Virus record (IMG/VR): IMGVR_UViG_3300005688_000042 | Reading direction: 5' to 3' (one strand) | Length of the DNA stretch: 64,000 nt | From: a virus | Taxonomy: Duplodnaviria > Heunggongvirae > Uroviricota > Caudoviricetes | Shown here: positions 1-64,000 of the stretch, piece by piece | How the letters are laid out: each line of letters opens with the position of its first letter | Numbering within the stretch: the stretch's first letter is position 1 | Translations under genes and position numbers: made by a program | The notes under the pieces: model-generated | The model's database searches: none | The model's input: the letters and a program-made list of their open reading frames with translations, nothing else | Told to the model about the DNA's origin: nothing

Positions 1-1079
1 TGAAGCCGATGGTGTCACTGTAGGTGTTACAGATGGTGTCACTGTAGGTGTCACTGTAGGTGTTACAGATGGTGTCACTGTAGGTGTCACTGTAGCTGAA
101 ATATTGGTAGATGTGGGAGTAACGCTTGGTGACATTTGAAAATCAAACATTGTTTTTATAGGATCGCTAATATCAACAAAAATTGTGAATTCGTCTATTA
201 TGAATCCTACTCTTTGTATGATATACCTAGATGGTGATTCGCTTATATTCGCTTGTTCTCCTAGATATAAAGGAGAACCCGGTGAACCCGAAAACCCCCA
301 GCCTAAAACGTCATATAGATAACCATATTTGACATAATTTACAACATCACCGGAAGCATGCCCGTTTTGGTTGATTCCGGTGCACGCTAGTCCATTTTTT
401 GCCAATTTACAATATTTGTAATTCTTTGTATCAATTGACACACAATGATGTTTTGGAATAGCCTCTAAACATTTAGTGATGTTCAGATGTTGATCTATTT
501 TTCCAATATACCCATTTTCAACTGTCAGTTCACTTTCGGTGGTTAGAAACTCATTGCTATTGTCTTTTTTAATTGGATGTCTATTTTCATCAAATAGGAT
601 TAAACCGGAATTGTTTTTGGTTGCTAAGTTAAAATTAGATCCAATGTCGTAACACTTTAAAATAGCTCCTTTTCTATATTCACCAACAAATACTCTTATT
701 ACTTCTTTCCACGAATTCACCCCAGCACGTTTAATGTACATTTTTCTAGATTTGAATTCGAAGAAATTCTGATCTATTTCTGCATGGATAGGAAGTTTTC
801 CTCCAGCTTTAGGAGGTAGTGGTGTAGAGCCATATGTTATCTTTGCTGTATTAATATTAATATCTACATATAAATATGCGTCTTTATTTTTGTTGAATGG
901 ACCCTTCCATGCACTCTTTATTATGTCAGGGTGTATAGTTAGATAATTTGATGATCCGTGAGAGAAAGATAGTATTAAAGGTGCTGTCGCACTATTAAGT
1001 GATATGCTAGTTCCATTCTTGATTAGGAAAGGAGTTACGGGTTGCCTTTGGACTATACCATTTGAAAAATTTAATAACA
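1..1079 (-). CDS. hypothetical protein, N-terminus at 1079, continues past window start; C-terminal part is a Thr/Pro/Val-rich tandem repeat
   Basis: Hand translation of the reverse strand is continuous from ATG(1079-1077) to base 1 with no stop (MLLNFSNGIVQ...SATVTPTVTPSVTPTVTP); not in the ORF track, probably because it is truncated at the edge. Confidence 0.5.
9..108. repeat. tandem 12/24-nt repeat (ggtgtcactgta ggtgttacagat) x ~4, encodes the TPTV/TPSV repeats of the CDS above
   Basis: Direct repetition visible in the first two sequence lines. Confidence 0.7.
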
Positions 1080-1388
1080 TTAATCGTTCACTATTTTATT
1101 ATATTCTTCCGCACTTGTTACTTGCGTACACTCATAATTTTCTAATTCATATTCATTAAGCATTCTACGATTTTGATATACATCCACATATGTATATTGT
1201 ATAACACCAGTGCTCATTGATTCAAAAGAACTTTTGTTTTCTTCATAATATATAATGTCATCTTGTAAATCGTATATGTTTGTGCATGCGATAACCTCTT
1301 TTGTAAAGTCTATCTCCACTGATGAGCGACAACTAGATAAGATCATTAATAACATTATTAAAATAAATTTCATTGATTTTTTGCTCAT
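1080..1388 (-). CDS. small putative lipoprotein (signal peptide + lipobox LSSC)
   Basis: N-terminus MSKKSMKFILIMLLMILSSC. Confidence 0.45.
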   Translation of the reverse strand: MSKKSMKFILIMLLMILSSCRSSVEIDFTKEVIACTNIYDLQDDIIYYEENKSSFESMSTGVIQYTYVDVYQNRRMLNEYELENYECTQVTSAEEYNKIVND

Positions 1389-1438
1389 ATATTCACTTTA
1401 TTTATAGATAAATAGTTTTAAAAAGGCATTGAAATTAA

Positions 1439-1930
1439 ATGTTGATGAGTCAACGAGCCAAACAAGGTGTCATGGGTATTTCATGGATAATAGTGGGAAT
1501 CGTAATAATTTCCTCTGTCATAATTTTTGGAACTGTAAAACAAGAGGATATACCTTATACATTGCCTATAGATAATCAAAATGTTGTCATGTACACGCAG
1601 CCTACACAAACTAGCATGCCCGTAACGATAGAAACAACATTGTCTCCTAAAGTTGTAATGTATAGTGATTTGAGTGTTAGCGAGGATGATATGACATTCA
1701 AATTGGCAAAAGAATATCAAGAATCGTTTGAGCTTTTTAAGACTAAAGTTTTTGTAGAAAAGAAAAATCACGGCAAGGCATATAAAAAATTTATAGCGGA
1801 TATAGGGTTCATTGTTGACGAGGAAGGTAAAATATTAGATGCTTCCGGGAGAAAGGTAGACCCAGCATTAATTACCTGTCATGTCATGGGATTTTTTCCT
1901 GATAGACCACATATAAAGCCTAATTGTTGA
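1439..1930 (+). CDS. hypothetical membrane-anchored protein
   Basis: ORF track; hydrophobic N-terminal helix. Confidence 0.45.
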   Translation: MLMSQRAKQGVMGISWIIVGIVIISSVIIFGTVKQEDIPYTLPIDNQNVVMYTQPTQTSMPVTIETTLSPKVVMYSDLSVSEDDMTFKLAKEYQESFELFKTKVFVEKKNHGKAYKKFIADIGFIVDEEGKILDASGRKVDPALITCHVMGFFPDRPHIKPNC

Positions 1931-2094
1931 AATTTGTAAATAGATACTCGCCGCTAGAAATAAATCGAAAGTTAGTACTAAAATATCGATAAATTCTATT
2001 GTACCATTGATGGTATTATCTATAAGTTGATATGTTATAAAACAAAAAGGAACGAAAAAAGCTATGAGTAGCAATACTTCTGCGTATATGTTTC

Positions 2095-2316
2095 TTACAG
2101 TTTGCATTCTTCATCCATCAGATTTTCTGTCAATCTTGTAGTAAATGTAACGCCAGCGTTAGTAATTTCAATTATAGTATCCATCGCAAGTCTAATATCC
2201 TCTTCATTATTGAATGGTAATATTAAACGTGATGGAAAATTATCAGTTTCTTGATCTGGAGTAATGATTAGATTTACCATATAAAAAATCGGGCCGAAAG
2301 ACCCGATTTTCTCCAC
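2095..2316 (-). CDS. hypothetical protein
   Basis: ORF track; sits downstream of the minus-strand terminator hairpin. Confidence 0.4.
   Translation of the reverse strand: MEKIGSFGPIFYMVNLIITPDQETDNFPSRLILPFNNEEDIRLAMDTIIEITNAGVTFTTRLTENLMDEECKL
2278..2312 (-). terminator. rho-independent terminator for leftward transcription
   Basis: Minus-strand reading gives hairpin ATCGGGTC-ttt-CGGCCCGAT followed by TTTTTT. Confidence 0.6.
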
Positions 2317-2320
2317 ACAT

Positions 2321-2521
2321 TTACTTAACGTTCTTTAGAGCTTCTGATAACTGATTGATGATATCTTGCAATTCATTGGTATCTGTGGTATTATTAATAA
2401 TGTCACGAATTTCTTGGTATGTCATTTGTTGCTTCCTATGTTGTGCTTCAATTGTAGACGTGAAAAATTTGAATGTCAACTCACTCGGATATGTAGATGT
2501 ATAAAAGTAGTAAATATCCAA
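2321..2521 (-). CDS. hypothetical protein
   Basis: ORF track. Confidence 0.4.
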   Translation of the reverse strand: MDIYYFYTSTYPSELTFKFFTSTIEAQHRKQQMTYQEIRDIINNTTDTNELQDIINQLSEALKNVK

Positions 2522-2663
2522 GGAAATTCATAAAAAGTAAGGTGATCCACGGTTCTACTAACCCATTAATATAAATCGCAAAACCAAGTAAAACTGTTAC
2601 TAGAATGGTTGTCATCATTCCAATATAATATAATACATTATGACTTATAAATTTAAATTTCAT
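2481..2663 (-). CDS. possible small membrane protein (start trimmed to MKFKF)
   Basis: ORF track 2481..2726; hydrophobic; overlaps neighbours, start uncertain. Confidence 0.25.
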   Translation of the reverse strand: MKFKFISHNVLYYIGMMTTILVTVLLGFAIYINGLVEPWITLLFMNFLGYLLLLYIYISE

Positions 2664-3360
2664 TTTTTCTCTTTCTAAATCCATATTCGGGGTCGAAACC
2701 GTGTTTATAAACTTTATCTTTGTCACTAATATTAACCATGGGATTGCCAGAATTACCCAAAACGCCAGATAGGTACATATCCAACTCCATATAGGCTGTG
2801 AATGGATCTTTCACTTTAAAAAAATCATAGTACTTTAGACAAGGGTTTAACATAGAATTATAATCAGTTTTTAAATGATCTTCATAAATTGAACCACTTT
2901 TCTGATAGATTATTGGACATTTTCTTTCGATATTTAGGTTAGTATCCAAAACTTTAAAAAACTCTTCGTTTGGAAAATCTATGATAGTATTTTTATATAG
3001 TGCTTCTGGGTTTTTTGGATAAGTTTCTTCACATAATTTTTTCAGAGCCTCTACCATAGAGGTGTAATCATATGCTATTGTATAAGGGAAAGAATAAGGG
3101 TTGAAAGAATACTCAGCCTTACCACAATGTAGCTGTACAAATTTATATATTTTGCCACAGAAAATAATTGCTCCCCTTTGCATTTCATGTGTAGATTTAT
3201 ACTTTTTCCATGTATACTTATCGCGATATGATCTAGTATCTTGTAGGTCGATACCACAGTCATTAGTATATTCACGATTTCTAATATACACGACTGAATC
3301 ATCAGCACCAAATGCCTGAACTTTATCGTAGTAGTCAATAAATTTTGAAAAAATTCTCAT
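2653..3360 (-). CDS. hypothetical protein (235 aa)
   Basis: ORF track; long clean ORF. Confidence 0.5.
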   Translation of the reverse strand: MRIFSKFIDYYDKVQAFGADDSVVYIRNREYTNDCGIDLQDTRSYRDKYTWKKYKSTHEMQRGAIIFCGKIYKFVQLHCGKAEYSFNPYSFPYTIAYDYTSMVEALKKLCEETYPKNPEALYKNTIIDFPNEEFFKVLDTNLNIERKCPIIYQKSGSIYEDHLKTDYNSMLNPCLKYYDFFKVKDPFTAYMELDMYLSGVLGNSGNPMVNISDKDKVYKHGFDPEYGFRKRKNEI

Positions 3361-3400
3361 AGCACCTATCTTTTATAAATATGTAAAACGGAAAATAATT

Positions 3401-3763
3401 ATGAAATTACTTAGCGAAATATACAATAGCATGGAAGATGTTCAACAGCAAGTCATGCTTGAACAATTGAATAATATATTAAATGAAGCATCATTCAATA
3501 CTACAGATTCTCCTGTTACAAATTTACCAGAAGATATGGATTTGACCCAAGCATTTGAAATTGCTAAGAAACGCCTTGAAGCCGCACAACGTGCTGTTCC
3601 ACTGGTTGCAAAATTAAAAGACCCTGAGCAAAAGAACTTTCACAAGTCTAGAATTTTTACAAATATGAACAGACTTCAAGGATTGTTTAATGATATCGTG
3701 AAGATGATAAAACAACAATTGTCAGTCCACCAAGATACCATTTCACGCAGTAATTATATTTAA
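3401..3763 (+). CDS. hypothetical protein
   Basis: ORF track; AGGA-type RBS region upstream. Confidence 0.45.
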   Translation: MKLLSEIYNSMEDVQQQVMLEQLNNILNEASFNTTDSPVTNLPEDMDLTQAFEIAKKRLEAAQRAVPLVAKLKDPEQKNFHKSRIFTNMNRLQGLFNDIVKMIKQQLSVHQDTISRSNYI

Positions 3764-4785
3764 CTGAATGGTGGGAGTTTTTTCAACAATTCTATATAAG
3801 CATCTTTCTGTGGATCATTGTTTTTAACACCATCAATCCACATAGTTATCATCTCTTGAGTTGGAGGCTCAGGTTCTGGTAACTTTTCTACAACTGGCAC
3901 AAATGGGTTATATGGACAATAAAAGAATCCTTTATCCATACTGCGTTGCACTTTATAAGTAATAATACCGCCAATATCTTTTCTAGGTTCTTTTCTACTA
4001 AACTTATCTTCTAGTGCCATGATTAGGTCTGTCATATTGGCCGCATAGAACCCCGCGCTTGTGAGTGTATTCAATTCGACCACCTTGATACCATCTGGTG
4101 TGTCACAAACGTCTATCACGTATGCATCATGCGGTCGCCAATAATCTACTGAAAACGGTCCAGAAGTTAGTGATGACACAAACTTATCAAATCGATGATC
4201 AACGTCACTGGAGTAATGAACCGTCCCACCACGCTTATACATGGACTTGGTTACGATTTTATCGTCCACAACCCAGTATCTATACTCTGCGTAGATTTCC
4301 TTGACCGGGCATACTTGTATCAGTGTGTCACCATTCATAGAAGAACCATAGTCATCTCCCATAGTAATGATACTATGCTGCCATTCTGTAAGTTCTTGAT
4401 CTGTAAATACTTTTCCAGCAAATACTTTGGAATCTTCAATTGGACGTAGGAATGCTTTTCCTGTTACAATCTTAGCATCAGCAAATCTTGACACAACAGC
4501 ATCAGCATTGAGCATGTGCTTTCCCCAATGCTTCATTTGTTCATTAAAATTAACTGGTTCTAGATCGAACACACCGGGATACCAACCCTTCTTCTTAGCA
4601 ATGTGGCGCATAGAGTAAGAACCCATGCAGATCACATTGTCATCTGGACTAATGTCAGGCTCTAGCTCACCAACAAACGGCACAACCTTATGTAAAGAAT
4701 ATGGTATCTTAAACCTTTCAAAAACGTCCAGAGCGTCCCTAAATCCTTGTTCGTTAAACAAATTTTCCTGTAGTACCCAATGCAT
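3760..4785 (-). CDS. putative ATP-grasp fold enzyme
   Basis: Motifs RPIEDSKVFAGKV, EIYAEYRYWVVD and DGIKVVELNT resemble ATP-grasp ligase signatures; judged by eye only. Confidence 0.4.
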   Translation of the reverse strand: MHWVLQENLFNEQGFRDALDVFERFKIPYSLHKVVPFVGELEPDISPDDNVICMGSYSMRHIAKKKGWYPGVFDLEPVNFNEQMKHWGKHMLNADAVVSRFADAKIVTGKAFLRPIEDSKVFAGKVFTDQELTEWQHSIITMGDDYGSSMNGDTLIQVCPVKEIYAEYRYWVVDDKIVTKSMYKRGGTVHYSSDVDHRFDKFVSSLTSGPFSVDYWRPHDAYVIDVCDTPDGIKVVELNTLTSAGFYAANMTDLIMALEDKFSRKEPRKDIGGIITYKVQRSMDKGFFYCPYNPFVPVVEKLPEPEPPTQEMITMWIDGVKNNDPQKDAYIELLKKLPPFS

Positions 4786-4796
4786 GTTAAATTCCT

Positions 4797-5057
4797 TTAA
4801 ATTAATTGTTTAGTTGTAATTATAATTCGTCTTGCCTGATGTTTTGTACCATCGCCCCAAATCTCCTTACTATTTGCTAATTCATCATATTGTTTTAGTG
4901 ACGTAATTCGAATTATTTCTCTATGTGGTAACAAATTTACATAGTAAACATATGATTTATTTTGTAAAGCATCCGCAACTCTATTGTCCCAAAAATGTTG
5001 TCCATCAGGTGTAAATTGTGGCGGACTTTCGAATAGTGATTCTATCTTCATGGACAT
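4797..5057 (-). CDS. hypothetical protein (86 aa) downstream of the ATP-grasp gene
   Basis: ORF track. Confidence 0.4.
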   Translation of the reverse strand: MSMKIESLFESPPQFTPDGQHFWDNRVADALQNKSYVYYVNLLPHREIIRITSLKQYDELANSKEIWGDGTKHQARRIIITTKQLI

Positions 5058-5095
5058 GTACGTTCCTTGACTGAATTAGATGCCAATGATAGCAT

Positions 5096-5278
5096 ATGAA
5101 AAATGGAAATGAAAGGTGGCCGACCATGTCAAAGAAGAAAGTTAGATGGATCGTTTCGTGGTGGGACTTCGAAAAAGATTATGAGGTTCATAAATTTTAT
5201 GACACACACGAAGAAGCTATAACAAAGCAGTTTAAGCTTAAACGAATGGGAATTACAGCGCAGGTAGAATTAAAATGA
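5096..5278 (+). CDS. hypothetical protein
   Basis: ORF track; GGTGG RBS-like sequence upstream. Confidence 0.4.
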   Translation: MKNGNERWPTMSKKKVRWIVSWWDFEKDYEVHKFYDTHEEAITKQFKLKRMGITAQVELK

Positions 5279-5514
5279 ACAATAAAATCAAACAGTTAGC
5301 GGAAGAAGCGGGATTTTGTTTTTGGTCAGATGAACCTTGGAAGCCTGCTGGCGCAGAGATTGATTGGTCGTCTATCTATGATGACCAGCTTGCAGAACTT
5401 TTGAGGTTGTTAAAACTTGAACTACTTGATATAGTAGCTGAAGGCGAAAGATATTATGAGTTCAAGGACGGAGCAACTTATATCAAAAATCACATCAATG
5501 AATTATTAGGATAA
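5275..5514 (+). CDS. hypothetical protein
   Basis: ORF track; ATGA overlap with the previous ORF. Confidence 0.45.
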   Translation: MNNKIKQLAEEAGFCFWSDEPWKPAGAEIDWSSIYDDQLAELLRLLKLELLDIVAEGERYYEFKDGATYIKNHINELLG

Positions 5515-5518
5515 CGTC

Positions 5519-5998
5519 ATGAATAAAAATATTAGTGCAGGATTTCAATTAGTTGTAGATTCTTGGGAAAACGATGGCGATTCGCCAAAGACAATTACAC
5601 TATATGGACTTTCTAAAGAAAAAGTTCTATTCTTTTTAGAGTTCCTTAAAGGTTTCGATTCTGATGATGAGCGCTTTTGTAATCAAGGTGTCGAAGACGA
5701 ATTGCTTATTCAATATGTTGATAAAGTTCTTTTACGACATCCGTCAGTAGCCAGAGAAATCGTAGAAGAGTACGATCTTGGTCACACGGTTGAAGATATT
5801 CCTGACGAGCAGAACTTCTCTCACTATGTTAGTGATTCTTATTATCAAATCGTTGTAGATTTGCTGGGTTCTCCAGAAAATTCTTATTATCAAGATGAGC
5901 ACAACTTTTGTAGAGTCTTTGAAAGTGCCGAAGTATATTTTGTACCTAATGAAATTATAAATGTCACAAGGAATTTTGGTTATGAAAAAGCCAATTAA
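5519..5998 (+). CDS. hypothetical acidic protein
   Basis: ORF track. Confidence 0.45.
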   Translation: MNKNISAGFQLVVDSWENDGDSPKTITLYGLSKEKVLFFLEFLKGFDSDDERFCNQGVEDELLIQYVDKVLLRHPSVAREIVEEYDLGHTVEDIPDEQNFSHYVSDSYYQIVVDLLGSPENSYYQDEHNFCRVFESAEVYFVPNEIINVTRNFGYEKAN

Positions 5999-6428
5999 GC
6001 CAACGTTTAAAAAACCTGAAAAAACTAGTCATAAATTCTTTTATATGTATCGTGGATATTCAGATAATGATATTAAATTATTTGAAGATTATGAAAACGA
6101 ACATTATGATGATTATTCTGTTCATAACAGCGATATTCGGCTTAGTGAAATTAATACGGCTGTAAATGAACTAGCCAAAACATTTAATATAGTTCCAGAT
6201 AAAATAAAAATATCATTAATTGAAGACCATTATTATCCTATTATGGAATTCCACGTTGTGTTGGAAAAATCCGATGAAGAATTTAACAAAGAATTAAAAG
6301 AATTTGATGAAAAGTATTCCAACGCATTGGAAGAATATAATAAATCGGTACAATCTTATAAAGCTTATAACAAAGCTAAGAAAATACAAGATCTTAAGCT
6401 AGAATTAGAAAAATTACAAAAGGTGTAA
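5961..6428 (+). CDS. hypothetical protein
   Basis: ORF track; start may be a downstream Met. Confidence 0.4.
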   Translation: MSQGILVMKKPIKPTFKKPEKTSHKFFYMYRGYSDNDIKLFEDYENEHYDDYSVHNSDIRLSEINTAVNELAKTFNIVPDKIKISLIEDHYYPIMEFHVVLEKSDEEFNKELKEFDEKYSNALEEYNKSVQSYKAYNKAKKIQDLKLELEKLQKV

Positions 6429-6430
6429 TC

Positions 6431-6646
6431 ATGTTTGAAAATAATTATAAAATTAGAAAAGAAGAGCGTAGAAAAGCTTATCAAGAAAATCATGGAAGAA
6501 AGTTAGAAAAATGTAACGCATGTAATGGATCTGGACGATATGATCACAATGGTAGCCCCAAATGTGGCGCATGTGGTGGAACAGGAAAGACCTTGACAGA
6601 ACCTACAGAAATGGTTAAGATACAAAACATGAAAGGGACTCAATAA
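6431..6646 (+). CDS. small zinc-finger protein (DnaJ-type CxxCxGxG x2)
   Basis: CNACNGSGRYDHNGSPKCGACGGTGK. Confidence 0.45.
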   Translation: MFENNYKIRKEERRKAYQENHGRKLEKCNACNGSGRYDHNGSPKCGACGGTGKTLTEPTEMVKIQNMKGTQ

Positions 6647-6795
6647 TGAAATGGCGATCTAAAACAGAAAAATATACTGCGATGGCCGGAGCAGGAATCG
6701 GGGTTGTGTTGATGGCGGTTATGATGTACGTTTTTTATCTCATATCAACTACTTGTGGATATCCACTGATTGATGGAAAATGTCAGACAGTACGA
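6646..6795 (+). CDS. small membrane protein (49 aa)
   Basis: Hand translation MKWRSKTEKYTAMAGAGIGVVLMAVMMYVFYL...; below the ORF-track length cutoff. Confidence 0.3.
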
Positions 6796-7189
6796 GTGGA
6801 ACAGAATGAATGACATTCTGGTAAACATCAGAAAAATTTGTACTAAATACAACATGTCCGTTTCTGCAAGAGTATGTCTGGCCTTAATTGTAGAATATTT
6901 CTTGTGTAATAGTGATAAGGATGATATTCGAGAAGTTTTGGAAGAAAATGTGGATTATTTTCCTCTAGATATCATCCCAGCTACGGATGAAATAGTAGAT
7001 TATTTAAAAGAGTTGAATCTGCCTTTAATTGATTATAATTATTGTGATGTTGAAAGAGGGTCTTGGCAGAAGTTTGACATTGGTGGAAATGAGTGGTTCA
7101 TTAGCTTCACCTTTGATGGACGCAGGTCAGATTTTGAAAATGGCTGGTTCAGCAACGCAAAAGAGCTTGAAAACGCAATAAAGATTTGA
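6770..7189 (+). CDS. hypothetical protein
   Basis: ORF track. Confidence 0.4.
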   Translation: MMENVRQYEWNRMNDILVNIRKICTKYNMSVSARVCLALIVEYFLCNSDKDDIREVLEENVDYFPLDIIPATDEIVDYLKELNLPLIDYNYCDVERGSWQKFDIGGNEWFISFTFDGRRSDFENGWFSNAKELENAIKI

Positions 7190-7268
7190 TAAGTAAAGAG
7201 GGTGTCATTTATAACTCTTCTCATAAAATGATCTTTCTAAAACAAAACAAAAAAAAAAGGATTGTAAA

Positions 7269-7523
7269 ATGGCAAAGAAAAATAGCTGTAGCTGTGCTGC
7301 TGTATCAGCAGATGATGACGGTTCATTGTATGTCATTATGGATGTTAATAATGGTGAACTTGTAGCAGAAGCAATTGAATTCAATGAAATTGAAGATGAA
7401 GTTCAAAGATATTTGGACGAAAATGAGTATACCGAAGATGATGTAGACTTTATAGTTTACAAGGCAACTTCAATTGAAATTGAAATTAGTACTAAGCCAA
7501 AAATTACGATTAAGCGTTATTGA
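7269..7523 (+). CDS. hypothetical acidic protein
   Basis: ORF track; GGATTG RBS. Confidence 0.45.
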   Translation: MAKKNSCSCAAVSADDDGSLYVIMDVNNGELVAEAIEFNEIEDEVQRYLDENEYTEDDVDFIVYKATSIEIEISTKPKITIKRY

Positions 7524-7530
7524 GACCATC

Positions 7531-7824
7531 ATGGCTATCGCATTTAATTTACTTAGAAACGATGATCCAGAGAAAGAATACGTAATTATAAATTGGAACA
7601 ATGGTATCATTGTTGATGCTAATGTCTGGAAATTTAATGATGATGAATTTGAAGATGCTAAAAAGGTCTTACTTGAAGAATGGGGAGAACCGTATGGTTT
7701 TGCTTATAAATCGTGGGACGGTCCAATTGAAACTGGAAGAACTGTAGCATCTTATGTATTAGGTGTTGTTTTTAATAATAGCAACATGATTGACGTGCTT
7801 AAAAAGCACTTTAAGAAAACATAA
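7531..7824 (+). CDS. hypothetical protein (start trimmed to MAIAFNLL)
   Basis: ORF track 7474..7824; the ATG at 7531 follows the previous stop. Confidence 0.4.
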   Translation: MAIAFNLLRNDDPEKEYVIINWNNGIIVDANVWKFNDDEFEDAKKVLLEEWGEPYGFAYKSWDGPIETGRTVASYVLGVVFNNSNMIDVLKKHFKKT

Positions 7825-7921
7825 ATAGAATTGTAAGAATATTCAGTCGAAGGACAACTATGGGTTATCAACTATTATGAAAACTCCCATAACCGTCAAT
7901 AAAACTTACTGAATTAATAAT

Positions 7922-7997
7922 GTCTCGTTGACAGAGTGGCTATGTATCCGATTGCAACCCGGATTTTAGGGGAGTTCGATTCTCTCACGAGACTCCA
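7922..7997 (+). tRNA. tRNA, anticodon most likely GCA (Cys); encoded CCA
   Basis: Acceptor GTCTCGT/ACGAGAC, T-arm GGGAG-TTCGATT-CTCTC, anticodon loop ttGCAac; D-arm imperfect. Confidence 0.45.
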
Positions 7998-8011
7998 AAT
8001 TAGAGTACATT

Positions 8012-8197
8012 ATGGATAAGTATAAAGTATTTAAAAATGATGGTGGTAAATATTTTGTAAAAGAGTATGACTTCTTTGTTTCTCAAGGTGGACTAGATAG
8101 TCATTGGGGTAGAAACTGGAAAACGGTATTGGCAGATTCTATCGAACATGCTAGGCTAATCGCAGAGGATTTGGATTGGCCAAGGAAAACATATTGA
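8012..8197 (+). CDS. hypothetical protein
   Basis: ORF track. Confidence 0.4.
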   Translation: MDKYKVFKNDGGKYFVKEYDFFVSQGGLDSHWGRNWKTVLADSIEHARLIAEDLDWPRKTY

Positions 8198-8198
8198 T

Positions 8199-8411
8199 AT
8201 GCTGTATTGTGATCGTAACTGCGGTAAATCAATAGATGAAACCGAAAAGTGGATTGTGGAATTTGTTAAGAAACATGGAGCATGGCCAAGATGTGCATGT
8301 CAATGGGGTTGTGGACCATACGGTAGATGGCGCGAAACAAAAGACCCACAATGGTGGATTGATATGTTGGAACGGATTGAAGTAGTTGACAACAAGAAAA
8401 CAAAAGTGTAG
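8199..8411 (+). CDS. Cys-rich small protein (putative zinc binding)
   Basis: CDRNCGK...CACQWGCGPYG. Confidence 0.4.
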   Translation: MLYCDRNCGKSIDETEKWIVEFVKKHGAWPRCACQWGCGPYGRWRETKDPQWWIDMLERIEVVDNKKTKV

Positions 8412-8576
8412 AATGTACTAAATAGAATAAAATTGTTTAAGTCGAAGATGTAAAGGTTATCAAGCAAACAGCAGCACGTGGGTTCGAATCCCATCCGGGT
8501 ACTAGAAATAGAACTGGTAGGCAAGTGGTTAGCCAGCCGTCAAAACATCTTTCATTGTTTAACTTACTTGAACATG

Positions 8577-8584
8577 TATAAATA
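8577..8584 (+). promoter_or_regulatory. T4-type late promoter TATAAATA
   Basis: Exact TATAAATAG 25 nt upstream of an AGTCGA unit. Confidence 0.5.
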
Positions 8585-8693
8585 GAATAAAATTGTCAGT
8601 CGATTTGTAGAAGATTATCTTAAAAAAGACTGTGGGTTCGAATCCCACCTTGGGTATGGCACCAAAACTTTTACTAAAACTTATTGGCAAACA

Positions 8694-8701
8694 TATAAAT
8701 A
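8694..8701 (+). promoter_or_regulatory. T4-type late promoter TATAAATA
   Basis: Exact TATAAATAG. Confidence 0.5.
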
Positions 8702-8917
8702 GAATTTGTAGTCGATCTGCTAAGGATTATCTTTCAATTGGTGAATTGGGCCGCGTGCCCATAATTCCTTACGAATAACTTACTACAATAATTTTGAATT
8801 TATCAGTCGATAGATGATCATTATCTTCCCGCCAAAAATTTGGGAATTAGTTGGTTCGAATCCAACACTAGCGTCGGTTCGCATTTGATTGTTGATAACT
8901 TACTGGTAATGTATTAC

Positions 8918-9004
8918 GGACGGTTGGTGGAGTCAGGTTTATCACGTCACTCTTGAAAAGTGAAGCTCCGAAAGGGGCCGTGGGTTCGAATCCCACACTG
9001 TCCT
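8918..9004 (+). tRNA. tRNA-Ser (anticodon UGA), type II with long variable arm
   Basis: Acceptor GGACGGT/ACTGTCC, anticodon stem TCACT/AGTGA with loop cuUGAaa, long variable arm, T-arm GTGGG-TTCGAAT-CCCAC; followed by a T8 run. Confidence 0.6.
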
Positions 9005-9145
9005 CAGTTTTTTTTCACAGTCGATTAATCTGGTTTACCTTGGAGAAACGTTCGACTTAATCATCGGATCGCGAGTCTGGTTCAAACCCGGACAAAATAG
9101 CGAAAGCTATTCGAACCATTTTAGCAACTTATTGTGATTCAGAAA

Positions 9146-9172
9146 AAGGCCAGCTTGCGCTGGCCTTTTTCG
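9146..9172 (+). terminator. rho-independent terminator closing the tRNA/sRNA island
   Basis: GGCCAGC-ttgc-GCTGGCC followed by TTTTTCG. Confidence 0.65.
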
Positions 9173-9175
9173 TTC

Positions 9176-9204
9176 TTGACATATCGTCTTATGCTTGTTA
9201 CTAT
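9176..9204 (+). promoter_or_regulatory. sigma70-type early promoter TTGACA-N17-TACTAT
   Basis: Read directly. Confidence 0.5.
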
Positions 9205-9235
9205 GTTTGTGTCCACATACAAAAGAACACTATCA

Positions 9236-9911
9236 AATGAAACAATATTATGAATGCCATGTCACAATGCTTGGTAAAGCTTCAGAGCTTAAACCTATCG
9301 TAGAAGAGACTGGTTGGATATTTTCGTGCATCGAAAATGACATCTGTTTAGGTGAAGGTGTGAAGTGTTATGCCACGATGCACTATTCTCATTCTAAACA
9401 TACAACTGCACAAGTTATAGAAAATGTGCATATTATCGCGCAGCATTTGCGATCTCGCATGGTTGATGTTATTCGCGAAAAAGTGGAATTGGTGATTTAT
9501 GACTCAAGATCGGATGCATGTAAAAAAGAGAAAGAGGATTCTAAGCCTAAATCTAATTCTAACAAGATCAAGGATAATGAAAAATTATTAAAAATTTTTA
9601 ATTGGTTCTCTGAGCATGCTCGATATACGGTAGATTGTATGTGTGTATCATATATGGAACTTTGTACAGATAGATCAAAGAAGGACGATTTCGAACTTAC
9701 AAAGAACCATTCATATGACGAATCACTCAGGGTGGAATTTGTAGTAGATGGAGAACGTTATACAATCCCTTATCAAGAATTATTGGATTGTATTATCGAT
9801 GGTGATTATATTGATGGTCTTGATTTAGAGATTGTCAGACACGTCATAGACGATGGCGCTTTTAATCGTCGTAAAGTACCACACAGAGATTCGGAGATTA
9901 GAAAATCATGA
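9236..9911 (+). CDS. hypothetical protein (start trimmed to MKQYYECHV)
   Basis: ORF track 9195..9911; its listed start overlaps the -10 box. Confidence 0.45.
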
Positions 9912-10008
9912 AAATCATGAAAATTATTAAACGTGGCGTAGTGCCAACACCAGATAGTGAAAAGGTTCACAAAGGAACATGCCACAGTTGCTCGTAATAA
10001 GGACATAA

Positions 10009-10185
10009 CATGATCAAAATTATTCTAACAATCGTTGCATTCTTCTGTGTATTCTTCTTCGGTATTGACTATGTAGCCAAGCACGTGTATCATGTAAAGC
10101 TCAGGACAAATCAAAAGTGGACATACGCACTGATTGTAACAGCATTAACAAGTATCACGCTATACCTCTTCGTTACATTATTTTA
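10009..10185 (+). CDS. small hydrophobic membrane protein (58 aa)
   Basis: Hand translation MIKIILTIVAFFCVFFFGIDYV... Confidence 0.3.
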
Positions 10186-10205
10186 ACTAATCAAGGAAAA
10201 GACCA

Positions 10206-11012
10206 ATGAATAAACTTACAAAGTTGTCCCTAGCAATTGCCATCTCAGCTTTCGCTGTCGGCTGTACCCGTATCGAAACTGGTGAAGTAGGCGTCCGTGT
10301 AGGATTTGATAAGCAAGTTAAAACTGATGAGCTTGTACCGGGATCATTCAATCAACATTTGATTGGTGATGTACTTACATTTCCTACGAAAGATGTTCAA
10401 GTAGAAGTTAAAGATATGACTCCGCTCGCATCCGACAATAGCACAGTAAAAGATTTTGACATGGCTGTTATTTACAGTCTAAATATTTCGCAAGTTGCAG
10501 ACATTTATATTGACAAGAATCGTAGCTTCCACGCTGTCAGTGAAGATGGAGACATTCTATTGATGTATAATTATGTTCATCAGGTTGCACGCAATGCAGC
10601 ATACAAATCTGCTCGTAAGTATGAATCACTGAAAATGAGTGATAATCGCGCATCCATTGAACAAGAGATTAAGGAAAGTATGATAGATTCTCTTGCCGCA
10701 GAAGGACTTGCCGAGTCTATTCTAATTCAACAGGTATTAGTGAAGAATATTCTTCCAGCGGACAAGATTATTGAATCTGCTAATGCTTTAGTTGAGGCTA
10801 AGAATCGCTTCTTACAAAAGGAAGTAGAAGTTGACACAGCACGCAAGGAAGCTGAGCGTATTGCAGTTTTGAACGCGAATGCTGGTGCAGTAGGTTATAT
10901 GCAGGCAACTGCCACTGTAACGATTGCAGAGGCTGTACGTGACGGTAAAGTTAATACTATTATCATTCCGATGGACTTCAAAGGGATGCTGCAAGTACCA
11001 GTGTCAAAATAA
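10206..11012 (+). CDS. SPFH/band-7-like lipoprotein
   Basis: Lipobox AVGC; RIETGEVGVRVGFDK resembles the HflK/C SPFH start. Confidence 0.4.
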   Translation: MNKLTKLSLAIAISAFAVGCTRIETGEVGVRVGFDKQVKTDELVPGSFNQHLIGDVLTFPTKDVQVEVKDMTPLASDNSTVKDFDMAVIYSLNISQVADIYIDKNRSFHAVSEDGDILLMYNYVHQVARNAAYKSARKYESLKMSDNRASIEQEIKESMIDSLAAEGLAESILIQQVLVKNILPADKIIESANALVEAKNRFLQKEVEVDTARKEAERIAVLNANAGAVGYMQATATVTIAEAVRDGKVNTIIIPMDFKGMLQVPVSK

Positions 11013-11013
11013 C

Positions 11014-11042
11014 TTGACGCTTGTAGCATAAGATAGTATAGT
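11014..11042 (+). promoter_or_regulatory. sigma70-type promoter TTGACG-N17-TATAGT
   Basis: Read directly. Confidence 0.45.
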
Positions 11043-11076
11043 CTTCACAACTACCACCACTAACAAAGAATACATC

Positions 11077-12186
11077 ATGTCCAATAATAAGTTAAACATC
11101 GCAAAGACCATCAAAGTCGGATTCAATAAGCGCTCTGATACATATACTGGAATGTTGGCGTACATCATCTATTATGATGAGAAGGGTGTGCTCCGCAAGG
11201 AAAAGAGTTGGGACTCTTGGCGCGATCATAAGATTGATGCACAGGAATTTCCGAACGAACCCACTTCTGGTTTTGTTCTAAACAAGAAGGTTGGCGATTA
11301 TCGTAGCGATTGGAATCATCGCATGGCCCACATTCGCGTGTATGATCCGCGTGGGTTTGAATTTGAAATTTCTGTAGAAAATCTTCTTTATATCCTTCAG
11401 GAATGTACTTCCACGAAGGGTAAGGGTCTTGAGGGAGAATTTGTGTATGCGTGGGATGGTACTAATCTAATTCTTCTCCCAACTGAATCAGTTGAATATC
11501 AGTCATCAAAGGTTTTCACAGATCATAAGCTATCAAAGGTTTCAAAGAGTGACATGATCCCCGGATGCGTCTACATGAATAAGGACATGGAAAATGTTCT
11601 TTATCTGGGCAGAGAGGATTACTACGAATTTGAAACTGATTATGGCTTTGATAATGATAAGTACACCGCTTATCAACAAGTGAATAAAGGAAAGAAACAC
11701 GTATTCCTTCATACTGATAAAGATAAGGCAGGAAAGTACTGGATTCAAACAGGATTTACAAAAATTGCATCCAAATTGTCTGATGCAATTTCTTCAGACT
11801 TTGCTGAAGAATATGAGAAATTAAAACAGTCATTCTATGGGTCTCCCGTAACCAAAGTTACATTTGAAGAGGTCGTACCTGAGATTGTAAATCACTACGG
11901 ACATACGAGAGTTATGGGCTATGGTTACTTCTCAAGTAAAGATGGAAAGTATTATGAATTTGACTATAACGGAATTAAAGATGATATCATCAATATTCGT
12001 TGTAGGATTGAATGTATGATTGACGGTTATAAGGTGTTATGTGTACGCCCAACACGAGATAGTTATAATTATTTTTATGATTATCATAAACTGCCAAAAG
12101 ATCAATTCAGTACACAATTAAATAATCTTAAATTATATCAAGCAATTGCCCATAATGAATATGGCAAAATCCACAAAATTCGATAA
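11077..12186 (+). CDS. hypothetical protein (369 aa)
   Basis: ORF track. Confidence 0.5.
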   Translation: MSNNKLNIAKTIKVGFNKRSDTYTGMLAYIIYYDEKGVLRKEKSWDSWRDHKIDAQEFPNEPTSGFVLNKKVGDYRSDWNHRMAHIRVYDPRGFEFEISVENLLYILQECTSTKGKGLEGEFVYAWDGTNLILLPTESVEYQSSKVFTDHKLSKVSKSDMIPGCVYMNKDMENVLYLGREDYYEFETDYGFDNDKYTAYQQVNKGKKHVFLHTDKDKAGKYWIQTGFTKIASKLSDAISSDFAEEYEKLKQSFYGSPVTKVTFEEVVPEIVNHYGHTRVMGYGYFSSKDGKYYEFDYNGIKDDIINIRCRIECMIDGYKVLCVRPTRDSYNYFYDYHKLPKDQFSTQLNNLKLYQAIAHNEYGKIHKIR

Positions 12187-12202
12187 TTAAAAGGAAAATA
12201 AA

Positions 12203-12631
12203 ATGTCAAACAATGATAATAAAATTAAAGCTCTTCTGGAAACCATTGCTTCTAAGAAAGAAGCACTAGGCCAGAAGCCACGAATTAGTTATAAGACTAA
12301 TGGTGTGTTCAAGTATGATAATAATGATTTTTTCAATATCAATACTATCGTGGACCCACAGAAATTGGTTGAAGCTTTGTCGCATCTACTGCTGAAACAG
12401 AATTTCAATGATATTGCGGCAAACATGTTGTCAGTACCACAGAAAGTGTTGCAGTGGAATGGATATACTCTAGACGAATGGTGTGATGATTTCAAAACCC
12501 GTCTAAGCGTAGTATCTTGGGAATCCAAGAAGAAGGAATTGGAAGCCGCTGAACTGAAACTTAAGAAGTTGGTCAGTGAAGACACCAGAACTGCGATGGA
12601 AATTGATGAAATCGCCAGCCTGTTTAAATAA
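12203..12631 (+). CDS. hypothetical protein
   Basis: ORF track; AAGGAAA RBS. Confidence 0.5.
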   Translation: MSNNDNKIKALLETIASKKEALGQKPRISYKTNGVFKYDNNDFFNINTIVDPQKLVEALSHLLLKQNFNDIAANMLSVPQKVLQWNGYTLDEWCDDFKTRLSVVSWESKKKELEAAELKLKKLVSEDTRTAMEIDEIASLFK

Positions 12632-12649
12632 GATCAAGGAAAATCCATA

Positions 12650-13063
12650 ATGAACTTTAGTAGATTTGATTTTTTAGATAATGGCAGTATTTTAGTAATA
12701 GATGAAAACGGCTCTGCCATTGTACACGGGCCTGATAGCTTGTTTAAAAATTGGAATTGTCCCGAAAAGAGCTTTTCTGTAAGAGTAAAGCAACTATATG
12801 ATGCGTATATCACCCTGCGTGATCAAGCACAAAATACTAAATCAGAAACCATTCAAAAACCAAAACAGTTTCTGATATTCGATTACGAAGATGAAAATGT
12901 GGTCGAAGTAAACGTCGGGGAGAATGAAATCCAGAATGTTATTCGGCGTTATGCTGAAGAAGATTGTGAAGGTTTCGAAGAGGACTTCAGACTTGGAGTT
13001 TATGAGTTGAAGGATAATTACCTTATCTCTCAGGTACAAAAAATCAATATAACCAAGCTATAA
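12650..13063 (+). CDS. hypothetical protein
   Basis: ORF track; AAGGAAAA RBS. Confidence 0.5.
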   Translation: MNFSRFDFLDNGSILVIDENGSAIVHGPDSLFKNWNCPEKSFSVRVKQLYDAYITLRDQAQNTKSETIQKPKQFLIFDYEDENVVEVNVGENEIQNVIRRYAEEDCEGFEEDFRLGVYELKDNYLISQVQKINITKL

Positions 13064-13066
13064 ATC

Positions 13067-13270
13067 ATGAACTTAACCGATCTCAAAGAGAAGAAGCAGA
13101 GAGAAGTCCTCAAGCTAATAGGCGAGAAATTTATGGAAGTTTCTAGAGATGGGTCGGAGGTTGACATTGATATCATTTTAGGATATCTTCAGGATAACTT
13201 CCTTGACCCATTAGGAAATGATGATTTCTTCGGTACTGAAGGATGGGAACACTGGTTAGGATTAGATTGA
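13067..13270 (+). CDS. hypothetical protein
   Basis: ORF track. Confidence 0.4.
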   Translation: MNLTDLKEKKQREVLKLIGEKFMEVSRDGSEVDIDIILGYLQDNFLDPLGNDDFFGTEGWEHWLGLD

Positions 13271-13271
13271 A

Positions 13272-13622
13272 ATGAAACTATTCATTCCGCCATTAGGCAC
13301 AGTATTAAAATTAACGTCAGAATGGGCATTTAATTATTATGACGAATATCGAAACACAGGGTTGAGAGAGTATCTAGGTCTTCCAAGACCTAGCTACTAT
13401 GAACCAAATAAACTTACACGATGTGAGTTACCCATAGATGCTTTATTAAAGATTGATAGAATTTATATCAAAAAGGGTTCACCAGCATATGATAGCATTA
13501 CTTTTTTGTGGTTGAAGGAATCGATACCAGTAATTAATAAGAAAAAGATTACAAAGAGCATCAGGTTCTGGGTAAAATTAATTGATGCTAATGAAATAGA
13601 GTATAAAATTCATGAAGAATAA
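13272..13622 (+). CDS. hypothetical protein
   Basis: ORF track. Confidence 0.45.
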   Translation: MKLFIPPLGTVLKLTSEWAFNYYDEYRNTGLREYLGLPRPSYYEPNKLTRCELPIDALLKIDRIYIKKGSPAYDSITFLWLKESIPVINKKKITKSIRFWVKLIDANEIEYKIHEE

Positions 13623-13845
13623 TGTAGAATTATTGATCAATGAATCGGATTTCAAACCATATTACAAAGTGGAATTGTATGTCTCTGTTGAATATTTGCA
13701 GGACATGCAGTATTCTGAAATCAGGAATAATATTCCAGCTATAATTGGTAACACGGTTTTAGGTGAAATTCAACTGTTTAAAGAAAAACTTCAACAAGAT
13801 ATGAAAGATAAAATGATTCGGGATTTAAAGCCTTTTAGATCATAA
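13612..13845 (+). CDS. hypothetical protein
   Basis: ORF track. Confidence 0.4.
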   Translation: MKNNVELLINESDFKPYYKVELYVSVEYLQDMQYSEIRNNIPAIIGNTVLGEIQLFKEKLQQDMKDKMIRDLKPFRS

Positions 13846-13873
13846 ATAGTTATAAGTTCATTAGGAGAATACC

Positions 13874-14209
13874 ATGAACAAATTTTTAGTAATCTTTGCG
13901 TTGGTAGCATCATTGTTCGCTGGCACCGTTAAGGCGGATAGTGATGTAAGATTGATTTATGATAATGGGAACTTTGTGGTAGCAGTAGATCGCTATAGCA
14001 ACCATGGCTATTATAACGGTTATTACAGACCACCATATAATTATTATCGAAGTTATCCATATTATGGGCAACGATATTATAGGCCATATGGTTATTACAA
14101 TTATCCTCGTAATTATAGATATCGCTACGAATATCAATACAACTATAGATTTGACAATCATCGAAATTACAGGCATGATAGGCGCCATAGAGATCGTTGG
14201 GGCCGTTAA
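13874..14209 (+). CDS. secreted Tyr/Arg/Asn-rich low-complexity protein
   Basis: Signal peptide MNKFLVIFALVASLFAGTVKA, then YY..Y.RP.YNYYR repeats; AGGAGAA RBS. Confidence 0.5.
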   Translation: MNKFLVIFALVASLFAGTVKADSDVRLIYDNGNFVVAVDRYSNHGYYNGYYRPPYNYYRSYPYYGQRYYRPYGYYNYPRNYRYRYEYQYNYRFDNHRNYRHDRRHRDRWGR

Positions 14210-14381
14210 TTGAAAGAGTTATTTTACATACTTAGATATGGTGAAGTGACTTGCGGATATTGTAGTAGAAACAAATTACCGAACAAAAAATTATTTGGTT
14301 ACTATTCGACGTACTATGACGGTCATCATAAGGTTTTACACTTGTGGAGATTTTACTTAGCCATTTATTACTAGGAATAAT

Positions 14382-14609
14382 ATGAACACCAATAGCTTCC
14401 ATTTATATGATCCACAAGTACATGAGTCTGTCACGAAAGAAAGTAGGCGAGTTATGGTTGATGCCATGATGTCGATCAATGAAATACTTGCTGGTGGTTG
14501 CAAACCCGGTCAAATGGTCGTATTATACTCAAAAGGTAATTCTGGAAAGTCTCTTTTAAGAGAACTTATACAAAAACAACTCTCAAATGAGAATGATGAT
14601 GGACAATAA
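14382..14609 (+). CDS. hypothetical protein
   Basis: ORF track. Confidence 0.4.
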   Translation: MNTNSFHLYDPQVHESVTKESRRVMVDAMMSINEILAGGCKPGQMVVLYSKGNSGKSLLRELIQKQLSNENDDGQ

Positions 14610-14793
14610 TTTACTCACTGGTGGATTGCTTGGTGCACTTGTCTTAAAACAAGCTTATGATGAAAGTATTAAGCGTGATAATGAACATCATATCGAATTG
14701 CTTCGTGCTATCGCAGAAGCTAATAAGCCAGAACCCACTCCAGTTGTGGTAGAACCCTATGAAGCTCCTAAGCGTGTTTGGCCATTTGTATGA
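14587..14793 (+). CDS. hypothetical protein
   Basis: ORF track. Confidence 0.35.
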   Translation: MRMMMDNNLLTGGLLGALVLKQAYDESIKRDNEHHIELLRAIAEANKPEPTPVVVEPYEAPKRVWPFV

Positions 14794-15053
14794 GAGTTTA
14801 TAAAAACGACACAATTAAGTTCATGTCTGAAAATTGTGAAGATTCGGACACTATTAAAGAGCATAAAGAAAGGCTACAAGCCGCTTGTAATGAAGCTTAT
14901 CAAGTCATTGGTCTAATGTTATTAGAAGGTCATGAACATCCAAGATATACGGACAAAGATGTCAGAAGAATGCTTGACAATCTTCTCGCAGCAGTGAATA
15001 ATAGACCACTACCACATTCGGACTTACTACCATGGCCAAAACCACAATCTTAA
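14778..15053 (+). CDS. hypothetical protein
   Basis: ORF track. Confidence 0.4.
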   Translation: MAICMRVYKNDTIKFMSENCEDSDTIKEHKERLQAACNEAYQVIGLMLLEGHEHPRYTDKDVRRMLDNLLAAVNNRPLPHSDLLPWPKPQS

Positions 15054-15241
15054 TAGTTTTAATTTTATCACTTGCTGGATGTAACGATGCAATCCCACAA
15101 TGGGTTGCTGACAGTGCCGCAATTCATTGTGGCGGGGCAGATAAGATACAGCAAATGTTTTATGATGCATCTACTAGTTCCGGCTCAGTAAATTGTAAAA
15201 ATGGTATATTCTACTCAATTCAGTTACAAGAGGATAAGTAA
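15032..15241 (+). CDS. small lipoprotein (LAGC), paralogue of the next gene
   Basis: Lipobox LAGC; shares a Cys-containing motif (HCGGADKIQQ / ICGGQDKIQE) with 15242..15457. Confidence 0.45.
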   Translation: MAKTTILIVLILSLAGCNDAIPQWVADSAAIHCGGADKIQQMFYDASTSSGSVNCKNGIFYSIQLQEDK

Positions 15242-15457
15242 ATGCGCACAATAATGTTAATTATGATTGTATTTCTACTTTCTGCCTGTAGCGATACTGT
15301 ACCGGGTTGGACAGTAAATCTTGCTGTAGATATTTGTGGTGGTCAGGATAAAATCCAAGAAATAATTCATTCCGCAAACGGTTTGATGGTGGTGACATGT
15401 ATAAATGGGAATAGCACACAATTTAATTTACAGCGTTCAGCAGAACGTTCAAATTAA
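15242..15457 (+). CDS. small lipoprotein (LSAC), tandem paralogue
   Basis: Lipobox LSAC; similar to the previous ORF. Confidence 0.45.
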   Translation: MRTIMLIMIVFLLSACSDTVPGWTVNLAVDICGGQDKIQEIIHSANGLMVVTCINGNSTQFNLQRSAERSN

Positions 15458-15474
15458 GTCATTGGAGTATTAAA

Positions 15475-15627
15475 ATGAATATCGATGAATTTCAAAAAGT
15501 AAAAAATGCGTGGATTGAAGAGCTAGCCCAAGCTATGGTTGCTACCATGGATGAGATGAAAATTTCTCCAAAAGAGCTTGAATGGTTCAATCCGTTACTG
15601 TATAGTGCACCAACAGAAGAAGACTAA
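15475..15627 (+). CDS. small hypothetical protein (50 aa)
   Basis: Hand translation MNIDEFQKVKNAWIEELAQ... Confidence 0.3.
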   Translation: MNIDEFQKVKNAWIEELAQAMVATMDEMKISPKELEWFNPLLYSAPTEED

Positions 15628-15628
15628 T

Positions 15629-15901
15629 ATGTGGACCGAATTTTATGATATGTGTAGTGGCGGCTCAAGAAAGATTAAAGATTATGGTGTCATATACATT
15701 GAACTGCCATATGATGAGGCTGTCGAATATTTCATAGAAAAGTTTGAAAGATATCCACACAATATTACTTGTGATTGTTGTGGTGAAGATTTTTCGGTAT
15801 CTTCTGAAGAATTGCTGGAAGATTTTGGTATCCCGTACAGGAAGAATATTCTAGTGATTAAACAAGAACGATTGTCATTATTTGATTATGGATCTATTTG
15901 A
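15629..15901 (+). CDS. hypothetical Cys-containing protein (start trimmed to MWTEFYD)
   Basis: ORF track 15578..15901; the ATG at 15629 follows the previous stop. Confidence 0.4.
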   Translation: MWTEFYDMCSGGSRKIKDYGVIYIELPYDEAVEYFIEKFERYPHNITCDCCGEDFSVSSEELLEDFGIPYRKNILVIKQERLSLFDYGSI

Positions 15902-15910
15902 GAGAATATT

Positions 15911-16201
15911 ATGAATGACCAAGTAAAAATCAAACAATTTCTTGAGTTGTTTGAAAAACGAACCAAAACTTCAGATAGCTATGCTTCTAGAGCTTTGTAT
16001 AAATTGCTTAAAGAATACGAATCAGATTTACCAGATATTGACGGTTACTTTCATAAAGCGTTCCGGCAGACAGATGTTACTGATAGTGCTAATATTGATA
16101 TGGCAATTTGGTTATTAATAAATGAATCAGATGATTTCTGGTATTGTTATGGTGTTGTCAATAAAGATGAAGAAGAATTACAAGAAACTGATAAGGGTTA
16201 A
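15911..16201 (+). CDS. hypothetical protein
   Basis: ORF track. Confidence 0.45.
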   Translation: MNDQVKIKQFLELFEKRTKTSDSYASRALYKLLKEYESDLPDIDGYFHKAFRQTDVTDSANIDMAIWLLINESDDFWYCYGVVNKDEEELQETDKG

Positions 16202-16204
16202 ATA

Positions 16205-16516
16205 ATGAATCGTGGGCGCAGAAAAAATATTACAACAATTACTGTATCTGGTCCAGCAGGCACTGGTAAATCTATAGTCCTGTCAGAGATTCGAAAAATG
16301 TTGAAGGAAAAATTCAATATTGACGTATTACCAAATAAACATTTGGACGTTGAAGCTGAACAACTAAAAGATAAAGATTTAAAAAAATATCGGTTGAGAG
16401 GTAAGTGGGATTTGCAGGAAGAACATACACGAAGCACTCCTGACACAAACGATGCTGGTGAAAAGCTAAAAATGGGCATCTATCAGATAGAAAGTACTGG
16501 AAAAAGTTTCTTTTAA
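16205..16516 (+). CDS. small P-loop NTPase (Walker A GPAGTGKS)
   Basis: TVSGPAGTGKSIV. Confidence 0.45.
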   Translation: MNRGRRKNITTITVSGPAGTGKSIVLSEIRKMLKEKFNIDVLPNKHLDVEAEQLKDKDLKKYRLRGKWDLQEEHTRSTPDTNDAGEKLKMGIYQIESTGKSFF

Positions 16517-16534
16517 TAAAAGGATAATAAGTTT

Positions 16535-16814
16535 ATGAGTATGTCAATGCATGTTGTAGGATTAGTGCCAGTAGATGATAAATGGCGAGTGATGAAGGCT
16601 GTTTGGGACTCTTGTAAGAAATTAAACATCAAACCACCAATTGAGGTTGTTAATTTTTTTTGATGGGGAATATCCCGAAGAAGAAGAAGAGTGTATTGCC
16701 ACATCATTAAATTATGTTAGAAAATATAATGCCGATGTGTGTGAGGGATTAGAAGTAGATTTAAAACATGTATCAAAAGATGTGACAACAATTAGGTTTT
16801 ATTGTTTATGGTGA
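16535..16814 (+). pseudogene. small gene interrupted at a T8 homopolymer (16654-16661); T7 would fuse MSMSMHVVGL...IEVVNFF to DGEYPEEEEECIATSL...FYCLW
   Basis: Hand translation of both frames; frame 1 stops at TGA 16661-16663, frame 2 runs 16662-16814. Confidence 0.4.
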
Positions 16815-16823
16815 AACCAGTAG

Positions 16824-16852
16824 TTGACAGCAACACTAAATAGATGTAAGAT
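16824..16852 (+). promoter_or_regulatory. sigma70-type promoter TTGACA-gcaacACTAAATAgatg-TAAGAT (tRNA promoter family)
   Basis: 17-nt spacer; spacer carries ACTAAATA. Confidence 0.55.
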
Positions 16853-16863
16853 ACACAAATCAC

Positions 16864-16936
16864 GGGTATGCACTTTCGATGGACGATGGAATGAATACGA
16901 ATCATTCGGCTGTGGGTTCGACTCCTATCATGCCCG
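16864..16936 (+). tRNA. tRNA-Arg (anticodon ACG)
   Basis: Acceptor GGGTATG/CATGCCC, anticodon stem AATGA/TCATT with loop atACGaa; D-arm weak. Confidence 0.5.
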
Positions 16937-17088
16937 CAAAAAATTAAGAAATAGATTTAAGATGACTCAGATCGTATGTGACCTACGGTGGAATTCCCGG
17001 TTGGATGATCTATCGAACACTCATGTTAAATCTAGGGCAGTAAATGATTTAAGTACACGATTATTTACTGTCCATTAACAAAATATGT

Positions 17089-17162
17089 AGCGGTATAGCA
17101 TAATGGTAATGCATCTGACTTTGACTCAGACTATGGTGGTCCGATTCCATCTACCGCTGCCA
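17089..17162 (+). tRNA. tRNA-Gln (anticodon UUG), CCA encoded
   Basis: Acceptor AGCGGTA/TACCGCT, D-stem GCAT/ATGC, anticodon stem TCTGA/TCAGA with loop cuUUGac. Confidence 0.6.
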
Positions 17163-17880
17163 AATTATTAGATTTTTGAAATGATTTTTCTAAAATTTCT
17201 GGCATATATTTCTTCATCCATCTATTGATTTTCTGAGGTTTCTTACCAAGTAATGTGGCTAATTTTGTCACCCATCCATATTTTGTAAAATCAATATCAC
17301 AGTTTTTAATTATTTCCATATCATCTTTTATTTTTGTTGTTAGTTCTCCCGTCCTATAATTGTATATTTCTTTTCGGATTATTTCGGGTTTTATCTTTTT
17401 AGGTCTTTCTGGTTTTATCTTAACTGATCTCTTTTTGACATTTGCTCCGCAGAAGTTACTAGTCTGTGCGTGACAATTCCTACATAATAATCTTATATTT
17501 TCTAGTCGATGGTCTGTTGGATCTCCATTTATATGATCTAAATCCAATGGTATTGGTTTATCGTTCCATTCAGTTAATGAACATATAGAGCATTGATGAG
17601 AGAATATATTCTCTTTAATTAATCGCACTCTTAGTTTAGATGTTGTGTATGATGGATATTTCCCATCCAATATATCTTTTAGATTTATTTTAATGTTATT
17701 TTTCCCTATTTTATTATTTGTAAACTTATCTATATTTAAATCATATAACTTTATATAATAATTTAATGACTTATAAGAGTAATTGCTAGTAGTGTGTAAA
17801 CCTAGAAAATTAAAACACTCGGCTTTTGATGTACTGGCATTGATCGCCTCTTGTAAATCTTCTTTTGATATATAATTCAT
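17131..17880 (-). CDS. HNH homing endonuclease
   Basis: HNH motif DLDHINGDPTDHRLENIRLLCRNCH; late promoter and RBS upstream; last 32 nt overlap the tRNA-Gln 3' end on the opposite strand. Confidence 0.7.
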   Translation of the reverse strand: MNYISKEDLQEAINASTSKAECFNFLGLHTTSNYSYKSLNYYIKLYDLNIDKFTNNKIGKNNIKINLKDILDGKYPSYTTSKLRVRLIKENIFSHQCSICSLTEWNDKPIPLDLDHINGDPTDHRLENIRLLCRNCHAQTSNFCGANVKKRSVKIKPERPKKIKPEIIRKEIYNYRTGELTTKIKDDMEIIKNCDIDFTKYGWVTKLATLLGKKPQKINRWMKKYMPEILEKSFQKSNNLAAVDGIGPP

Positions 17881-17906
17881 TTTGAACCTTCTTATGTTGT
17901 TAATTG

Positions 17907-17914
17907 TATTTATA
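17907..17914 (-). promoter_or_regulatory. T4-type late promoter (TATAAATAC on the minus strand) for the HNH gene
   Basis: Plus strand reads gtatttatac; AAGAAGG RBS then ATG. Confidence 0.5.
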
Positions 17915-17955
17915 CAGATGGTTCGAATTTGTTATTTTCTAGGCAAAAACAACAG

Positions 17956-17984
17956 TTGACAAACATACTAAATAGGTGTAGTAT
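17956..17984 (+). promoter_or_regulatory. sigma70-type promoter TTGACA-aacatACTAAATAggtg-TAGTAT
   Basis: Same family as 16824. Confidence 0.55.
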
Positions 17985-17995
17985 GTATGAACAAT

Positions 17996-18071
17996 GCAAC
18001 TGTAGCTCAACTGGTAGAGCACTGGCGTGAAATGTCAGGTGTTGGAGGTTCGAAGCCTCTCGGTTGCACCA
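17996..18071 (+). tRNA. tRNA-Phe (anticodon GAA), CCA encoded
   Basis: Acceptor GCAACTG/CGGTTGC, D-stem GCTC/GAGC, anticodon loop guGAAau, T-loop TTCGAAG. Confidence 0.7.
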
Positions 18072-18086
18072 AAATTAAAGAATTAG

Positions 18087-18163
18087 GCGGGTGTGGTATA
18101 GTGGCTGTGCCCTGCGCTTCCAACGCAGAGTTTAGGTGGGTTCGATTCCCATCGCCCGCTCCA
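18087..18163 (+). tRNA. tRNA-Gly (anticodon UCC), CCA encoded
   Basis: Acceptor GCGGGTG/CGCCCGC, anticodon stem CTGCG/CGCAG with loop cuUCCaa, T-loop TTCGATT; followed by a T6 run. Confidence 0.7.
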
Positions 18164-18866
18164 ATTTTTTATATTTTCTCAAATCTAAATCTATCCCCAA
18201 CCGCTTACATCTTTTCTTAATTGCCGTGTCACTGACACCAAACTTCTCACCCAAAGACACCATTGAATGGTTTATGATCAATTCTGTCAATTCCTCTTTA
18301 GTGACGTTAAACTTTCTCATATTTTGAGTCCTGATGGCCTTTTTCTCTGCTGATTCATAGCTCTTCCGCTTGTCATTCTTCGGACGTTTGGAATTTCGAC
18401 CAGAAAATGTAGTAGTTTGGCTGTGACAGTTAGGACAAAGAAAACATAAATTTTCTAATCTATTGTCATCATTAATCCCATTAATGTGCTCTAATTGCAA
18501 GATTAATGGTTTGCCATTATGACTTCCATTATTATCACATTCAGAACATTTGTAAGCTAATAGATTATTTTCTGTTAGTATCTTTTTAATTGTTTTTCTA
18601 CTCGTCTTAGAACCAGTAACAAAAACATTGTGTATATTATGAGTACAATCTATGCGTGCTTTTCTATATTCTTTATAGTTTAATTTCATTTGTTCGGTAT
18701 TAATTGACTCCACACTGATCCTCCGTGTCAGTGTCCTATGGTTCCCGTTGTAACCATTAAATCCTAACTTCTCTAAAACTTCTACGATAGAACTACTTGT
18801 GTCTATCATGTTTTGTAAATCTTCTCTAGGTATTAACCATATTACTGACGTTCTTGGTTTTGGCAT
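18132..18866 (-). CDS. HNH homing endonuclease (start trimmed to MPKPRTS)
   Basis: LEHINGINDDNRLENLCFLCPNCH; late promoter plus AAGGAG RBS upstream of the ATG at 18866; C-terminus overlaps the tRNA-Gly 3' end. Confidence 0.65.
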   Translation of the reverse strand: MPKPRTSVIWLIPREDLQNMIDTSSSIVEVLEKLGFNGYNGNHRTLTRRISVESINTEQMKLNYKEYRKARIDCTHNIHNVFVTGSKTSRKTIKKILTENNLLAYKCSECDNNGSHNGKPLILQLEHINGINDDNRLENLCFLCPNCHSQTTTFSGRNSKRPKNDKRKSYESAEKKAIRTQNMRKFNVTKEELTELIINHSMVSLGEKFGVSDTAIKKRCKRLGIDLDLRKYKKLERAMGIEPT

Positions 18867-18885
18867 TCGAACTCTCCTTTTTAAG

Positions 18886-18893
18886 TATTTATA
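18886..18893 (-). promoter_or_regulatory. T4-type late promoter for the HNH gene
   Basis: Minus strand reads cgTATAAATActtaaaaaggagagttcgaATG. Confidence 0.55.
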
Positions 18894-18962
18894 CGAGTTC
18901 GTTGACATTATTCCTTTTTTGTGCGAACATGCCTTTACAACCTCCATAACCAAAAACCCACC

Positions 18963-19364
18963 ATGCGCATAATTATAGAAATCCCTGACGATCAAGTCCC
19001 CCCATCATATCGTTCTGATCTTTATCCTTCTGGTTATGCCGAGGATAATTTACATGATTTGATAATAAGTGATTCAATTTTACGCAAGCTTGAGATGAAG
19101 ATGGATTTGATCATAGCCAAAGATATTGGCGAAGAATTGAAGCAGGCTCTTAAAGAAACATACGAGGCTGACATAGCATTGCTAAAACTTTTACAACAAA
19201 ATATGAAGATAGAGTCAGAATCTGGCGTTTCAAAAGAAAAAATTCTAATTGATGGTTTGACAGATGTGGTTAAGGATTGGTATGATGGTTGCCCTAAGTC
19301 GATGAACTTTGTCACAAGAACTCTTAAACTACTTAAAACATATATGGGAAATCCAAAATGTTAA
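18963..19364 (+). CDS. hypothetical protein (start trimmed to MRIIIEIPDD)
   Basis: ORF track 18921..19364. Confidence 0.4.
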   Translation: MRIIIEIPDDQVPPSYRSDLYPSGYAEDNLHDLIISDSILRKLEMKMDLIIAKDIGEELKQALKETYEADIALLKLLQQNMKIESESGVSKEKILIDGLTDVVKDWYDGCPKSMNFVTRTLKLLKTYMGNPKC

Positions 19365-19738
19365 CTAAAATTTTTATGTTAGTGCTAGTATCTGTAATGA
19401 CATTCTTTGGCGCTATTCTTCAATATGAAAATATTATGAATTTGCTGTCATTCTTTGTGTACCTCTCTTTTACTATTTCTTTTCTATTATTTCTAGCATT
19501 AACAAATGACGCTATTTTGCAGAATAGTGCAAAGGTATATAAACCAGAGTCATCAATTACTGTCGTACACAGGACATTAAATATCATTGCGATTATAGCA
19601 TTAGTTTATCATGGGTATATTTTCCTACCAATCGTATTCATCCTTTGTCTTGCACTTAGTTTAATGATTAGAGAAGTGATCAAGCGTGAATATGAGTTGA
19701 CATTGACCGAAGATTCCAGTAAGATAGCTTCACAATAA
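19358..19738 (+). CDS. membrane protein (3-4 TM helices)
   Basis: ORF track; hydrophobic. Confidence 0.45.
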   Translation: MLTKIFMLVLVSVMTFFGAILQYENIMNLLSFFVYLSFTISFLLFLALTNDAILQNSAKVYKPESSITVVHRTLNIIAIIALVYHGYIFLPIVFILCLALSLMIREVIKREYELTLTEDSSKIASQ

Positions 19739-19755
19739 GCAGATCGGAGATATAA

Positions 19756-20034
19756 ATGTTCTTCTTTGTATTCGTAATACTTCTTATGTTAGCCATCGTG
19801 GTTGGAATTGCAGGCTTGAATTCTTATAAGCATGGAGAGATATATATGATAATAGCATGTTTATTTGGGTTCGCTTCATTATTTACACTTGAAGCAGCGT
19901 TGAATGAATATTCATGTACTAAAACATGGAACATGTCTAATACACCATCACATTATACAATGATGACTGGTTGTATGATCAAGATCGATGATAAATGGAT
20001 TCCTGCAAAGAATTACAGAGAATTCGAAGAGTAA
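19756..20034 (+). CDS. membrane protein
   Basis: ORF track; hydrophobic. Confidence 0.45.
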   Translation: MFFFVFVILLMLAIVVGIAGLNSYKHGEIYMIIACLFGFASLFTLEAALNEYSCTKTWNMSNTPSHYTMMTGCMIKIDDKWIPAKNYREFEE

Positions 20035-20040
20035 GTTTAT

Positions 20041-20116
20041 GGGACGGTAGCTCAATTGGCAGAGCATTCGGCTTTTAACCGACAGGTTCCGGGATCGTTG
20101 CCCGGTCGTCCCACCA
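20041..20116 (+). tRNA. tRNA-Lys (anticodon UUU), CCA encoded
   Basis: Acceptor GGGACGG/TCGTCCC, D-stem GCTC/GAGC, anticodon loop cuUUUaa, T-stem CCGGG/CCCGG. Confidence 0.6.
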
Positions 20117-20143
20117 TTTAATTAGGCAATATCGAACCTTATG

Positions 20144-20151
20144 TATAAATA
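20144..20151 (+). promoter_or_regulatory. T4-type late promoter TATAAATA inside a 9-bp inverted repeat (AACCTTATG...CATAAGGTT)
   Basis: Read directly; 27 nt upstream of the HNH ATG. Confidence 0.5.
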
Positions 20152-20177
20152 AGAATATAACCATAAGGTTCCATAAC

Positions 20178-20810
20178 ATGAAATGTAAAAAATGTGAAGT
20201 AGATTTTATACCATCCAAGGGGTTAATAAATTATTGTTCTCTAGCATGTAGAAATACTAGGGTCTTTACTGATGAAGCCAAAATTAAAAAAGCAGACCAG
20301 AACAAGATATTTTGGAGAAATTTATCAGATTTGGAAAGGGTAGAGAGAATATCAAAAATACATACACCAACTAGAATTAAGAAAATAAAAGAAACTCTCG
20401 AAAAGAAAATTAATGAAAAACCATTTGACTCTGTATGTTTTGATGTAAAGCGGGTTAGGGTCATAAAAGAACAAGAAAATAAATGTAATTCTTGTGGTAT
20501 TTTTGAGTGGATGGGATCTCCAATCTCATTAGAGATTGACCATATTGACGGAAATAATAAGAATAATTCTAGAGATAATCTAGAGGGATTATGTCCTAAT
20601 TGTCATTCATTAACTCCGACATGGCGAGGAAGAAACACAAGAAAGGCGAAAATAAGTGATAACGAACTTATTAATAGCATAGTAAACGCTGGCAGTATAC
20701 GCCATGGTTTGTTAAATTTAAACATGTCACCAAAGGGTGACAATTATGGTAGAGCAAAAAGACTACTAGAAAATAGTGGATTAGAAATAACCAGAGGGAT
20801 AGATTCATGA
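20178..20810 (+). CDS. HNH homing endonuclease
   Basis: EIDHIDGNNKNNSRDNLEGLCPNCH; N-terminal Cys cluster. Confidence 0.7.
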   Translation: MKCKKCEVDFIPSKGLINYCSLACRNTRVFTDEAKIKKADQNKIFWRNLSDLERVERISKIHTPTRIKKIKETLEKKINEKPFDSVCFDVKRVRVIKEQENKCNSCGIFEWMGSPISLEIDHIDGNNKNNSRDNLEGLCPNCHSLTPTWRGRNTRKAKISDNELINSIVNAGSIRHGLLNLNMSPKGDNYGRAKRLLENSGLEITRGIDS

Positions 20811-21112
20811 ATTACAATATTAAAGACATAGTTAAAGATAATAAGAGAGTGAAGTTTTGTTACTATAAGCATGGTGAATTGTTTTATAAAACTGAATGTG
20901 GCTTCATGTTTCCAGTGCCTATTAGTGATACTGGTGACGGGACTTTCTTGGATGAAGATAAAGCTATATTGTTTATGAGATATATTCGTAAACAAATTCA
21001 AGCGATTAAAAATGATAATTCCGAATTTGAGTCTATTGGTGGGTTGCCGCCACTATCAGAAAAAGAAGGCGTTGACTTGCTGAAATCTGCTGGTATTATG
21101 AATCTTTATTGA
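20807..21112 (+). CDS. hypothetical protein
   Basis: ORF track. Confidence 0.45.
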   Translation: MNYNIKDIVKDNKRVKFCYYKHGELFYKTECGFMFPVPISDTGDGTFLDEDKAILFMRYIRKQIQAIKNDNSEFESIGGLPPLSEKEGVDLLKSAGIMNLY

Positions 21113-21189
21113 ATTAGAAGACATAACAGGATATTTTTGGTACACTTGTCTGCGTTTACTATAAATAGATTTGTAGAAGAGAAAAACAA

Positions 21190-21756
21190 ATGAGAATAAA
21201 AATATCTGAATATGCAAAAATGAAAGGTGTGAGCCAGCGCACAGTATGGCGCTGGATCAAAAATAACGAACTACAAATAGAACATACACAAACTGGCAGG
21301 GTTCGCATCTTACTTGATGTCAATAAAGAGACAAAAGTCGCTGTTTATGCCCGAGTTTCGAGTACAGAAAACAAAGATAATCTTGATAGACAAAAAGATC
21401 GAGTTGTGTCTTATTGCAATGCCAAAGGATACAAAATAGAGAAGATTGTCACAGAAATTGGTTCTGGTTTAAATGACAACAGACCAAAACTTGAGTCGCT
21501 TTTAATAGATAAAGACATTGACTTGATTGTTGTGGAACACAAAGATCGATTAGCCCGTTTCGGCACCAATTACATCGAGAAATTGCTGGCTGTTTCTGAC
21601 AGAAAGATTGAGGTCATCAATCCGGTTCAGGACGAAAAAGAAGATTTAATGCAAGATTTCGTGTCACTTGTCACATCTTTTACAGCCCGGTTGTATGGAT
21701 TGCGTAGGTCCAAGCGACAGACCGAAAAGCTGATCCAATCCTTGGAAGCTGCATGA
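21190..21756 (+). CDS. tnpA: IS607-type TnpA: MerR-like HTH + serine recombinase (resolvase) domain
   Basis: KMKGVSQRTVWRW HTH; catalytic VYARVSS...RQ. Confidence 0.7.
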   Translation: MRIKISEYAKMKGVSQRTVWRWIKNNELQIEHTQTGRVRILLDVNKETKVAVYARVSSTENKDNLDRQKDRVVSYCNAKGYKIEKIVTEIGSGLNDNRPKLESLLIDKDIDLIVVEHKDRLARFGTNYIEKLLAVSDRKIEVINPVQDEKEDLMQDFVSLVTSFTARLYGLRRSKRQTEKLIQSLEAA

Positions 21757-22982
21757 AAGCTAGACGTGTAGAAAAGCATGCCATATGTCGCACAAGTCAT
21801 TATTTTAGTGACTTGTGTGATCTGACTCACAAGTCCAAAAACTTGTATAATGCATCTTTGTATGCCATTCGTCAGCATTTTTTCTCCACAAAAACATACA
21901 TCGGCTATTCAAAATTAGCTGGTGATTTCGCAAAAACTAATATAGATTACCAGCAATTACCTAGAAAAGTGTCACAACAGACCTTAAAATTGGTTGATCA
22001 AAATTTTAGATCATTCTTTGCTTTGTTGAAAGCAAAGAAAAATGACAAGGTACGTATACCAAATTACCTAGACAAATCAGGTAAATATGTGACAATTTTC
22101 ACTAATCAGGCATTATCTTTCGTTAAACCTGGATATGTAAAATTATCTGGTTATGACATCTTTATAAAGACAGAAAAAACAGATATACAACAGGTTAGAG
22201 TTGTTCCGAGAAGCAATCATTTTGATATAGAAGTGATATATTTGACAGATATAGAAGACAAAAGAAGTGACAATAGTCGTTATTTGTCCGTTGATATCGG
22301 TTTAAGTAATTTAGTAGCAACAGCGTCAAATGTCATGAAACCATTTTTAATAAATGGAAAACCATTGAAAGCTATAAACCAATATTATAATAAAAGAAAA
22401 GCAGAACTACAATCAAAATTAGGAGACAAAAGAAAGACAAGTAATAGAATCAACGCCATTTCTAGAAAAAGAAATGACAAAATTCGTGATTATTTACATA
22501 AAGCAAGTACGTGGCTTATTAATCAATTAGATTTCAACCAAATAAACACCTTAATAATCGGTGAAAATAAAGGTTGGAAACAAGAGATAAACATCGGAAA
22601 GAAAAATAATCAAAATTTTGTGTCAGTGCCATTCAATAAATTGAAACAAATGTTGACATATAAAGCCGAATCAAGAGGAATTAATGTCATTTGTCAGGAA
22701 GAGAGCTATACATCAAAGGCATCATGTTTGAGTAATGATATGATTCCGACATATGGAGAGAAGACGGATGACATGAAATTTTCTGGATATAGAAAAACCA
22801 GAGGAATTTATAAAGACAAATGTCTTGATTTAGAAATAAATGCAGATGTCAATGGCGCATATAATATTATGAGAAAAGCAGTCGGAGATGTAAAAATTGA
22901 TCCGATAGAGGCATGTAGTTGGCCCTTGTCAGTGAAAATTTCACTTGACACAAAACCTAAGTTATGTCATTATTGGCATTGA
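21753..22982 (+). CDS. tnpB: TnpB (OrfB) RuvC-like protein; C-terminal zinc finger degenerate
   Basis: RuvC-I VDIGLSN, RuvC-II IIGENKGW, RuvC-III NADVNGAYNI; both CxxC pairs lost (CLSND, CLDLE). Confidence 0.65.
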   Translation: MKARRVEKHAICRTSHYFSDLCDLTHKSKNLYNASLYAIRQHFFSTKTYIGYSKLAGDFAKTNIDYQQLPRKVSQQTLKLVDQNFRSFFALLKAKKNDKVRIPNYLDKSGKYVTIFTNQALSFVKPGYVKLSGYDIFIKTEKTDIQQVRVVPRSNHFDIEVIYLTDIEDKRSDNSRYLSVDIGLSNLVATASNVMKPFLINGKPLKAINQYYNKRKAELQSKLGDKRKTSNRINAISRKRNDKIRDYLHKASTWLINQLDFNQINTLIIGENKGWKQEINIGKKNNQNFVSVPFNKLKQMLTYKAESRGINVICQEESYTSKASCLSNDMIPTYGEKTDDMKFSGYRKTRGIYKDKCLDLEINADVNGAYNIMRKAVGDVKIDPIEACSWPLSVKISLDTKPKLCHYWH

Positions 22983-23042
22983 TTTATGGAACTATAATGA
23001 TGGTACTCCAATTACATGTGAATATAAAGTAGAGGAAAGAAA

Positions 23043-23321
23043 ATGAAAACTAAAGGTTTTACAATAATTGAATTGATGATTGTTATTGTGATTATGGCTA
23101 TAATTGCCGCAATTATCATTCCCATTGTTAAGGAAAAGCAATCATGTAAAGATAGTAACGACAAGTATTGTCGATCAAATGTTATAACAACATCTAATGG
23201 ACTGAAGATAGGGTGTATTAATGGCGTTGTTTATTTCTTAGGTGAATATCTTCGTCCAACAACTCCAGTCATTGATCCAGAAACAAAACAACCAAAAACT
23301 TGTGAAGTTGAAAGATTATGA
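23043..23321 (+). CDS. type IV pilin/pseudopilin-like protein (prepilin-type N-terminal helix)
   Basis: MKTKGFTIIELMIVIVIMAIIAAI resembles the prepilin leader/N-methylation motif (GFTLIELMIV). Confidence 0.5.
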   Translation: MKTKGFTIIELMIVIVIMAIIAAIIIPIVKEKQSCKDSNDKYCRSNVITTSNGLKIGCINGVVYFLGEYLRPTTPVIDPETKQPKTCEVERL

Positions 23322-23584
23322 AAGAACTTCATCAAATACGAATTGCAAATCAGTGCTATGCGACAGTCTCTGGCATGTTTGCTACCTTTTTGAATGATAA
23401 AATGAGAGGCGACAAATTTACTTGGGATAAGTTTCCAGATATGATGGCGCGCCATTGTGCTCTTCAGGTTGCCTTAAATGTTCCGCATGCAAAAAAAGAT
23501 GAAGTCGAATATGAAGCTAAAGCCGAGCAATACGGTAGAGAAATTGCTACTCGTCTAATTAAAGCTGCGGGTTTTGTAGAATGA
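23318..23584 (+). CDS. hypothetical protein
   Basis: ORF track. Confidence 0.45.
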   Translation: MKELHQIRIANQCYATVSGMFATFLNDKMRGDKFTWDKFPDMMARHCALQVALNVPHAKKDEVEYEAKAEQYGREIATRLIKAAGFVE

Positions 23585-23766
23585 ATATCTATGATATACA
23601 GGATGATGGTAGTTGTATTAGAATATACCTGAAAGGTAAAGTGGTCGCAATCGTCGAAGATTATTATTTCGGCGGTCATGTTCATGCCGCCATACGTCAA
23701 TTGTTAGAAGACGTAGAAGAAAAACGCCAAACTATCATGAGTTTACAACCCAAGGATCACGAATAA
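23581..23766 (+). CDS. hypothetical protein
   Basis: ORF track. Confidence 0.4.
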   Translation: MNIYDIQDDGSCIRIYLKGKVVAIVEDYYFGGHVHAAIRQLLEDVEEKRQTIMSLQPKDHE

Positions 23767-23767
23767 T

Positions 23768-23953
23768 ATGACAAAATATGAACAAAAACTCAGAGATAAC
23801 TTCGCTAAATGTGCTATGAAAACATTATTACAAATTAAAATATATGGGTGGAATAACCCAGAGTTTGTTGCAACGCAAGCATATGCTTATGCAGATAAAA
23901 TGTTAGTTGAACGTGCCAAAGTTATGGACTATATTGACGAAATGAAATGTTAA
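23768..23953 (+). CDS. hypothetical protein
   Basis: ORF track. Confidence 0.4.
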   Translation: MTKYEQKLRDNFAKCAMKTLLQIKIYGWNNPEFVATQAYAYADKMLVERAKVMDYIDEMKC

Positions 23954-23998
23954 AGGTAGATAAACAATTTAAAATGTTTTCACTGGGATAAAGTATAA

Positions 23999-24286
23999 AT
24001 GAAAAAGATCGTAGAAAAATACATCAACTTAAATTATGGTATGAGTTTGAATGATATTTTACAAACAGTAAATGGACTACCTAATCATATATCATATGAC
24101 GATATACGGTTGCAGTATGACCATGATGATGAATACGTTTGGTTAAAGTATGAAAGAGAAGAAACCGATAAAGAATATGAAGCTCGTCTTTTTTTGGAAG
24201 AACGTCGTAAAGAATTAGATAAAAACCGCGATCTCAACCAGTTGAGATATCTTATTTCTGTGTATGGGATTCCAGATGAGCAATAA
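23999..24286 (+). CDS. hypothetical protein
   Basis: ORF track. Confidence 0.45.
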   Translation: MKKIVEKYINLNYGMSLNDILQTVNGLPNHISYDDIRLQYDHDDEYVWLKYEREETDKEYEARLFLEERRKELDKNRDLNQLRYLISVYGIPDEQ

Positions 24287-24491
24287 TATACGTGATATGT
24301 CTAAGAGATATGATGTCAAAGATGTCAGAGAGTATTATGATGCTGCACCTAAGATTGAGACAAGAGAAGATGCTATCTTTTTAGCAAACGTGTGCATTGA
24401 AGAGCTTGACAAGATCAACAAAATCTTGGATACTGCGTTTGAAGCTTGTGAAAGAGACCTTAAAAATGAAGCCAGATTGGAAACCGATTGA
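24264..24491 (+). CDS. hypothetical protein
   Basis: ORF track. Confidence 0.4.
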   Translation: MGFQMSNNIRDMSKRYDVKDVREYYDAAPKIETREDAIFLANVCIEELDKINKILDTAFEACERDLKNEARLETD

Positions 24492-24717
24492 TTCTGCTCC
24501 AAAAGATGGTACAGTGTGCCTTGCAGTATGGGAACGTCAGGATGGGGAAAAGTTTATCGCAATTACTCATTTTAGTTTGGTTTATTTCCAACGAGAGTAT
24601 GTAGGATTTTTTACTGGCAATTCAAAGTTTGGAAAAGAATTGAGTATGGACGGATTTGCCAGTCCTATTAAGTGGGATTATTTACCGGATATGGAAACGA
24701 ACGCAAATGATCTTTAA
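24466..24717 (+). CDS. DUF551-like phage protein (start trimmed to MKPDWKPIDSAPKDGT)
   Basis: W.PIDSAPKDGTV motif; paralogue of 29174..29449. Confidence 0.45.
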   Translation: MKPDWKPIDSAPKDGTVCLAVWERQDGEKFIAITHFSLVYFQREYVGFFTGNSKFGKELSMDGFASPIKWDYLPDMETNANDL

Positions 24718-24933
24718 TATAAAACAAAAGCCCCGAAGCAAGGCAAAAATAAATGAACAGCGAATTTATACAAAATTCGCTTGGTTCCCACTACTACATA
24801 AAGATACCATCTATTGGTTGGAAACAGTAGTAATTACTGAAATGTATTCAAATTGTAGAGTCGTCAGCCCAGAAGGGTTCATTCACTACGGTAATAAATG
24901 GAAAAGAATTGGTATATCTAGGTTAGATCCGAA

Positions 24934-25410
24934 ATGAAAGTTGAACGAAAATATTTACACGATCTATTAAAAGATGCCTTGTCTGAAGGTGTTCTGGGTT
25001 ATGTCGATCCTGTCCTTTACGGTCCTGCGCATGATGGTGGTGGTCCATACTGTCATAATAGATTTGGTTGGTATGATTATAAAGATTATATCAAACTTAG
25101 TGACTCTCCAGAAAAAATGTTGTCTTGTAAATTTTTAGAAGTTGTTCGTCAATTTATAAAAGACAATAATATTATTTTTATCGCCTCTACTGATAATGAA
25201 TCGCATGTACCAATAGAATATGATGTTTACATAGTCATAGATGATGTAAAATATGTTATAACTGACGAGCAGCAAGATAGATATTACGATTTACTACAAA
25301 ATGCAAACGCTATCAAGGCCGCGAAATATCTCTCAGAAATCTTTGCATTACCGTTATGCGTAACATATGAATTTACAAAAAAGAATAGATACTTGACGAT
25401 CAGCTATTGA
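24934..25410 (+). CDS. hypothetical protein
   Basis: ORF track. Confidence 0.45.
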   Translation: MKVERKYLHDLLKDALSEGVLGYVDPVLYGPAHDGGGPYCHNRFGWYDYKDYIKLSDSPEKMLSCKFLEVVRQFIKDNNIIFIASTDNESHVPIEYDVYIVIDDVKYVITDEQQDRYYDLLQNANAIKAAKYLSEIFALPLCVTYEFTKKNRYLTISY

Positions 25411-25435
25411 CAAGATGAAGGACTCCATGTAAGAT
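25407..25435 (+). promoter_or_regulatory. sigma70-type promoter TTGACA-N17-TAAGAT
   Basis: Read directly. Confidence 0.5.
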
Positions 25436-25600
25436 ACACGAAAGAATCAAAGAGCGCCGCTGCGGACAGTACGGATAGACGTACACGACCAAGGGGGATC
25501 ATAGTAGGTGTGCCTTGGCCTCAACCATACTTGGGTATGCGTGAAGGGGACTATGATGAGATGCCGAAAGCTAGAACTAGGCACCGCAGCGTTAAATTAT
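25436..25600 (+). ncRNA. candidate structured small RNA (~165 nt) between promoter and next ORF
   Basis: Long-range stem CGCTGCGG (25464) / CCGCAGCG (25580); internal hairpin CCAAGG...CCTTGG; no ORF. Confidence 0.35.
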
Positions 25601-25615
25601 AACTAAGAGAGAAAT

Positions 25616-26161
25616 ATGAATAATTACTTCAAGATCCATAAGCTTACAGACGACAGAAAAGAAATGTTAAAGTCGTTCGGAACGTTGTCGCATATTAATG
25701 CGGAGTTTGTTAAAAACGTGAATAAATATGACGAATATGTTGATCCGAAATCAGTTGTAGATTTTATCGCACAGATGAAACTTGAAGGTAAGTATTGCGT
25801 CTTCTTAGCATCAAAAGAAAGGGGTGTAGAGCGCTTTCTTTCGTGGGAAGAGATCGAACAGAAGTTAATCAGTAAGCGTGATTCTATCTTAGAAGAAGGG
25901 AGAATCAAATTGGACAAGATTCTGCTTGATCTCAATCAGCAGATAATGAACCTTGATGAAAATTATGTACATGCCAATAAGACAACGCTGTCTTGGAAGC
26001 TAGTTAATGAGGCTCGAATGGAAGCGGAGTTCTTACAGGTTCATAAGAAGCTTGTACAGCATCGAAAAGAATATGTGAATGGCGACTTCCACCTTCATGT
26101 GGATGATTTCCATAATAATCGTGTATATCACTATGTTTCAGCGGATGATTTTGTGCTATGA
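25616..26161 (+). CDS. hypothetical protein
   Basis: ORF track; GAGAGAAA RBS region. Confidence 0.5.
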   Translation: MNNYFKIHKLTDDRKEMLKSFGTLSHINAEFVKNVNKYDEYVDPKSVVDFIAQMKLEGKYCVFLASKERGVERFLSWEEIEQKLISKRDSILEEGRIKLDKILLDLNQQIMNLDENYVHANKTTLSWKLVNEARMEAEFLQVHKKLVQHRKEYVNGDFHLHVDDFHNNRVYHYVSADDFVL

Positions 26162-27114
26162 AATTAATTTTAAATGATAAACTGACTAAATCTGAGAATA
26201 TACGAGAATATCCGTTAGGAGATATTATTCGGTCAAATATGACTAAGGTATTGAAACCTGATGAAAAATATCAATTCTTTTATGAATTTCCCCAGACCAA
26301 ATTGCGTAACGCGGGACTCTTGGGATTTTTGAGTCACGCTTATTCGAATCATGTGAATGTATCTATCTCACCATATGATATTTGGATTCTGATTATTAGT
26401 GAAGTGTCCAAATTTATTGTAGATAAGCCGGAACCATTTAGGGAACTGTTTACCGATTCCACTGAAAAGAAAGAAATTCTAGTTCCAACGAATAGCGAAT
26501 ATGAGATGCCGATGGATTTATTATCAGAGGCTTTATCGAAGAGCATTAATTTTGATGCGTCTATCCTCTTTCCAGAATTATCAATTGAGAGCGAAGAATC
26601 TGTTGGAATGATTCAGGCTTTATTTTGTGAAATGGCGTCACCGTATTATTCGTACTCAATGTTTATGTGTGGTCTGCCAGAGATAAAAGTGCTAGGCACC
26701 GTAGACGATTGGAAAAATATTCGCACGAACTTTGATAAGCTTTTTGAATTGCTTGGCAAGTGCTATAATTTTAAGAACTATCCAGTAAGAGTTAAAATAA
26801 TTCTAGACAATATAGTTAACTCATTTGAAGCCAGTGAGGCGGATAGAATTTCCTTTTGGAAGGATATTTTTACACAAAAGAACGTTGGTTCTGGTAGTCA
26901 ATTAGAAGTAGATGGTTGGATTACTCATTTTCTAATTGTGCAGAAAAAGCCACTAAAACTTGAGAATTTTACTAATACTATCGGTTATGTTAGATATAAG
27001 AACCTGACATCTGGTAACAATTATATGAGCATCCATGGTGGATTTGACTATGACCTTGACGAGGAAGAGTTTGCATGTTTAAGGTACAGTAAGTACATAT
27101 CGATAAAGTGTTGA
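26158..27114 (+). CDS. hypothetical protein (318 aa)
   Basis: ORF track. Confidence 0.5.
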   Translation: MKLILNDKLTKSENIREYPLGDIIRSNMTKVLKPDEKYQFFYEFPQTKLRNAGLLGFLSHAYSNHVNVSISPYDIWILIISEVSKFIVDKPEPFRELFTDSTEKKEILVPTNSEYEMPMDLLSEALSKSINFDASILFPELSIESEESVGMIQALFCEMASPYYSYSMFMCGLPEIKVLGTVDDWKNIRTNFDKLFELLGKCYNFKNYPVRVKIILDNIVNSFEASEADRISFWKDIFTQKNVGSGSQLEVDGWITHFLIVQKKPLKLENFTNTIGYVRYKNLTSGNNYMSIHGGFDYDLDEEEFACLRYSKYISIKC

Positions 27115-27139
27115 CAAGAGTTGGTGCATCAGTTATGAT
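27111..27139 (+). promoter_or_regulatory. sigma70-type promoter TTGACA-N17-TATGAT
   Basis: Read directly. Confidence 0.5.
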
Positions 27140-27400
27140 AGCACAACTTAGAAATTCGGTGATCTCACACCGGTCCTTGTCCATAAGGTGAAATGGATAG
27201 CATGCGACTGGTCATGCTCTAAACCACCCAGCAGGTAAGAGGCACTTACTGAATAGATGCCATAGCTTGAGCAACTATGTGGATGTCGAAGTCCGCGAAG
27301 GATTTGAGAAGTCCTGCTCAAAAATTTAACAGGCTATTGTAGAATTTGTGATGATGTAATAGCATATATACAAGATATAGGTAATAAAAATTAAGGAACT
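27140..27400 (+). ncRNA. ~260-nt ORF-free, hairpin-rich leader/small RNA upstream of tRNA-Asp
   Basis: Hairpins CACC..GGTG, GCATG..CATGC, GAGCA..TGCTC; repeated GAAGTCC. Confidence 0.3.
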
Positions 27401-27479
27401 GCGGGGTTATCTTCTAACTGGCGAAGAAAATTCACTGTCGATGAATGAAATATCGGTTCGAATCCGTTTAACCCCGCCA
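27401..27479 (+). tRNA. tRNA-Asp (anticodon GUC), CCA encoded
   Basis: 7-bp acceptor, anticodon stem ATTCA/TGAAT with loop cuGUCga, T-loop TTCGAAT; D-arm register ambiguous. Confidence 0.5.
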
Positions 27480-27486
27480 TTCTTCT

Positions 27487-28296
27487 TTAAGATTTACAGA
27501 ATCTATTATGATTTCCCGCATACTGCCCGCCACATTTTTGAGAACAAAATTTCTTACGGTCAGAAGTAACTTTAAACTCTGTACCACAATTAGCACATCC
27601 CTTAAATTCAATTACGACATCATCATATAATTCAAAAAATCTGTTTCGGTGTAATCCAGTCTTGTTTTCAACATATTCAAATATCTCTTGTAAATCTTGT
27701 TTATATTTTATGGTCACCAAACCGTTTGTTCCTGATAATTTGTAAGTGTCTATATTTCTAAAATAATTCTTTATTTCTATGATTTTACCATTGACTAAAA
27801 AGTCGGGAAAAAATTTGAAGTGGTCATTGCGATCAGGGTCATAATAGTCGAAATATTTTCCATATCTTTCAATATTATTACCGTGATCTAAGTTGTATAT
27901 TACAAAAGCTAATTCATAAGTAGAATCGCAATATATGCCTTGGTATTTTCCAGACTTACCTCTGGTAGAGCCTAGACGAACGCCTCCCATTTTTACACCA
28001 TCATATAATCCGTTTTTCCAATAATTGATTGTCAATTGTGATCTTGCTTTATGGTAACATTCATCAGAACACGTTTTTCTATATCGCCGATGTTGATATT
28101 GCGCGTTACAGATTATGCATGTTATTATTTTAAGTGATCTGCTTAGTTTATGGTTTTCAGACATTTTTCGTTTTGTTTCTTCACTATGTTTTCTTCTACT
28201 GTTATTATATGAAGCGGCACACGATTGATTACAGAATTTACTTCTTGAGTCATTTGTGGTAAACTCTTTACTACAGTATAAACATGTTTTAATCAT
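27487..28296 (-). CDS. putative PD-(D/E)xK-type endonuclease with three Cys4 zinc ribbons (candidate homing endonuclease)
   Basis: CLYCSKEF...CNQSC, CIICNAQ...CSDEC, CANCGTEF...CSQKC; core YCDSTYE...FFPDF...EIK. Confidence 0.4.
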   Translation of the reverse strand: MIKTCLYCSKEFTTNDSRSKFCNQSCAASYNNSRRKHSEETKRKMSENHKLSRSLKIITCIICNAQYQHRRYRKTCSDECYHKARSQLTINYWKNGLYDGVKMGGVRLGSTRGKSGKYQGIYCDSTYELAFVIYNLDHGNNIERYGKYFDYYDPDRNDHFKFFPDFLVNGKIIEIKNYFRNIDTYKLSGTNGLVTIKYKQDLQEIFEYVENKTGLHRNRFFELYDDVVIEFKGCANCGTEFKVTSDRKKFCSQKCGGQYAGNHNRFCKS

Positions 28297-28364
28297 TTTG
28301 TTATCCTTTTTAAGTATTTATCAACGTGAACATAAAATAGTTCAAAACACTGAAATCAAACATA

Positions 28365-28394
28365 GCTGACAACACTAAATAAGTTGTGTATGAT
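28365..28394 (+). promoter_or_regulatory. sigma70-type promoter CTGACA-acACTAAATAagttgtg-TATGAT (tRNA promoter family)
   Basis: Read directly. Confidence 0.5.
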
Positions 28395-28403
28395 ACAAGA
28401 AAT

Positions 28404-28506
28404 GGGGATGTCGTATAACGCGTGAGTAGAATGCATTCACCACATTTGGAATTACGCATGATGTTAAAATTGTGAAATGGTGGTTCGAATCCATCTGTCC
28501 TCGCCA
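28404..28506 (+). tRNA. tRNA-like gene, ~103 nt, canonical 3' half with CCA; 5' half/anticodon unresolved
   Basis: T-arm GGTGG-TTCGAAT-CCATC, 3' acceptor TGTCCTC-G-CCA, possible 5' partner GGGGATG; internal palindrome GAATGCATTC. Confidence 0.3.
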
Positions 28507-28523
28507 AAATTAAATAAAATTAT

Positions 28524-28643
28524 GGAAATAATTGTTGTCTCAGCTAAAGAATTAGAAGAATTAGAAGAATTAGAAGAATTAGAAGAATTAGAAGAAATGG
28601 AAAGAATAGCTAGAGAACGTGAATTAAAAGCGTTTGCATAAAG
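28524..28643 (+). CDS. 39-aa micro-ORF containing (EEL)5
   Basis: Hand translation MEIIVVSAKELEELEELEELEELEEMERIARERELKAFA. Confidence 0.25.
28546..28595. repeat. 9-nt tandem repeat (agaattaga)x5
   Basis: Read directly. Confidence 0.7.
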
Positions 28644-28702
28644 ATGCCATTTACAGGTTTTGCAAAAAATGCTACTGTAGAATGGAATAAATAAAGTAAT
28701 AT

Positions 28703-28801
28703 AGATCGGTGGTGCAATGGCAGCATACCAGTCTCCTAAATGTTTTTGTAAAAGAATATTTAGGAAAACTGATGATCGGGGTTCAAGTCCCTGCCGGTCT
28801 G
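28703..28801 (+). tRNA. over-long tRNA-like gene (~98 nt) with a 7-bp internal hairpin CCTAAAT/ATTTAGG
   Basis: Acceptor AGATCGG/CCGGTCT, D-stem GTGC/GCAT, T-arm CGGGG-TTCAAGT-CCCTG; anticodon not assignable. Confidence 0.3.
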
Positions 28802-28817
28802 CAAAATAATATTATAT

Positions 28818-28942
28818 GGATCATTGGTATGTCTGGGTATTACGGCTGCCTGTGGGTGTAAGAGTTTTAGGCTCTGATCAGTTCAAATCTGAAATCACCA
28901 AAAGTAAGCAGCATTAGGTTGGTTCGATTCCAACATGGTCCT
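28818..28942 (+). tRNA. composite tRNA-like structure (~125 nt) with two T-arm-like hairpins
   Basis: Outer acceptor GGATCAT/ATGGTCC, T-arm GTTGG-TTCGATT-CCAAC; second T-arm-like TCAG-TTCAAAT-CTGA. Confidence 0.25.
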
Positions 28943-28959
28943 CAATTTTAAGGAATATC

Positions 28960-29172
28960 ATGGTTACATCATTCCAAGAACAAATGGTCGAATATTCTTC
29001 GGCTATTATGGGTCATAAAGAATTAACTTATGGTCTTAAAGAACAAATGGCATATCTTTTTGAAGGTATGTCTAATATAGACACTGATGCTAAATTAAAA
29101 GTGTTCTATGATCTAACTAAAGTTGAACCAAGATTAGATTATGAACAAATTTCCAGTACATTGAAGAGATAA
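28960..29172 (+). CDS. hypothetical protein
   Basis: ORF track; AAGGAAT RBS. Confidence 0.45.
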   Translation: MVTSFQEQMVEYSSAIMGHKELTYGLKEQMAYLFEGMSNIDTDAKLKVFYDLTKVEPRLDYEQISSTLKR

Positions 29173-29173
29173 T

Positions 29174-29449
29174 ATGAACTATAGCCAATTCCCACCGTGG
29201 CAATCTATGGATACTGCTCCCAAGGACAGAGATATTCTTATTTTATGGCAATTCACTAATCATAGTGATAACCGATATAATTGTAAACAAGTAGGTATAG
29301 GATATTTTAATGGTATCTTCGAAGAACATCATCCGGGCAGTGGATTCTGGAATGGATATATTGTAGGTGGGCATGTCACAACTAGATCAAATAATTGTAA
29401 ACCAATCGCATGGATGGAATTACCACCAACTGACGTGGAAGAAAAATGA
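29174..29449 (+). CDS. DUF551-like phage protein
   Basis: W.SMDTAPKDRDILI motif. Confidence 0.45.
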   Translation: MNYSQFPPWQSMDTAPKDRDILILWQFTNHSDNRYNCKQVGIGYFNGIFEEHHPGSGFWNGYIVGGHVTTRSNNCKPIAWMELPPTDVEEK

Positions 29450-29613
29450 AAACACGTAGATTTAGTCGTCGTTGCATGTGCTACTATTGCACTGGCTCCG
29501 TATTAGAGTATAGAGAAAAAACTGCCCTAGAAAAATACAGAGATTCTCTTGAAGAATATGAATTATTATTGATTCATAAACAAGAAGATAATTCGGAATA
29601 TGAAAATATATAA
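29446..29613 (+). CDS. small hypothetical protein (55 aa)
   Basis: Hand translation MKTRRFSRRCMCYYCTGS... Confidence 0.3.
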   Translation: MKTRRFSRRCMCYYCTGSVLEYREKTALEKYRDSLEEYELLLIHKQEDNSEYENI

Positions 29614-29729
29614 ATATCCATATATGTTATTCATAAGGGGATATAATCATTACTACAAGCATTCTTTCGTTAGGCCAAACTTCTGCATATTCTGATTCAT
29701 TTGTTGTTTCCGAGGGTTCTTCGGTATTA

Positions 29730-29957
29730 GTGTGCATATATACTGGCGCAGACCCTCTTCAAAATGAAACTGCTACATTAAAAATTCAACGAATGAATAA
29801 TTTAGGAATTTTTGATGATGCATTTGTGGCTGGTGTGGGGCAGCTTATTTTAACTGAAAAAAATTTATGTGTCGCGATAGATATCGTTGGTACATATAGG
29901 GTATACCGCCCTAACATATCATATTTTGGTACGGATATTGGAGTACAAATAAATTAA
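29730..29957 (+). CDS. truncated paralogue of the tail-fibre N-terminal domain
   Basis: TYRVYRPNISYFGTDIGVQ resembles EYKILRPDITAFDIDIGIE of 30005..31792. Confidence 0.35.
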   Translation: MCIYTGADPLQNETATLKIQRMNNLGIFDDAFVAGVGQLILTEKNLCVAIDIVGTYRVYRPNISYFGTDIGVQIN

Positions 29958-30004
29958 TTTATTTTATCACATGATATAAATATACAAAATATCATGGATA
30001 ATTT

Positions 30005-31792
30005 ATGTCAACTGTTCTATTAACCGCTGGAAGGACTAAAACACTAACATCGTCAATCATTGTTGGCGAGAACGAAGTGTTACAATTAACCATTTTCAGT
30101 CCTACTGTGAACATTCCGAAGGATATTCCTCTTTTTAGAGTTAAAAGAAAAAATGTTCTCGATATTTACGAATCATTTTACTTAAATGGTGTCGTAGCTA
30201 TGAGTGGTAGTGCATACTCATTAACAATATCATATCCGGGTGAATATAAAATACTTCGCCCAGATATTACTGCTTTTGACATTGATATAGGAATTGAATA
30301 CGATAAATTTTCAGCAGGCGATGCTGGCGCAGTAGGCTGGGATGATATAACAGACAAGCCCGCTACCTTCCCAGCAACAGCGGGTGGCGCAGACACACAG
30401 ATTCAGTTCAACAACGCTGGCGCACTTGCCGGCGACTCAGGGTTTACTTACAACACGACTAACAAGACTGTAGCGCTAGGCGGCGGTGTCCTTACTGCTA
30501 GTAACCCTGTTCTTAATCTTGCGCAGACTTGGAATAACGCTGCGGTTACGTTTGAGGGCATCAAACTCAACGTGACGAATACCGCTAGCGATGTGCTGAG
30601 CAGGTTCGCTACATTTAGTGTGGATGGATCAGATTTTGTCCGCATACTGAGGCGCGGGGCTATCGTATTTCCTACGTCACCCGGAGTGCAAGATCCCGGT
30701 GTTGCTGGCATCGGCAACTACGGAGGTACGCTCACTATGTGGAGCGGCTCCGGGACGCGCATGATCAGTATATCTACTACGGATATAAATGTAGTAAGCG
30801 CTAGTGCGTCTCTATCTTTCAGCACGGGCACAGCTCTTTTCAGGGATGCCGCTGGGATACTTGCGCAACGTAGTGGTGTTACCACCCAAACTTCCCGCAT
30901 TTACAATACCTATACCGATGCCAGCAACTACGAGCGTTTGGCACTCATTCCCGGCGCCACATCCGGTTGGATGCAGATCGCTGCGCAGAGTGCGGGTACT
31001 GGCACCGCTAACATCAACGTCGCACTGACTCCTGCGGGTACAGGCGCTTTGTCTGCGCAGGTTCCGGATAGCACCACGGCGGGTGGTAATGCGCGCGGGA
31101 CGAATGCAGTTGATTGGCAGACAAGCACTCGCACTCTCGCTACGCAGGTCGCTTCCGGCGCATGGGCGACATGCGCAGGGGGATTCAGAAACACTGCCTC
31201 AGGTTCAACTTCTGTCGTCGCTGGCGGTAATACAAACATAGCAGGAGGACAAACTTCTGCTGTTGGTGGTGGGTATGCAAACTTGGCATCTGGTCCGCTG
31301 TCGTGGATTCCCGGAGGATCGACGGCCACTACGCGCCTGCTATATGGCGCAGGCGCGTATAGTGCTGGTCAGCGTGCGGCATTAGGCGACGCGCAGGTTA
31401 TAGTACAGCCAGTCCGCATTACGACCAGCGCAGCATCCGCAACAACGCTCACGGCGGACGGTGGCGCCGAATCCGCCACGAATGTGATGGTGTTGCCAAT
31501 TAACTCTGGCGCAGATTTCGAAGCGCGGGTTGTTGCGGTGCATGCGTCTGGCGCCGCTGCTGGATCGTGGAAGATCGAAGGTACTGCACGCCGGGGAGCT
31601 AGCGGCAATGCAATAATCGTTGGCACTAACACGGTTACTACCAAGGGTTTAGATGCTGCTTTAGGCACACCAACGATCAATGTAGTACCGGCAACGGGTG
31701 CGGGTGCGGGTGCAATCGTAATCCAAGTAACTCCTGCCAACGCAACGACAACTTATTGGGTTGGTCGAGTCGAACTGATTCAAGCAGCATAA
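30005..31792 (+). CDS. tail-fibre / receptor-binding-like protein, Gly/Ala/Thr-rich, GC-rich
   Basis: ITDKPATFPATAGG resembles the tail-fibre KPxTFPP repeat; composition differs strongly from the flanks. Confidence 0.55.
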   Translation: MSTVLLTAGRTKTLTSSIIVGENEVLQLTIFSPTVNIPKDIPLFRVKRKNVLDIYESFYLNGVVAMSGSAYSLTISYPGEYKILRPDITAFDIDIGIEYDKFSAGDAGAVGWDDITDKPATFPATAGGADTQIQFNNAGALAGDSGFTYNTTNKTVALGGGVLTASNPVLNLAQTWNNAAVTFEGIKLNVTNTASDVLSRFATFSVDGSDFVRILRRGAIVFPTSPGVQDPGVAGIGNYGGTLTMWSGSGTRMISISTTDINVVSASASLSFSTGTALFRDAAGILAQRSGVTTQTSRIYNTYTDASNYERLALIPGATSGWMQIAAQSAGTGTANINVALTPAGTGALSAQVPDSTTAGGNARGTNAVDWQTSTRTLATQVASGAWATCAGGFRNTASGSTSVVAGGNTNIAGGQTSAVGGGYANLASGPLSWIPGGSTATTRLLYGAGAYSAGQRAALGDAQVIVQPVRITTSAASATTLTADGGAESATNVMVLPINSGADFEARVVAVHASGAAAGSWKIEGTARRGASGNAIIVGTNTVTTKGLDAALGTPTINVVPATGAGAGAIVIQVTPANATTTYWVGRVELIQAA

Positions 31793-31823
31793 ATATCAAT
31801 TAGACTAATAGGGATATACACAC

Positions 31824-32183
31824 ATGAAAATTACTACGGATGAGTTTGAAGTCGAAGGTTCTTTTGTCGCAAGGCAGACTTATAAAGAACCAACGTCTAC
31901 CAACTCTCACACTTTTGGCCCAAGTGATGTAAACAAGTGCGTAAGGTTTACGGATGCTGGAGCGAACAGCGCTATATTTCCTGACACTTTAACCGCTGGA
32001 ATGGGCGGCTTGATTATGCGAGCCGTTGGAGCTGGGGTCATCACTTGGTCAGTGACGGGATCAATGGTCATAACCCCTGATGCTGCGTCTACTGGACACA
32101 CAGGAAGTGCTGCTGACCCATCATTCCTATGGTGGGAATGTGATGGAACAAACTCCGTGATCATTGGAGGAAGTACAGCGTGA
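31824..32183 (+). CDS. hypothetical protein in the GC-rich fibre module
   Basis: ORF track; GGGATA RBS. Confidence 0.45.
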   Translation: MKITTDEFEVEGSFVARQTYKEPTSTNSHTFGPSDVNKCVRFTDAGANSAIFPDTLTAGMGGLIMRAVGAGVITWSVTGSMVITPDAASTGHTGSAADPSFLWWECDGTNSVIIGGSTA

Positions 32184-32932
32184 TTAAACGCGGCGGCAGG
32201 TTCTTACAACGGTCTAATGGTAGCTTGGACCTATCATCTAATTTAGTTCTTTCACTTGATCTTGAAGAGGTTAGTGGGGACGCTATTGATCAAAGTATTA
32301 GTGAGTATGATTTCATTGATGTGAATACAGTGGAATCCGCCGCCGGAGCAACGCCCGGATACGGGTCACGCTTGTTTACACCAGATAACTCGGAGCATCT
32401 CTATCTGCCAAGTTCAGGAACATCAAATGTAAATATTTTAGATAATGAATGGGCCATGCACTTTTGGGCCAAGCGAAACGCAACTGGCGCCCGCATCATT
32501 TTTGCCAAATCACCGAGTACTGTGGTCGCTACTGCTACCGCAAGAGCATTCATTATTTACTTTTCTTTGTCGACTTTGATCTTTACTGTTGGGAGATCTG
32601 TCGCTGCTGATGGCGCTGTATCGGTTTCTGCTAATGTACCGATGAGTGAATGGATTCCTGTGTTATGTTGGCACGATCCAAATGCAGATGTAATTGGAGT
32701 GAAAATCGGCACGGATGCGGCTGTGACAACCACTTTAGTTGGAGGCGCACGAGCCGGTAGCTCATCTGACGTCAGGATCGGATCGACATCCGTAACCCCC
32801 GGCTCTTATCTTGACGCAAATCTTGCAGCTTTGCGAATCTGGCGAGGCGCTGGTGTCATCAATCAAATAGTCAATCCTGAAGTAATCAATTTTCTAAACG
32901 CAAGACAACGAAGACACACGGAGTTAGTATGA
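32180..32932 (+). CDS. hypothetical protein, possibly lectin/LamG-like jelly-roll (fibre-associated)
   Basis: ORF track; GC-rich; fold assignment is a guess. Confidence 0.35.
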   Translation: MIKRGGRFLQRSNGSLDLSSNLVLSLDLEEVSGDAIDQSISEYDFIDVNTVESAAGATPGYGSRLFTPDNSEHLYLPSSGTSNVNILDNEWAMHFWAKRNATGARIIFAKSPSTVVATATARAFIIYFSLSTLIFTVGRSVAADGAVSVSANVPMSEWIPVLCWHDPNADVIGVKIGTDAAVTTTLVGGARAGSSSDVRIGSTSVTPGSYLDANLAALRIWRGAGVINQIVNPEVINFLNARQRRHTELV

Positions 32933-33435
32933 AAATAGTAAACACAATAACTGGCGGTAGAACTACGCTGCAACAATTACTTCGAACGTTTCCACGTATC
33001 GGATCAGTAGCAAATCCCGCGCAAGGCATCCGCACAGTCTGGGATAATCCCCCAACCGATGAGCAGTTAGCGGCGGTAGGCTATCAATATGTTTTGGAAG
33101 TAGACCCTCCAGAATTTGGACCTGATGAACAATTGAGCAATGGACCAGATGCCCTAATAAATGGCAGATGGACCCAGACATGGGTTGTCGAAGAACTTGC
33201 CGTGCCAGAGGAAGTGGACACTATAGCATTCAAATTGACATTACATGATCTCAATCTACTTCCCTCTGTGCAGGGTTATGTAGATACGCTTTCTCCGGTG
33301 GAACAAATCTATTGGCAACACAGATCAACGATACGTCGCGATTCTGATTTTATTGAGTCGGGAAGAATCGCCCTTGGATTAACTCAGGAACAAGTTGATG
33401 ACTTGTTTCATGCCGCTAAAGCCAGAGCAGTGTGA
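32929..33435 (+). CDS. hypothetical protein (fibre module)
   Basis: ORF track. Confidence 0.45.
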   Translation: MKIVNTITGGRTTLQQLLRTFPRIGSVANPAQGIRTVWDNPPTDEQLAAVGYQYVLEVDPPEFGPDEQLSNGPDALINGRWTQTWVVEELAVPEEVDTIAFKLTLHDLNLLPSVQGYVDTLSPVEQIYWQHRSTIRRDSDFIESGRIALGLTQEQVDDLFHAAKARAV

Positions 33436-33495
33436 TATGATTAGGTTGGTCGCCTTGAATTGATAAATACCTTTATAAACTAAATAGGAATAAAA

Positions 33496-33888
33496 ATGAC
33501 AATTACGGTTACTTTAACAAATAACAGACACATAGCTGGCGCAAATGCGGCTTATATGATGACAATCCCTGAAGATGGAGATTCACCGTACCAATCTGTA
33601 CAGGAATATGTACAAAATGCAATCGAACGTGTAGCTGAATCATGGGCTGACTCAGCGAAGGTTGATCAAATTTCAGTATTTGAGTTTGTTGAACGTATTG
33701 GCGCGGAGCGATTCGCCGCGATAACAGCAGCGGCACCGAACGACCCTATCATCGCAGAAATGTTGGTCACGCTTCGCGCCCGACAGACCGTGAGATTAGG
33801 ATCGCCAGATGCAATCAATGGTATTGCATACCTCGTCAGTGTTGGTCTATTGACACAGCAACAAGCTGACACCGCGTTGGCGTATTGA
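33496..33888 (+). CDS. hypothetical protein (fibre module)
   Basis: ORF track; AGGAATAAAA RBS. Confidence 0.45.
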   Translation: MTITVTLTNNRHIAGANAAYMMTIPEDGDSPYQSVQEYVQNAIERVAESWADSAKVDQISVFEFVERIGAERFAAITAAAPNDPIIAEMLVTLRARQTVRLGSPDAINGIAYLVSVGLLTQQQADTALAY

Positions 33889-33948
33889 TCATCATTGACA
33901 TCTAACCTCAATTCCCTTATGATAGCTTAAACATAGGGGATGAAGGAC

Positions 33949-34110
33949 ATGAAATTATTTTGGGTGTTGGGGTGGGATCAATATTATCCAAATATTGACA
34001 ATTTTTTAGCCTCATTCGATAATGAAGCTGATGCGCAAGAATATATCTCTCAACAAAATAAGTATTACGATTTTTACAAAATCGTGAATATCTCGGATAG
34101 GCTATAAGAT
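33949..34110 (+). CDS. small hypothetical protein (53 aa)
   Basis: Hand translation MKLFWVLGWDQYYPNIDNF... Confidence 0.3.
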
Positions 34111-34419
34111 ATGTACGCACCACCTAATTCAGAGCTTGTGTTCATTGTGCAGGATATTGAAACTGACAGATATCGATTAATTGAGTGTGATGGTAAGATT
34201 GCTGCCAAACTTAATGAATATGATTGTTTAGTTGATTCACTTGATGTCGCCGCAAGTGAGCCATCACATTTCGCAGCATTCATTACGACTATTCGACTAC
34301 AATACGGCGTAGATTGTAAAATAAAGGTTTGTGCTGGTGAGTATAGTCAGTATGGTTGTATTATTTATTTCGAGGTCACGAACCTCAACCGTAATAAAAA
34401 TGTTACCTATATCACCTAA
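34111..34419 (+). CDS. hypothetical protein
   Basis: ORF track. Confidence 0.45.
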   Translation: MYAPPNSELVFIVQDIETDRYRLIECDGKIAAKLNEYDCLVDSLDVAASEPSHFAAFITTIRLQYGVDCKIKVCAGEYSQYGCIIYFEVTNLNRNKNVTYIT

Positions 34420-34424
34420 AGGAT

Positions 34425-34637
34425 ATGATGAGTATGACTCAGATTAAGCTCGGCATGATTGTAGAGTTTGTGGACAAAGTTTATGAGCCACCATTCTATC
34501 CTTATTATGAAGAATATAAAGGACATAAATTCAAAGTAGATCATATTCACCATGGTGATCATCTAGCATTGACTTGCATTACAGGCGATGTTCTGGTAAA
34601 AGGGTACGTACATGACTTTGATGTGAGGATAGTATGA
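34425..34637 (+). CDS. hypothetical protein
   Basis: ORF track. Confidence 0.4.
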   Translation: MMSMTQIKLGMIVEFVDKVYEPPFYPYYEEYKGHKFKVDHIHHGDHLALTCITGDVLVKGYVHDFDVRIV

Positions 34638-35020
34638 GCTATGAATTAGATTATTTTCCGCCAAAACCATTCAACGGTACTGGTTGGGGTTCCAAATCAT
34701 TAAATTATAGTCCTTGGAGAAAATCATTATACTACAATTCTCCAGCTAATATAGATTTGGAAGTTGATTTGATCGATGGAATGTATCGATGGTCAGTAGA
34801 AATTACTGATTGGAATTATAAACATACTAGATATATTGGAAAGGCTAAAACAGCAGTAGAAGCATGTAAAAAAGCTGAAAAGATTGGTAATGAACAATTA
34901 AAATTGTTAACACCTGATTGGATTAAAACAGCATTGGAAAATAAATGGCGACCACCATGCACACCTGTTAATACTTCTGGTTATTTGGGTAGAGATATTA
35001 AAATTATTGAAATGGATTAA
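34634..35020 (+). CDS. hypothetical protein
   Basis: ORF track. Confidence 0.45.
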   Translation: MSYELDYFPPKPFNGTGWGSKSLNYSPWRKSLYYNSPANIDLEVDLIDGMYRWSVEITDWNYKHTRYIGKAKTAVEACKKAEKIGNEQLKLLTPDWIKTALENKWRPPCTPVNTSGYLGRDIKIIEMD

Positions 35021-35025
35021 TCATT

Positions 35026-35313
35026 ATGAGCAACGTAAAATTACTACCATGCCCGTTCTGTGGTATGGAACCAGAAGAAGATTTAATTGATACGCTATAT
35101 CCATCTGGGACATACTGGAGAGATAATGTACTTCCAAATGAAGGGACTATGCGGTCTTATCATGGAAGAGATAGAGCTAAGGAAGGTGACGGTATGTGCT
35201 GGACTATGAATTGTACCGAAAATGCTGGAGGATGTGGCGCAGAAATAAGTGGTGATAGTGAACAAGAAGCTATTGACCGTTGGAACAGAAGAACTGTAAT
35301 TGAGAATGAATAA
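35026..35313 (+). CDS. Lar-family restriction-alleviation-like protein
   Basis: N-terminus KLLPCPFCG and C-terminal AIDRWNRR resemble the Lar family (PCPFCG ... AWNRR). Confidence 0.45.
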   Translation: MSNVKLLPCPFCGMEPEEDLIDTLYPSGTYWRDNVLPNEGTMRSYHGRDRAKEGDGMCWTMNCTENAGGCGAEISGDSEQEAIDRWNRRTVIENE

Positions 35314-35570
35314 TGGAAGAAATAACTGAAGGCACTTTTGTAGATTTTGTTCGCAAGTATTGGTCACAAGATTTAACCTATGAGGAATGTGATACAATTT
35401 TATGGAATCTAACCTCATACCCATTTTCACCTTTAGAAAAAATCAAAGAAGAGTTGATATTGCAACACGCCGAAAGTGGTGGTAATATTGGTGTTGCAAT
35501 GAACAATTATGACAACTTAATGCGTAGAGAAATTAAACGATTAAAGGAACAAGAAATCAAAAATTGTTAG
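35313..35570 (+). CDS. hypothetical protein
   Basis: ORF track. Confidence 0.4.
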   Translation: MEEITEGTFVDFVRKYWSQDLTYEECDTILWNLTSYPFSPLEKIKEELILQHAESGGNIGVAMNNYDNLMRREIKRLKEQEIKNC

Positions 35571-35615
35571 CGCGTATTTTTAAAATCCGTATAAATAGAT
35601 GTAAAGGATTGAAAA

Positions 35616-35774
35616 ATGATGATAAAATTAGTAGATTTCGCAAAGACGCAAGGTGTATGTTACAGAACAGCTTACAATTGGTTCCACCTTGGCTACATCG
35701 AAGGTGCATACCAAACGGCATCACGCACTATATTGGTGCCGAAAGACGCCAAAGTTAAGAGAAAAAGCGAATAA
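35616..35774 (+). CDS. truncated IS607 TnpA: MerR-like HTH only (52 aa)
   Basis: Hand translation MMIKLVDFAKTQGVCYRTAYNWFHLGYIEG... parallels the TnpA N-termini of copies 1 and 3; no resolvase domain; AAAGGA RBS. Confidence 0.45.
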   Translation: MMIKLVDFAKTQGVCYRTAYNWFHLGYIEGAYQTASRTILVPKDAKVKRKSE

Positions 35775-35781
35775 AATCGCC

Positions 35782-36891
35782 GTGAATCTTGCCCACAAAA
35801 TTCAGTTAAAACCCAACAAAGAACAGAAGCAGATGCTGGCGCGAGCCGCAGGCTGCGCCAGATTCACTTACAATTGGGCTTTGGCCGAATGGAATAAGCA
35901 ATATATGGCAGGCGAGAAACCGTCAGCATTAAAATTGAAAAAGCAATTCAATTCCATTAAAAAGCAGGAATTTCCATGGATATACGATTCACCAAAAGAT
36001 GCAAATCAACAACCATTTACAAATTTACAAAGTGCTTTCAAAGGTTTCTTCGACAAACGAACCGCGTATCCGCAGTTTAAGAAAAAGTACAAACGCGATT
36101 CATTTTATGTCTCAAACGATCAATTTCACATAACTGATAATATGATTAAACTTCCACTAATTGGAAAAATTAAATTGGAAGAGACATTGAGATTTGAAGG
36201 TAAGATCATGTCTGCTGTGGTCAGTCGAAAAGCTGATAAATGGTTTATATCAATTGCGGTAGAGATGAATGATTATGGTAAAGCTAGAACATCAGATAAC
36301 ACCATAGCAATTGATTTTGGCATCAAAACTTTCGCGGTTGATCAAAATGGCGCATCTTTCGATGCACCAAAACCATTGAAAAACAAGCTTCAAAAGCTGA
36401 AAAGGTATCAGAGAATTTGTTCAAAGAGAAAAGATGGAAGTCAAAACAAAAAGAAACAAAGATGTAAAGTAGCAAAAATACATAAAGAAATCAGTGACTT
36501 ACGTCACGATTTCACACACAAATTTACAACTCAAATCTGTCGCGAAAACCAAACGATAATTATAGAAGATTTGAATTTGAAAAGCTGGAGCAAAATGTTT
36601 GGGAAGTCAGGAATTGATGGTGGCGTGGGCGAAGCCCGACGCCAACTCAAATACAAGTCATTGATTTATAACAACAATTTAGTTGTAATAGATAAATGGG
36701 CACCGACTTCCAAATCATGTTCTAGTTGTGGTAGCTATAAATCAGACTTGAAATTGAGTGATCGAATCTTCTGCTGTACGGATTGTGGTCATAAAATGGA
36801 CAGAGATTGGAATGCTGCCAAAAATATTTATGTCTCAGGAATGAGACAACTAGGGATGGCTTGTCCCGAAGTTACGCCTTTGGACATCTGA
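35782..36891 (+). CDS. tnpB: TnpB (OrfB), apparently intact; probable GTG start
   Basis: RuvC-I IDFGIKT, RuvC-II IIIEDLN, zinc finger CSSCGS...CTDCGH, RuvC-III DRDWNAAKNI; no in-frame ATG after the HTH ORF stop. Confidence 0.6.
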   Translation: MNLAHKIQLKPNKEQKQMLARAAGCARFTYNWALAEWNKQYMAGEKPSALKLKKQFNSIKKQEFPWIYDSPKDANQQPFTNLQSAFKGFFDKRTAYPQFKKKYKRDSFYVSNDQFHITDNMIKLPLIGKIKLEETLRFEGKIMSAVVSRKADKWFISIAVEMNDYGKARTSDNTIAIDFGIKTFAVDQNGASFDAPKPLKNKLQKLKRYQRICSKRKDGSQNKKKQRCKVAKIHKEISDLRHDFTHKFTTQICRENQTIIIEDLNLKSWSKMFGKSGIDGGVGEARRQLKYKSLIYNNNLVVIDKWAPTSKSCSSCGSYKSDLKLSDRIFCCTDCGHKMDRDWNAAKNIYVSGMRQLGMACPEVTPLDI

Positions 36892-37004
36892 CCAATTTGC
36901 ACAGAAAATCGTGTGAAAGTTGGATGGTTGAATTAGGAACTGGAATGATGTACATTATGTACATGTTTTAGGAAGCAGATAATGGTGATGGTAGTCATTC
37001 TTAT

Positions 37005-37469
37005 ATGAAATTAAATAAAGAACTGTTAGATTCTGATCCAATAGAATTAAAATTATTTTACTCATCGTATGTAAGTCCATCATTTTCCGATGATCAAATG
37101 TTTGCAAAGATAAAGATAGACAATATACAAACGAAAAAAGTGGCAACACAACATAAGTCGTCTAATGGATTGGTTCAGATAGAAGGTAATATCGAAAATA
37201 GTAAAGCATTTCTTCGGTTCCCACCTAATAGGTTGATAAATGAATCTACAGGTGAAGTTACATATGATTATGTATCCGAAGAACAGAAGAAACAATGGCC
37301 AGAACCACAATTAAAGAAAGATGCTGATCCTCCTAAAAAGAAACAGAAAGAAATAGTCAAGCCAGAACCTAAGCCAGAATATGGTGAAACCATAAACATT
37401 CGTAAAAAGAAATCATTGTGGGAAAGGATCATTGATAGAATCATCAAAAATATAGTATGGGGTAAGTGA
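37005..37469 (+). CDS. hypothetical Lys-rich protein
   Basis: ORF track. Confidence 0.45.
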   Translation: MKLNKELLDSDPIELKLFYSSYVSPSFSDDQMFAKIKIDNIQTKKVATQHKSSNGLVQIEGNIENSKAFLRFPPNRLINESTGEVTYDYVSEEQKKQWPEPQLKKDADPPKKKQKEIVKPEPKPEYGETINIRKKKSLWERIIDRIIKNIVWGK

Positions 37470-37679
37470 ATGCGTAAGCTAGAAGGCGAGTGGACAATAG
37501 AATATGAAAAGCCTGTTAGGCAATATCATAGTCGGGCATTACGAATGATGGTTAAACAGTTAAAACAAGAGATAGCCGATGATGCTAAAGTAATTGTTGA
37601 TAAATATGCGACTGAAGCCGTCTTAAAACATCTGATTAAAGAGCTTCGTAAACAGACGAAAGAGAGATTTAAGAAATGA
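37470..37679 (+). CDS. hypothetical protein
   Basis: ORF track. Confidence 0.4.
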   Translation: MRKLEGEWTIEYEKPVRQYHSRALRMMVKQLKQEIADDAKVIVDKYATEAVLKHLIKELRKQTKERFKK

Positions 37680-38008
37680 ATTATACAGTCAATGGGCCAT
37701 TTATTATATTGGATGGAGTTAATAGGGGAGGTCCGAGCTATAAGCTTGATGCCAATTTTGATTTAGATATATCTTGGGAGAAAACTTCGAAGCGTAGATT
37801 GAATACCAATAGAATCCTACCAAAGAGTAAAAGAAATCATAATATTATTCAGCCTTGGCAGTCATCATATAAGCGGTGGAATAGAAATCCCCATATTATC
37901 GAAAGACTTCTCGTTAAGAAATGCGCTAAAGAGATATGTGATGAAATTGATAAGGAACTTATGGCAGATTTAGTAAAATTATTTAGAGGGCCATTATTTA
38001 ATGTATAA
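37676..38008 (+). CDS. hypothetical protein, paralogue of 39212..39526
   Basis: Shared IIQPWQS.Y.R and EI.DEIDKE motifs. Confidence 0.45.
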   Translation: MNYTVNGPFIILDGVNRGGPSYKLDANFDLDISWEKTSKRRLNTNRILPKSKRNHNIIQPWQSSYKRWNRNPHIIERLLVKKCAKEICDEIDKELMADLVKLFRGPLFNV

Positions 38009-38405
38009 CATAGCAAACTTGACATATAACTGCAATTTCAAGATTGATTACACAAACTATAAGGGCGAACGTTCAGTAAGAACTATTCGCCCAATTTGCA
38101 TATGGTTTGGATCAACGGAATATCACAAAGAGCCACAATTTCTTTTAAACGCTCTAGACGTTGATAAAAATGAAGAGAGGGATTTCGCGATGAAGGATAT
38201 CCACGATCTAGAGCTTGATAACCAAGACGGTTATTACAATCCGCTATCGTTACAAGAAGATTACATTTTTCCATATCCTTCCAATAGTGGGGCGACAGTT
38301 GAAGGTGATAATGTAATTATACTAGACAGAGAAGAATTGCTCAAACAGTTGACAAGGACTCTGCTACCAGATACTATAGAGCCATCAAATGAGAAACAAG
38401 AATAA
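38001..38405 (+). CDS. hypothetical protein
   Basis: ORF track. Confidence 0.45.
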   Translation: MYNIANLTYNCNFKIDYTNYKGERSVRTIRPICIWFGSTEYHKEPQFLLNALDVDKNEERDFAMKDIHDLELDNQDGYYNPLSLQEDYIFPYPSNSGATVEGDNVIILDREELLKQLTRTLLPDTIEPSNEKQE

Positions 38406-38560
38406 CATATGTAACCGGAAACGGTGTCATTAAAGGCGGTTGAATACTACCCGGCTGAGATTAGACAGAGAGGTTCGAAACTCTCAAACTATCGAGAACT
38501 AAGGAATGGACCGGGTTCGTTATCACAATGTCAACCTGCATATGTTTTACTTATATGTAA
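38401..38560 (+). ncRNA. structured RNA element, copy 1 of a duplicated ~150-nt unit (starts in the last codons of the upstream ORF)
   Basis: About 85% identical to 40669-40830; hairpin GAGAG-gttcgaaa-CTCTC; long-range CCCGG/CCGGG; bounded by CATATG palindromes. Confidence 0.4.
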
Positions 38561-38566
38561 TAGTAC

Positions 38567-38638
38567 ACCCTGTTAGTAATAGCGGCTAGAATATCTATAT
38601 TGATCTGGAAGAGGACGGTTCGATACCGTCACAGGGTG
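38567..38638 (+). tRNA. tRNA-sized (72 nt) tRNA-like gene, anticodon arm degenerate
   Basis: Acceptor ACCCTGT/ACAGGGT, T-arm GACGG-TTCGATA-CCGTC; no convincing anticodon stem. Confidence 0.3.
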
Positions 38639-38654
38639 TATGAAAAAGAATTAA

Positions 38655-38729
38655 GCCCATTTAGCTCAGAGAAAGAGCAGCGATAGCGTATAGCGGCGAG
38701 CGCGGGTTCAAGTCCCGTAGTGGGCTCCA
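38655..38729 (+). tRNA. tRNA-like gene with CCA, D-arm GCTC/GAGC, anticodon arm non-canonical (probable pseudo-tRNA)
   Basis: Acceptor GCCCATT/AGTGGGC, T-arm GCGGG-TTCAAGT-CCCGT; homologue of 40931..41002. Confidence 0.35.
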
Positions 38730-38752
38730 AATTATACAGGAATATTGGCTTT

Positions 38753-39175
38753 ATGATGTCTGCAAATGGTTTAACAAAATTGATGGAAGAATGCGGTGAA
38801 CTAGTTCAGATATGCGCAAAGAAAATCGCATATTATGATAGTGATGATCACCCGGATGGTAAAGGTTCCATGATAACCAGAATGACTGAAGAGATGGGTG
38901 ATGTACTTGCAGCTATTGACTTTGTAGCAAGAAAGTGGCAGATTAGTGAGGATGCTCTTGCGGCTAGAAGGCTCAAAAAGCGTGAATTATTTATAGAATG
39001 GGACAATCGCGATTCAAACATTGCTGACGCCTGTGATTTCAATAATGTAAATTTAAAGAAAGCATTGCGAACTGTCGATTTTGAACGTGATAATATAAAG
39101 AATATGAGTGTCATTAACGGCGAGCTTCGCAAACGCATTAAAGAACTTGAGGACAATCTGAATGAAAAGCAATAA
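38753..39175 (+). CDS. MazG-like nucleotide pyrophosphohydrolase (start trimmed to MMSANG)
   Basis: EE..E/D motifs LMEECGELVQ and EEMGDVLAAIDF; ORF track 38720..39175 overlaps the tRNA-like gene. Confidence 0.5.
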   Translation: MMSANGLTKLMEECGELVQICAKKIAYYDSDDHPDGKGSMITRMTEEMGDVLAAIDFVARKWQISEDALAARRLKKRELFIEWDNRDSNIADACDFNNVNLKKALRTVDFERDNIKNMSVINGELRKRIKELEDNLNEKQ

Positions 39176-39211
39176 ATTCAGTAATTGACAGACAAAAGAG
39201 ATATTTAAGTA

Positions 39212-39526
39212 ATGAATGTAATTTACAAATTATACAAATACATAAAAAGTTTATTTTGGAAACATGAAGGCAGAAAATTAACTGCTAGTTGGACAATGGA
39301 GGCTGAAAAATGGTGGCTTCCATTACAGTATAAAAAAACGTATGCATTTAAACGCAATAAGGCAATAATTCAGCCATGGCAATCTAGATATCGTCGCAAT
39401 AAAAGACAATGGCACTTAGCCATGAACAATGTTGTGCGCAGATTGGCAAACGAAATCAGAGATGAAATAGATAAAGAAATTTTAGCGGAAATACAACAAA
39501 TGGTGGACGATGGACGCTTTAAGTAA
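39212..39526 (+). CDS. hypothetical protein, paralogue of 37676..38008
   Basis: IIQPWQSRYRR, EIRDEIDKE. Confidence 0.45.
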   Translation: MNVIYKLYKYIKSLFWKHEGRKLTASWTMEAEKWWLPLQYKKTYAFKRNKAIIQPWQSRYRRNKRQWHLAMNNVVRRLANEIRDEIDKEILAEIQQMVDDGRFK

Positions 39527-39959
39527 AGTAAATACCAGAAGAGTAATTCAAAAATTACAGGAAGAATGTTCACAAAGATTAATGCATGATCTATTTACCA
39601 ATGATTTGCATAATTGTGAAAGTATTATAAAAGATACTTGCGAATATTTTAAAGATAAAAATATGATATATGATTATGGCGTAACAGATTGTAAGACTGT
39701 CACGTACCATAGTTATGAATTTATTCGTAAAAATAGAAGGTATTATATCCGCCCATTTGTAATAGATCAAAATGAATTTATAACATACGCTGATGATGTT
39801 AAGTGTCGTAGTAAGCGTCATGCAGTTAAATTGTGGAAGGATGGAATGATCGGTAAAGAGTTGATGTGGGTTGACTTATTGATCAAACCGGTTCTACCAT
39901 GTAATTATATTCAATTGAAATACACTATAAAGAGGAATCGAAATATAAATGAAAATTGA
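39510..39959 (+). CDS. hypothetical protein
   Basis: ORF track. Confidence 0.45.
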   Translation: MDALSKVNTRRVIQKLQEECSQRLMHDLFTNDLHNCESIIKDTCEYFKDKNMIYDYGVTDCKTVTYHSYEFIRKNRRYYIRPFVIDQNEFITYADDVKCRSKRHAVKLWKDGMIGKELMWVDLLIKPVLPCNYIQLKYTIKRNRNINEN

Positions 39960-40245
39960 ATTTAAAATTACTGTAGATAGTCGTAATATGTTACAACCAT
40001 TCTTTGACGAATATAAAAGAATTCGGGGTTCTCAATGTTTTACATATGAAGAATTTGAGAACGCAGTTATGGCAAATGATTATCTTTTTGATAAAGTTAA
40101 AAAACTTGCTTTGGGTTGGATGAATATTGGGTTAGATGATTTTGATGAATATGATGATGTATATGATTTAGCACGATGTTTACCTACACAATGTAAATAT
40201 ATTGATAATATTATTAATTGTAAAAGGATTATTTATGCAATATGA
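39949..40245 (+). CDS. hypothetical protein
   Basis: ORF track. Confidence 0.45.
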   Translation: MKIEFKITVDSRNMLQPFFDEYKRIRGSQCFTYEEFENAVMANDYLFDKVKKLALGWMNIGLDDFDEYDDVYDLARCLPTQCKYIDNIINCKRIIYAI

Positions 40246-40417
40246 ATGGAAAGTAATTGAGCATCGGTTTAAGGAAGGTTATGGGCATGTCGAGAAAGAG
40301 TACCTTGATATGTTACAACAAGGATATGAGTATCTTGGAACTCTCCCCGAAAAATCAAAATCTGGACATTTTAACGTTTATAGAAAACGTATTAATGGCG
40401 AGCAAAACAATGGATAA
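40235..40417 (+). CDS. hypothetical protein (start trimmed to MQYEWKV)
   Basis: ORF track 40202..40417. Confidence 0.35.
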   Translation: MQYEWKVIEHRFKEGYGHVEKEYLDMLQQGYEYLGTLPEKSKSGHFNVYRKRINGEQNNG

Positions 40418-40668
40418 GGAACTCTTACAAGAAATAAAAGAAACTTTACAGATGGTAATAAATGTTATCAATGAAGGGGATTTCGAAGTCGGATATTGTT
40501 GTTGCTGAAGCTCGTGTGATACTCATGGAATGGGTGATGGGCACAGTCCAGTAGATGCTGGCTTTTATTATAATCAAATGTTGCCAATCCAACGAATAGA
40601 AAAATTGTTAGAACGCTTGACGTCAACCCAAGAGTCAGCTATGATAGCTTCAACAAATCAAGAATAAC

Positions 40669-40830
40669 ATATGTAACCAGAAATGGTGCCATTTAAAGAC
40701 GATTGAATACTACCCGGCTGAGATAGCAACAGAGTTCGAAATCTGTATACTGTCGAGACTTACGGAATGGACCGGGTTCGTTATCACAATGTCAATCTGC
40801 ATATGTTTAAATTTTATGATATCCATGAAA
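40669..40830 (+). ncRNA. structured RNA element, copy 2
   Basis: Hairpin CAGA-gttcgaaat-TCTG is a compensatory variant of the copy-1 hairpin; same CCCGG/CCGGG and CATATG landmarks. Confidence 0.4.
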
Positions 40831-40930
40831 AGAATGTTATCAGAAGTCACCATTTTTGGATATACAAATTGGTGATAGGGTGATAAGTCATATTGTCACT
40901 CCCAGTAGAATATTGTGAACAAGAACAAAT

Positions 40931-41002
40931 GCCCTCTTAGCTCAGAGAAAGAGCAGCGGAAAACATAGCTGGTCACGGGTTTAAGTCCCGTAGTGGGCAC
41001 CA
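40931..41002 (+). tRNA. tRNA-like gene (homologue of 38655..38729), CCA encoded, anticodon arm degenerate
   Basis: Identical D-arm, T-arm ACGGG-TTTAAGT-CCCGT, 3' acceptor AGTGGGC-A-CCA; one acceptor mismatch. Confidence 0.3.
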
Positions 41003-41021
41003 AATATAAAAGGAAATACTA

Positions 41022-41198
41022 AAATGTCAAATGATTCTATATCATTCAAAGAATTTGTTGCGAAATATATCCGAGACAATTTAAAAATTAATTTAAATAT
41101 TAATAAAGAGTATGGATATGACGACTCTTGTAAAACTATCTCCGTAGAATTGACCCTAGAAGGTGAGACTATCGGATATACCACAGCGTATTTAGATT
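41022..41198 (+). CDS. small hypothetical protein (58 aa)
   Basis: Hand translation MSNDSISFKEFVAKYIRDN...; AAAAGGAAA RBS. Confidence 0.3.
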
Positions 41199-41240
41199 AA
41201 TACCAGAAATTATGGAGAGAGAAAAATTAATATTTTTATT

Positions 41241-41690
41241 GTGGATCGAAATCCTGAAGTAGCGGCCAGAGAATTAAACGACAAACACGTGATAAAATTA
41301 ATTTTAGAGGGTTGTCAGCTAATGACAACTGTACTTCATCGTTACGGCGAAGGTTATTATTGTACATACAAACCGACTCATCATAATCATCCCTGTACGC
41401 GATGGGCTGGCGACAGTAAGCAGAACTTCATGTGGCTATGGTTTCATACGAAAGAACTCTGTAAAGAGTACACAAGACGTTATGGCAAGGTTCACAAGAG
41501 TGAACAATACTTAGCTGAGTATATGCCACCAGAATCAATGCCTGATATCGGTTTAACACCATTCGCGCAGGCTATGCCAGACCAATATAAACACGAAGAT
41601 GCTGTTATAGCGTATAGAAATTATTACCATGGCGAGAAAGCATCATTCTCAACATGGAAGACACAAAAACCTCATTGGTGGAAATTATAA
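41241..41690 (+). CDS. hypothetical protein; weak resemblance to pyrimidine-dimer DNA glycosylase (DenV-like)
   Basis: N-terminus NPEVAARELNDKH and C-terminal W-rich tail loosely recall T4 endonuclease V; low certainty. Confidence 0.25.
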   Translation: MDRNPEVAARELNDKHVIKLILEGCQLMTTVLHRYGEGYYCTYKPTHHNHPCTRWAGDSKQNFMWLWFHTKELCKEYTRRYGKVHKSEQYLAEYMPPESMPDIGLTPFAQAMPDQYKHEDAVIAYRNYYHGEKASFSTWKTQKPHWWKL

Positions 41691-41980
41691 TGGACAAAAA
41701 AGAAACATTGTTAGAACGATTGGAATGCGTACTTTTGGGATATTGTTTTTCAAATTCACCTAAATCTTTGGGTAGAAAATATGATGAACTTTTTATATTA
41801 CGTAAATTGGAATATCGCTTAATCAAAGAGCCTTTACTATTATTGATATATTTTTTGGTAAATCTTCCATACAAATTTAATAGTACATATAAACCATATG
41901 TAATTCGTAAATATTATCATATGAAATGGTGGTATCTGGAAAAATTCCACGGAAAGCGTAAACTTAGAGTGGATGATTAG
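41690..41980 (+). CDS. hypothetical protein (start MDKKETLL, TAATG overlap)
   Basis: ORF track 41654..41980. Confidence 0.4.
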   Translation: MDKKETLLERLECVLLGYCFSNSPKSLGRKYDELFILRKLEYRLIKEPLLLLIYFLVNLPYKFNSTYKPYVIRKYYHMKWWYLEKFHGKRKLRVDD

Positions 41981-41982
41981 AT

Positions 41983-42141
41983 ATGAGCCAATTAATTAGT
42001 GCCACAAAACAAGAAACGATAGAGTATTTTAATCGTGCTCATCAAATTTATTTAATAAGTTTGTGTAACGATGATTCTGTGGATGATATAGCAGCACAAT
42101 TGGCAGAAATTGATGGTAAAATTTTGGAAGAGCAAAAATAA
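41983..42141 (+). CDS. small hypothetical protein (52 aa)
   Basis: Hand translation MSQLISATKQETIEYFNRAH... Confidence 0.3.
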   Translation: MSQLISATKQETIEYFNRAHQIYLISLCNDDSVDDIAAQLAEIDGKILEEQK

Positions 42142-42377
42142 TGTCTCATAATTTATATTTTAGAAGGGTTCGCCCAAACGGTCATGTGGATTTTCCGATA
42201 CAAATTCCAACGGAAGTGTCGCGTCAAGTCATCAATTTAACAAATGACAATGATAGATTATTATATTTGCGAAATTATCTTGAGGATTGTGAATGGAATT
42301 ATAAAGATATTTGCGAAGTACTTGAAATGGTTGCGGATATGATGGATGATGAAAACTTGACATTGATGGTGGACTAA
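42141..42377 (+). CDS. hypothetical protein
   Basis: ORF track. Confidence 0.45.
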   Translation: MSHNLYFRRVRPNGHVDFPIQIPTEVSRQVINLTNDNDRLLYLRNYLEDCEWNYKDICEVLEMVADMMDDENLTLMVD

Positions 42378-42379
42378 AA

Positions 42380-42541
42380 ATGAAAGCTAGTACATTAATT
42401 GATAAATTGCAACGTACAATTGAAGAACATGGTGATTATCAAGTCTACTATGCGGACTATTGGCGTTACGCCGAAGTGGTCAATTCAATTAAAATTGAAA
42501 ATAATGTCAGAGACAACGACAAAGTAATTTTATTATCTTAA
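42380..42541 (+). CDS. small hypothetical protein (53 aa)
   Basis: Hand translation MKASTLIDKLQRTIEEHGD... Confidence 0.3.
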   Translation: MKASTLIDKLQRTIEEHGDYQVYYADYWRYAEVVNSIKIENNVRDNDKVILLS

Positions 42542-42551
42542 GGAAATCAAT

Positions 42552-42779
42552 ATGTTAGACATTATATTGTTTTATTTTGTTCCAATGATTATAGTTTTTT
42601 TATGGTTATATTATTTTATATACATAAATGATAATGTAACTGTAACTAACGGTGCTGTTATGATTGCTGTTATAGTTTCATTGATACCGGGTGTAAATAT
42701 TATTGGCGCTATCACTACAATTGTAATTTGGTTGATAGAGAGTGATTGGGCGAATACCCCTTTCAAAAAGCCATGGTGA
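42552..42779 (+). CDS. membrane protein
   Basis: ORF track; hydrophobic. Confidence 0.45.
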   Translation: MLDIILFYFVPMIIVFLWLYYFIYINDNVTVTNGAVMIAVIVSLIPGVNIIGAITTIVIWLIESDWANTPFKKPW

Positions 42780-42930
42780 ATCTCTGGGCAACAACCTATA
42801 GATGTCCCATATGTCACGATCAATTGATTAATGTTAATGAACTACAATATTCTGACAAGCCAATTGTTAAACCATTGAATCCTTGTACCAACTGTGATAG
42901 AATGAAACAAATAACAGAGCCACCTACATC

Positions 42931-43131
42931 ATGACTATAACATTTGCACTTTTACTCGCACTACATTTTTTATATCACTTGATCGCTACTATTACAGTAG
43001 TGTATTCGCTATGGCACTCTAATACGGTCCACAAACGCGCGTGGTGGAAGTTAGTCGCTGCGGTGGCGTGGACTGCACTGTCAGTGTATCTAGCAGTAGA
43101 AGTGTTTCTAGGAGGGCACAACCATGGTTGA
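42931..43131 (+). CDS. membrane protein
   Basis: ORF track; hydrophobic. Confidence 0.4.
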   Translation: MTITFALLLALHFLYHLIATITVVYSLWHSNTVHKRAWWKLVAAVAWTALSVYLAVEVFLGGHNHG

Positions 43132-43343
43132 ATATTCAAAACCTATCGTAATGGATGATGGAAATCTATATCTCCCAAATCATATGATAATTGGTGGTAT
43201 TCCACTGATTTTAAAAAATCAAATGAATGAACTACTAATTCCAAATAATACCATTAATGAATGTGTGAGATTGAGCCATATGATGATATTAAACCAATAA
43301 CGTATGAATATAAAAACTGAAGAAGAACCTAATTTGATATATT

Positions 43344-43568
43344 TTGACATTAAACCAATTGAAGAGAAATAATGACATGAACAAATTTCAATATTTAATT
43401 AGAACTTATGAGTTAATGGAAAAAAACACGTATGACATAGAAGATGAAATCAATGAAATTGGTGATGATGGATGGGAATTATGTAATGTCATAGAATCAG
43501 AATATTTACTAAAGTGTTTCTTTAAACGAATGAAAAAAGAAGTACCAACAAATACAGGAGCAAGATAA
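43344..43568 (+). CDS. hypothetical protein, paralogue of 43921..44115
   Basis: Shared EINEIGDDGWELCNV / ELNELGRLGWELVSV and C-terminal P(T/E)(N/S)TG.R. Confidence 0.45.
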   Translation: MTLNQLKRNNDMNKFQYLIRTYELMEKNTYDIEDEINEIGDDGWELCNVIESEYLLKCFFKRMKKEVPTNTGAR

Positions 43569-43924
43569 TGAGTGATGAATCTTTAGAACGAAAAGAATTA
43601 GGCAAGATCAAGTCAGTAGAGTTTGGTCTGGGTGGATATCAAGACGCCTGCTTAGGTATTCAATTTAGCCTTGGCGGCGAATCATGGGGCGTCGGCGATT
43701 GGAAGGGACCGTGGGATTTTAATCTTATTGAATGTGACAGCCATAGTAGATGGACTGAAGAGGATAGGGAAAAGCAGGCTATTGAAATGCTTAAATTTAT
43801 ATCTAACTTATTACGGGATGCAAATGTCAGACATATATCACAATTAAAGAACAAACCAATTGAAGTGACATTCAAGAATTATAATACATTGAAGGGTTGG
43901 AGAATTCTTAAGGAAGTATTATGA
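43568..43924 (+). CDS. hypothetical protein
   Basis: ORF track. Confidence 0.45.
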   Translation: MSDESLERKELGKIKSVEFGLGGYQDACLGIQFSLGGESWGVGDWKGPWDFNLIECDSHSRWTEEDREKQAIEMLKFISNLLRDANVRHISQLKNKPIEVTFKNYNTLKGWRILKEVL

Positions 43925-44115
43925 ATAATATATTCAGTTACATAGTAAGAAAATCTGATAATTTTATTAATAATCCAACGCAGGTTGAGCAGGAATTAAA
44001 TGAGCTTGGACGACTTGGTTGGGAATTGGTTTCCGTAGTACGCGGTGACCGTTACACAAACCATTATTTCAAGAAAACAATAAATATCGTACCGGAAAGT
44101 ACAGGACCAAGATGA
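43921..44115 (+). CDS. hypothetical protein (paralogue of 43344)
   Basis: See 43344. Confidence 0.45.
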   Translation: MNNIFSYIVRKSDNFINNPTQVEQELNELGRLGWELVSVVRGDRYTNHYFKKTINIVPESTGPR

Positions 44116-44423
44116 AAGAGCTAAAGTTAACAACAAAGCTAGAATTACCATGCGGGTGTGTTGAAGAATACACCTTTTCAGAGGGTGAAATAGTTTATTT
44201 CATAGAAAATGAAGACAAACAGTTAGACAAAGAACTGTTCAGTTTCTGGTTAAACACAAAAATTAGAAATCACGTATGTATAGCAACATATGAAGACATA
44301 GAAAAATATTTACTATGCATGCTGCCTATGTTGGCCAAAGAATCTGATTATTATCAGCAAGAATTAATTCATATGTTGGCAGATGTTTTCGCCAGCCAAG
44401 AAGGAAAGAGAATGCCATGGTAA
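44112..44423 (+). CDS. hypothetical protein
   Basis: ORF track. Confidence 0.45.
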   Translation: MKELKLTTKLELPCGCVEEYTFSEGEIVYFIENEDKQLDKELFSFWLNTKIRNHVCIATYEDIEKYLLCMLPMLAKESDYYQQELIHMLADVFASQEGKRMPW

Positions 44424-44602
44424 CTTTATTTTACTTTATACCGATGTTTATTTGTATAACTATTGCGTCTACAATCTACATTAATCATTTTAATGCATAC
44501 GATAGTGTTTTCTTGTTTATAATAGCATTTATACCAATCTTGAACATCCTTGTTCTGATCTTCCTAACCTATTTGTTTATAACTTCTCATAGAAATATTT
44601 AA
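44417..44602 (+). CDS. small membrane protein
   Basis: ORF track; hydrophobic. Confidence 0.4.
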   Translation: MVTLFYFIPMFICITIASTIYINHFNAYDSVFLFIIAFIPILNILVLIFLTYLFITSHRNI

Positions 44603-44605
44603 TTA

Positions 44606-45241
44606 TTATGAAACGTCTTTGATGCTGAAGGCGGGGTCAGTGAAGACTAATTGGATACCAACAGGAGACAAACGAACCATAATATTTTTAGCTGCAATAT
44701 CTTCTCTGAAATGAGGATTAGAATCTATGAAGTCATGTATTATTGTAACAGCCTCTTTCCAACTTTCTAATTTTATATTCTTAGGTTTTTGCAATGCAAA
44801 CACCAATGATGAAACCCTATTTTGTAGTCCCAAATGTGGACTATTAGGAATATTACTAACCTGATCATTAAGATATAACTCGGTGACATTATTAATTCGT
44901 TCATCTGATTCTTCATTATTAGTCGCATCATAAATCAGATATTCTTGAAGCGTTTTGTGAAGCTTTTCCATTTCCCAATGCTTTCCGCCAGCGGAAACGT
45001 AGATTCGAGGAAAATGTGGATTGCGCTGTGCAAGTTTATTCTTCATTAAGAAGTCTGCATAGGCATTATACGCACTATCATGATAGTCAGCAGTTTTGAT
45101 TACAGTATGAGGGTCATCTTTATTATTGAACACAGTAGAAAAATGTCCACCGCCAGTTTCGCTGCCAGTATTAACTTTTGGGACATCTTTTAGTTGTTGC
45201 TGATCGAATACTTCAATAAGTTTCATTCCATTGTCTCCCAA
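44606..45241 (-). CDS. hypothetical protein, tandem paralogue of 45223..45813
   Basis: Shared AYNAYADFLMKNKLAQRNPHFPRIY...W.MEKL. Confidence 0.5.
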   Translation of the reverse strand: MGDNGMKLIEVFDQQQLKDVPKVNTGSETGGGHFSTVFNNKDDPHTVIKTADYHDSAYNAYADFLMKNKLAQRNPHFPRIYVSAGGKHWEMEKLHKTLQEYLIYDATNNEESDERINNVTELYLNDQVSNIPNSPHLGLQNRVSSLVFALQKPKNIKLESWKEAVTIIHDFIDSNPHFREDIAAKNIMVRLSPVGIQLVFTDPAFSIKDVS

Positions 45242-45813
45242 GGATCTGTAATAACTAATTGTGGTCCTTGTGGGGTCAAACGAACCATGATGTTATTAGC
45301 GTGCAAATCATATCTAAATTTGTTAGATTTTCGCAATGATAGGAATTCTTGTTCTATCATTCCTAAAGCTTTTTTGTATGATTCAAGTTTAATTGGCGAA
45401 GATGCAGATTTTACCAAATCATATAGTTTACCTTTATCATTTAAAGCTGCACCATCAAAGTAAATATTATTTATTAGATTAAATCGGTGTGTATTCTCTT
45501 CATGATCGTCGGTATTAAGGTATTCTTCTAATGTAAAGGGTAATTTTTCCATCTTCCATTTCTTACCACGTTGAATTTGATAAATGCGAGGAAAGTGTGG
45601 GTTGGATTGGGCTAATTTGTTGTTAACATATGCATCATACGCGGGGTCTTCGTCTATACCCTTGTTTACTTTATTGATCATGAATGGATCTTCGTCACCC
45701 TTTACGGCTGCGAAAAAACCAGAGCCTTTAACCTCTGGGTCTTCTTTAGATGAATCTGGGAAAGTATCCGCTACCTCTTGATCAAATGCCTCGCACAACT
45801 GTTTTAGTTTCAT
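45223..45813 (-). CDS. hypothetical protein (tandem paralogue)
   Basis: See previous. Confidence 0.5.
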   Translation of the reverse strand: MKLKQLCEAFDQEVADTFPDSSKEDPEVKGSGFFAAVKGDEDPFMINKVNKGIDEDPAYDAYVNNKLAQSNPHFPRIYQIQRGKKWKMEKLPFTLEEYLNTDDHEENTHRFNLINNIYFDGAALNDKGKLYDLVKSASSPIKLESYKKALGMIEQEFLSLRKSNKFRYDLHANNIMVRLTPQGPQLVITDPWETME

Positions 45814-45870
45814 ATTTTCAATAGATTATTACTTATTATTTATGTAAAACATTTGTCACGAATATCTATT

Positions 45871-46017
45871 TCATTTTGGAATTTCCGTCAAAACAAGTTG
45901 TTTGCCAATAGTATTCGTAATTTTATATTTTTTACCATTAATGTTATAAATCTTACTACGAATGTACCGATCATATTCATGTGGTAAATATTTCTCATAA
46001 AATTTATGTTCACTCAT
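45871..46017 (-). CDS. small hypothetical protein (48 aa)
   Basis: Hand translation MSEHKFYEKYLPHEYDRYIRSK...; 4 nt after the upstream stop. Confidence 0.3.
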   Translation of the reverse strand: MSEHKFYEKYLPHEYDRYIRSKIYNINGKKYKITNTIGKQLVLTEIPK

Positions 46018-46021
46018 TGAC

Positions 46022-46357
46022 TTACCATTTACATGTTGTTCCATCGCGATAATAGCTAATTAAAGGTGGGAGATCATTATCTCTGAATATTTTACCATCC
46101 ATGTGATACACTTGTGACTTGATCGTGCCATCATCATGGAATAAAATATCGGATGGATCACCATTGCCATGTAGAATTTGATGCGAGGGATCTTTGTATG
46201 ATTTAACCGAATGCAGTACACCCCCACATTTTTCTTCAACAACGTATAGTCCGTTAATAAGTCCCTTGTCTATTTTTGTAATCATGTAAAGTAAGTTCAT
46301 GTTCATATTTGTTCCGTGGTAGTTTAGATAGGAAGATTGTACCATGCTTGCACACAT
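46022..46357 (-). CDS. hypothetical protein with MORN-like G/Y repeats
   Basis: YHMDGKIFRDND, YYRDGTT motifs. Confidence 0.4.
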   Translation of the reverse strand: MCASMVQSSYLNYHGTNMNMNLLYMITKIDKGLINGLYVVEEKCGGVLHSVKSYKDPSHQILHGNGDPSDILFHDDGTIKSQVYHMDGKIFRDNDLPPLISYYRDGTTCKW

Positions 46358-46714
46358 AACGAAAGTGGGGTAACATGTGAAAACAAATTAAGGAAACAGA
46401 TGATGATCCAAAGATATAAACCAGTAACTTTTCATGGAATGTATGACAATGATGTTGGGGGATATGTAAGATACGAAGATTATGTTAAAGAGTTAAACAA
46501 ATACAAACCAACTGAAAAAGATCCGTTCTCTGTCAAGTACGAACATCCAAGTGCGAAGGGATACATCATGAAGTATGCAAGTAATTATGGCGAAATGTTA
46601 AGGCTTGTAAATGATTTAAGAAAGGTTGATGGCATCTCTAACATCAGAGTGTTTGCGATGACTGAGCTAGACATAATGGAAACTGTAGTCATTAATGTTA
46701 AACCACCAGAATAA
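46337..46714 (+). CDS. hypothetical protein, member of a 3-gene paralogue family
   Basis: C-terminus ISNIRVFAMTELDIMETVVINV; compare 46740 and 48836. Confidence 0.45.
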   Translation: MYHACTHNESGVTCENKLRKQMMIQRYKPVTFHGMYDNDVGGYVRYEDYVKELNKYKPTEKDPFSVKYEHPSAKGYIMKYASNYGEMLRLVNDLRKVDGISNIRVFAMTELDIMETVVINVKPPE

Positions 46715-46739
46715 AAAATAGAACTCATTATATTACACG

Positions 46740-47117
46740 GTGAAAAAAATGACAATTAATAAATTTAGTCCAGTACAAGGTATGTTTGAACATAGTGATG
46801 GTGATTTCATGAGGGTCGTCGATCATCAAGATGAAGTGTTACGACTTAAAGGAATCATTAATTCATTGTATGATCAATTGAGTGAGATAAGTTCTCTGAA
46901 AGATACAGTTGAAAAACTCAAACCGAGTATGAATTCAAGCTTTGTAGTTAAATATAGGGAAGAAGGAACATATAAAGAGCATATAAAATATCATAGATGG
47001 TTTAACCATGCGGTTAAGCACATAAACGAATTACAAAAAGATCCAAATGTTTTTAGTATTAGAGCATTTGCATTGACAGAGGTTCCTATTGTAGACTCAT
47101 TGACAATACAACTATAA
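46740..47117 (+). CDS. hypothetical protein (paralogue)
   Basis: FSIRAFALTEVPIVDSLTIQL. Confidence 0.45.
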   Translation: MKKMTINKFSPVQGMFEHSDGDFMRVVDHQDEVLRLKGIINSLYDQLSEISSLKDTVEKLKPSMNSSFVVKYREEGTYKEHIKYHRWFNHAVKHINELQKDPNVFSIRAFALTEVPIVDSLTIQL

Positions 47118-47314
47118 TTACAAAAACGTAATTTTATTTTTGATATGTAACCAATATAGGATAGAATGAAATGGTTGTGAAAAAGTCCACACCAATGATT
47201 TATAGAAGTGACAAAACCAAAAACGTAAATCTATTTTTGACCTAATTACAAAGTATGTTGTAGGAAACATTGTCACCAGAAAAGCCACACCAATGGTTTA
47301 GAATGACCATAGAG

Positions 47315-47346
47315 GCTAAATGCTAACGCAAGCGTTAGCATTTAGC
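47315..47346. repeat. perfect 15-bp inverted repeat hairpin GCTAAATGCTAACGC-aa-GCGTTAGCATTTAGC
   Basis: Read directly. Confidence 0.7.
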
Positions 47347-47527
47347 CTGTGGAAGGGGTTAGGGGATGGTGAATTTGACCATATTATGGGCTAAAATGTC
47401 AATGTTACTGGGGAATAATTTTGGCAAGATTTTTGAAGAGATGGTAATATGAGTACAGATAACGGGCCAAAAGTAGCGTAAGTGACTGTTTTAAAGCAGT
47501 TTTTTGAAATTTTGAGTCGAAGTGTGG

Positions 47528-47535
47528 TATAAATA
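47528..47535 (+). promoter_or_regulatory. T4-type late promoter TATAAATA (a second variant CATAAATAC lies 35 nt downstream)
   Basis: Read directly. Confidence 0.4.
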
Positions 47536-47606
47536 CAACAAAGATTATTTTAAGAATGTTGCATAAATACAACAAGAATACAGTGAGAACGATTGTTTTT
47601 TAATTG

Positions 47607-47614
47607 TATAAATA
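47607..47614 (+). promoter_or_regulatory. T4-type late promoter TATAAATA
   Basis: Read directly. Confidence 0.4.
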
Positions 47615-48236
47615 ATAGTATAAGTATATGATAATAAAGAATAATTTGAATTATTTTTGAATTATGGTAAAGATTATTGATGCGATAGTATTATGAGGAA
47701 TCTAAGGGAAAAAAATTCGTATACTTCACATAAAAAACCCTTATAAATCAAGCACTTACGTAACTTTTTTAAAGTATTTTCTTATAATTTTATCCCACCG
47801 TAGCCGCCAAAACGGTCCAAAAAACCCTCTAGTATAGCATAATTCCCACCCTCTTGTCAAGCGTTTTTCGCAACTTTTTGCGAGATTTTACAATTACTTT
47901 TCCCTTTAGAATCAATGACTTACGATTTTCTTTACAAATGATACCCTCCTACCATACTTCGACCCTCCTGTCAACCATTTTTCGAAAGATTTACACAAAA
48001 TTTACTTTATAAATCAACAACTTATAGGTAAATCTTGCGCCAACCACATGATAGCAAATAGTTATATACCATGTCAAGTGCCATTTTATATTATTTTGTT
48101 CAGCTATCGTTCAGGTATGGTATGTTAAAATAGGGTGGAGGTTGGGAGAATAGGGTTAAATTCTCATCAAAGCGTGATATTGTGATTGCACAATTCACGC
48201 TTCGCGTGATACAATGAGCAAACGAAGGAGATTTTT

Positions 48237-48449
48237 ATGTTGAATGATCTTGTGGATAGTGTGAAAAGGGAAATTATGGACCATTGGAGGATTGAAACAG
48301 CCCTTAAAAATGGTTTCCTAGAGGATGTAGAGGGTGCTATACGCGAAGCGATCATCCGTGGTATCACCTATGGGGGTATGGATCAGGGTATTTTTAAGGA
48401 AGCTTTGACAGTTTGTGAAGAAATGGATAAGGAAACAGACAACATATAA
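48237..48449 (+). CDS. hypothetical protein
   Basis: ORF track; AAGGAG RBS. Confidence 0.5.
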   Translation: MLNDLVDSVKREIMDHWRIETALKNGFLEDVEGAIREAIIRGITYGGMDQGIFKEALTVCEEMDKETDNI

Positions 48450-48835
48450 ACTTAAAAAGTGGTAAAAAGTGGGAATTTCATTGTAAATTTGATCTAATCA
48501 TTAGGGTCTGAGGGTATCCAGCAAAGACTTTTTTGTTTCAAAAGTGGTAAAAAGTGGTTTTTTGGCTGTTTTGTTCATGATTTGTTCAGGTACGGTGTGT
48601 TAAAATGGGTGCGTGGTCGGGGGAACCGTGGCTCGAAATTGATAAGTGCTTGATTTATAAGGGTTTTGTACATTAGCATTTCCTAATGTATTCACTTTGG
48701 GGGTAGTAAACATAGACTTTTTTGTGGTAGGAACGTGCGCACGATCATATGATGGTCCACAGAGCACAAAGTTGTTGCATGTTAGCCTTAGAGCATGTAT
48801 AGTTATGGTCACTGAATGGACTTGGAGTTATAAAC

Positions 48836-49195
48836 ATGACTATTAAACGATACCGATATGATCCGAATGAAGAGTGCTTCAATGAGCATGAAAGGGGTAA
48901 CGTAGTCTTCTGGGCTGATCATCAGGAGATTGTGGATAGACATGAAAGGACCGTAGAAGGTCTCAGGGAGACCATTAAGATTAGTAATGATCGTTTGAAG
49001 CCTAGTAAGCAACATATGTACCTTGTTCAATGGTGGATTGGTCCACATGATCCTATCATGGCAGTCAAACACTATGATGCGCTGGAAGACTTTCTAAGCA
49101 ATCTGGCCGAGAATAGTTCTATTAATGATATCAGTGTATGTGCATTACATCCAGTCAAGGTAACTACAAAGAAAGTGTTGACAGTCGAACTTTGA
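48836..49195 (+). CDS. hypothetical protein (third paralogue of the 46337 family)
   Basis: C-terminus INDISVCALHPVKVTTKKVLTVEL. Confidence 0.45.
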   Translation: MTIKRYRYDPNEECFNEHERGNVVFWADHQEIVDRHERTVEGLRETIKISNDRLKPSKQHMYLVQWWIGPHDPIMAVKHYDALEDFLSNLAENSSINDISVCALHPVKVTTKKVLTVEL

Positions 49196-49233
49196 TGCGG
49201 TAGTATCATTACACACTCACTGAGGAACCTACC

Positions 49234-49506
49234 ATGAAGATCAAGTATAACCGTAACAGCATGTTTGCTACCATTCGTTTCCTTCGCGAGCATAATCCTA
49301 CTGCTGGTAGGATGACTGAATTGGATATTCTTAATGATATTGAACGCACTATGATTCAGTGTGCCAAGGATGAAGAGATGATCTATTGTGGTACGATGGG
49401 GTATATGGTACTGAAAGTTGATGATGAAGATGGTGTAACTGATTTTGAGATCATGGTTGATCCCGGTATCTGTATGGGCTATGAATCTGTTACTATTGAG
49501 TGTTAA
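49234..49506 (+). CDS. hypothetical protein
   Basis: ORF track; GAGGAA RBS. Confidence 0.45.
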   Translation: MKIKYNRNSMFATIRFLREHNPTAGRMTELDILNDIERTMIQCAKDEEMIYCGTMGYMVLKVDDEDGVTDFEIMVDPGICMGYESVTIEC

Positions 49507-49516
49507 ATAGGAAAAA

Positions 49517-49563
49517 GCAAAGTTGCTAAATACGTTTTATACATACGTATTTAGCAACTTTGC
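49517..49563. terminator. perfect 19-bp inverted repeat hairpin, probable factor-independent (possibly bidirectional) terminator
   Basis: GCAAAGTTGCTAAATACGT-tttatacat-ACGTATTTAGCAACTTTGC, flanked by TTTTT on the left and AAAAAATTTTT on the right. Confidence 0.55.
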
Positions 49564-49716
49564 AAAAAATTTTTGAACTTTTTTGTTCAGTTCATGTTCA
49601 GGTACCATCTAATATAATTGATACATCAATCAACGGGATAATATAATGAACATCATGCGAATTCAGAATGCGACCAATCTATATTTTGTGTTTAATCACA
49701 TTGGCGAGAGTTATTA

Positions 49717-50007
49717 ATGATATTGGAAATCTCTGGTGGTATAGCAATAGGCTTAATTATCGGTTTCGCTATCGGTAGATATTATACTGGTAATGAAACC
49801 GTTCTAAGGCTTAGGAAGAGAGGGTATTCCATAAAAAGTCGATCAACTTATTATGGTCCTACTTACTACTATTTTTCTTATAATGGATTTAATGATAGGT
49901 TACAGCCTGTATCAATAACTGGTAATGAGTTTACTGTATATGATGATGCGGTGGCTAATGCCGATGCCCATTATTATGCGATGGCCTTAAAGAATTCACC
50001 TATTTGA
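49717..50007 (+). CDS. hypothetical protein with N-terminal TM helix
   Basis: ORF track. Confidence 0.45.
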   Translation: MILEISGGIAIGLIIGFAIGRYYTGNETVLRLRKRGYSIKSRSTYYGPTYYYFSYNGFNDRLQPVSITGNEFTVYDDAVANADAHYYAMALKNSPI

Positions 50008-50103
50008 TTGTTCAGTTAGCGTTCAGCTTAGTGTGGTATCATACTACGTATGAATTGGCATTGGCCAATATAGTTATCCCATCAAACAACGGAGTAAGTT
50101 TAC

Positions 50104-50838
50104 ATGACCACTAAGTTGCTCTCTATCTCTGCCGATGCTAAGACTGTCAAGGGTAACGCGCTAGGCGTTCTGACAGGCATCCTGTACCTTGCACCTTATG
50201 ATATCTCAGGCTATCAAGTCTGCCCTAAGTCTACCGATGCTTGCCGTAAGACTTGCCTGTTCACGGCTGGGCGTGGAGTCTATGACACTGTTAAAAAGGC
50301 TCGCATTCGCAAGACTAAATGGTTCTTTGAGGATCGCAATACTTTCATGGTACAGTTGTATAATGATATTAAGTTCCTTGTCCGCAAGGCTAAGAAACTT
50401 AAGATGGTCCCTGCCGTTCGGTTGAATGGTACGTCTGATATTGCTTGGGAAAAGTTTGCGGTTACGTTTGATGGGATCACATATCCTAACCTTATGACCG
50501 CATTCCCCGAAGCATCATTCTATGAATACACAAAAATCCTTAACCGCAAGAGTGCATTGCATATTCCTAACTATCATCTCACGTTCTCTTTGTCTGAGAA
50601 TAACGATAAGGAAGCATTGAAGGCTCTGGCCGCTGGTATGAATGTTGCTGTAGTCGTCAATACAAAGCGTAAGGCTGCCAAGCCTGTTACATTCTCTGGC
50701 TTTCCTGCCATTGATGGCGACCTTAGTGATGTTCGGTTCCTTGATGCAAAGGGTAACATTATCCTCTTGACTGCCAAGGGTAAGGCGCGATATGATAAGT
50801 CTGGTTTCGTGAAGTCTCTTGACTACAGGATTGGATGA
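50104..50838 (+). CDS. conserved phage protein, possibly Gp88-family (Cys-x5-Cys-x3-Cys motif)
   Basis: LAPYDISGYQVCPKSTDACRKTCLFTAGRG recalls the Gp88 family N-terminus; from memory only. Confidence 0.35.
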   Translation: MTTKLLSISADAKTVKGNALGVLTGILYLAPYDISGYQVCPKSTDACRKTCLFTAGRGVYDTVKKARIRKTKWFFEDRNTFMVQLYNDIKFLVRKAKKLKMVPAVRLNGTSDIAWEKFAVTFDGITYPNLMTAFPEASFYEYTKILNRKSALHIPNYHLTFSLSENNDKEALKALAAGMNVAVVVNTKRKAAKPVTFSGFPAIDGDLSDVRFLDAKGNIILLTAKGKARYDKSGFVKSLDYRIG

Positions 50839-50839
50839 A

Positions 50840-51325
50840 ATGAAAGTTAAACATGCGTATGCAAACTCATATCGGGTTCTTCATGATGAAGTGGAACACA
50901 TTCTGACATTTTATAAATGGGATGGTGGAGAACATTCATTAAAAGAATATATTAATGAATACCATGGTAACGTGATGACTTGGATGGTGCCATTGTTTAA
51001 ACGAAATGGATTTTACCAGAATCGAAGGACGGGATTCACATGGATGGAGATTAATGATCTAGCTTTTACTAATAGACATATGAAGGCGCAATTTGATTAT
51101 GATCTATCGGTTCTTAATCAAAAGGTACATAGTACACGTGAAATCAATGCCATGAATGAATTGTTTAAACTGAATTCATTGTCGCCTAAATGTATGCAAG
51201 AGATTCGCCAAGCATTGTATAATAATAAAAATCGGACTGAATTGCGATTGATTGGGTTGTCTGGATTGCGTACTCGCAAAAGAGTAATAGCTTTCAAAGA
51301 AAAACATAACATTGCAAAGGAGTAG
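50840..51325 (+). CDS. hypothetical protein (start trimmed to MKVKHAY)
   Basis: ORF track 50819..51325. Confidence 0.4.
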   Translation: MKVKHAYANSYRVLHDEVEHILTFYKWDGGEHSLKEYINEYHGNVMTWMVPLFKRNGFYQNRRTGFTWMEINDLAFTNRHMKAQFDYDLSVLNQKVHSTREINAMNELFKLNSLSPKCMQEIRQALYNNKNRTELRLIGLSGLRTRKRVIAFKEKHNIAKE

Positions 51326-51408
51326 TTGACAAGTAAGTAAAAACCAAGTAACCTAACAACGTGGAAATGATCCACGAAATTTTTAAACCCACTAACCGGA
51401 GAAACAAA

Positions 51409-51732
51409 ATGAATACAGAAATCGAAACTGTTGCAACTGAAACTGTTGATACCGTTGTCCATGCTGATACCAGCGCAGTCGTTGAAGGTGCTGTTACTGA
51501 GGCTACTAACACTGCCGCAGAAGCTACGCCTAGTGTGAAGCCTGCCAAGGCCAAGGGTGTACCGGGACGTCCGCGTGTTGCTGGCTCTGCCCTCTCTCGT
51601 GCTCGCTCCATTTATGCCGCTAACCCTACTGCTGCCCGTGCTGACATCGTGGCTAAGTTTGTTGCGGATGGCATTAGCAAGCCGATTGCCAATACCTACT
51701 TCCACCTGATTCAGAAGTCTAACAAGCGATAA
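51409..51732 (+). CDS. acidic/Ala-rich protein with AT-hook-like PGRPR (start trimmed to MNTEIETV)
   Basis: ORF track 51361..51732; GGAG RBS before the ATG at 51409. Confidence 0.4.
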   Translation: MNTEIETVATETVDTVVHADTSAVVEGAVTEATNTAAEATPSVKPAKAKGVPGRPRVAGSALSRARSIYAANPTAARADIVAKFVADGISKPIANTYFHLIQKSNKR

Positions 51733-51740
51733 TAGGGAGA

Positions 51741-52094
51741 ATGACAATGAAGCGTAAGATTAATTTCAAGTTTCATGTCATTCAGATGGCCGATCATCGT
51801 GTTACGGTGGGGTACATTCCTACCGTAACATCTGAAGGGCTTCAGGTCAAGATTGCAGCCGCATGGACTAATCCAAAGGATCAGTTTGTAAAGGCTCGTG
51901 GTCGTGAGATTGTAGCTGGTCGTCTGGATGCTGGTCGTAATGTTTTCGATATTACGATTCCCAATGCCAAGCATCCTACCAAGGCTGGGGAGTATCGCGA
52001 ACTGGAGAGCAAGATTATTGACAAGGTGATGGACGAAATGCCAAAGGCTGTAATCCAAGCCGCTGAACGTGCTGAAAGGCGTCTTGACTCATAA
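51741..52094 (+). CDS. hypothetical protein
   Basis: ORF track. Confidence 0.45.
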   Translation: MTMKRKINFKFHVIQMADHRVTVGYIPTVTSEGLQVKIAAAWTNPKDQFVKARGREIVAGRLDAGRNVFDITIPNAKHPTKAGEYRELESKIIDKVMDEMPKAVIQAAERAERRLDS

Positions 52095-52156
52095 TTCCGA
52101 AAATTAGCACAAATAATATCATCTGCTATAAATAGATATATGAAAGGTGATATTAC

Positions 52157-52735
52157 ATGAAACTTCGACAATGGGCAAATAAACAAGGGATTTCCTACTT
52201 GACAGCGCTTCGCTGGTTCAAGGCAGGTAAAATTCCAAATTCAACTCAATTCCCATCTGGCACCATCATAATACAAGATGAGCTGCCTGTCAACACGGAT
52301 GAAAATAAATCAGTACATATCTATGCCAGAGTTTCTTCACATGAGAAGAAAGATGATCTAACCAGACAAGCCCAAAGATGTGTTGAATTTGCTAATGCCA
52401 ATGGATACGAAATAATCTCAGTTACAAAAGAAATTGCTTCTGGCATGAATGATAAGCGACCAAAATTAATTAAATTGATTGAACAGAAACCAAAACATAT
52501 CATTGTTGAGCACAAGGACAGATTGACCAGATTTGGATTCAATTACTTTGATTTATTACTTCCTATGATTGGTTGTAAATTAACTGTTATGAATAGAGAT
52601 CAAGAAGAGCATGCGGATTTAATGAAAGATTTAGTTTCTGTTATTACATCATTTTGTTGTAAATTATATGGTCTGCGCAGAGCGCAGAACAAGAAACAAA
52701 AGATCCAACAAATATTGGAAGACGAAAATGTTTAA
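52157..52735 (+). CDS. tnpA: IS607-type TnpA serine recombinase with MerR-like HTH
   Basis: NKQGISYLTALRWF HTH; IYARVSS...RQ. Confidence 0.7.
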   Translation: MKLRQWANKQGISYLTALRWFKAGKIPNSTQFPSGTIIIQDELPVNTDENKSVHIYARVSSHEKKDDLTRQAQRCVEFANANGYEIISVTKEIASGMNDKRPKLIKLIEQKPKHIIVEHKDRLTRFGFNYFDLLLPMIGCKLTVMNRDQEEHADLMKDLVSVITSFCCKLYGLRRAQNKKQKIQQILEDENV

Positions 52736-53783
52736 AAGAGCTATTAAGTTGAAATCATATGCAACAGAAGCAAAGCAAAATAAAGTCCTTGCTTTGATTA
52801 GTCGCTATAGATGTCAAGTTAATATGTTTATAGATTACATCTGGAACAACAAAGAAACAGCAAAATTAGATGCTAAAACATTGAAATCTATAGATAAAGT
52901 TCAAGATTTATCCGAAAGATATAAATCCAATGCATTGAAACAGGCACTTCAAATTTGTAAAAGCGAAAAGAACAAATCCAAACCAGATTTCAATGGTTAT
53001 CCGGTGCTAGATGCAAAGTTCGTGTCTATTGACACGAACAAATCTTCAAAAGAATTTGATTTGTGGATAAAATTATCAACATTGAAATCTGGAAGACGAA
53101 TAGAAATACCAACAAAGAAGCATGCACATTTAAACAAATGGCTTAAAACTGGTACATTGATACAAGGCTGTGAGCTTCGCCCAGACGGTTTCATCGTCTG
53201 GGTAGAGGCGAACCCACCTGAAAAGAAAAATAGCTTGAAGGTCGGTGTAGACATCGGAATGAACAAGCTATTGACCACTAGCTATGGTGAAAAATTAGGA
53301 ACTGATTTTAATCGAATCAATGATAAAATTCTAAGGAAGAAAAAGAACAGTAAGAATTACAAAAGAGCCATAGCAGAAAAGAAAAACTATATAAATCAAT
53401 CAGTTAACTTGCTTCCGTGGACAGAAATGGAAGTGCTTTGCTATGAAAACATTAAAAATTTGAAGAAAGGAAGTACAAAAAGAAATAAACAAACAAGACA
53501 AAAACAGCAACATTGGAGCTATAGACAAGTTATAGAAGCTATGAAAATGAAGGCCCAAGCTAACCGTGTTAGCTTGGTCTATGTTAATCCGGCTTACACT
53601 TCTCAGAAATGTTCCGCTTGTGGTAATATTGCTGCATCCAGTCGATATCTAGAAAATTATTGTTGCATCAGTTGCGGTCATACACAAGACGCAGATGTAA
53701 ATGCAGCAAAAAATATTCTACACAAAGGACTAGACTGGATAACGAGCTTAGAGTCCGTTAAGTCAAAAAGTGCTATCATATGA
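52728..53783 (+). CDS. tnpB: TnpB (OrfB), intact RuvC motifs and zinc finger (start trimmed to MFKRAIKL, ATGTTTAA overlap)
   Basis: VDIGMNK, YENIKNL, YTSQKCSACG...CISCGH, DADVNAAKNI. Confidence 0.7.
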   Translation: MFKRAIKLKSYATEAKQNKVLALISRYRCQVNMFIDYIWNNKETAKLDAKTLKSIDKVQDLSERYKSNALKQALQICKSEKNKSKPDFNGYPVLDAKFVSIDTNKSSKEFDLWIKLSTLKSGRRIEIPTKKHAHLNKWLKTGTLIQGCELRPDGFIVWVEANPPEKKNSLKVGVDIGMNKLLTTSYGEKLGTDFNRINDKILRKKKNSKNYKRAIAEKKNYINQSVNLLPWTEMEVLCYENIKNLKKGSTKRNKQTRQKQQHWSYRQVIEAMKMKAQANRVSLVYVNPAYTSQKCSACGNIAASSRYLENYCCISCGHTQDADVNAAKNILHKGLDWITSLESVKSKSAII

Positions 53784-53831
53784 TAGCTAAATCACTAACT
53801 CTGCTACGAGTGTTAAATCTGTAATATAACA

Positions 53832-53864
53832 GAACCCCACCTGAGACGTGGGGTTTCTTTTTTG
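53832..53864 (+). terminator. rho-independent terminator
   Basis: CCCCAC-ctgaga-CGTGGGG followed by TTTCTTTTTTG. Confidence 0.65.
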
Positions 53865-54038
53865 TCTTTCCTACCATCCCCGACCTCCATCCCATTTTAC
53901 CACATATAATATAACTCTGTCTTGTTGTTTTTTCGCAACATTCATAAACCGTTCATGAAGAAAGAAAACGGTTTTGTTCATTTACCGTTCATCGTACTGT
54001 GCTATGATTCATCCATACAAACCAACTGGAGAAAAGAA

Positions 54039-56261
54039 ATGCTTCTGAACGAACGTCGCAGTGAGGGCGCAGTGTCCAACATCCCGCAAGACTTGCGTGG
54101 ACAGTTTACCATTGCCGCTAATGGCAAGGCGTTTGAGATTCTTTCTAGCACACTGTATCAGGATAAGATCGGTTCCATCGTGCGTGAGATTTCTTGTAAC
54201 GCTTATGATGCCCATAAGGAAGCTGGCACTCCTGATCTCCCGTTTGAGATTCATCTGCCGTCTATTATGGAACCGTATTTTTCTGTAAAGGATTATGGTA
54301 TTGGTATGGACACTCACACTGTTGAGAATGTCTTTACTAGCCTATTCGTTTCTACCAAGGAAAACAGTAACGATTCCGTTGGCGCATTCGGTCTTGGTTC
54401 CAAGACTCCATTTGCTTATACTGATACCTTCAACGTGGTGGCAATCAAGGATGGTATGTCGCGTACCTTCACGATGTATAAGCGTGAGGATGGTACTCCT
54501 ATTCACAGTTTGCTTCTGGAAAAGGAAACTACTGAGCCTAATGGTGTTGAGATTATCATGCCGGTTAATAACCTTGGTGATCGTTCGGCATTTGCTAGGG
54601 CTATCTCTCGCCAATTGCATTTCTTTAAGGTTCGCCCGATTATCAAGGGTGGCGATCATTCTGTTGAATGGCAGGATGAACCTACTGATAATGATATTCT
54701 GGTTAAGTATCATAATATTACTATGTTTAAGACTGGCGATTATCGTCGTGGTGTAGTGGCGATTATGGGTCCGGTTGGATATGAATTGAATTTCCAGATT
54801 TTGAAAGAGAAACTTCCCAAGCATGAAAAGGTTATCTCTTGGTTGTCTAATCGTGTTATTCGAATTTACTTTAATATCGGTGATGTTTCCGTAACTCCTT
54901 CGCGTGAGAATCTTTCTTATGATTCTCGCACCATTAAGGCTTTTGATAAGGTTTTCGATGGTCTAATCGAAGAGATTACTGCTACCTTTGAAAAGCAATT
55001 CTCTGGATTCAAGACTCCTTGGGAACGTGCGCAGTTTATCGCAGAATCCAATGATGACGTTGGCAATATCATTGTAATCAAGAACGATAAGGATAATGAT
55101 GGTGTTGTGCGATTCACTGGTCGATATGCCTACTTTGATGTTCAATCGGTTAAAGAGGCTATGGGCGCGAATGCTTGCCATCTCCAGATTATGAGTGTCC
55201 AGCAATTGTCTGGCAATTCTAGGTCTACTTATGCTCAGAATCGCGTGGCTATTAATGAGTTTAATAACAGCCGCAAGTTTATTCTGATTGCGAATGATTG
55301 CAAGTATATGAAGCGTCGGTATATTGCTATCCATAATCAGAATCAGTATTCTACCTGTTGGGTAGTTGTGCCGAGTGATCTGGAAAAGAGTCTGGATATT
55401 CAAAAGGTTTTTGAAGATTCTGGTATTACCACTAAACTGTTGTCCGAGTTTGATCCGGTTGATGTTTCTAGCTCATATTCGTTTGTCAAGGCTCATGGGT
55501 ATATGGTTCCGTTTGAAGAGTTCAAGACTTCTAATCAGGATTTCTGTAAGACTCGTTATAACTGGACCAAGATTGTTGATAAGACTGTAATTGAACCGGC
55601 ATTCTATGTCGTGTCTGATAATGGGGTTATCAATGATTATAAGATTCTGACCAAGTTCAAGGAACTGGTTTCCCTTGGTCTAGTTCCCAATGAATATCAG
55701 ATTCCGATTTACGCTTTCCCCGTTAAGACCGCTGAAAAGATTGCAAAGGATGAAAATTGGATTCTGTTGAATAATTATATTAATGAGCATTTCAATGCTG
55801 ATGCAATTGCTAAACTGTATGCCGATGTATGGGAGAGTGCCGCTTATTTGAATGCTTTCAATTATATCAGGGATAATTCGGATGCGCGTTATCAATTGGT
55901 TCTGAATAATACCAAAGTTAAACAGTGGTTGCTTGATGTTGAATTGACCCTGTTTAGTAAGACTGAAGTTGCATCGCAATATGATTCTGTTATGCTTAAG
56001 CAGATTCTGCAACAGCGTCCGATTGGTAAGTTTAATCATATTGAGGCTACCATTCGGGATTATGTTACTGATAATATCAGGAAGCTGGTGGACCATTATC
56101 CACTGTTGAGGCATATTCGCCACAGTTATTATTTTACTGTTGACGCACAATCAAAGGCTGAATTTGCGGAATATATGGATATGTATGATGCCAAGCATGG
56201 TGCGCCACTTCTTCCGCCTGTAGACTTGGAAGTGCTCGAAAAGTTGTTGACACCGAGCTAA
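54039..56261 (+). CDS. rIIA: rIIA-like protein (GHKL ATPase-like N-domain)
   Basis: KAFEILSSTLY / CNAYDAH / DYGIGMD / GAFGLGSKT match the T4 rIIA N-terminus and Bergerat-fold boxes; start trimmed to MLLNERR with GGAG RBS. Confidence 0.7.
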   Translation: MLLNERRSEGAVSNIPQDLRGQFTIAANGKAFEILSSTLYQDKIGSIVREISCNAYDAHKEAGTPDLPFEIHLPSIMEPYFSVKDYGIGMDTHTVENVFTSLFVSTKENSNDSVGAFGLGSKTPFAYTDTFNVVAIKDGMSRTFTMYKREDGTPIHSLLLEKETTEPNGVEIIMPVNNLGDRSAFARAISRQLHFFKVRPIIKGGDHSVEWQDEPTDNDILVKYHNITMFKTGDYRRGVVAIMGPVGYELNFQILKEKLPKHEKVISWLSNRVIRIYFNIGDVSVTPSRENLSYDSRTIKAFDKVFDGLIEEITATFEKQFSGFKTPWERAQFIAESNDDVGNIIVIKNDKDNDGVVRFTGRYAYFDVQSVKEAMGANACHLQIMSVQQLSGNSRSTYAQNRVAINEFNNSRKFILIANDCKYMKRRYIAIHNQNQYSTCWVVVPSDLEKSLDIQKVFEDSGITTKLLSEFDPVDVSSSYSFVKAHGYMVPFEEFKTSNQDFCKTRYNWTKIVDKTVIEPAFYVVSDNGVINDYKILTKFKELVSLGLVPNEYQIPIYAFPVKTAEKIAKDENWILLNNYINEHFNADAIAKLYADVWESAAYLNAFNYIRDNSDARYQLVLNNTKVKQWLLDVELTLFSKTEVASQYDSVMLKQILQQRPIGKFNHIEATIRDYVTDNIRKLVDHYPLLRHIRHSYYFTVDAQSKAEFAEYMDMYDAKHGAPLLPPVDLEVLEKLLTPS

Positions 56262-56314
56262 GACTGAGTTATGATTACCACACTGAAAACACACACCCAC
56301 TAGGAGTAACAAAC

Positions 56315-57403
56315 ATGGCAACGATTCCCTTCATCTCCACCGAAAATGCTGTTACGGTCGCCGTCGATGGCGCAGCATACACGATTCCAAAGACTGCACC
56401 TAACTATAAGGATGTTAAGTCTGCACTGGTTCGTGGCGAGACCGATGTATCCATTTTTAAGCGTCTTCTGAACATCCGCGAGTATGTTGCACAGTTGACC
56501 GAGGGTCGCGCTGAACTGGTCGATGGTAAGTTGTATTTTGATGGTGGCCCGATGCGTGGTGCTCTTGCTGATCGTGTCGCTACCATGTTCGCAGAAGGTT
56601 TCGGGGTGGCTCCACTGTTGCGCTTCCTGAACCGTGTTGCTGCCAATCCGCGTCTGGACAAGGATAGTAAACTGTATTCGCCTAAGTTTGAAGATGAACT
56701 GTATTTGTTCCTTGAAGGTGGCGATTGCCCGATTACTGAGAATGGCACGTTCCTCGCTTATAAGATGGTGAATTCCGATTTTACGGATATTTACACTGGT
56801 AAGATGGACAATAGTCCGGGCACTCTGGTATCTTTGAAGAGTCCGGAGAATGTTGATCCTGAACGTATGAATACCTGCTCGTATGGTCTGCATTTTGCAT
56901 CGCTGAATTATGTTCTGAATGGTGGATATGGTTCAGGTTCGCATGGTCATCGTCTGGTAGTGGTTGAAATTGATCCCGCTGATGTTATCTCAATTCCTTA
57001 CGATTACGGTAACTCCAAGGGTCGTGCATGGAAGTATACTATCCTCCGTGAGATTGAATGGAATGATCGTATCAAGCCGAATTTCATTTCCACCAACGAT
57101 TGTAACGGTTGGGATGATGCGGAAGATTTTGATGAAGATGATTATGTAGATGATTATGAAGACGATGCAGACGAAGAACAAGGTAATCTGGAGTGGATGA
57201 AGGATGCCGAAGGTCGAGAAGATACTGAGAATGAAGTTGTAAACGTGGTCGCTGTTGGAGTGTTGGAGGACAACGAAGTCCGTGGCATCCGAGCATCGCT
57301 GGCGAGGGGTGAGACTCTGGCAGCAATCGCAAGGTTCTATCAGGTTAGCCCGCGAACTGTAGCACGCATCCGCGATGGTGAAACCTACTCTCACGTAAAG
57401 TGA
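56315..57403 (+). CDS. rIIB: rIIB-like protein with extra acidic tract and C-terminal HTH
   Basis: ENGTFLAYKMV, MDNSPGTLVSLKSP, CSYGLHFASLNYV, VVVEIDPADVISIPYDYGNSKGRAWKYTIL parallel T4 rIIB; directly follows rIIA. Confidence 0.7.
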   Translation: MATIPFISTENAVTVAVDGAAYTIPKTAPNYKDVKSALVRGETDVSIFKRLLNIREYVAQLTEGRAELVDGKLYFDGGPMRGALADRVATMFAEGFGVAPLLRFLNRVAANPRLDKDSKLYSPKFEDELYLFLEGGDCPITENGTFLAYKMVNSDFTDIYTGKMDNSPGTLVSLKSPENVDPERMNTCSYGLHFASLNYVLNGGYGSGSHGHRLVVVEIDPADVISIPYDYGNSKGRAWKYTILREIEWNDRIKPNFISTNDCNGWDDAEDFDEDDYVDDYEDDADEEQGNLEWMKDAEGREDTENEVVNVVAVGVLEDNEVRGIRASLARGETLAAIARFYQVSPRTVARIRDGETYSHVK

Positions 57404-57536
57404 GAGTCTGGTAGATAAGTTATAAAGAATGGCCGGGGAAACCCGGCCATTCATTTTATGTTCATATACATGGTGTTAAAATTGGTACGGCGGTTGGGGA
57501 ACATCATAAATAGACTTACAACAGGAGATCTATTTT

Positions 57537-58055
57537 ATGAAAAATTTTATTAAAGTCGTATGTGCATCGGTCTTAGCCCTTGCATCAATTTCAGCAGTAG
57601 CCAAGCAGAATTATGTTACACTTCCACCAGTACCAGTTACTACAGCAGTGGTTCCAGCAGATGCCTCCGGTTATTGGGCGTCGTATCAGGTTCCCGGCTT
57701 AAAAGTGGTCCTAGCGTCAGGTAGCTACTATGCAGGTAGCTATGGTCCAGCTACTTGCGGAAAGGTTTTAAGAGCTACAGTCTCAATCCCTCGCACTGGT
57801 CCAGTTAACGGTTGGATACACGCAGAAGGTTACAAGCACGATTCTACCAATACGGGAATCCCGTATGGTCAAAGTTTCAACCTCTTGACAAAGTCTGCAC
57901 TAGCTGGTACCTTTAGTGTCGTAGCATACGATGCAACCAACAACTACTTAACAATTCAGTTAAGTACGCCAGCGGGTGGCCCTTCTGGAACTTTTGTGTT
58001 GAATCGTGATCCAACTACACCGTACACTGCGTTAGTGGTTCCAAATTGTCAATAA
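57537..58055 (+). CDS. secreted protein (signal peptide)
   Basis: MKNFIKVVCASVLALASISAVA; AGGAGA RBS. Confidence 0.5.
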   Translation: MKNFIKVVCASVLALASISAVAKQNYVTLPPVPVTTAVVPADASGYWASYQVPGLKVVLASGSYYAGSYGPATCGKVLRATVSIPRTGPVNGWIHAEGYKHDSTNTGIPYGQSFNLLTKSALAGTFSVVAYDATNNYLTIQLSTPAGGPSGTFVLNRDPTTPYTALVVPNCQ

Positions 58056-58083
58056 CAATAATTATAAACAGTTGTAACATTCA

Positions 58084-58114
58084 AAGGGGTGCTTGACGCA
58101 CCCCTTCTTTTTTG
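58084..58114 (+). terminator. rho-independent terminator
   Basis: AAGGGGTGC-ttgac-GCACCCCTT followed by CTTTTTT. Confidence 0.7.
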
Positions 58115-58153
58115 ATATAGTCTATCCACACTAACAACAGGACATAAAAACAA

Positions 58154-58345
58154 ATGAGCAACCTGAACAACCTTCAGGCACGTTTGATTACACTCTCCAA
58201 GCAACTTGCTGAAGCTCGTGGGATGGATGAAGTGGACGATGAACTCGTAGAAGATTTAGAAGATATGATCGCGGACATCGAAGATGAGATTGAAGGAATA
58301 CTCGCAGACGAGTATGATTCGAAGCACGGGGCGCAGTGGAATTAA
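58154..58345 (+). CDS. small acidic protein
   Basis: ORF track. Confidence 0.45.
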   Translation: MSNLNNLQARLITLSKQLAEARGMDEVDDELVEDLEDMIADIEDEIEGILADEYDSKHGAQWN

Positions 58346-58352
58346 ATTATAA

Positions 58353-58425
58353 GCCTCGGTAGCTTAGTGGCCTAAAGCGACTTTCTCTAAAATTGTGATC
58401 GTGAGTTCAAATCTCACCCGAGGCG
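58353..58425 (+). tRNA. tRNA with anticodon CUA (amber-suppressor-like); anticodon stem has two U-U mismatches
   Basis: Acceptor GCCTCGG/CCGAGGC disc G, D GCTT/AAGC, loop cuCUAaa, T-arm GTGAG-TTCAAAT-CTCAC; alternative registers pair worse. Confidence 0.4.
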
Positions 58426-58433
58426 ATATAATC

Positions 58434-59057
58434 ATGTTCCGTTTCCTTGTAAAAGTTCCTAACAAAGTCGGGGTTGCATTTTCCGGTGGAGTCGATTCAT
58501 TGGCTATCGCACATTTCCTGAAAAAGGGAAATAAGGAAGTCACCCTATACCATTTTAACCATCTATGTCAATACTCGGCAGACATTGAGTATAAATGTTG
58601 TCGTCTGGCTGATAGACTCAGAATGCCTATTGTTCTGGCTAGTTATCATGGACAACGTGAGAAGGGACAATCCCTTGAAGACGCATGGCGTAGAGCTAGG
58701 TATCGTTTTCTTAGATCATGTGATCAACAGATTATCACTGGTCATCATATCGATGATGCCGTAGAAACGTGGGTGTGGTCTTCATTACATGGTGAAGGTA
58801 AGTTGATCCCTGTAACTTCTGGTAACATCATCCGTCCGTTTTTGACAACAGAAAAATCAGTTTTCGAAAATCATTGTAAAATCAATAAGTTAGATGTTGT
58901 TGAAGATGAAATGAACAAAGATTTACATCTAATGCGCAATTATATGAGAGCAAATATGATGCAACACATCTATCATATTAATCCGGGATTACGGAAAGTA
59001 ATCAAGAAAAAATACATAAATATGATTAATATTCCAGAATTAGAAGATGACAGTTAA
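58434..59057 (+). CDS. PP-loop ATPase, tRNA(Ile)-lysidine synthetase (TilS)-like; 3' end replaced by the downstream insertion
   Basis: SGGVDS PP-loop; start trimmed to MFRF to clear the tRNA; C-terminal 45 aa duplicated at 60720-60833. Confidence 0.55.
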   Translation: MFRFLVKVPNKVGVAFSGGVDSLAIAHFLKKGNKEVTLYHFNHLCQYSADIEYKCCRLADRLRMPIVLASYHGQREKGQSLEDAWRRARYRFLRSCDQQIITGHHIDDAVETWVWSSLHGEGKLIPVTSGNIIRPFLTTEKSVFENHCKINKLDVVEDEMNKDLHLMRNYMRANMMQHIYHINPGLRKVIKKKYINMINIPELEDDS

Positions 59058-60720
59058 AGAAGAACTACGAGAGATATTCAAACAAAAAAACTGGCCGGGA
59101 TGGTTAGCTAGGAATAGACCACTATTGTTGGCTGAATTAAAACGATTAACTAATTTTGTTCCTGAAGATTTTCCTTTGGTTGTAAGAGCATGGCACATAA
59201 CGAACGAAGTATTCACAATACCAAAATGTGCTCTGTGCGATCAAGTTGTTTTTCTTCGAAAAAAGCAAAACACATACAGTGACTATTGTAGAGAATGTGC
59301 AAGAAAGGTAGAACAACAGAATAGAGAAAAAGCGGTATTGAAAAAATATGGAACCCGCCAGATTTTATCTGTTGGTAGTATTCGCGAAAGTATCAAAAAA
59401 ACTAATTTGAAAAAATATGGCGTAGAATTTGTATCTCAATCTAAAATAATACGAGATAAAATAGAGAATACGGTTAAAGAAAAATATGGAGTATCCAACC
59501 CTTCGCAAGCCGATAGTGTTAAGCAAAAGAAAATTATTAAGTCAATGAAAGTCTACGGTGTTGCTAATCCTCTGATGGTAGATGAAATAAAGGATAAGAT
59601 CAAAGAAACAAATAAAGAAAAATATGGCACGCAAAATGCTATGCAATCTGATAAGATTAAAAATAAAAATAAAGCGACTTGTTTACAAAAATATGGTGTT
59701 GAATTTCATGTGCAAAAAAATCTATCTAACGAAGCATTAGAGGTTTTAAATTCAAAAGATATATTGATTGATATGCATCATAACAAAAAGATGACACAGG
59801 GGGAAATAGCCAAAATCATCGATGTTACTCAAACTACTGTATCTAATTATTGTTTTAAGCATAACATAGAAGTTAAACATTACTTCAGATCTGCTGGAGA
59901 AAAAGAGCTTTTCGATTTTGTGCTATCATCATTTCCAAACGCGATTCCCAACTATAGAAAAATAGCAGGCGTAGAGTTGGATTGCTTCATACCAGATATA
60001 TCATTAGCGATAGAATATAATGGAGTATATTGGCATAGTGAAAAAGTTGGTAAGACACAAAACTTTCATGCTGACAAATATAATTTATGTAAAGATAATG
60101 GAATACGACTAATAACAATCTTCGAAAATGAGTGGACTGAAAAAAATGATTTAGTAAAATTAAAATTATTAAACATATTCGGAAAATCACAAGAACGTAA
60201 GATATTCGCAAGAAAAACTACAATCTGTGAGGTATCTACAAAAGATAAGAATAATTTTTTTGATTTGTACCATATACAAGAATCTGGCCCATCGTCCATA
60301 AATTTTGGCTTAATGAGTGACAATGATTTAGTTGCATGTATGGGTTTCATTAAGTACAATGATTATTATGTTTTGAATAGATACGCATCCTCATGTAATG
60401 TTGTTGGCGGATTTACCAAATTGTTAACACATTTTGAAAACAAATTTGATAAACCTAAGATAGTGACATTTGCAGACTTAAGATGGTCGGGAGGAGATTT
60501 ATATCACAATTCAAAATTTAAGCTTGACAGTGTGCTTGAACCTGATTATAGTTGGGTTAAAGATGGAAAGGTTTGGCATAAATTTAGTTGGAGACATACT
60601 TCCGGTCTTAAAAAATTACAAAATTATGACCCAAACAAATCAGAGATAGAAAACATGCATGCTCATGGATTCTATCGCTTATGGGACTGTGGTAAGCTGC
60701 GGTTCGTAAAAAACACTTGA
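59047..60720 (+). CDS. homing-endonuclease-like protein: Zn ribbon + six KYG-type homing-endonuclease-associated repeats + Vsr/DUF559-like PD-(D/E)xK nuclease + C-terminal domain
   Basis: Repeats KYGTRQ, KYGVEFVSQ, KYGVSNPSQ, VYGVANPLM, KYGTQNAMQ, KYGVEFHVQ; nuclease motif VELDCFIPDISLAIEYNGVYWH. Confidence 0.55.
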   Translation: MTVKEELREIFKQKNWPGWLARNRPLLLAELKRLTNFVPEDFPLVVRAWHITNEVFTIPKCALCDQVVFLRKKQNTYSDYCRECARKVEQQNREKAVLKKYGTRQILSVGSIRESIKKTNLKKYGVEFVSQSKIIRDKIENTVKEKYGVSNPSQADSVKQKKIIKSMKVYGVANPLMVDEIKDKIKETNKEKYGTQNAMQSDKIKNKNKATCLQKYGVEFHVQKNLSNEALEVLNSKDILIDMHHNKKMTQGEIAKIIDVTQTTVSNYCFKHNIEVKHYFRSAGEKELFDFVLSSFPNAIPNYRKIAGVELDCFIPDISLAIEYNGVYWHSEKVGKTQNFHADKYNLCKDNGIRLITIFENEWTEKNDLVKLKLLNIFGKSQERKIFARKTTICEVSTKDKNNFFDLYHIQESGPSSINFGLMSDNDLVACMGFIKYNDYYVLNRYASSCNVVGGFTKLLTHFENKFDKPKIVTFADLRWSGGDLYHNSKFKLDSVLEPDYSWVKDGKVWHKFSWRHTSGLKKLQNYDPNKSEIENMHAHGFYRLWDCGKLRFVKNT

Positions 60721-60833
60721 TACGTAACTACATGCGTGCTAACATGATGGAACATATCTATCATATCAACCCCGGTATTAGAACTGTCATCAAGAAAAAA
60801 TACGAAAAGTTGTTGACAACGTCTGCTGGTTGA
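60720..60833 (+). pseudogene. displaced original 3' end of the tilS-like gene (no start codon)
   Basis: Encodes ...IRNYMRANMMEHIYHINPGIRTVIKKKYEKLLTTSAG*, about 90% aa and 70% nt identical to 58927-59010. Confidence 0.5.
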
Positions 60834-60841
60834 TTTATAGT
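60813..60841 (+). promoter_or_regulatory. sigma70-type promoter TTGACA-N17-TATAGT for rnlA
   Basis: Read directly. Confidence 0.5.
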
Positions 60842-60866
60842 ATATACACTCAACCAAGGAACGCCA

Positions 60867-61979
60867 ATGAACACCTTCCAGCAGACTCTTTACAATGATC
60901 TCATGAAGCTCTGTGAGAACGAAGCTTTCTACTATGTGGATCAGAATGTAGACGGTAAGGTTTTCCGTGTGTTCACTTATCGTTTGGCATCCTACACTGA
61001 ATTCTGCCTCCCGAATGCACTGGAATGCCGTGGTCATACCTTCCTGATGGATGGTGACACTGCGGTGGATTTGGTTTGTCTTCCGCCTGCAAAGTTTTTC
61101 AATCTATACGAAAACAATTTCACAATGGATTTAGATCTAAAGAATGCTGTTCTTTATATGGATAAACTCGACGGCTCATTGATTTCAACCGTAAAAGATT
61201 CAACGATGCATCATGGATTTCGTTTGAAGTCAAAAACTTCATTCATTTCCCAACAAGCCGTTGACGCATATCAATTTCTCTTAAGCAACCATCATTTGTT
61301 AATGGTTGTTTCTGAATATATTGATGATGGATATACTGTAAATTTTGAATGGATCGGAAGTTCTAACCAAATTGTGGTTCGTTATCCGGAACATTCATTA
61401 AAAGTATTAAGCGCACGCAACTTGTTGAACGGTCATACAGAATATCCAGACATTTCTCTTCAACATCAGTTGAGTTCAAAATATGTGGTATCATGTGATT
61501 ATACGATGCGCTCATATGAAGAAATTCTTGATATGACTGGCGTTGAAGGTTTCGTTGTTTTGTTTAATGATGGTCGATTGGCAAAAATAAAAAACAACTG
61601 GTATTCAAAAATTCATCGTTGTAAAGATAGTGTAAACAATCCAAAGGCGCTGTTTCAGGCTTGTCTGTATGAAACTTCTGATGACTTGCGTTCACTGTTC
61701 CATGATGATGAACTGGCGATGAAGCAGATCACTGCAATGGAAACTTTGGTACGTACTAACTTCAATCACATTTCTTCACAGTTGCAGAAGTTTTACGATG
61801 AAAATAAGTTGCTTTCGAGGAAAGATTACGCGATACTTGCGCAACAAACTTTCAAGGATGGCACATTCCCTCTCGCAATGAATCTTTATCTTGGTAAGGA
61901 TATGGGATTGAAGGATTGGATGATGAAGAACTATCGTGAATTCGGTATTACTGATGTTCAACTAGAATCGGAGAATTGA
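60867..61979 (+). CDS. rnlA: RNA ligase 1 (T4 gp63/RnlA homologue)
   Basis: ALECRGHTF, AKFFNLYENNFTMDLDL, nucleotidyl-transfer motif MDKLDGSL, NPKALFQACL, SDDLRSLFHDDE parallel T4 Rnl1 along its length. Confidence 0.8.
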   Translation: MNTFQQTLYNDLMKLCENEAFYYVDQNVDGKVFRVFTYRLASYTEFCLPNALECRGHTFLMDGDTAVDLVCLPPAKFFNLYENNFTMDLDLKNAVLYMDKLDGSLISTVKDSTMHHGFRLKSKTSFISQQAVDAYQFLLSNHHLLMVVSEYIDDGYTVNFEWIGSSNQIVVRYPEHSLKVLSARNLLNGHTEYPDISLQHQLSSKYVVSCDYTMRSYEEILDMTGVEGFVVLFNDGRLAKIKNNWYSKIHRCKDSVNNPKALFQACLYETSDDLRSLFHDDELAMKQITAMETLVRTNFNHISSQLQKFYDENKLLSRKDYAILAQQTFKDGTFPLAMNLYLGKDMGLKDWMMKNYREFGITDVQLESEN

Positions 61980-61980
61980 G

Positions 61981-62178
61981 ATGGCACGTTATTTGTTGAT
62001 TGTCAATGAAAAATTCTACCCTGCCCGTGGTACTGGTGATTGGGTTGGATCTTATGATACATGGGAGAAAGCTGAAGAAATTGGACAAGGTCTTCTAGAG
62101 GACGAGTACAAGTCGTATACTGTAGTAGACTTGCTTGATCTTGTTAACCAACCTGAAGGTGAAAAGGTAGAAGAATGA
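61981..62178 (+). CDS. hypothetical acidic protein
   Basis: ORF track. Confidence 0.45.
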   Translation: MARYLLIVNEKFYPARGTGDWVGSYDTWEKAEEIGQGLLEDEYKSYTVVDLLDLVNQPEGEKVEE

Positions 62179-62179
62179 T

Positions 62180-62431
62180 ATGATCATCGAACTGTATCCC
62201 AATGATGAAAAGTTTGAATTCGAACATGGTGATGAACATGCACTATGGGTAAATGCTTCTGAAGAACAGATAGAAGTGCTATCATCTATGGATTGGATGA
62301 TTTGTTCAGAGGTTGATGGTGATCCAGAGTATATTCATGTTGACTTTGATATTAGCGAACAAGGTATCGGTGCAGCGTTTAATGTTGCCAATCTGATGCT
62401 AAACAAAATTCAAGGTGAGGTTCTGACGTGA
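62180..62431 (+). CDS. hypothetical acidic protein
   Basis: ORF track. Confidence 0.45.
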   Translation: MIIELYPNDEKFEFEHGDEHALWVNASEEQIEVLSSMDWMICSEVDGDPEYIHVDFDISEQGIGAAFNVANLMLNKIQGEVLT

Positions 62432-62613
62432 TGAACAAAGAATTTTGGAATGTATTCATTCCCACCTGTATATGGTTTTGTATCATATGTGTATGTAGTG
62501 CAATCATCTTTCCTTTACCAGAAGGGCAGAAGTTGTTTGATGCACGTACACTTATAATTGTGTCAATATTGTTAAATATTTTGATAGAAGTTAAACAGAT
62601 CAGAAAAGGTTGA
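62428..62613 (+). CDS. small membrane protein
   Basis: ORF track; hydrophobic. Confidence 0.4.
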   Translation: MMNKEFWNVFIPTCIWFCIICVCSAIIFPLPEGQKLFDARTLIIVSILLNILIEVKQIRKG

Positions 62614-62638
62614 CAATCAGAATTAACCATTGTATTAT
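62610..62638 (+). promoter_or_regulatory. sigma70-type promoter TTGACA-N17-TATTAT
   Basis: Read directly. Confidence 0.5.
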
Positions 62639-62671
62639 TTACCCTAACAAACAACTTAAGGATTAAACGAA

Positions 62672-62833
62672 ATGGCTGAAGAACGTAAGACCGGCATGGA
62701 TTACCCTGAATACAAGACCCCGAAGAGTGTCGCAATGTGCTTGCGTGTCATCGGGGAATGTCGTAGACTGACTGAAGAACGTATGACGATCCAGCGTAAG
62801 CTGTTGAATCGTCACGGGAAGTTGCGCAAGTGA
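62672..62833 (+). CDS. small basic protein (53 aa)
   Basis: Hand translation MAEERKTGMDYPEYKTPKSV... Confidence 0.35.
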   Translation: MAEERKTGMDYPEYKTPKSVAMCLRVIGECRRLTEERMTIQRKLLNRHGKLRK

Positions 62834-63042
62834 ATCTCAAAATAGCTCCAGATGAAAGCTTTGCACGTGTTTATCACTTGTATGATGATAAGCGTCCACT
62901 GGCAGTTATTTTGCAAGCACTTGATGGTAACAAAGAACTGGCTTTTACTGTAAAAACGTTGAAATTCAATGAGTTACGTGAAGTGTACGATTTCGTATCA
63001 AACTACAGCGGATGGTTGACAGACGATCAGTGGTTGATGTAG
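62830..63042 (+). CDS. hypothetical protein (GTG start)
   Basis: ORF track. Confidence 0.4.
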   Translation: MNLKIAPDESFARVYHLYDDKRPLAVILQALDGNKELAFTVKTLKFNELREVYDFVSNYSGWLTDDQWLM

Positions 63043-63323
63043 AATTCTTACATGGTCGCAAACATATGAGATTGAAAATCTCATTCAACAAAGTTGATAT
63101 ATAGATGTACTAAAGAATAAATGATAACAACGTGTTGAAAGAACGTAAGATATTTGGCATCACGTTGAGCATTCAAAGACGAATTCAATAGTTTTGAATG
63201 GCACTAGAGCGATACTTTACTGGGATATGATATACTCTAGTGAAAAATTAATCCCTCGCGGTTTTTGAATTGTGAAATGGGTTTAGGAGTACATTGAGTA
63301 CGGGTCGTCGAGTCAGCTATTAA

Positions 63324-63584
63324 GTGGGACTGCCAACGCGCAAAATATTGTTGGAGGAAGGTAAACCTGCCATACTCGCATTTCACAATGTTTCACTATC
63401 AACTGGAAAGAAAATGGGCTATAAAGAACTTGCTGAAGGGTGGCTCGCTAAGAAAGAAAAAGAGTCTAGCGTGTTGTTGACTACCGCCAATGATGTTGTT
63501 AACATTGCTCCCACAACGGTTGAGCAGTTAAACGAAGCGATTGAAATAGAGATGCAAAAGCTAAGAATCAAAAAGACTAAATAG
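63324..63584 (+). CDS. hypothetical protein
   Basis: ORF track. Confidence 0.45.
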   Translation: MGLPTRKILLEEGKPAILAFHNVSLSTGKKMGYKELAEGWLAKKEKESSVLLTTANDVVNIAPTTVEQLNEAIEIEMQKLRIKKTK

Positions 63585-63594
63585 TATGATTAAT

Positions 63595-63670
63595 GGCCCG
63601 GAAGCTTATTCGGTCAAGCAGCAAACTCATAATTTGAAGAAAATGGGTTCGAATCCCATACGGGCCACCA
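63595..63670 (+). tRNA. tRNA with anticodon CAU (Met, or Ile2 if lysidinylated), CCA encoded
   Basis: Acceptor GGCCCGG/ACGGGCC (one mismatch), D GCTT/AAGC, loop cuCAUaa, T-arm ATGGG-TTCGAAT-CCCAT. Confidence 0.55.
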
Positions 63671-63694
63671 ACTTAAACACTCTATTTTAAATCA

Positions 63695-63702
63695 TATAAA
63701 TA
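63695..63702 (+). promoter_or_regulatory. T4-type late promoter TATAAATA for the downstream HNH gene
   Basis: caTATAAATActtc 35 nt before the ATG. Confidence 0.5.
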
Positions 63703-63736
63703 CTTCTGTAGGTCAGAAATTACAGGAGAATTAACA

Positions 63737-64000
63737 TGACAGATTTACTACGAGAAAGGGATATAAACGGGTACAGAGGGATATATAAGCCAGATTGGCC
63801 AACTGCGTATACTTCTAACAATTGGAAGGGATTCGTTTACGAACATCGTTACTTAATGGAACGCGAAATGGGTCGCTCTCTAAGAGATGATGAGATTGTT
63901 CATCACCTTGACGGGAATAGATACAACAATAGAATTTCCAATTTAGTCGTATTATCAAACTCAGCATCACATATGAGATTGCATTACTGGATCGACTCTG
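63737..64000 (+). CDS. HNH homing endonuclease (partial, runs off window end)
   Basis: EIVHHLDGNRYNNRISNLVVLSNSASH; directly downstream of tRNA(CAU). Confidence 0.6.

What the first reader, a model, noticed from the sequence alone, without database searches (positions are those of the whole stretch)
7840..9172. Array of late-promoter-driven tRNA-like small-RNA units sharing an AGTCGA leader motif
At least six units repeat the pattern TATAAATAG(aat), then 8-17 nt, AGTCGA, a conserved GATTATCT or GGTTATCAA box, and a hairpin identical to a tRNA T-arm (GTGGGTTCGAATCCCAC and variants). None has a pairing acceptor stem. They are interleaved with two canonical tRNAs and closed by a terminator at 9146-9172. 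They could be analogues of the T4 stable RNAs C/D, processed pseudo-tRNAs or a new small-RNA family.
Basis: seen in the sequence. Interest (0 to 1): 0.6.

Follow-up and report, generated by a model that had tools for sequence, protein, structure and literature searches.

The report
Array of six phage Y RNAs
The six repeated units are genes for bacterial-type Y RNAs, the small tRNA-mimicking RNAs that normally partner the Ro60 ring protein; they lie among tRNA genes of a large T4-like phage, and no Ro60 gene was found in the sequence I could read.

Summary
There are six units: 7841-7914, 8436-8572, 8594-8689, 8706-8788, 8801-8908 and 9015-9137. In each, a 7-bp stem joins the two ends (NNNNAGU / AYUNNNN, covarying). 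Then come a bulged C, G·U and A-U pairs, a GRUUAUC box 9-12 nt further on, and a 3' AACUUAYU box. This is the anatomy of bacterial and phage Y RNAs (YrlA/YrlB type).

- The signature is about 15-40 times enriched in the 1.5 kb upstream of Ro60 genes, on the Ro60 strand, in 80 viral contigs.
- A covariance model built only from Ro60-adjacent RNAs finds the six units with exact ends.
- A model built only from this phage group's units finds 37 full-length RNAs next to Ro60 genes and none in controls.
- Unit 2 has T arm, acceptor-like hairpin and D arm in YrlA order. Units 3, 5 and 6 have a T arm but no D arm. Units 1 and 4 are short hairpins.
- The array is conserved in related phages, one on a 315-kb contig.
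- No Ro60 gene lies from the contig end (about 7.9 kb upstream) to about 62 kb downstream.

Verdict: a new member of a known kind, missed by Rfam, of moderate interest.

The parts
7820..7831 (+). Promoter-like box CATAAATAGAAT upstream of unit 1.
   Evidence: Read from the sequence. It has one mismatch to T4 late TATAAATA. Function is inferred.
7841..7914 (+). Unit 1: a short Y RNA (YrlB-like hairpin, 74 nt). Terminal stem AUUCAGU/ACUGAAU, GUCGAAG motif, GGUUAUC box, no T-arm.
   Evidence: Model R1, built only from Ro60-adjacent RNAs, scores it 27.5 bits (E=8.8e-5) with these exact ends. The minimum-energy fold keeps the terminal stem. Orthologues are L330:1679-1751, L333:1479-1552 and L097:6419-6493.
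7922..7997 (+). tRNA-Cys(GCA)-like gene, 7 nt after unit 1.
   Evidence: Called by ARAGORN but not reported by the Rfam tRNA model at E<=10. It is conserved after unit 1 in L330 and L333.
8386..8428 (+). Sigma70-like promoter TTGACA-17-TAGAAT that overlaps the ACTAAATAGAAT box upstream of unit 2.
   Evidence: The consensus scan scores it 11 of 12. This is a consensus match only.
8436..8572 (+). Unit 2: a full YrlA-like Y RNA (137 nt).
- Terminal stem 8436-8442 with 8566-8572.
- GUCGAAG motif at 8441-8447.
- GGUUAUC box at 8455-8461.
- T-arm at 8478-8494.
- Acceptor-like hairpin at 8495-8517.
- D-arm at 8518-8534.
- Stem 2 3' strand CAUCUUU at 8546-8552.
   Evidence: The Rfam YrlA model aligns it full length, but at only 15.4 bits against a gathering score of 69. 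The joint alignment with Ro60-adjacent YrlA RNAs gives 5 helices with 91.6% of cells paired, and 22 of 27 pairs change on both sides. Model R3, built from it and its orthologues, finds 37 Ro60-adjacent RNAs.
8577..8588 (+). Promoter-like box TATAAATAGAAT upstream of unit 3.
   Evidence: Read from the sequence. It is conserved upstream of the unit 3 orthologues in L330 and L334.
8594..8689 (+). Unit 3: a Y RNA with V hairpin, T-arm (GUGGG-UUCGAAU-CCCAC) and acceptor-like hairpin, but no D-arm (96 nt).
   Evidence: R1 scores it 12.9 bits and R2 45.1 bits, with these exact ends. The predicted fold shows these elements. Four orthologues keep 23 pairs, 4 of them through compensatory changes.
8694..8705 (+). 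Promoter-like box TATAAATAGAAT upstream of unit 4.
   Evidence: Read from the sequence. It is conserved in L330 and, in part (TATAAATAGATT), in L333.
8706..8788 (+). Unit 4: a short Y RNA (83 nt) made of a long bulged hairpin with no T-arm.
   Evidence: R1 scores it 18.7 bits (E=0.016) with these exact ends. Four orthologues keep 21 pairs, 2 of them through compensatory changes, for example GGAUUAU/AUAAUUCC against GGGUUAU/AUAACCCC.
8801..8908 (+). Unit 5: a Y RNA with V hairpin, T-arm (GUUGG-UUCGAAU-CCAAC) and a small acceptor-like hairpin, but no D-arm (108 nt). It has no promoter box of its own.
   Evidence: R1 scores it 8.5 bits and R2 29.7 bits (E=2e-4), with these exact ends. The predicted fold shows these elements. 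Orthologues are L333:3454-3560 and L097:9379-9485.
8918..9005 (+). tRNA-Ser(UGA), a canonical class II tRNA.
   Evidence: Found by ARAGORN and by Rfam tRNA at 54.5 bits.
9015..9137 (+). Unit 6: a Y RNA with a T-like arm (GUCUGG-UUCAAAC-CCGGAC) and an AUAGC-GAAA-GCUAU hairpin (123 nt). Its box is degenerate (UUUACC).
   Evidence: R1 scores it 8.4 bits and R2 19.3 bits, with these exact ends. The predicted fold shows these elements. Orthologues are L330:3463-3584 and L333:3666-3790, with a further copy read in L334 at about 1297-1400.
9146..9172 (+). Intrinsic-terminator-like hairpin (GGCCAGC-UUGC-GCUGGCC followed by U5) that closes the array.
   Evidence: Read from the sequence, with weak Rfam matches to terminator-bearing families. 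The tool's terminator scan did not list it. In L330, L333 and L334 the stem sequence differs but still pairs.

Best explanation
The region holds six paralogous genes for bacterial-type Y RNAs.
- One is a complete YrlA-like RNA (T-arm, acceptor-like hairpin, D-arm).
- Three have a T-arm but no D-arm.
- Two are short YrlB-like hairpins.
- They are interleaved with tRNA-Cys and tRNA-Ser.

Shown:
- All six have the family's anatomy.
- The family is physically linked to Ro60 genes in other viruses.
- Unit 2 is homologous to Ro60-adjacent YrlA RNAs.
- The array is conserved in related phages; one relative lies on a 315-kb contig and a 307-kb contig carries a protein of this window.

Inferred mechanism:
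- The units are transcribed from four promoters, as unit 1 plus tRNA-Cys, unit 2, unit 3, and units 4-5, tRNA-Ser and unit 6. Transcription stops at the terminator at 9146-9172.
- The tRNA-processing enzymes (RNase P and 3' trimming) release the RNAs. The spacers between units and tRNAs are only 7-12 nt.
- Each RNA closes its ends into a 7-bp stem followed by a bulged C and G·U/A-U pairs. This presents the conserved GUCGA(AG) strand that Ro60 proteins recognise.
- The variable upper module (tRNA-like or hairpin) then acts as an adaptor. As in the Ro60-Y RNA-PNPase complexes of Deinococcus, Salmonella and Thermus phage phiLo, it would tether a Ro60 ring to PNPase or other RNA enzymes, or gate access to the ring. 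The Ro60 would be encoded elsewhere in the phage genome or supplied by the host as Rsr. The effect would be to redirect RNA decay and quality control during infection.
- Six different modules suggest several partners or substrates.
For: 1. Motifs. All six units carry GUCGA. Units 1 and 2 carry the full GNCGAAN0-1G motif that Chen et al. 2014 (PMC4201824) define as the likely Rsr-binding site. A YUAY (UUAU) lies at nt 22-25 of units 2-5 (nt 25-28 in unit 1; UUAC in unit 6), where that paper places it in Salmonella YrlA.

2. Terminal stem. It covaries among the six units: 54 of 54 cells are paired and 0 of 500 shuffles reach the observed score.

3. Linkage to Ro60. In 80 viral Ro60 loci the signature G.CGA-N8-13-[AGT]TTA[TC]C occurs 116 times on the Ro60 strand and 17 times on the other strand. 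Of the 116, 92 lie in the 1.5 kb upstream of Ro60. That is 90 per 100 kb, against 2-6 per 100 kb elsewhere in the same loci. When the stem and bulged C are also required, the counts are 40 against 0.

4. Model R1, built only from 23 Ro60-adjacent units, puts all six window units in its top 10 hits over 128 kb of searched strand, each with exact ends. Unit 1 reaches E=8.8e-5. The same model gives one weak hit in 627 kb of controls that each contain a chance TAAATAGAAT...AGTCGA.

5. Model R3, built only from this phage group's units, finds 37 full-length RNAs in the Ro60 loci, all on the Ro60 strand (best 66.9 bits, E=1.5e-10). It finds none in 627 kb of controls.

6. The joint alignment of unit 2 types with Ro60-adjacent YrlA RNAs gives five shared helices. 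91.6% of cells are paired, against 40-51% when slid, and 22 of 27 pairs change on both sides.

7. The array, and its links to tRNA-Cys and tRNA-Ser, are conserved in relatives L330/L331, L333, L334/L335 and L097, and in diverged form in L120. Orthologues show compensatory changes.

8. Precedent. Phage Ro60 with upstream Y-like RNAs that bind host PNPase is documented for Thermus phage phiLo (PMC12135203).
Against: - No Ro60/TROVE gene was found in the window. Pfam scans of 101 ORFs were negative, as was tblastn with four Ro60 proteins at E<=10. The known rule is that the RNA lies within 4 kb of Ro60 on the same strand.
- No Ro60 was found about 10 kb to the right of the window (L239) or in the relatives' loci.
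- The Rfam YrlA model scores unit 2 at only 15.4 bits, against a gathering score of 69.
- Only units 1 and 2 have the complete GNCGAAG motif. Units 5 and 6 score weakly with the independent model R1 (8.5 and 8.4 bits).
- Predicted folding energies are unremarkable (z from -2.0 to +0.4).
- Expression, processing and protein binding are all untested.
Confidence: 0.8

Rival explanations
1. The RNAs are Y-RNA-derived tRNA mimics that work without Ro60. They would act directly as decoys or adaptors for tRNA-binding host factors such as PNPase, RNase P, modification enzymes or tRNA-targeting defence nucleases, and this phage lineage has no Ro60 partner at all.
For: No Ro60 was found in the window, about 10 kb to its right, or in any relative's locus. 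The units sit among tRNA genes of a phage that also carries T4-type RNA ligase 1. Yrl RNAs of phage phiLo bind PNPase on their own in gel-shift assays (PMC12135203). YrlA RNAs are substrates of tRNA enzymes (PMC4201824).
Against: The part of the RNA that is most strictly conserved among all six paralogues, and shared with Ro60-linked RNAs, is the Ro60-binding helix (GUCGA, bulged C, 3' ACUUAYU). The tRNA-like module is absent from units 1 and 4. Only about 72 kb of a genome of about 310 kb could be read, so a Ro60 gene elsewhere in it, or in the host, is not excluded.
Confidence: 0.13
2. The units are decaying tRNA pseudogenes or recombination scars in a tRNA cluster and have no function of their own.
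For: Rfam's tRNA model aligns part of unit 3 at 18.3 bits. ARAGORN calls the 5' part of a unit 8 type copy in L330 a tRNA-Arg. The string AGTCGA...GGTTATC can also be read as the end of an acceptor stem plus a D-arm, as in the genuine tRNA-Met in L100.
Against: The terminal stems are not adjacent to the T-arms and covary. The same six types persist in several diverged phages and keep their folds through compensatory changes. The units match Ro60-linked RNAs full length, and two of them have no tRNA-like part.
Confidence: 0.03
3. The units are counterparts of the T4 stable RNAs C and D (species 1 and 2), or an unrelated new small-RNA family of T4-like phages.
For: The genomic setting is the same: small stable RNAs inside a tRNA cluster of a T4-like phage. 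T4 rnaC carries a T-arm, a GCCGA and a CACTTGCC string.
Against: Models R1 and R2 give no full-length match to T4 rnaC or rnaD. Only the T-arm of rnaC scores, at 14.6 bits. The reciprocal matches to Ro60-linked RNAs already place the units in a known family.
Confidence: 0.03

Closest known systems
YrlA, the bacterial and phage 'Y RNA-like A' (Rfam RF02553; Chen et al. 2014, PMC4201824)
   Same: The 5' and 3' ends pair. A GNCGAA(N)G motif lies near the 5' end and a YUAY at nt 22-25. T-arm, acceptor-like hairpin and D-arm come in that permuted order (unit 2). The family is known from phages, 22 of them in the 2014 survey.
   Different: Unit 2 scores only 15.4 bits against a gathering score of 69. 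No Ro60 gene lies within 4 kb. Three units have the T-arm but lack the D-arm. There are six genes rather than one or two. The host phage is T4-like rather than an actinophage.
YrlB of Salmonella, and the short Y-like RNAs upstream of viral Ro60 genes (loci L258, L264, L268, L306 and others)
   Same: Units 1 and 4 are a terminal stem, bulged C, GGUUAUC-topped second stem and loop with no tRNA-like module. A model built from the viral ones finds units 1 and 4 with exact ends.
   Different: The terminal stem ends in AGU/ACU rather than GG(G)Y/RYCC. Ro60 is not adjacent.
Yrl1 and Yrl2 of Thermus phage phiLo (PMC12135203)
   Same: They are phage-encoded Y-like RNAs with the CGAA motif in a stem-bulge-stem. 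They are proposed to recruit host PNPase.
   Different: In phiLo the RNAs lie directly upstream of the phage Ro60 gene and their binding was shown experimentally. Here there is no adjacent Ro60 and nothing has been tested.
Metazoan Y RNAs (hY1, hY3, hY4, hY5; Rfam RF00019)
   Same: The ends pair into a helix with a bulged C, and the 5' strand is conserved (GGUCCGA there, AGUCGA here). The 3' strand is also alike (CUUGACU there, ACUUACU here). This comparison rests on my own knowledge of the hY sequences.
   Different: There is no Rfam match to RF00019. The helix above the bulge is one pair shorter. The internal modules are tRNA-like.
T4 species 1 and 2 RNAs (rnaC, rnaD)
   Same: They are small stable RNAs embedded in the tRNA cluster of a T4-type phage.
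   Different: Neither gives a full-length match to the Y RNA models, and they lack the GRUUAUC box and the terminal-stem arrangement.

Membership tests
Bacterial/phage Y RNA (YrlA/YrlB type) | The 5' and 3' ends pair into a terminal stem. | tested here: met
   All six units have a 7-bp stem. 54 of 54 cells are paired, four positions covary, and slid controls give 31-47%. The minimum-energy fold keeps the stem in 5 of 6 units.
Bacterial/phage Y RNA (YrlA/YrlB type) | A GNCGAAN0-1G (CGAA) motif near the 5' end, the presumed Ro60 contact (PMC4201824, PMC12135203). | tested here: inconclusive
   GUCGAAG is complete in units 1 and 2. Units 3-6 have GUCGAU, that is GNCGA without the second A. Among Ro60-adjacent viral units, GYCGA followed by U or C is also common.
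Bacterial/phage Y RNA (YrlA/YrlB type) | Sequence and structure similarity to RNAs encoded next to Ro60 genes. | tested here: met
   R1, built from Ro60-adjacent units only, finds all six units with exact ends. Unit 1 reaches E=8.8e-5, unit 4 E=0.016 and unit 2 E=0.042. R3, built from this phage group only, finds 37 Ro60-adjacent RNAs and none in controls.
Bacterial/phage Y RNA (YrlA/YrlB type) | Encoded within about 4 kb of a Ro60 (TROVE) gene on the same strand. | tested here: not met
   There is no TROVE hit in 101 window ORFs. tblastn with four Ro60 proteins finds nothing in the window, L239, L330-L338, L120 or L097. The contig ends about 70 nt to the left of the window.
Bacterial/phage Y RNA (YrlA/YrlB type) | Binds Ro60/Rsr. 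| not testable with these tools
   This needs co-immunoprecipitation or gel-shift assays.
YrlA (Rfam RF02553) | A tRNA-like domain with T-arm, acceptor-like hairpin and D-arm in that order. | tested here: met
   This is met for unit 2 only. Units 3, 5 and 6 have the T-arm and hairpin but no D-arm. Units 1 and 4 have neither.
YrlA (Rfam RF02553) | A score at or above Rfam's gathering threshold of 69 bits. | tested here: not met
   The best score is 15.4 bits, for unit 2 (E=0.79 in a 161-nt search). There is no hit at gathering level anywhere in the window.
Canonical tRNA | A cloverleaf in which the acceptor stem adjoins the T-arm; detection by ARAGORN or Rfam RF00005. | tested here: not met
   No unit is called by ARAGORN. 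Rfam tRNA gives only a partial 18.3-bit alignment to unit 3, with the anticodon stem deleted. The 3' strand of the terminal stem lies 40-70 nt beyond the T-arm.
T4 rnaC/rnaD | Similarity in sequence and structure to T4 species 1 and 2 RNAs. | tested here: not met
   R1 and R2 give no full-length hit on T4 70908-71171.

The most novel reading that the evidence does not exclude
A lineage of T4-like phages of about 310 kb keeps a conserved battery of six to eight specialised Y RNAs but no Ro60 of its own. The RNAs would capture the host's Rsr/PNPase machinery, or act as Ro60-independent tRNA-mimic adaptors or decoys. This would be the first case of 'orphan' Y RNAs used as viral effectors. The same analysis indicates that arrays of 3-6 Y RNAs are common upstream of viral Ro60 genes (20 of the 40 loci with the signature), which is more than the one or two per locus described in the papers I read.
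Probability: 0.3. Interest if true: 0.7.

Novelty: new member of a known kind. Interest (0 to 1): 0.45.

Why it matters
Y RNAs and Ro60 are a conserved RNA-surveillance pair whose function in bacteria and phages is still poorly understood. This locus matters for three reasons.

- Current annotation (Rfam and the tRNA finders) misses whole arrays of these RNAs.
- Phages can carry six distinct Y RNA types. Some have a T-arm without a D-arm, which offers a natural series for working out what the variable module recruits.
- The RNAs can be separated from any nearby Ro60 gene. This raises a testable question: does a phage use its Y RNAs to commandeer a host Ro60/PNPase complex?

The simple signature (G.CGA, then N8-13, then DUUAYC, plus a 7-bp stem joining the ends and a bulged C) and the models built here could be used to annotate such RNAs widely.

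Tried and rejected
- **Rfam.** The gathering search found only tRNAs. At E<=10 the only relevant hit was YrlA at 15.4 bits on unit 2.
- **GenBank phages.** Megablast and blastn of the region found only tRNA-Ser matches.
- **Two pattern scans of IMG/VR** (AGTCGA...GGTTCGAATCC and TAAATAGAAT...AGTCGA) filled up with chance and tRNA hits. They were useful only because three of the first set happened to contain Ro60.
- **L100 as a bridge.** Its AGTCGA...GGTTATC match is a genuine tRNA-Met next to Ro60 (Rfam 55.9 bits). I dropped it and replaced it with systematic enrichment and model tests.
- **L120.** This relative, with 56% identity in the downstream gene, lacks the array at the syntenic site. 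Diverged copies turned up elsewhere in the locus, beside tRNA-Cys and tRNA-Ser.
- **A divergent Ro60 in the window.** The idea came from Bas63 gp130 (PMC11482910).
  - hhalign of the 369-, 595- and 557-aa ORFs against a Ro60 profile was negative.
  - The 369-aa protein models as beta-rich (pLDDT 83) with no PDB match.
  - Homologues of the 595-aa protein carry tail-fibre-type domains.
  - The other ORFs of 300 aa or more are an ATP-grasp protein, DUF4419, three TnpB, rIIA, rIIB, DUF7487 and Rnl1.
- **T4 rnaC/rnaD** are not members by R1 or R2.
- **Strain variants** of the same phage are 100% identical across the array and add no information.
- **The rest of the genome** could not be read, because look-ups are limited to window proteins and listed homologues.
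- **Two review papers** on bacterial Y RNAs were not held in the library.
Full report
**What is in the sequence**

The window is from a large T4-like phage.
- It encodes rIIA- and rIIB-like proteins, T4-type RNA ligase 1 and many scattered tRNAs.
- The source contig is ENA ERZ761599 NODE_5 (128,640 bp) and ends about 70 nt to the left of the window.
- An identical protein from this window occurs on a 306,759-bp contig.

Between 7820 and 9172 the + strand carries six AGTCGA motifs, out of 23 in the whole window on both strands. Each is followed after 9 nt (12 nt in unit 1) by a GRTTATC-type box.

This defines six units with exact ends:
- U1 7841-7914
- U2 8436-8572
- U3 8594-8689
- U4 8706-8788
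- U5 8801-8908
- U6 9015-9137

Each unit closes into a 7-bp terminal stem, followed by a bulged C and then G·U and A-U pairs.
- All 54 pair cells are standard pairs, against 31-47% when the 3' partner is slid by 1-3 columns.
- The four variable positions all covary.
- No shuffle out of 500 reaches the observed score.

A purely structural search (G.CGA, box, 7-bp stem, bulged C, GA/TT) finds exactly these six on the + strand and none on the - strand. The background in control viral DNA is 0.3-0.4 per 100 kb per strand.

- Only U1-U4 have the (T)ATAAATAGAAT box.
- U1 and U4 have no T-arm.
- The exact T-loop string GGTTCGAATCC occurs in U2, U3 and U5. U6 has a variant.
- tRNA-Ser is canonical. 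'tRNA-Cys' is called by ARAGORN only.
- The terminator hairpin at 9146-9172 is real and conserved in relatives, with stem changes that keep the pairing.

**What the units are**

The 5' motif GUCGA(AG) matches the GNCGAAN0-1G motif that Chen et al. 2014 give as the likely Ro60-binding site of bacterial Y RNAs. The UUAU inside the box lies at nt 22-25 in U2-U5, where that paper places a conserved YUAY (PMC4201824).

Rfam's YrlA model aligns U2 over its full length, in the order T-arm, hairpin, D-arm. The score is only 15.4 bits, far below the gathering score of 69. I therefore tested the idea independently of Rfam, in four ways.

1. **Linkage to Ro60.** I fetched 80 viral contigs that encode Ro60.
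   - The signature G.CGA-N8-13-[AGT]TTA[TC]C occurs 116 times on the Ro60 strand and 17 times on the other strand. Unrelated viral loci have 2-3 per 100 kb.
   - 92 of the 116 lie in the 1.5 kb upstream of Ro60, which is 90 per 100 kb against 2-6 elsewhere in the same loci. 40 of the 80 loci have at least one.
   - When the terminal stem and bulged C are also required, the counts are 40 against 0.

2. **A model built without the window.** Covariance model R1 was built only from 23 short Ro60-adjacent units.
   - I ran it over the whole window with filters off. All six units were among its ten best hits, each with exactly the ends I had drawn by hand.
   - Scores: U1 27.5 bits (E=8.8e-5), U4 18.7 (0.016), U2 17.0 (0.042), U3 12.9, U5 8.5, U6 8.4.
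   - In 627 kb of control loci that each contain a chance TAAATAGAAT...AGTCGA, it gave one weak hit.

3. **The reverse test.** Model R3 was built only from U2 and its relatives in this phage group, with no Ro60-adjacent sequence.
   - It finds 37 full-length RNAs at E<=0.01 (best 66.9 bits, E=1.5e-10) in the 670 kb of Ro60 loci. All 37 are on the Ro60 strand.
   - It finds none in the 627 kb of controls.

4. **A joint alignment.** U2-type units were aligned with four Ro60-adjacent YrlA-like RNAs.
   - RNAalifold gives five shared helices: terminal stem, a second stem in which GGU of the box pairs with AYC of a conserved 3' block, T-arm, acceptor-like hairpin and D-arm.
   - 91.6% of cells are paired, against 68% in shuffles and 40-51% when slid.
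   - 22 of 27 pairs change on both sides.

**Types of unit**

The predicted folds and the alignments show three types.
- U2 is a complete YrlA-like RNA.
- U3, U5 and U6 have a V hairpin, a T-arm and an acceptor-like hairpin but no D-arm.
- U1 and U4 are long bulged hairpins of the YrlB type.

All three types also occur upstream of viral Ro60 genes. Folding energies are unremarkable (z from -2.0 to +0.4). The case for structure therefore rests on covariation, not on stability.

**Conservation in related phages**

Homologues of the 369-aa neighbouring protein, at about 70% identity, led to syntenic loci. A specific pattern scan found a 314,956-bp IMG/VR contig (L097).

These loci carry orthologues of U1-U6 in the same order. 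They also carry two further types, here called U7 and U8.
- U1 is again followed by tRNA-Cys.
- tRNA-Ser again precedes U6.
- The terminator is again present.

Orthologues differ mainly in loops and keep their helices through compensatory changes. A more distant relative, L120, has diverged copies flanking tRNA-Cys and tRNA-Ser.

**The missing partner**

Known Y RNAs lie within about 4 kb of Ro60 on the same strand (PMC4201824). Here I found no Ro60.
- Pfam scans of 101 ORFs gave no TROVE hit.
- tblastn with four Ro60 proteins gave nothing at E<=10 in the window, in the 10 kb beyond its right end, or in any relative's locus.
- A preprint reports a phage Ro60 recognisable only by structure (PMC11482910), so I checked the large unannotated ORFs.
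  - The 369-aa protein is beta-rich with no PDB match.
  - The 595-aa protein belongs to a tail-fibre-like family.
  - All other ORFs of 300 aa or more have other assignments.
- Only about 72 kb of a genome of about 310 kb could be read. A Ro60 gene elsewhere in it, or a host Rsr, remains possible.

**How it most likely works**

This part is inferred.
- Four promoter-like boxes precede U1-U4. They match T4-late TATAAATA exactly for U3 and U4, and they also contain a sigma70 -10-like TAGAAT.
- These would give the transcripts U1 plus tRNA-Cys, U2, U3, and U4-U5-tRNA-Ser-U6, ending at the terminator.
- The 7-12-nt spacers suggest that RNase P and 3' trimming release the RNAs.
- Each RNA presents the conserved bulged helix to a Ro60-type ring.
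- Its variable module tethers or gates partners such as PNPase, as in the bacterial Ro60-Y RNA-PNPase complex and the phage phiLo complex (PMC12135203).

I put about 0.9 on family membership and about 0.8 on the overall explanation. The main rival, at 0.13, is that these RNAs act without Ro60.

**Novelty**

Y RNAs in phages have been known since 2014. This is a new member of a known kind. It has some notable features:
- six paralogues;
- forms with a T-arm but no D-arm;
- no adjacent Ro60;
- a T-like host phage;
- complete invisibility to Rfam.

T4's RNAs C and D are not detectable relatives.

Noticed in passing
window 58353-58425 and about 58434-59057: A tRNA with anticodon CUA (an amber-suppressor type). 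ARAGORN labels it 'tRNA-Pyl' and Rfam's tRNA model scores it 56.2 bits. It lies immediately upstream of a PP-loop ATPase (PF01171, TilS-like).
   Followed up: no
window 21190-22982, 35653-36891, 52157-53783: Three TnpB-like genes (OrfB_IS605 plus the Cas12f1-like TNB domain). Two are preceded by serine-recombinase (Resolvase) ORFs, so they look like IS607-type elements inside a phage genome.
   Followed up: no
window 28404-28505, 28703-28801, 28816-28945, 38655-38726: Unusually long or odd tRNA-like genes that ARAGORN misses.
- A T-arm, GGTTCGAATCC, at 28482.
- A 99-nt Rfam tRNA with an insertion in the anticodon region.
- An element of about 130 nt with an acceptor-like GGATCAT/ATGGTCC pairing and a T-arm.
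- An Rfam-only tRNA at 38655.

These may be intron-containing tRNAs or further tRNA mimics.
   Followed up: partly
window 7922-7997: The 'tRNA-Cys' after unit 1 is called by ARAGORN but not by Rfam's tRNA model even at E<=10. Its T-stem is rich in G·U pairs and it has an A31·C39 mismatch. It is nevertheless conserved in L330 and L333.
   Followed up: partly
Viral Ro60 loci L249-L328, for example L258 3312-3990, L264 3472-3940, L268 2907-3730 and L306 3595-3820: Arrays of 3-6 Y-RNA-like units, often mixed with tRNAs, lie within 1.5 kb upstream of Ro60 in about half (20 of 40) of the viral loci that carry the signature. This is more per locus than the one or two described in the papers I read.
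   Followed up: partly
L345 (T4 NC_000866 70908-71046, rnaC): T4 species 1 RNA contains a T-arm, a GCCGA and a 3' CACTTGCC string, which recall Y RNA motifs. It does not match the Y RNA models full length.
   Followed up: partly
window 11077-12186: A 369-aa protein (phrog_2475) with more than 4000 homologues, many in tRNA-rich phages (Bacillus SPO1-like, Pseudomonas PAK_P1-like). It has no Pfam domain. The AlphaFold model is beta-rich (pLDDT 83) and has no PDB fold match. It served as a handy synteny marker for this phage group.
   Followed up: partly
window 9237-9911: The 224-aa protein directly downstream of the array begins MKQYYECHVTMLG. This is an HxTx-like motif reminiscent of 2H phosphoesterases, which are RNA-end-healing enzymes. 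It has no Pfam or PHROG hit. It is conserved in L120, L330 and L334 but replaced in L333.
   Followed up: no
window 1; ERZ761599 NODE_5 end; ERZ761590 NODE_3 start: Independent assemblies break within about 35-70 nt of the left edge of the window. This suggests a genome end or a repeat at that point.
   Followed up: no

Follow-up and report, generated by a model that had tools for sequence, protein, structure and literature searches.

Phage tRNAs are thought to be most important late in infection, during translation of the structural genes, and annotation usually places them behind early promoters. Can a single promoter supply them in both phases? The question is raised here by a tRNA locus in which a motif resembling a late promoter sits inside the spacer of sigma70-type promoters. 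The locus belongs to an uncultured sludge phage of ~307 kb, and the sequence examined comprised a 64-kb window (the whole stretch of DNA analysed) and an 8-kb extension, ~72 of the ~307 kb; the source contigs do not reach beyond the window on its left side, and the extension was rightward only. A large, T4-related phage of the group 2 jumbo type is the best explanation for this genome. A nucleotide search of INPHARED returned no match to the window, and the nearest cultured relatives (Xoo-sp13, RAS14/CM1, and PA5oct-type phages) show 30–47% protein identity, which is too distant for promoter knowledge to be transferred from them. Further relatives were not found in a scan of metagenome proteins.

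Three composite promoters are present on the plus strand of the window, each with (T/C)TGACA, a copy of ACTAAATA in the spacer, and TAnnAT, as the original prediction had described. Promoter 1 (16824–16852) consists of TTGACA (16824–16829), gcaac, ACTAAATA (16835–16842), gatg, and TAAGAT (16847–16852). The same order is seen in promoter 2 (17956–17984), with TTGACA (17956–17961), aacat, ACTAAATA (17967–17974), ggtg, and TAGTAT (17979–17984), and in promoter 3 (28366–28394), with CTGACA (28366–28371), ac, ACTAAATA (28374–28381), agttgtg, and TATGAT (28389–28394), where the box is displaced 3 nt toward the −35 element. The positions first given for promoters 1 and 2 were exact, and that for promoter 3 (28365) was one base early; a spacer of 17–18 nt had been claimed, but all three measure 17 nt. 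The base following the nested box is G in promoters 1 and 2 (16843 and 17975) and A in promoter 3 (28382). The −35 elements match TTGACA at 6/6, 6/6, and 5/6 positions, respectively, each promoter has a sigma70-type −10 (TAnnnT, 17 ± 1 nt from the −35), and an independent consensus scan gave 10 of 12 matches for each. A fourth composite promoter lies just beyond the window.

The composite promoters are co-oriented with the gene downstream, and 9–11 nt separate the end of the −10 from the 5′ end of the tRNA or tRNA-like gene. The claim that each drives tRNA genes held as worded at promoter 2, which is followed after 11 nt by tRNA-Phe(GAA) (17996–18071, plus strand) and then by tRNA-Gly(UCC) (18087–18163, plus strand); promoters 1 and 3 precede tRNA-like genes that are marginal or uncalled with default tools. 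The unit read from promoter 1 begins 11 nt past the −10 with a tRNA-Arg(ACG)-like gene (16864–16937, plus strand), which falls just short of the Rfam tRNA threshold (28.9 versus 29 bits), is called by ARAGORN only under a relaxed threshold, and has an orthologue in a relative that is called tRNA-Arg(acg). The second gene of this unit is tRNA-Gln(UUG) (17089–17162, plus strand). Behind promoter 3, 9 nt past the −10, lies a tRNA-like RNA of ~100 nt (28404–28501, plus strand) with an acceptor stem, a T-arm, and a long variable-arm hairpin. It is called by neither default ARAGORN nor Rfam; its structure is conserved in relative L341, with compensatory changes between the two.

Chance expectation for the composite arrangement was taken from 300 dinucleotide-preserving shuffles. 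The observed counts, 3 in the window and 4 in the 72 kb, compare with a chance mean of 0.01 and a maximum of 1. By itself ACTAAATA is not over-represented (7 copies versus 4.5 expected), and all 7 copies lie on the plus strand. Among the 34 promoter-like sites whose spacer is 17 nt, 4 contain CTAAATA, and each of these 4 is immediately followed by a tRNA or tRNA-like gene. Such counts bear on the possibility that the box has no separate function, the spacers being alike because the promoters are duplicates of one ancestor or because AT-rich spacers in general favour strong sigma70 promoters. AT-rich spacers are frequent in phage promoters, and promoters can move with mobile cassettes; promoter 2 lies in an HNH-containing indel, and a GIY-YIG ORF of a relative ends within a composite promoter. 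However, the other 30 of the 34 promoter-like sites in this genome lack the box, the box is invariant while the remaining spacer positions vary among sites, and its register shifts both at promoter 3 and at the tRNA-Tyr gene of L247.

In a relative at ~80% nucleotide identity, the nested promoters have also diverged less than the sequence around them. Over 38 nt, the orthologue of promoter 1 (L233/L029) matches at 97%, with flanks at 76–84%, and the orthologue of promoter 3 in L341 retains the odd register and has a perfect TTGACA (6/6). Nested boxes stand before other tRNAs in L060/L090, L250, and L188, so the box is retained at 35–45% protein identity with the window. Across IMG/VR, the pattern TTGACA-N6-CTAAATAG-NNG-TAnnAT was found in 59 stretches, compared with 7 and 4 for two composition-matched permutations of the box in the same promoter frame (an 8–15-fold excess). 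With this retention and excess also against it, a box that merely came along with the promoter is very improbable. A search for the motif elsewhere had been proposed as a test of the original prediction, and the motif proved to be enriched in this genome, in its relatives, and in IMG/VR. T4-core genes occur at 36 of the 59 IMG/VR loci, and the genes behind nested boxes include tRNAs, gp32, DNA methylases, and PTPS. A nested CCTAAATAG precedes the gp32 homologue in L323, a T4-like contig from the IMG/VR CTAAATAG scan, and a nested CATAAATAG precedes the gp32 homologue in L282, an unrelated T4-like contig from the NTAAATAG scan. The excess, mostly in T4-like contigs, and the occurrence of CTAAATAG before a gene 32 homologue suggest that the architecture may be general and has been overlooked; in the literature searched for CTAAATAG and for nested early/late promoters, the arrangement is not described. 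In the pooled other loci, CTAAATA was not clearly promoter-positioned.

Within the 72 kb, the nested box belongs to a second promoter class of this phage, N(A/C)TAAATA. Of 57 copies of (A/C)TAAATA, 29 lie 4–45 nt upstream of a same-strand gene start, compared with 2 of 48 copies of the G/T variants (ATAAATA, 20/38; CTAAATA, 9/19; GTAAATA, 1/25; TTAAATA, 1/23; Fisher p = 7e-8). The distance from box to ATG is mostly 18–39 nt, the same range as for T4 late promoters, and C-type and A-type boxes stand at similar distances from ORF starts. Without a sigma70 promoter, the box precedes 19 ORFs and 4 tRNAs. The latter, at 28703, 63595, 65433, and 71661 (minus strand), have stand-alone boxes with no −35 that end 9–11 nt before the gene, with ACTAAATA and TATAAATA forms among them. 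At 28678–28694 (plus strand), a −10-like TAGAAT is followed by gg and AATAAATAA, which ends 9 nt before the tRNA at 28703–28801. The stand-alone ACTAAATAG at 63576–63584 (plus strand, no −35) ends 11 nt before tRNA-Met (63595–63670) and is conserved in relative L247; its TAG doubles as the stop codon of the ORF at 63324–63584. Every tRNA-adjacent promoter holds a box, and both elements together were found at 4 of 8 promoter-bearing tRNAs versus 2 of 38 promoter-bearing ORFs (p = 0.005). Canonical boxes are also found upstream of three HNH endonuclease genes, two resolvase/TnpB units, one TnpB gene, and a weak virion-protein match (32180–32932), and just outside the window a box overlaps the sigma70 −10 upstream of a cell-wall hydrolase gene; the sequence examined offered no capsid or tail genes for comparison. 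An array of tRNA-like units is headed by a TTGACA-N17-TAGAAT promoter with ACTAAATAG (8386–8425, plus strand), in which ACTAAATAG (8417–8425) begins 2 nt past the −10; its later units begin with TATAAATAG (8577 and 8694), such that ACTAAATAG and TATAAATAG interchange among the paralogous units at 8417, 8577, and 8694. Relative L233 has the same arrangement at 99–139.

The box overlaps sigma70 promoters in variable fashion, in the spacer, 2 nt past the −10 (8417), or at the start site (L233, 12999), which would also suit an operator, with no promoter function of its own, through which a phage DNA-binding regulator represses or activates the sigma70 tRNA promoters. The conserved trailing G lies outside the T4 8-mer, and in T4 sites that overlap late promoters are bound by I-TevI and by DsbA (PMC2988022, PMC2988020); at 41241–41690 there is a match to a DsbA-like "DNA binding protein" family. 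Speaking against an operator are the stand-alone copies at 63576, 69916 (minus strand), 68629 (minus strand), and 68039 (minus strand), which lie at promoter distance from tRNAs and ORFs with no sigma70 −35 or correctly spaced −10; the motif is moreover non-palindromic, and its orientation is strictly that of the downstream gene. We consider an operator to be quite improbable. A role of the nested copies at the RNA level was rejected, as they are located upstream of the sigma70 start site.

In T4, the late promoter TATAAATA occupies −13 to −6 and is recognised by gp55 together with gp33 and the gp45 clamp. The ATAAATA form seen here matches the T4 type, and the TAAATA core, the AT-rich downstream segment, the distance to the start codon, and the presence at homing-endonuclease genes are likewise shared with T4; the nested copies differ in having AC, not TA, at −13/−12 and a conserved trailing G. 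The late-promoter consensus of the T4-related Aeromonas phage Aeh1 is (a/g)CTAAATA, starting at −13/−12 (PMC1524935; Geiduschek & Kassavetis 2010, PMC2988020), and was obtained from sequence upstream of orthologues of late genes (Nolan et al. 2006, PMC1524935). The nested boxes match the 8-bp TATAAATA of T4 at 6 of 8 positions and the Aeh1 consensus at 8 of 8. At the level of sequence, the earlier description of the box as late-promoter-like is supported by this identity, and by use of the class alone before ORFs and other tRNAs. As in Aeh1, a short −10-type box can stand without a −35, the identical 8-mer occurring here in ACTAAATA and GCTAAATA forms. The consensus sites of Aeh1 stand alone, however, whereas in this phage the box is placed within a sigma70 spacer, and ATAAATA is the majority form alongside it. 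The composite is absent from the T4 and Aeh1 tRNA clusters, no clear composite was seen in the PA5oct tRNA region, and the RAS14 region has no tRNAs.

From the arrangement of these elements, the best reading, toward which we lean with modest confidence, is that the nested promoters give both early and late expression of the same tRNAs. The polymerase forms, timing, and start sites that we infer are as follows. Early in infection, the outer TTGACA-N17-TAnnAT would be read by RNA polymerase with the host housekeeping sigma, starting ~7 nt past the −10 and only 2–5 nt ahead of the 5′ end of the mature tRNA. The spacer box, (A/C)CTAAATA(G), would be a copy of N(A/C)TAAATA and the counterpart of the late promoters of gp55 type in T4 and Aeh1; after displacement of host sigma, a phage-sigma polymerase would take it as a −10-like element and start ~6 nt past it, on the second base (A) of the sigma70 −10 hexamer, the AT-rich sequence of which would serve the late start as a melting region. 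The late transcript would carry a leader ~10 nt longer, which RNase P would trim. One 29-bp module would in this way provide tRNA synthesis in both phases, and nesting would be forced by geometry, because only 9–11 nt lie between the −10 and the tRNA. A compact module readable by two polymerase forms would explain tRNA supply after the host sigma is displaced. Two boxes speak against dual use: ACTAAATAG at 33479–33487 (plus strand), preceded by GATAAATA at 33462 and standing 9 nt before the ATG of the ORF at 33496–33888, and the box at 12999 of the relative. Both boxes end 9–10 nt short of the ATG, and transcripts starting 6 nt past them would lack the Shine–Dalgarno sequence.

Homologues of gp55, gp33, and gp45 were not found in the window and its 8-kb extension (~72 of ~307 kb) or in the loci of the relative; sigma factors and gp33 are generally encoded by group 2 jumbo phages (PMC7824862). 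When the Xoo-sp13 terminase was used as bait, 1442 matches were returned, none linkable to the genome of this phage, and no HNH paralogues from the same genome, sought as a route to its late genes, could be identified.

In place of the −35, middle promoters of T4 have the MotA box, (a/t)(a/t)TGCTT(t/c)A, with its centre at −30. The MotA middle promoter of the T4 tRNA cluster resembles the composites in that an extra box with a sigma70 −10 prolongs tRNA transcription past the early phase, but here a TGCTT box is lacking at −30, the −35 is near-perfect, and the extra box lies near −20. On comparison with the T4 tRNA leader, a MotA-type middle promoter was rejected, with the MotA box absent and the −35 TTGACA intact. 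The base at the −12-equivalent is strongly skewed: C:A is 11:2 in nested boxes (13 independent loci) and 6:20 in stand-alone boxes in promoter position (p = 4e-4). This C preference counts against dual early/late use and leaves room for CTAAATA(G) as a distinct "middle" or continuous class, which would be read by a different phage factor, such as a second sigma or a gp55 paralogue, and give early and middle expression. In an unbiased IMG/VR sample, C is ~2-fold over-represented before TAAATAG (20 families versus 9.8 expected), and canonical TATAAATA stands before the late genes gp3 and gp4 in three T4-like contigs whose nested box is CTAAATAG. Middle promoters serve the T4 tRNA cluster and gene 32 (PMC2988022), much as nested boxes do tRNAs and gp32; many T4-like phages lack MotA, and the middle consensus is not known for them (PMC1524935), and sigma factors of two kinds are found in group 2 jumbo phages (PMC7824862). 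On the other side, the paralogous units swap ACTAAATAG and TATAAATAG, C-type and A-type forms both stand 9–11 nt before tRNAs and are similarly distant from ORF starts, the Aeh1 consensus came from late-gene orthologues (PMC1524935), and the C preference could alternatively avoid a TATAAA mimic of the sigma70 −10 within the spacer. A separate middle-like class is a possibility that we rate as unlikely.

The same holds for the wider proposal that CTAAATAG in sigma70-type promoters is the signature of an unrecognised, MotA-independent middle or continuous mode, in which a factor other than the classical late one discriminates by the fixed C; we find it doubtful. If true, the mode would be common to many environmental T4-like phages and to this jumbo-phage clade, and would serve tRNAs, gp32, and DNA-modification genes. 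The question bears on how transcription is arranged after the early and before the late phase in T4 relatives that lack MotA.

Dual expression would have parallels in T4 genes with several promoters, which also keep expression across the phases of infection. For T4 gene 32, middle and late promoters are embedded in segG (Edgell et al. 2010, PMC2988022), and T4 seg and mob ORFs contain promoters for downstream genes (PMC2988022). The T4 promoter classes lie side by side, whereas here one is nested in the 17-nt spacer of the other and 29 bp are shared. Promoters that travel with homing-endonuclease cassettes are a further likeness, seen here in the HNH indel at promoter 2 and the GIY-YIG ORF of the relative. 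Homing endonucleases of T4 are driven by late promoters (PMC2988022), and the HNH homing-endonuclease gene at 17131–17880 (minus strand) has its own canonical TATAAATA box at 17914–17907. A search for strains without the HNH insert returned only identical contigs. Together, the HNH gene and promoter 2 make up a segment of 833 nt between tRNA-Gln and tRNA-Phe, where the relative has 14 nt.

For sequence context, the window (G+C 36.7%) carries nearly all of its genes on the plus strand and encodes rIIA (53922-56261), rIIB (56315-57403) and a T4-type RNA ligase 1 (60867-61979). Several of its genes code for HNH homing endonucleases; there are also three TnpB/resolvase units and no fewer than 15 tRNA or tRNA-like genes. 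No nucleotide match to the window was found among cultured phages; at the protein level it comes closest to Xanthomonas and Stenotrophomonas jumbo phages (30-47% identity) and, for a TilS-like gene, PA5oct-type phages. The sequence is also present in bioreactor-sludge metagenomes, in contigs of up to 306,556 and 306,759 nt, and a JGI contig identical to 50867-64000 adds 7,979 nt beyond the window (the extension; about 72 kb in all). A relative was available as a 315-kb IMG/VR contig with ~75-84% nucleotide identity in coding regions. From its gene content, the phage is a T4-related, 'group 2' jumbo-type phage. Such phages encode gp33 and sigma factors, though no RNA polymerase of their own (PMC7824862); genes for gp55, gp33 and gp45 were not seen in the reachable sequence (~72 of ~307 kb, plus loci of the relative). 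Independent assemblies of the phage stop ~90 nt from window position 1, suggesting a physical genome end or terminal repeat boundary.

The three promoters of the original prediction, each with a late-type box nested in a sigma70 spacer, read as stated: TTGACA-gcaac-ACTAAATA-gatg-TAAGAT at 16824 (site 1), TTGACA-aacat-ACTAAATA-ggtg-TAGTAT at 17956 (site 2) and CTGACA-ac-ACTAAATA-agttgtg-TATGAT (site 3), the last beginning at 28366, one base later than had been given. A spacer of 17-18 nt had been described; it is 17 nt at all three, with no 18-nt case. A consensus scan of 13 kb placed all three with its top promoter-like sites, and each downstream RNA gene starts 9-11 nt past the end of the -10 hexamer. 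The claim that each drives tRNA genes fits the position of site 2 (tRNA-Phe and tRNA-Gly), whereas site 1 precedes an atypical tRNA-Arg(ACG)-like gene, then tRNA-Gln, and site 3 a ~100-nt tRNA-like RNA that standard tRNA tools do not call, its structure conserved with compensatory changes. A fourth composite, TTGACG-ttgta-CCTAAATAG-atg-TATGAT, is found in the extension at coordinate 64308, and a tRNA-Pro follows after 11 nt. The proposed wider search found the motif enriched in the 72 kb (three in the window, four in all, where 300 dinucleotide-preserving shuffles gave 0.01 on average), as well as in relatives and IMG/VR.

Both elements also occur separately. Many good TTGACA-N17-TAnnAT sites were found in the window, before small ORFs, rIIB and the RNA ligase gene. 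N(A/C)TAAATA, often with a trailing G, lies 18-39 nt before the start codons of three minus-strand HNH genes, both resolvase/TnpB units, one TnpB and a block with a weak virion-protein match. When xTAAATA was counted across 72 kb, with promoter position defined as 4-45 nt upstream of a same-strand 5' end, 20 of 38 A, 9 of 19 C, 1 of 25 G and 1 of 23 T copies were so placed (Fisher p=7e-8); ATAAATA and CTAAATA therefore behave like promoter boxes and the G/T controls do not. This class agrees with both TATAAATA, the T4 late promoter, and (a/g)CTAAATA, the late promoter variant reported for Aeh1 (PMC1524935, PMC2988020). Boxes at 33479 and, in the relative, 12999 are just 9-10 nt from ATG and may not drive the adjacent ORF, since a start 6 nt past the box would delete the ribosome-binding site. 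The IS607/IS605-type units (21190-22982 and 52157-53783, serine resolvase or resolvase plus TnpB; 35653-36891, TnpB alone) each follow TATAAATAG (21160, 52127 and 35590, respectively) and so appear wired into the late-type class.

The 90 nt upstream of predicted 5' ends were then tabulated. ORFs had a box only in 19 cases, a sigma70-like site only in 17, both in 2 and neither in 110; for tRNAs, four had both (the nested sites), four a box only and none a sigma70 site only. A gap of 9-11 nt separates box and tRNA in the four box-only cases, among them ACTAAATAG before tRNA-Met (63576) and TATAAATAA before tRNA-Leu (extension 65415). Of the units in a tRNA-like array at 7820-9110, the first carries a sigma70 promoter whose -10 is followed 2 nt later by ACTAAATAG, and paralogous later units have TATAAATAG without a sigma70 promoter. 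The box-only tRNAs and this interchange speak for the nested box being a functional member of a second promoter class. It might instead be an operator, a less likely reading given stand-alone copies that have no sigma70 partner at usable spacing.

The array, conserved with the same layout in the relative (L233 99-1033), consists of degenerate units each headed by a late-type box (CATAAATAG at 7820, ACTAAATAG at 8417, TATAAATAG at 8577 and 8694), followed by (A/G)GTCGA, ~14 nt, GnTTATC and often a GGTTCGAATCC T-arm. Standard tools call only tRNA-Cys (7922) and tRNA-Ser (8918); the units may represent decayed tRNAs or else stable small RNAs of the T4 rnaC/rnaD kind.

Antisense HNH genes lie between the tRNA genes (17131-17880, 18132-18995 and 27487-28296, minus strand), each with its own canonical (T/G)ATAAATA box (17914, 18893 and 28322). 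Site 2 falls within an 833-nt segment that also carries an HNH gene and its TATAAATA box, where the relative has 14 nt between tRNA-Gln and tRNA-Phe. In place of the second HNH gene (18132-18995), the relative has a GIY-YIG gene and an extra tRNA, so that the same intergenic site holds different endonucleases in the two phages. A GIY-YIG ORF of the relative terminates within a nested promoter, its stop codon being the TAG of ACTAAATAG. These endonuclease-linked promoters parallel T4, where promoters for downstream genes lie inside seg/mob genes and segB sits within the tRNA cluster (PMC2988022).

In the relative, the site 1 orthologue is 97% identical over 38 nt, compared with 81-84% for flanking ORFs and ~76% for the tRNAs, and that of site 3 keeps the same unusual register with a perfect -35. 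Further nested sites precede a tRNA called Lys, tRNA-Pro and tRNA-Tyr, the last in yet another box register. In distant contigs sharing only 35-45% protein identity with the window (Rnl1, TilS-like gene), nested CTAAATAG precedes tRNA-Leu and tRNA-Tyr (L060/L090, a 270-kb contig) and tRNA-Thr (L250), and nested ATAAATAG precedes tRNA-Tyr (L188); other tRNAs there have boxes just past or overlapping the -10. The composite was not found in the tRNA regions of T4, Aeh1 or PA5oct.

Across IMG/VR, TTGACA-N6-CTAAATAG-NNG-TAnnAT occurred in 59 stretches (30 distinct 29-mers), against 7 and 4 for permuted-box controls of the same composition, and 36 of the 59 loci contained T4 core gene homologues such as gp43, gp44, gp45, gp46, gp47, gp55 or regA. 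The genes behind nested promoters include tRNAs, a cytosine methylase, a PTPS enzyme and a gp32 homologue (L323, CCTAAATAG); among the matches listed from a NTAAATAG scan, a second, unrelated T4-like contig family (L282) has nested CATAAATAG before a gp32 homologue. T4 gene 32 is a classic case of middle and late promoters on one gene (PMC2988022).

When an IMG/VR scan fixed TAAATAG but not the base before it, that base was C in 20 of 63 families (9.8 expected, p=0.002). Nested copies are C-type at 11 of 13 independent loci, compared with 6 C to 20 A among stand-alone copies in promoter position, and three T4-like contigs with nested CTAAATAG have canonical TATAAATA before gp3 or gp4. Both observations would suit the main rival, in which CTAAATAG marks a distinct 'middle-like' promoter class, but we consider this improbable. 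Alternatively, the C preference may arise because TATAAATA in the spacer would present a TATAAA mimic of the sigma70 -10, 5-7 nt past the -35, which C removes. A nested dual promoter is the best-supported mechanism, and we lean modestly towards it: polymerase with host sigma and polymerase with phage sigma would each keep the stable-RNA genes transcribed. Control of genes by several promoter classes is well known in T4. No description was found in the literature of one promoter nested in the 17-nt spacer of another, or of nested promoters recurring across T4-like contigs.

Several other features were recorded. A nested canonical box, TTGACA-aactag-TATAAATA-ctga-TATGAT, occurs in a T4-like IMG/VR contig (L307) before an ORF that by eye looks like a small heat-shock protein. 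Another mode of overlapping both promoter types is seen in the L237 extension (window-equivalent 70817-70758, minus strand), where the sigma70 -10 TAATAT overlaps canonical TATAAATA (TTGACA-N17-TAATATAAATA) before a cell-wall hydrolase (PF07486) gene, likely a lysis gene. No ORF occupies the ~1.1 kb at 47120-48230, which might be a replication/regulatory region or house a cluster of non-coding RNAs. Its minus strand has three promoter-like TTGACA-N17/18 sites (48077, 47974, 47860) and its plus strand three (T/C)ATAAATA boxes in tandem (47528, 47562, 47607); a palindrome, GGCTAAATGCTAACGC/GCGTTAGCATTTAGCC, lies at ~47313-47349. A long perfect hairpin at 49517-49563 (AAAGTTGCTAAATACG...CGTATTTAGCAACTTT), with CTAAATA on both strands, could be a terminator or protein-binding palindrome. 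A tRNA with anticodon CUA (58353-58425; amber suppressor, labelled 'Pyl' by ARAGORN) adjoins the TilS-like (PF01171) gene at 58434-59057, and TAG is the rarest stop codon (9 of 148 ORF calls), which may mean that some of the genome recodes or reads through TAG. Finally, a small ORF located after the tRNA-like RNA and ahead of the following tRNA contains five tandem copies of GAATTAGAA (28548-28595).

Follow-up and report, generated by a model that had tools for sequence, protein, structure and literature searches.

HNH endonuclease genes of the T5 HegA type at tRNA gene 3' boundaries in a T4-like phage: probable free-standing homing cassettes with antisense overlap

The DNA analysed here, referred to below as the window, is a stretch of 64,000 nt from a Caudoviricetes virus (IMG/VR record IMGVR_UViG_3300005688_000042), and the genes rIIA, rIIB and RNA ligase 1 found in it indicate a T4-like phage. 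The tRNA genes, all on the plus strand, were mapped with ARAGORN, and those for Gln, Phe, Gly and Lys were also confirmed by Rfam. The tRNA array has a sigma-70-type promoter (TTGACA-N17-TAAGAT, 16824–16852, plus strand) that is identical to the one heading a compact Arg-Gln-Phe-Gly array in a relative, L011. It is followed by a divergent tRNA-Arg(ACG)-like gene (16864–16936, plus strand), missed by ARAGORN; it scored 28.9 bits with the Rfam tRNA model, whose gathering score is 29, and its positional equivalent is the tRNA-Arg(acg) of L011, L097 and L099. Since this gene occupies 16864–16936, we consider the ORF listed at 16824–17078 spurious. Next come tRNA-Gln(UUG; ttg in the DNA) at 17089–17162 (66.6 bits with Rfam), which has an encoded CCA and a T loop, TCCGATT, with C at position 55, then tRNA-Phe(GAA) at 17996–18071, and tRNA-Gly(UCC; tcc) at 18087–18163, whose CCA is encoded and whose T loop is canonical. 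Further downstream are tRNA-Lys(UUU; ttt) at 20041–20116, with the unusual T loop ATCGTTG, and tRNA-Met at 63595–63670. A second copy of the sigma-70 promoter (17956–17984, plus strand), part of a repeat with 77% identity to 16814–16848, lies between tRNA-Gln and tRNA-Phe, where L011 has none.

Four HNH endonuclease genes are found next to these tRNAs. HNH1 (17131–17880, minus strand, 249 aa) is of the T5 HegA type and convergent on tRNA-Gln, and HNH2 (18132–18866, minus strand, 244 aa), which has a C-terminal helix-turn-helix domain, is convergent on tRNA-Gly. HNH3 (20178–20810, plus strand, 210 aa) belongs to the same family and is located 61 nt downstream of tRNA-Lys, between this tRNA and a 101-aa ORF at 20807. 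HNH4 (63736–64000, plus strand), an HNH_3-type endonuclease represented by its N-terminal part as it is cut by the window end, is 65 nt downstream of tRNA-Met and falls in a PHROG family other than that of HNH1–3. The original prediction had described four HNH genes, each beside a tRNA and each preceded by a late promoter TATAAATA, and the positions bear this out; the coordinates given for the first three were exact, but the fourth starts at 63736 instead of 63737. A fifth nuclease-like free-standing ORF (27487–28296, minus strand), absent from that earlier list, carries Zn ribbons and a PD..EIK motif, matches NUMOD3 weakly, and is convergent with tRNA-Asp (27403–27479), leaving a gap of 7 nt to the tRNA 3' end.

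HNH1–3 matched the PHROG HNH families 10822/14736 (E values 1e-24 to 1e-38), their matches to Pfam HNH/HNH_3 being near or below the cut-off, and HNH4 matched Pfam HNH_3 at 5e-11. BLASTP to T5 HegA gave E values of 6e-19 (HNH1), 4e-16 (HNH2) and 1e-20 (HNH3), the identity of the three proteins to the T5 enzymes was 28–45%, and their T4-like homologues are annotated as TflIV-like. The catalytic and zinc residues, CxxC...H-N-H...CxxC, are intact and invariant in the alignment (C110, H127, N139, C144, N146, C147 and H148 in HNH2 numbering, with equivalents present in HNH1), and the AlphaFold model of HNH2 has the beta-beta-alpha element at residues 124–148. The pLDDT of this model was 82 overall, with 51 for residues 231–240 and 42 for residues 241–244. 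The dN/dS values against orthologues were 0.15–0.20 for HNH1 and 0.10–0.13 for HNH2, with dS above 1.4, so that both genes are under purifying selection. A profile search of PDB sequences gave no match, and Foldseek of the AlphaFold model returned only non-significant domain-level matches, to McrA, Cap5 and Gme HNH.

In all four HNH genes TATAAATA was found on the coding strand 26–33 nt upstream of the first base of the start codon (positions 17907, 18886, 20144 and 63695). The window contains 17 copies of this motif against 9.0 ± 2.6 expected, a number reached by none of 100 shuffles, and four well-placed copies out of four genes are far beyond chance (ca. 0.008 per gene by simple arithmetic). 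Because no gp55 or gp33 genes were seen in the window, the use of these motifs as late promoters is assumed from the consensus alone. In addition, hairpins predicted to sequester the Shine-Dalgarno sequence precede all four genes. The one upstream of HNH1 (17874–17929, minus strand; dG −8.0 kcal/mol, z −2.2) has TATAAATA (17907–17914) in its loop and is predicted to pair UUCGAACC (17920–17929) with GGUUC in the ribosome-binding site and with the start codon; the region upstream of HNH1 is conserved in the relative L092. In HNH2 the hairpin CGAACUC/GAGUUCG (18868–18901, minus strand; dG −8.9 kcal/mol, z −1.4, a weak value) flanks TATAAATA (18886–18893) and abuts the ribosome-binding site and AUG. 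The ribosome-binding sites of HNH3 (20130–20175, plus strand; dG −13.0 kcal/mol, z −3.2, with TATAAATA inside at 20144–20151) and HNH4 (63692–63739, plus strand, including TATAAATA at 63695–63702; dG −11.8 kcal/mol, z −3.2) are similarly covered; the hairpins of HNH1 and HNH2 offer only a marginal gain over shuffled sequence. The 5' arm of the HNH1 hairpin contains the 9-mer ggttcgaat (17921–17929), which had been described as an orphan T-loop-like sequence. The motif is indeed there, but the T-loop reading is not supported, HNH3 being preceded by the same arm and HNH2 by its form CGAACTC. Judged by the sequence, hairpin and putative late promoter together would constitute the classic control scheme of T4 homing endonucleases.

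HNH1 and HNH2 both run into their tRNA partners. The last 10 residues and the stop codon are antisense to the tRNA at 17131–17162 in HNH1 (ending ...LAAVDGIGPP*, TAG) and at 18132–18163 in HNH2 (ending ...LERAMGIEPT*, TAA), each overlap being exactly 32 nt and comprising CCA, discriminator, 3' acceptor strand and the whole T arm. As had been proposed, the final residues (GIGPP and GIEPT) are thus encoded by tRNA sequence, ORF ends and tRNA coordinates being in agreement; the length of the overlap had also been given correctly, although the stop codons fall in the variable loop and not in the T arm. Any significance of the shared length or of the two tails is not supported. All the HNH1 relatives found were convergent on tRNA-Gln, with overlaps of 13, 13, 32, 35 and 83 nt, and all the HNH2 relatives found were on tRNA-Gly, with overlaps of 22, 29, 30, 32 and 47 nt, neither frame nor tails being conserved. 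The matching 32 nt of HNH1 and HNH2 is a coincidence. When 471 tRNAs were read in antisense, the median read-in before a stop was 51 nt and 36% of the entries had no stop at all. Because length, frame and tails vary, and because antisense tRNA is so poor in stops, we read the overlap as a by-product of insertion without spacer at the tRNA 3' boundary. Homologues that have no convergent tRNA end just past the same conserved motif, and the tail is a low-confidence part of the HNH2 model. At all 10 HNH1- or HNH2-clade loci with known context the frame stays open up to the tRNA, although synonymous divergence is saturated. Such an absence of earlier stops is not an obvious expectation for a tail that is purely neutral; a functional protein reaching as far as the tRNA boundary would account for it. 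Overlaps are also found in independent clades, on tRNA-Gln (L032, L035–L037 and L070; 20–26 nt) and on tRNA-Leu(caa) (52–56 nt), and some convergent relatives have their stop 1–46 nt outside the tRNA (Atu_ph07, L173, L181 and L169).

The relatives compared were drawn from metagenomes, and among them we found genomes free of HNH1 or HNH3, of the sort with which the original prediction was to be compared. The window has an intact HNH1, L092 a decayed one, and none is present in L095 and L011, where 14 nt separate tRNA-Gln from tRNA-Phe. HNH3 is absent from L095, where the tRNA-Lys, identical to that of the window, is directly followed by the MNYNIKD ORF. A cassette present in some genomes and absent from others between conserved flanks is expected of a free-standing homing gene, and by this comparison HNH1 and HNH3 are optional cassettes. 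The HNH2 site is occupied in L011 by a SegB-like gene with GIY-YIG and NUMOD3 domains. Identity along the array is mosaic, tRNA-Gly following the HNH2 lineage and tRNA-Gln and tRNA-Phe a different one, and the Phe-Gly spacer is where the breakpoints fall. When the 5' and 3' halves of tRNAs were compared between the window and L011, tRNA-Gly gave 82% against 57%, only a weak hint of co-conversion. What looked in L008 like a duplication of 84 nt from the 3' end of tRNA-Gly, and was considered as a homing footprint, turned out to be an N-filled scaffold join. For the flanking gene at 16205–16516 there were no relatives in IMG/VR; megablast of the region against GenBank phages retrieved nothing, and distant blastn against the same set retrieved short HNH-core matches only.

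The tie to tRNA genes is systematic and recurs in the relatives, and the wider family is likewise embedded in phage tRNA arrays. In IMG/VR a tRNA was present within 100 nt at 61 out of 78 unique loci, and in 38 loci the tRNA overlaps the stop codon or is no more than 20 nt away from it; 10 of these 38 are convergent, and 7 of the 10 overlap. Most members are co-oriented with the tRNA. Among the tRNAs adjoining the family tRNA-Gln is enriched (31/90 versus 20/245, p = 2.5e-8). Homologues in tRNA arrays come from a T4-like phage, from Gordonia, Bacillus, Enterococcus and Agrobacterium phages and from a 595-kb phage. Clustering was done at 50–60% identity, since single-linkage at 40% put almost all members into one cluster and was uninformative. 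Each clade at ≥60% identity has one partner tRNA (Gln, Gly, Leu-tag, Leu-taa or Leu-caa) and one orientation, although this constancy could in part be due to shared host-phage descent rather than to target specificity; one clade of nine loci has no adjacent tRNA. Orthologues displaced to other loci with the overlaps lost, the pattern that would have spoken against the association, were not what we found.

There is prior evidence of similar arrangements in well-known phages. HNH enzymes of the T5 tRNA region include F-TflI, F-TflII as well as F-TflIV (Akulenko et al. 2004, as cited in PMC2330249). T5 HegA is homologous in sequence to HNH1–3, with an HNH core and a C-terminal helix-turn-helix in common, and like HNH1–3 the T5 HegA, HegC and HegD genes are inside the phage tRNA array beside individual tRNA genes. 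However, the T5 heg genes share the strand of the tRNAs, whose 5' ends they overlap (the hegD and hegC ORFs by 23 and 14 nt), whereas two of the three genes described here run antisense and stop within the tRNA 3' half, and HNH1–3 carry T4-type late promoters, unlike the T5 genes. T4 SegB is a free-standing homing endonuclease of a tRNA array that recognises GGTTCRANTCC and cuts at tRNA 3' ends (PMC2330249), exactly where the HNH cassettes are located. The enzyme drives the inheritance of this region, a hairpin acting on translation has been suggested for its gene, and the segB stop codon directly adjoins tRNA-Arg (PMC2330249). SegB has the GIY-YIG fold, HNH1–3 the HNH fold, and no GIY-YIG match was obtained for the latter, which, with a putative SegB-like mode of action, are yet outside the SegB family; segB moreover shares the strand of the tRNAs and is transcribed together with them from a middle promoter, unlike HNH1 and HNH2. 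Control by a hairpin and a late promoter is established for T4 homing endonucleases (PMC2330249), and a late promoter with a hairpin over the ribosome-binding site, as seen at TATAAATA, is found in T4 I-TevI, I-TevII as well as I-TevIII, and in Aeh1 MobE (PMC2330249); unlike in those cases, the arrangement here is deduced from sequence only and two of the four hairpins are weak. Finally, HNH genes are the commonest protein-coding genes in mycobacteriophage and mycobacterial tRNA arrays and have been proposed to spread or diversify tRNA sets (PMC5966550, PMC6409571). These reports are at the level of gene content, and we found in them no description of clade-specific tRNA partners, insertion geometry or antisense overlap.

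Taking all this together, we think it likely that HNH1–3 are HegA-type free-standing homing genes settled at tRNA 3' boundaries, with a passive antisense overlap and T4-style expression. Each cassette lies directly 3' of a single tRNA gene, whose DNA the enzyme would recognise, cutting at or near the 3' boundary of the cassette-free allele in a co-infecting relative, and repair from the cassette-bearing genome would copy the cassette in, probably with adjacent tRNA sequence. HNH1 and HNH2 would have been inserted in antisense without spacer, the functional coding sequence stopping at the tRNA boundary and translation running on through the stop-poor antisense tRNA to the first stop, which by chance is in the variable loop; the 10-residue tails would be passive appendages. 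With TATAAATA inside or just upstream of the hairpin, only late transcripts starting inside the hairpin would be translatable. The duplicated sigma-70 promoters would keep the tRNAs beyond each antisense insert expressed; that at 17956–17984 would restore transcription of tRNA-Phe and tRNA-Gly beyond HNH1. A more ambitious version, in which each HegA-type lineage is specific for the 3' boundary of one isoacceptor gene, be it Gln, Gly(UCC) or Leu(UAG/UAA/CAA), and, its coding sequence extending into the tRNA, carries the 3' half or the entire tRNA allele along when homing, is tentative and in our opinion rather doubtful. If true, tRNA genes would be universal landing pads and homology arms, by which cassettes move between unrelated phages and actively reshuffle phage tRNA alleles, and T-loop changes of the U55C type could be immunity marks.

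The overlap might itself be selected, either by including the 3' half of the tRNA in the mobile unit and guarding the cassette against precise deletion, or by letting the antisense mRNA end regulate the nuclease or the tRNA, be it by pairing with the (pre-)tRNA or by being processed ahead of the stop to give a non-stop mRNA. Its presence in ten out of ten loci with dS above 1.4, its recurrence in independent clades on tRNA-Gln and tRNA-Leu(caa) and the co-variation of tRNA-Gly with the HNH2 lineage would fit, and non-stop mRNA generated by processing has been proposed for segB and tRNA-Arg in T4 (PMC2330249). Yet length, frame and tail sequence drift, some convergent relatives stop short of the tRNA, the majority of the family is co-oriented with it, and Rfam detected nothing tRNA-like on the antisense strand, so that we regard selection on the overlap as distinctly improbable. 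An entry as integrative element inside the tRNA gene, supplying it with a new 3' end and with ggttcgaat at 17921 as att-like remnant of the displaced T-loop, is hardly credible. The position of the 9-mer at the far end of HNH1 is what this would require, but no T stem or acceptor sequence like that of tRNA-Gln follows it, the motif recurs upstream of HNH3 and HNH2 pairing with the ribosome-binding site, and the spacer ATTATTAGA, shared with the cassette-free L095, puts the HNH1 junction ca. 13 nt outside the tRNA. A tRNA-targeting integrative element was accordingly rejected, there being no direct repeat of the tRNA 3' half beyond the 9-nt motif and no integrase adjacent to the cassette.

The nucleases could also be kept for the benefit of the phage, by exchanging tRNAs or amplifying segments against tRNA-targeting host defences. 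SegB does amplify tRNA genes against such defences in T6 and its homologues are widely tRNA-linked (PMC13096335), HNH genes have been implicated in the diversity of tRNA repertoires (PMC5966550, PMC6409571), and here purifying selection, the persistence of intact copies across diverged relatives and the gathering of several paralogues and further nucleases in a single tRNA-rich region would agree with a useful function. No tandem tRNA gene amplification was seen within the window, however, and HNH1 is decayed in L092 and dispensable in L095 and L011; we judge this reading unlikely, and it is in any case compatible with homing rather than exclusive of it. We give no better chances to the idea that the tRNA-Gln linked to HNH1 has, in the single T-to-C change of its T loop (GGTCCGATTCC), an immunity mutation that protects the cassette-bearing allele. 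This change is the sole difference from the tRNA-Gln of the HNH1-less L095 and hits the near-invariant position 55, the L102 tRNA-Gly overlapped by an HNH2 relative also has TCC, SegB needs GGTTCRANTCC (PMC2330249), and I-BmoI tells intron-containing from intronless alleles by a single base (as cited in PMC2330249). But the idea rests on a single observation, the other overlapped tRNAs have TTC and tRNA-Lys keeps its odd T loop whether or not HNH3 is present. Non-canonical T loops showed no enrichment next to HNH genes (68/77 canonical, against 217/258), so that a general tendency of HNH-adjacent tRNAs to have mutated T loops was rejected, and exact-pattern scans of IMG/VR and JGI metagenomes for the tRNA-Gln 3' half, with T or C at 55, returned nothing.

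T4 SegB and the T5 Heg enzymes are earlier examples of homing endonucleases in phage tRNA clusters, and the antisense-overlap layout is a real and recurrent variation on this theme, no new kind of system. What the locus offers, across relatives, is the intact, decayed, empty and alternatively occupied states of a homing gene in a tRNA array. Clades with a single partner suggest that the target specificity of the enzymes could be read from genome context, which would point to the tRNA-Gln and tRNA-Gly 3' boundaries as candidate substrates. There is also a warning for annotation. ORFs running into tRNA genes of the opposite strand can be real, and may be lost where a pipeline does not allow a CDS to overlap a tRNA. 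In the JGI record of L008 no HNH1 gene is listed despite identical DNA, and our guess is that the tRNA overlap is the reason.

The four genes by tRNA genes of the window all encode HNH proteins, as the original prediction had it. HNH1 (17131–17880, minus strand, TAG stop) and HNH2 (18132–18866, minus strand, TAA stop) end inside the opposite-strand tRNA-Gln(UUG) (17089–17162) and tRNA-Gly(UCC) (18087–18163), respectively, with tRNA-Phe (17996–18071) lying between them. HNH3 (20178–20810) is located 61 nt downstream of tRNA-Lys (20041–20116, plus strand) and HNH4 65 nt downstream of tRNA-Met (63595–63670), each on the strand of its tRNA; the start of HNH4, first placed at 63737, is at 63736, one base earlier. 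tRNA-Met was called by ARAGORN and the others by both ARAGORN and Rfam. The overlap is exactly 32 nt in both convergent pairs, and the last residues (LAAVDGIGPP in HNH1, LERAMGIEPT in HNH2) are encoded by antisense CCA, acceptor strand and T arm. The stop codons, thought to lie within the T arm, fall in the variable loop instead. The late-promoter motifs were also confirmed: each of the four genes has one T4-type TATAAATA 26–33 nt ahead of its start codon (17 copies in the window vs. 9.0 ± 2.6 expected).

HNH1–3 are paralogues (29–50% identity over local alignments, those with HNH3 covering only 46–70 residues around the HNH core) and homologous to HegA of phage T5 (E 1e-16 to 1e-20). In all three, a helical domain at the N terminus and a helix-turn-helix at the C terminus accompany a zinc-bound HNH core whose catalytic residues do not vary. 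The dN/dS values against orthologues (0.10–0.20, with dS saturated) mark them as working genes. Annotated homologues were found within tRNA arrays of T4-like phage ACG-C40, Gordonia phage GodonK, Bacillus phage Chewbecca, Enterococcus phage 113, Agrobacterium phage Atu_ph07 and a 595-kb uncultured phage, where the gene is squeezed between tRNA-Glu (2 nt upstream) and tRNA-Gln (1 nt downstream). A family profile search of IMG/VR gave 78 unique loci, with a tRNA at ≤100 nt from the ORF in 61 and one that begins ≤20 nt from the stop or overlaps it in 38; a same-strand tRNA was overlapped in 11, and 10 were convergent with a tRNA, seven of them overlapping. Among the adjacent tRNAs, tRNA-Gln was strongly enriched (31/90 vs. 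20/245, odds ratio 5.9, p = 2.5e-8). At ≥60% identity, clades kept a constant partner tRNA and a constant geometry: one lies directly 5′ of tRNA-Leu(tag) and another 82 nt 3′ of tRNA-Leu(taa), tRNA-Leu(caa) is the convergent partner of two, and one converges on tRNA-Gln and overlaps it. A nine-locus clade lacks an adjacent tRNA. The link of this family to tRNA genes is systematic.

Comparison with relatives' arrays, as had been proposed, showed that the HNH cassettes are optional, HNH1 and HNH3 being absent, or HNH1 decayed. In the 315-kb IMG/VR contig L011, the same sigma-70 promoter precedes a compact Arg-Gln-Phe-Gly array, with only 14 nt between Gln and Phe, and HNH2 is replaced downstream of tRNA-Gly by a GIY-YIG+NUMOD3 gene that carries its own TATAAATA. 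Contig L095, whose tRNA-Gln differs from that of the window by one base, has a small zinc-ribbon ORF in place of HNH1; it carries an HNH2 orthologue and lacks HNH3, its tRNA-Lys being followed directly by a homologue of ORF 20807. Contig L092 retains HNH1 in decayed form, its upstream region being the same. The spacer ATTATTAGA beside tRNA-Gln is common to alleles with and without HNH1, which places the cassette junction ca. 13 nt outside the tRNA, so that flank and antisense tRNA together make up the last ca. 14 codons of HNH1. Identity to the window is mosaic: 98.6, 97.4, 64 and 65% in L095 and 51, 52, 95 and 71% in L092 for tRNA-Gln, tRNA-Phe, tRNA-Gly and HNH2, respectively. Such a pattern implies that recombination took place at the conserved 15-nt spacer between Phe and Gly, tRNA-Gly probably travelling with HNH2. 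In L092 (3900–4330, minus strand), ca. 270 nt after tRNA-Lys(ctt), there is a fused copy of the first ca. 20 and last ca. 25 nt of that tRNA, which could be the mark left by an insertion, deletion or amplification event at the tRNA gene. A duplicated 51-nt tRNA-Gly 3′ end in the JGI contig L008 (10755–10787) was discarded as a scaffolding artefact flanking an N-filled join. The gene calls of L008 leave out HNH1 despite identical DNA, and the ORF/tRNA overlap may be the reason.

Overlap with the tRNA recurs among relatives, but its length, frame and tail are not constant. Every HNH2 relative (72, 68, 56 and 43% identity) has its stop within a tRNA-Gly(UCC) of the other strand (overlaps of 29, 30, 22 and 47 nt), and every HNH1 relative (59, 57, 49 and ca. 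46%) within a tRNA-Gln (UUG or CUG) of the other strand (83, 13, 35 and 13 nt); the HNH2 orthologue of L095 reads into tRNA-Gly in another frame, with the tail QIGAVDGT. Antisense tRNA is poor in stops (median read-in 51 nt, 36% of entries stop-free, 471 tRNAs), the tail is of low confidence in the structure model, and an overlap of 30–34 nt has a chance of ca. 6% per entry frame. From this variation, the scarcity of stops and the poorly modeled tail, we conclude that the overlap itself is likely passive and the equal 32 nt a coincidence. Non-convergent family members stop a few residues past the same conserved C-terminal motif, and we conclude from these comparisons that the conserved feature is the juxtaposition, with zero spacer, of a functional C-terminus and the tRNA 3′ boundary. 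No stop codon precedes the tRNA in 10/10 relatives, which we infer to be due to functional residues reaching the boundary. The tRNA-Gln adjoining HNH1 has a C at the nearly invariant position 55, its sole difference from the HNH1-free allele, and the tRNA-Gly overlapped by the HNH2 relative of L102 has the same change. This C could be an immunity mutation; however, odd T loops were not enriched beside HNH genes. Exact-pattern scans of IMG/VR and JGI metagenomes found no further tRNA-Gln alleles for this comparison. The T loop of tRNA-Lys is also odd (ATCGTTG, positions 54/58 swapped relative to the canonical T...A), but it is identical in L095, without HNH3, and hence unlinked to the nuclease.

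T4 SegB, a GIY-YIG homing endonuclease within a tRNA cluster, recognizes GGTTCRANTCC and cuts tRNA-gene 3′ ends, in many cases right behind CCAR; the segB stop codon adjoins tRNA-Arg, and the enzyme drives the inheritance of the tRNA region (PMC2330249). Linkage to tRNAs is widespread among SegB homologues, which can amplify these tRNAs to counter defences that cleave tRNA (PMC13096335). The T5 tRNA region contains hegA, hegC and hegD, of which hegD shares 23 nt and hegC 14 nt with tRNA genes, there on the same strand. Among coding genes in tRNA arrays, HNH genes are reportedly the most widespread (PMC5966550, PMC6409571). HNH1–4 therefore belong to an already known kind of system. In the literature searched we found no description of the antisense orientation with the stop inside the tRNA, nor of a constant partner tRNA within clades; both are descriptive additions.

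The 9-mer ggttcgaat at 17921, taken for an orphan T-loop, is not a tRNA remnant. Read on the HNH1 strand it is UUCGAACC, the arm of a predicted hairpin pairing with GGUUC of the ribosome-binding site and start codon, with TATAAATA in the loop (dG −8.0, z −2.2). The arm recurs at HNH3 (AUCGAACC, dG −13.0, z −3.2), HNH2 has a CGAACUC/GAGUUCG hairpin (z −1.4), and equivalent hairpins are predicted for HNH4 and the GIY-YIG gene of L011 (z −3.2 and −3.5). The same arrangement of hairpin and late promoter is known from I-TevI/II/III and MobE, whose read-through transcripts are untranslatable while late transcripts started inside the hairpin are translated (PMC2330249). Copies of TATAAATA are likewise found ahead of an IS607-type serine recombinase and TnpB pair (21190–22982, region 21160–22982), a second TnpB (35653–36891, region 35590–36891) and ORF 52157, itself upstream of a third TnpB (52668–53783, region 52127–53783); in general, mobile-element genes of this phage seem to be controlled by late promoters. 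Three near-identical sigma-70 promoters (TTGACA-N17-TA(A/G)(G/T)AT, ACTAAATAG in the spacer) at 16824, 17956 and 19697 (plus strand) head successive tRNA blocks. A single one serves the entire array of L011, so the copies seem to have spread along with the inserts.

The window comes from a T4-like phage (G+C 36.7%) encoding homologues of rIIA, rIIB and RNA ligase 1, nine tRNA genes, three TnpB copies and several nuclease genes. No close relative was found among GenBank phages; several metagenome assemblies contain identical sequence. A divergent tRNA-Arg(ACG)-like gene (16864–16936, plus strand; Rfam 28.9 bits vs. a cut-off of 29, missed by ARAGORN) is positionally equivalent to tRNA-Arg of the relatives, and ORF 16824–17078 is thus spurious. 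The ca. 150 nt from there to tRNA-Gln (16937–17088), not present in L011, gave no Rfam match and hold a second promoter −10 copy (16949–16963) and a small inverted repeat. A fifth, free-standing nuclease-like ORF (27487–28296, minus strand, 269 aa) is convergent with tRNA-Asp (27403–27479), 7 nt from its 3′ end. Zinc ribbons are present at both of its termini, NUMOD3 gives a weak match, and a PDF...IEIK motif hints at a PD-(D/E)xK nuclease; GATAAATACTTAAAAAGGA upstream of the ORF resembles the HNH2 leader. An amber-suppressor-type tRNA (anticodon CUA) is located at 58353–58425 (plus strand). TAG stops are rare (6/113 ORFs in a crude gene set), HNH1 being among the few genes with one, and read-through would extend HNH1 over the entire antisense tRNA-Gln. 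The GTG start listed for a PP-loop ATPase gene (58395), inside the suppressor tRNA, is probably wrong; downstream of this gene lies a 557-aa DUF7487/PHROG 3339 “homing endonuclease” (59047–60720, plus strand).
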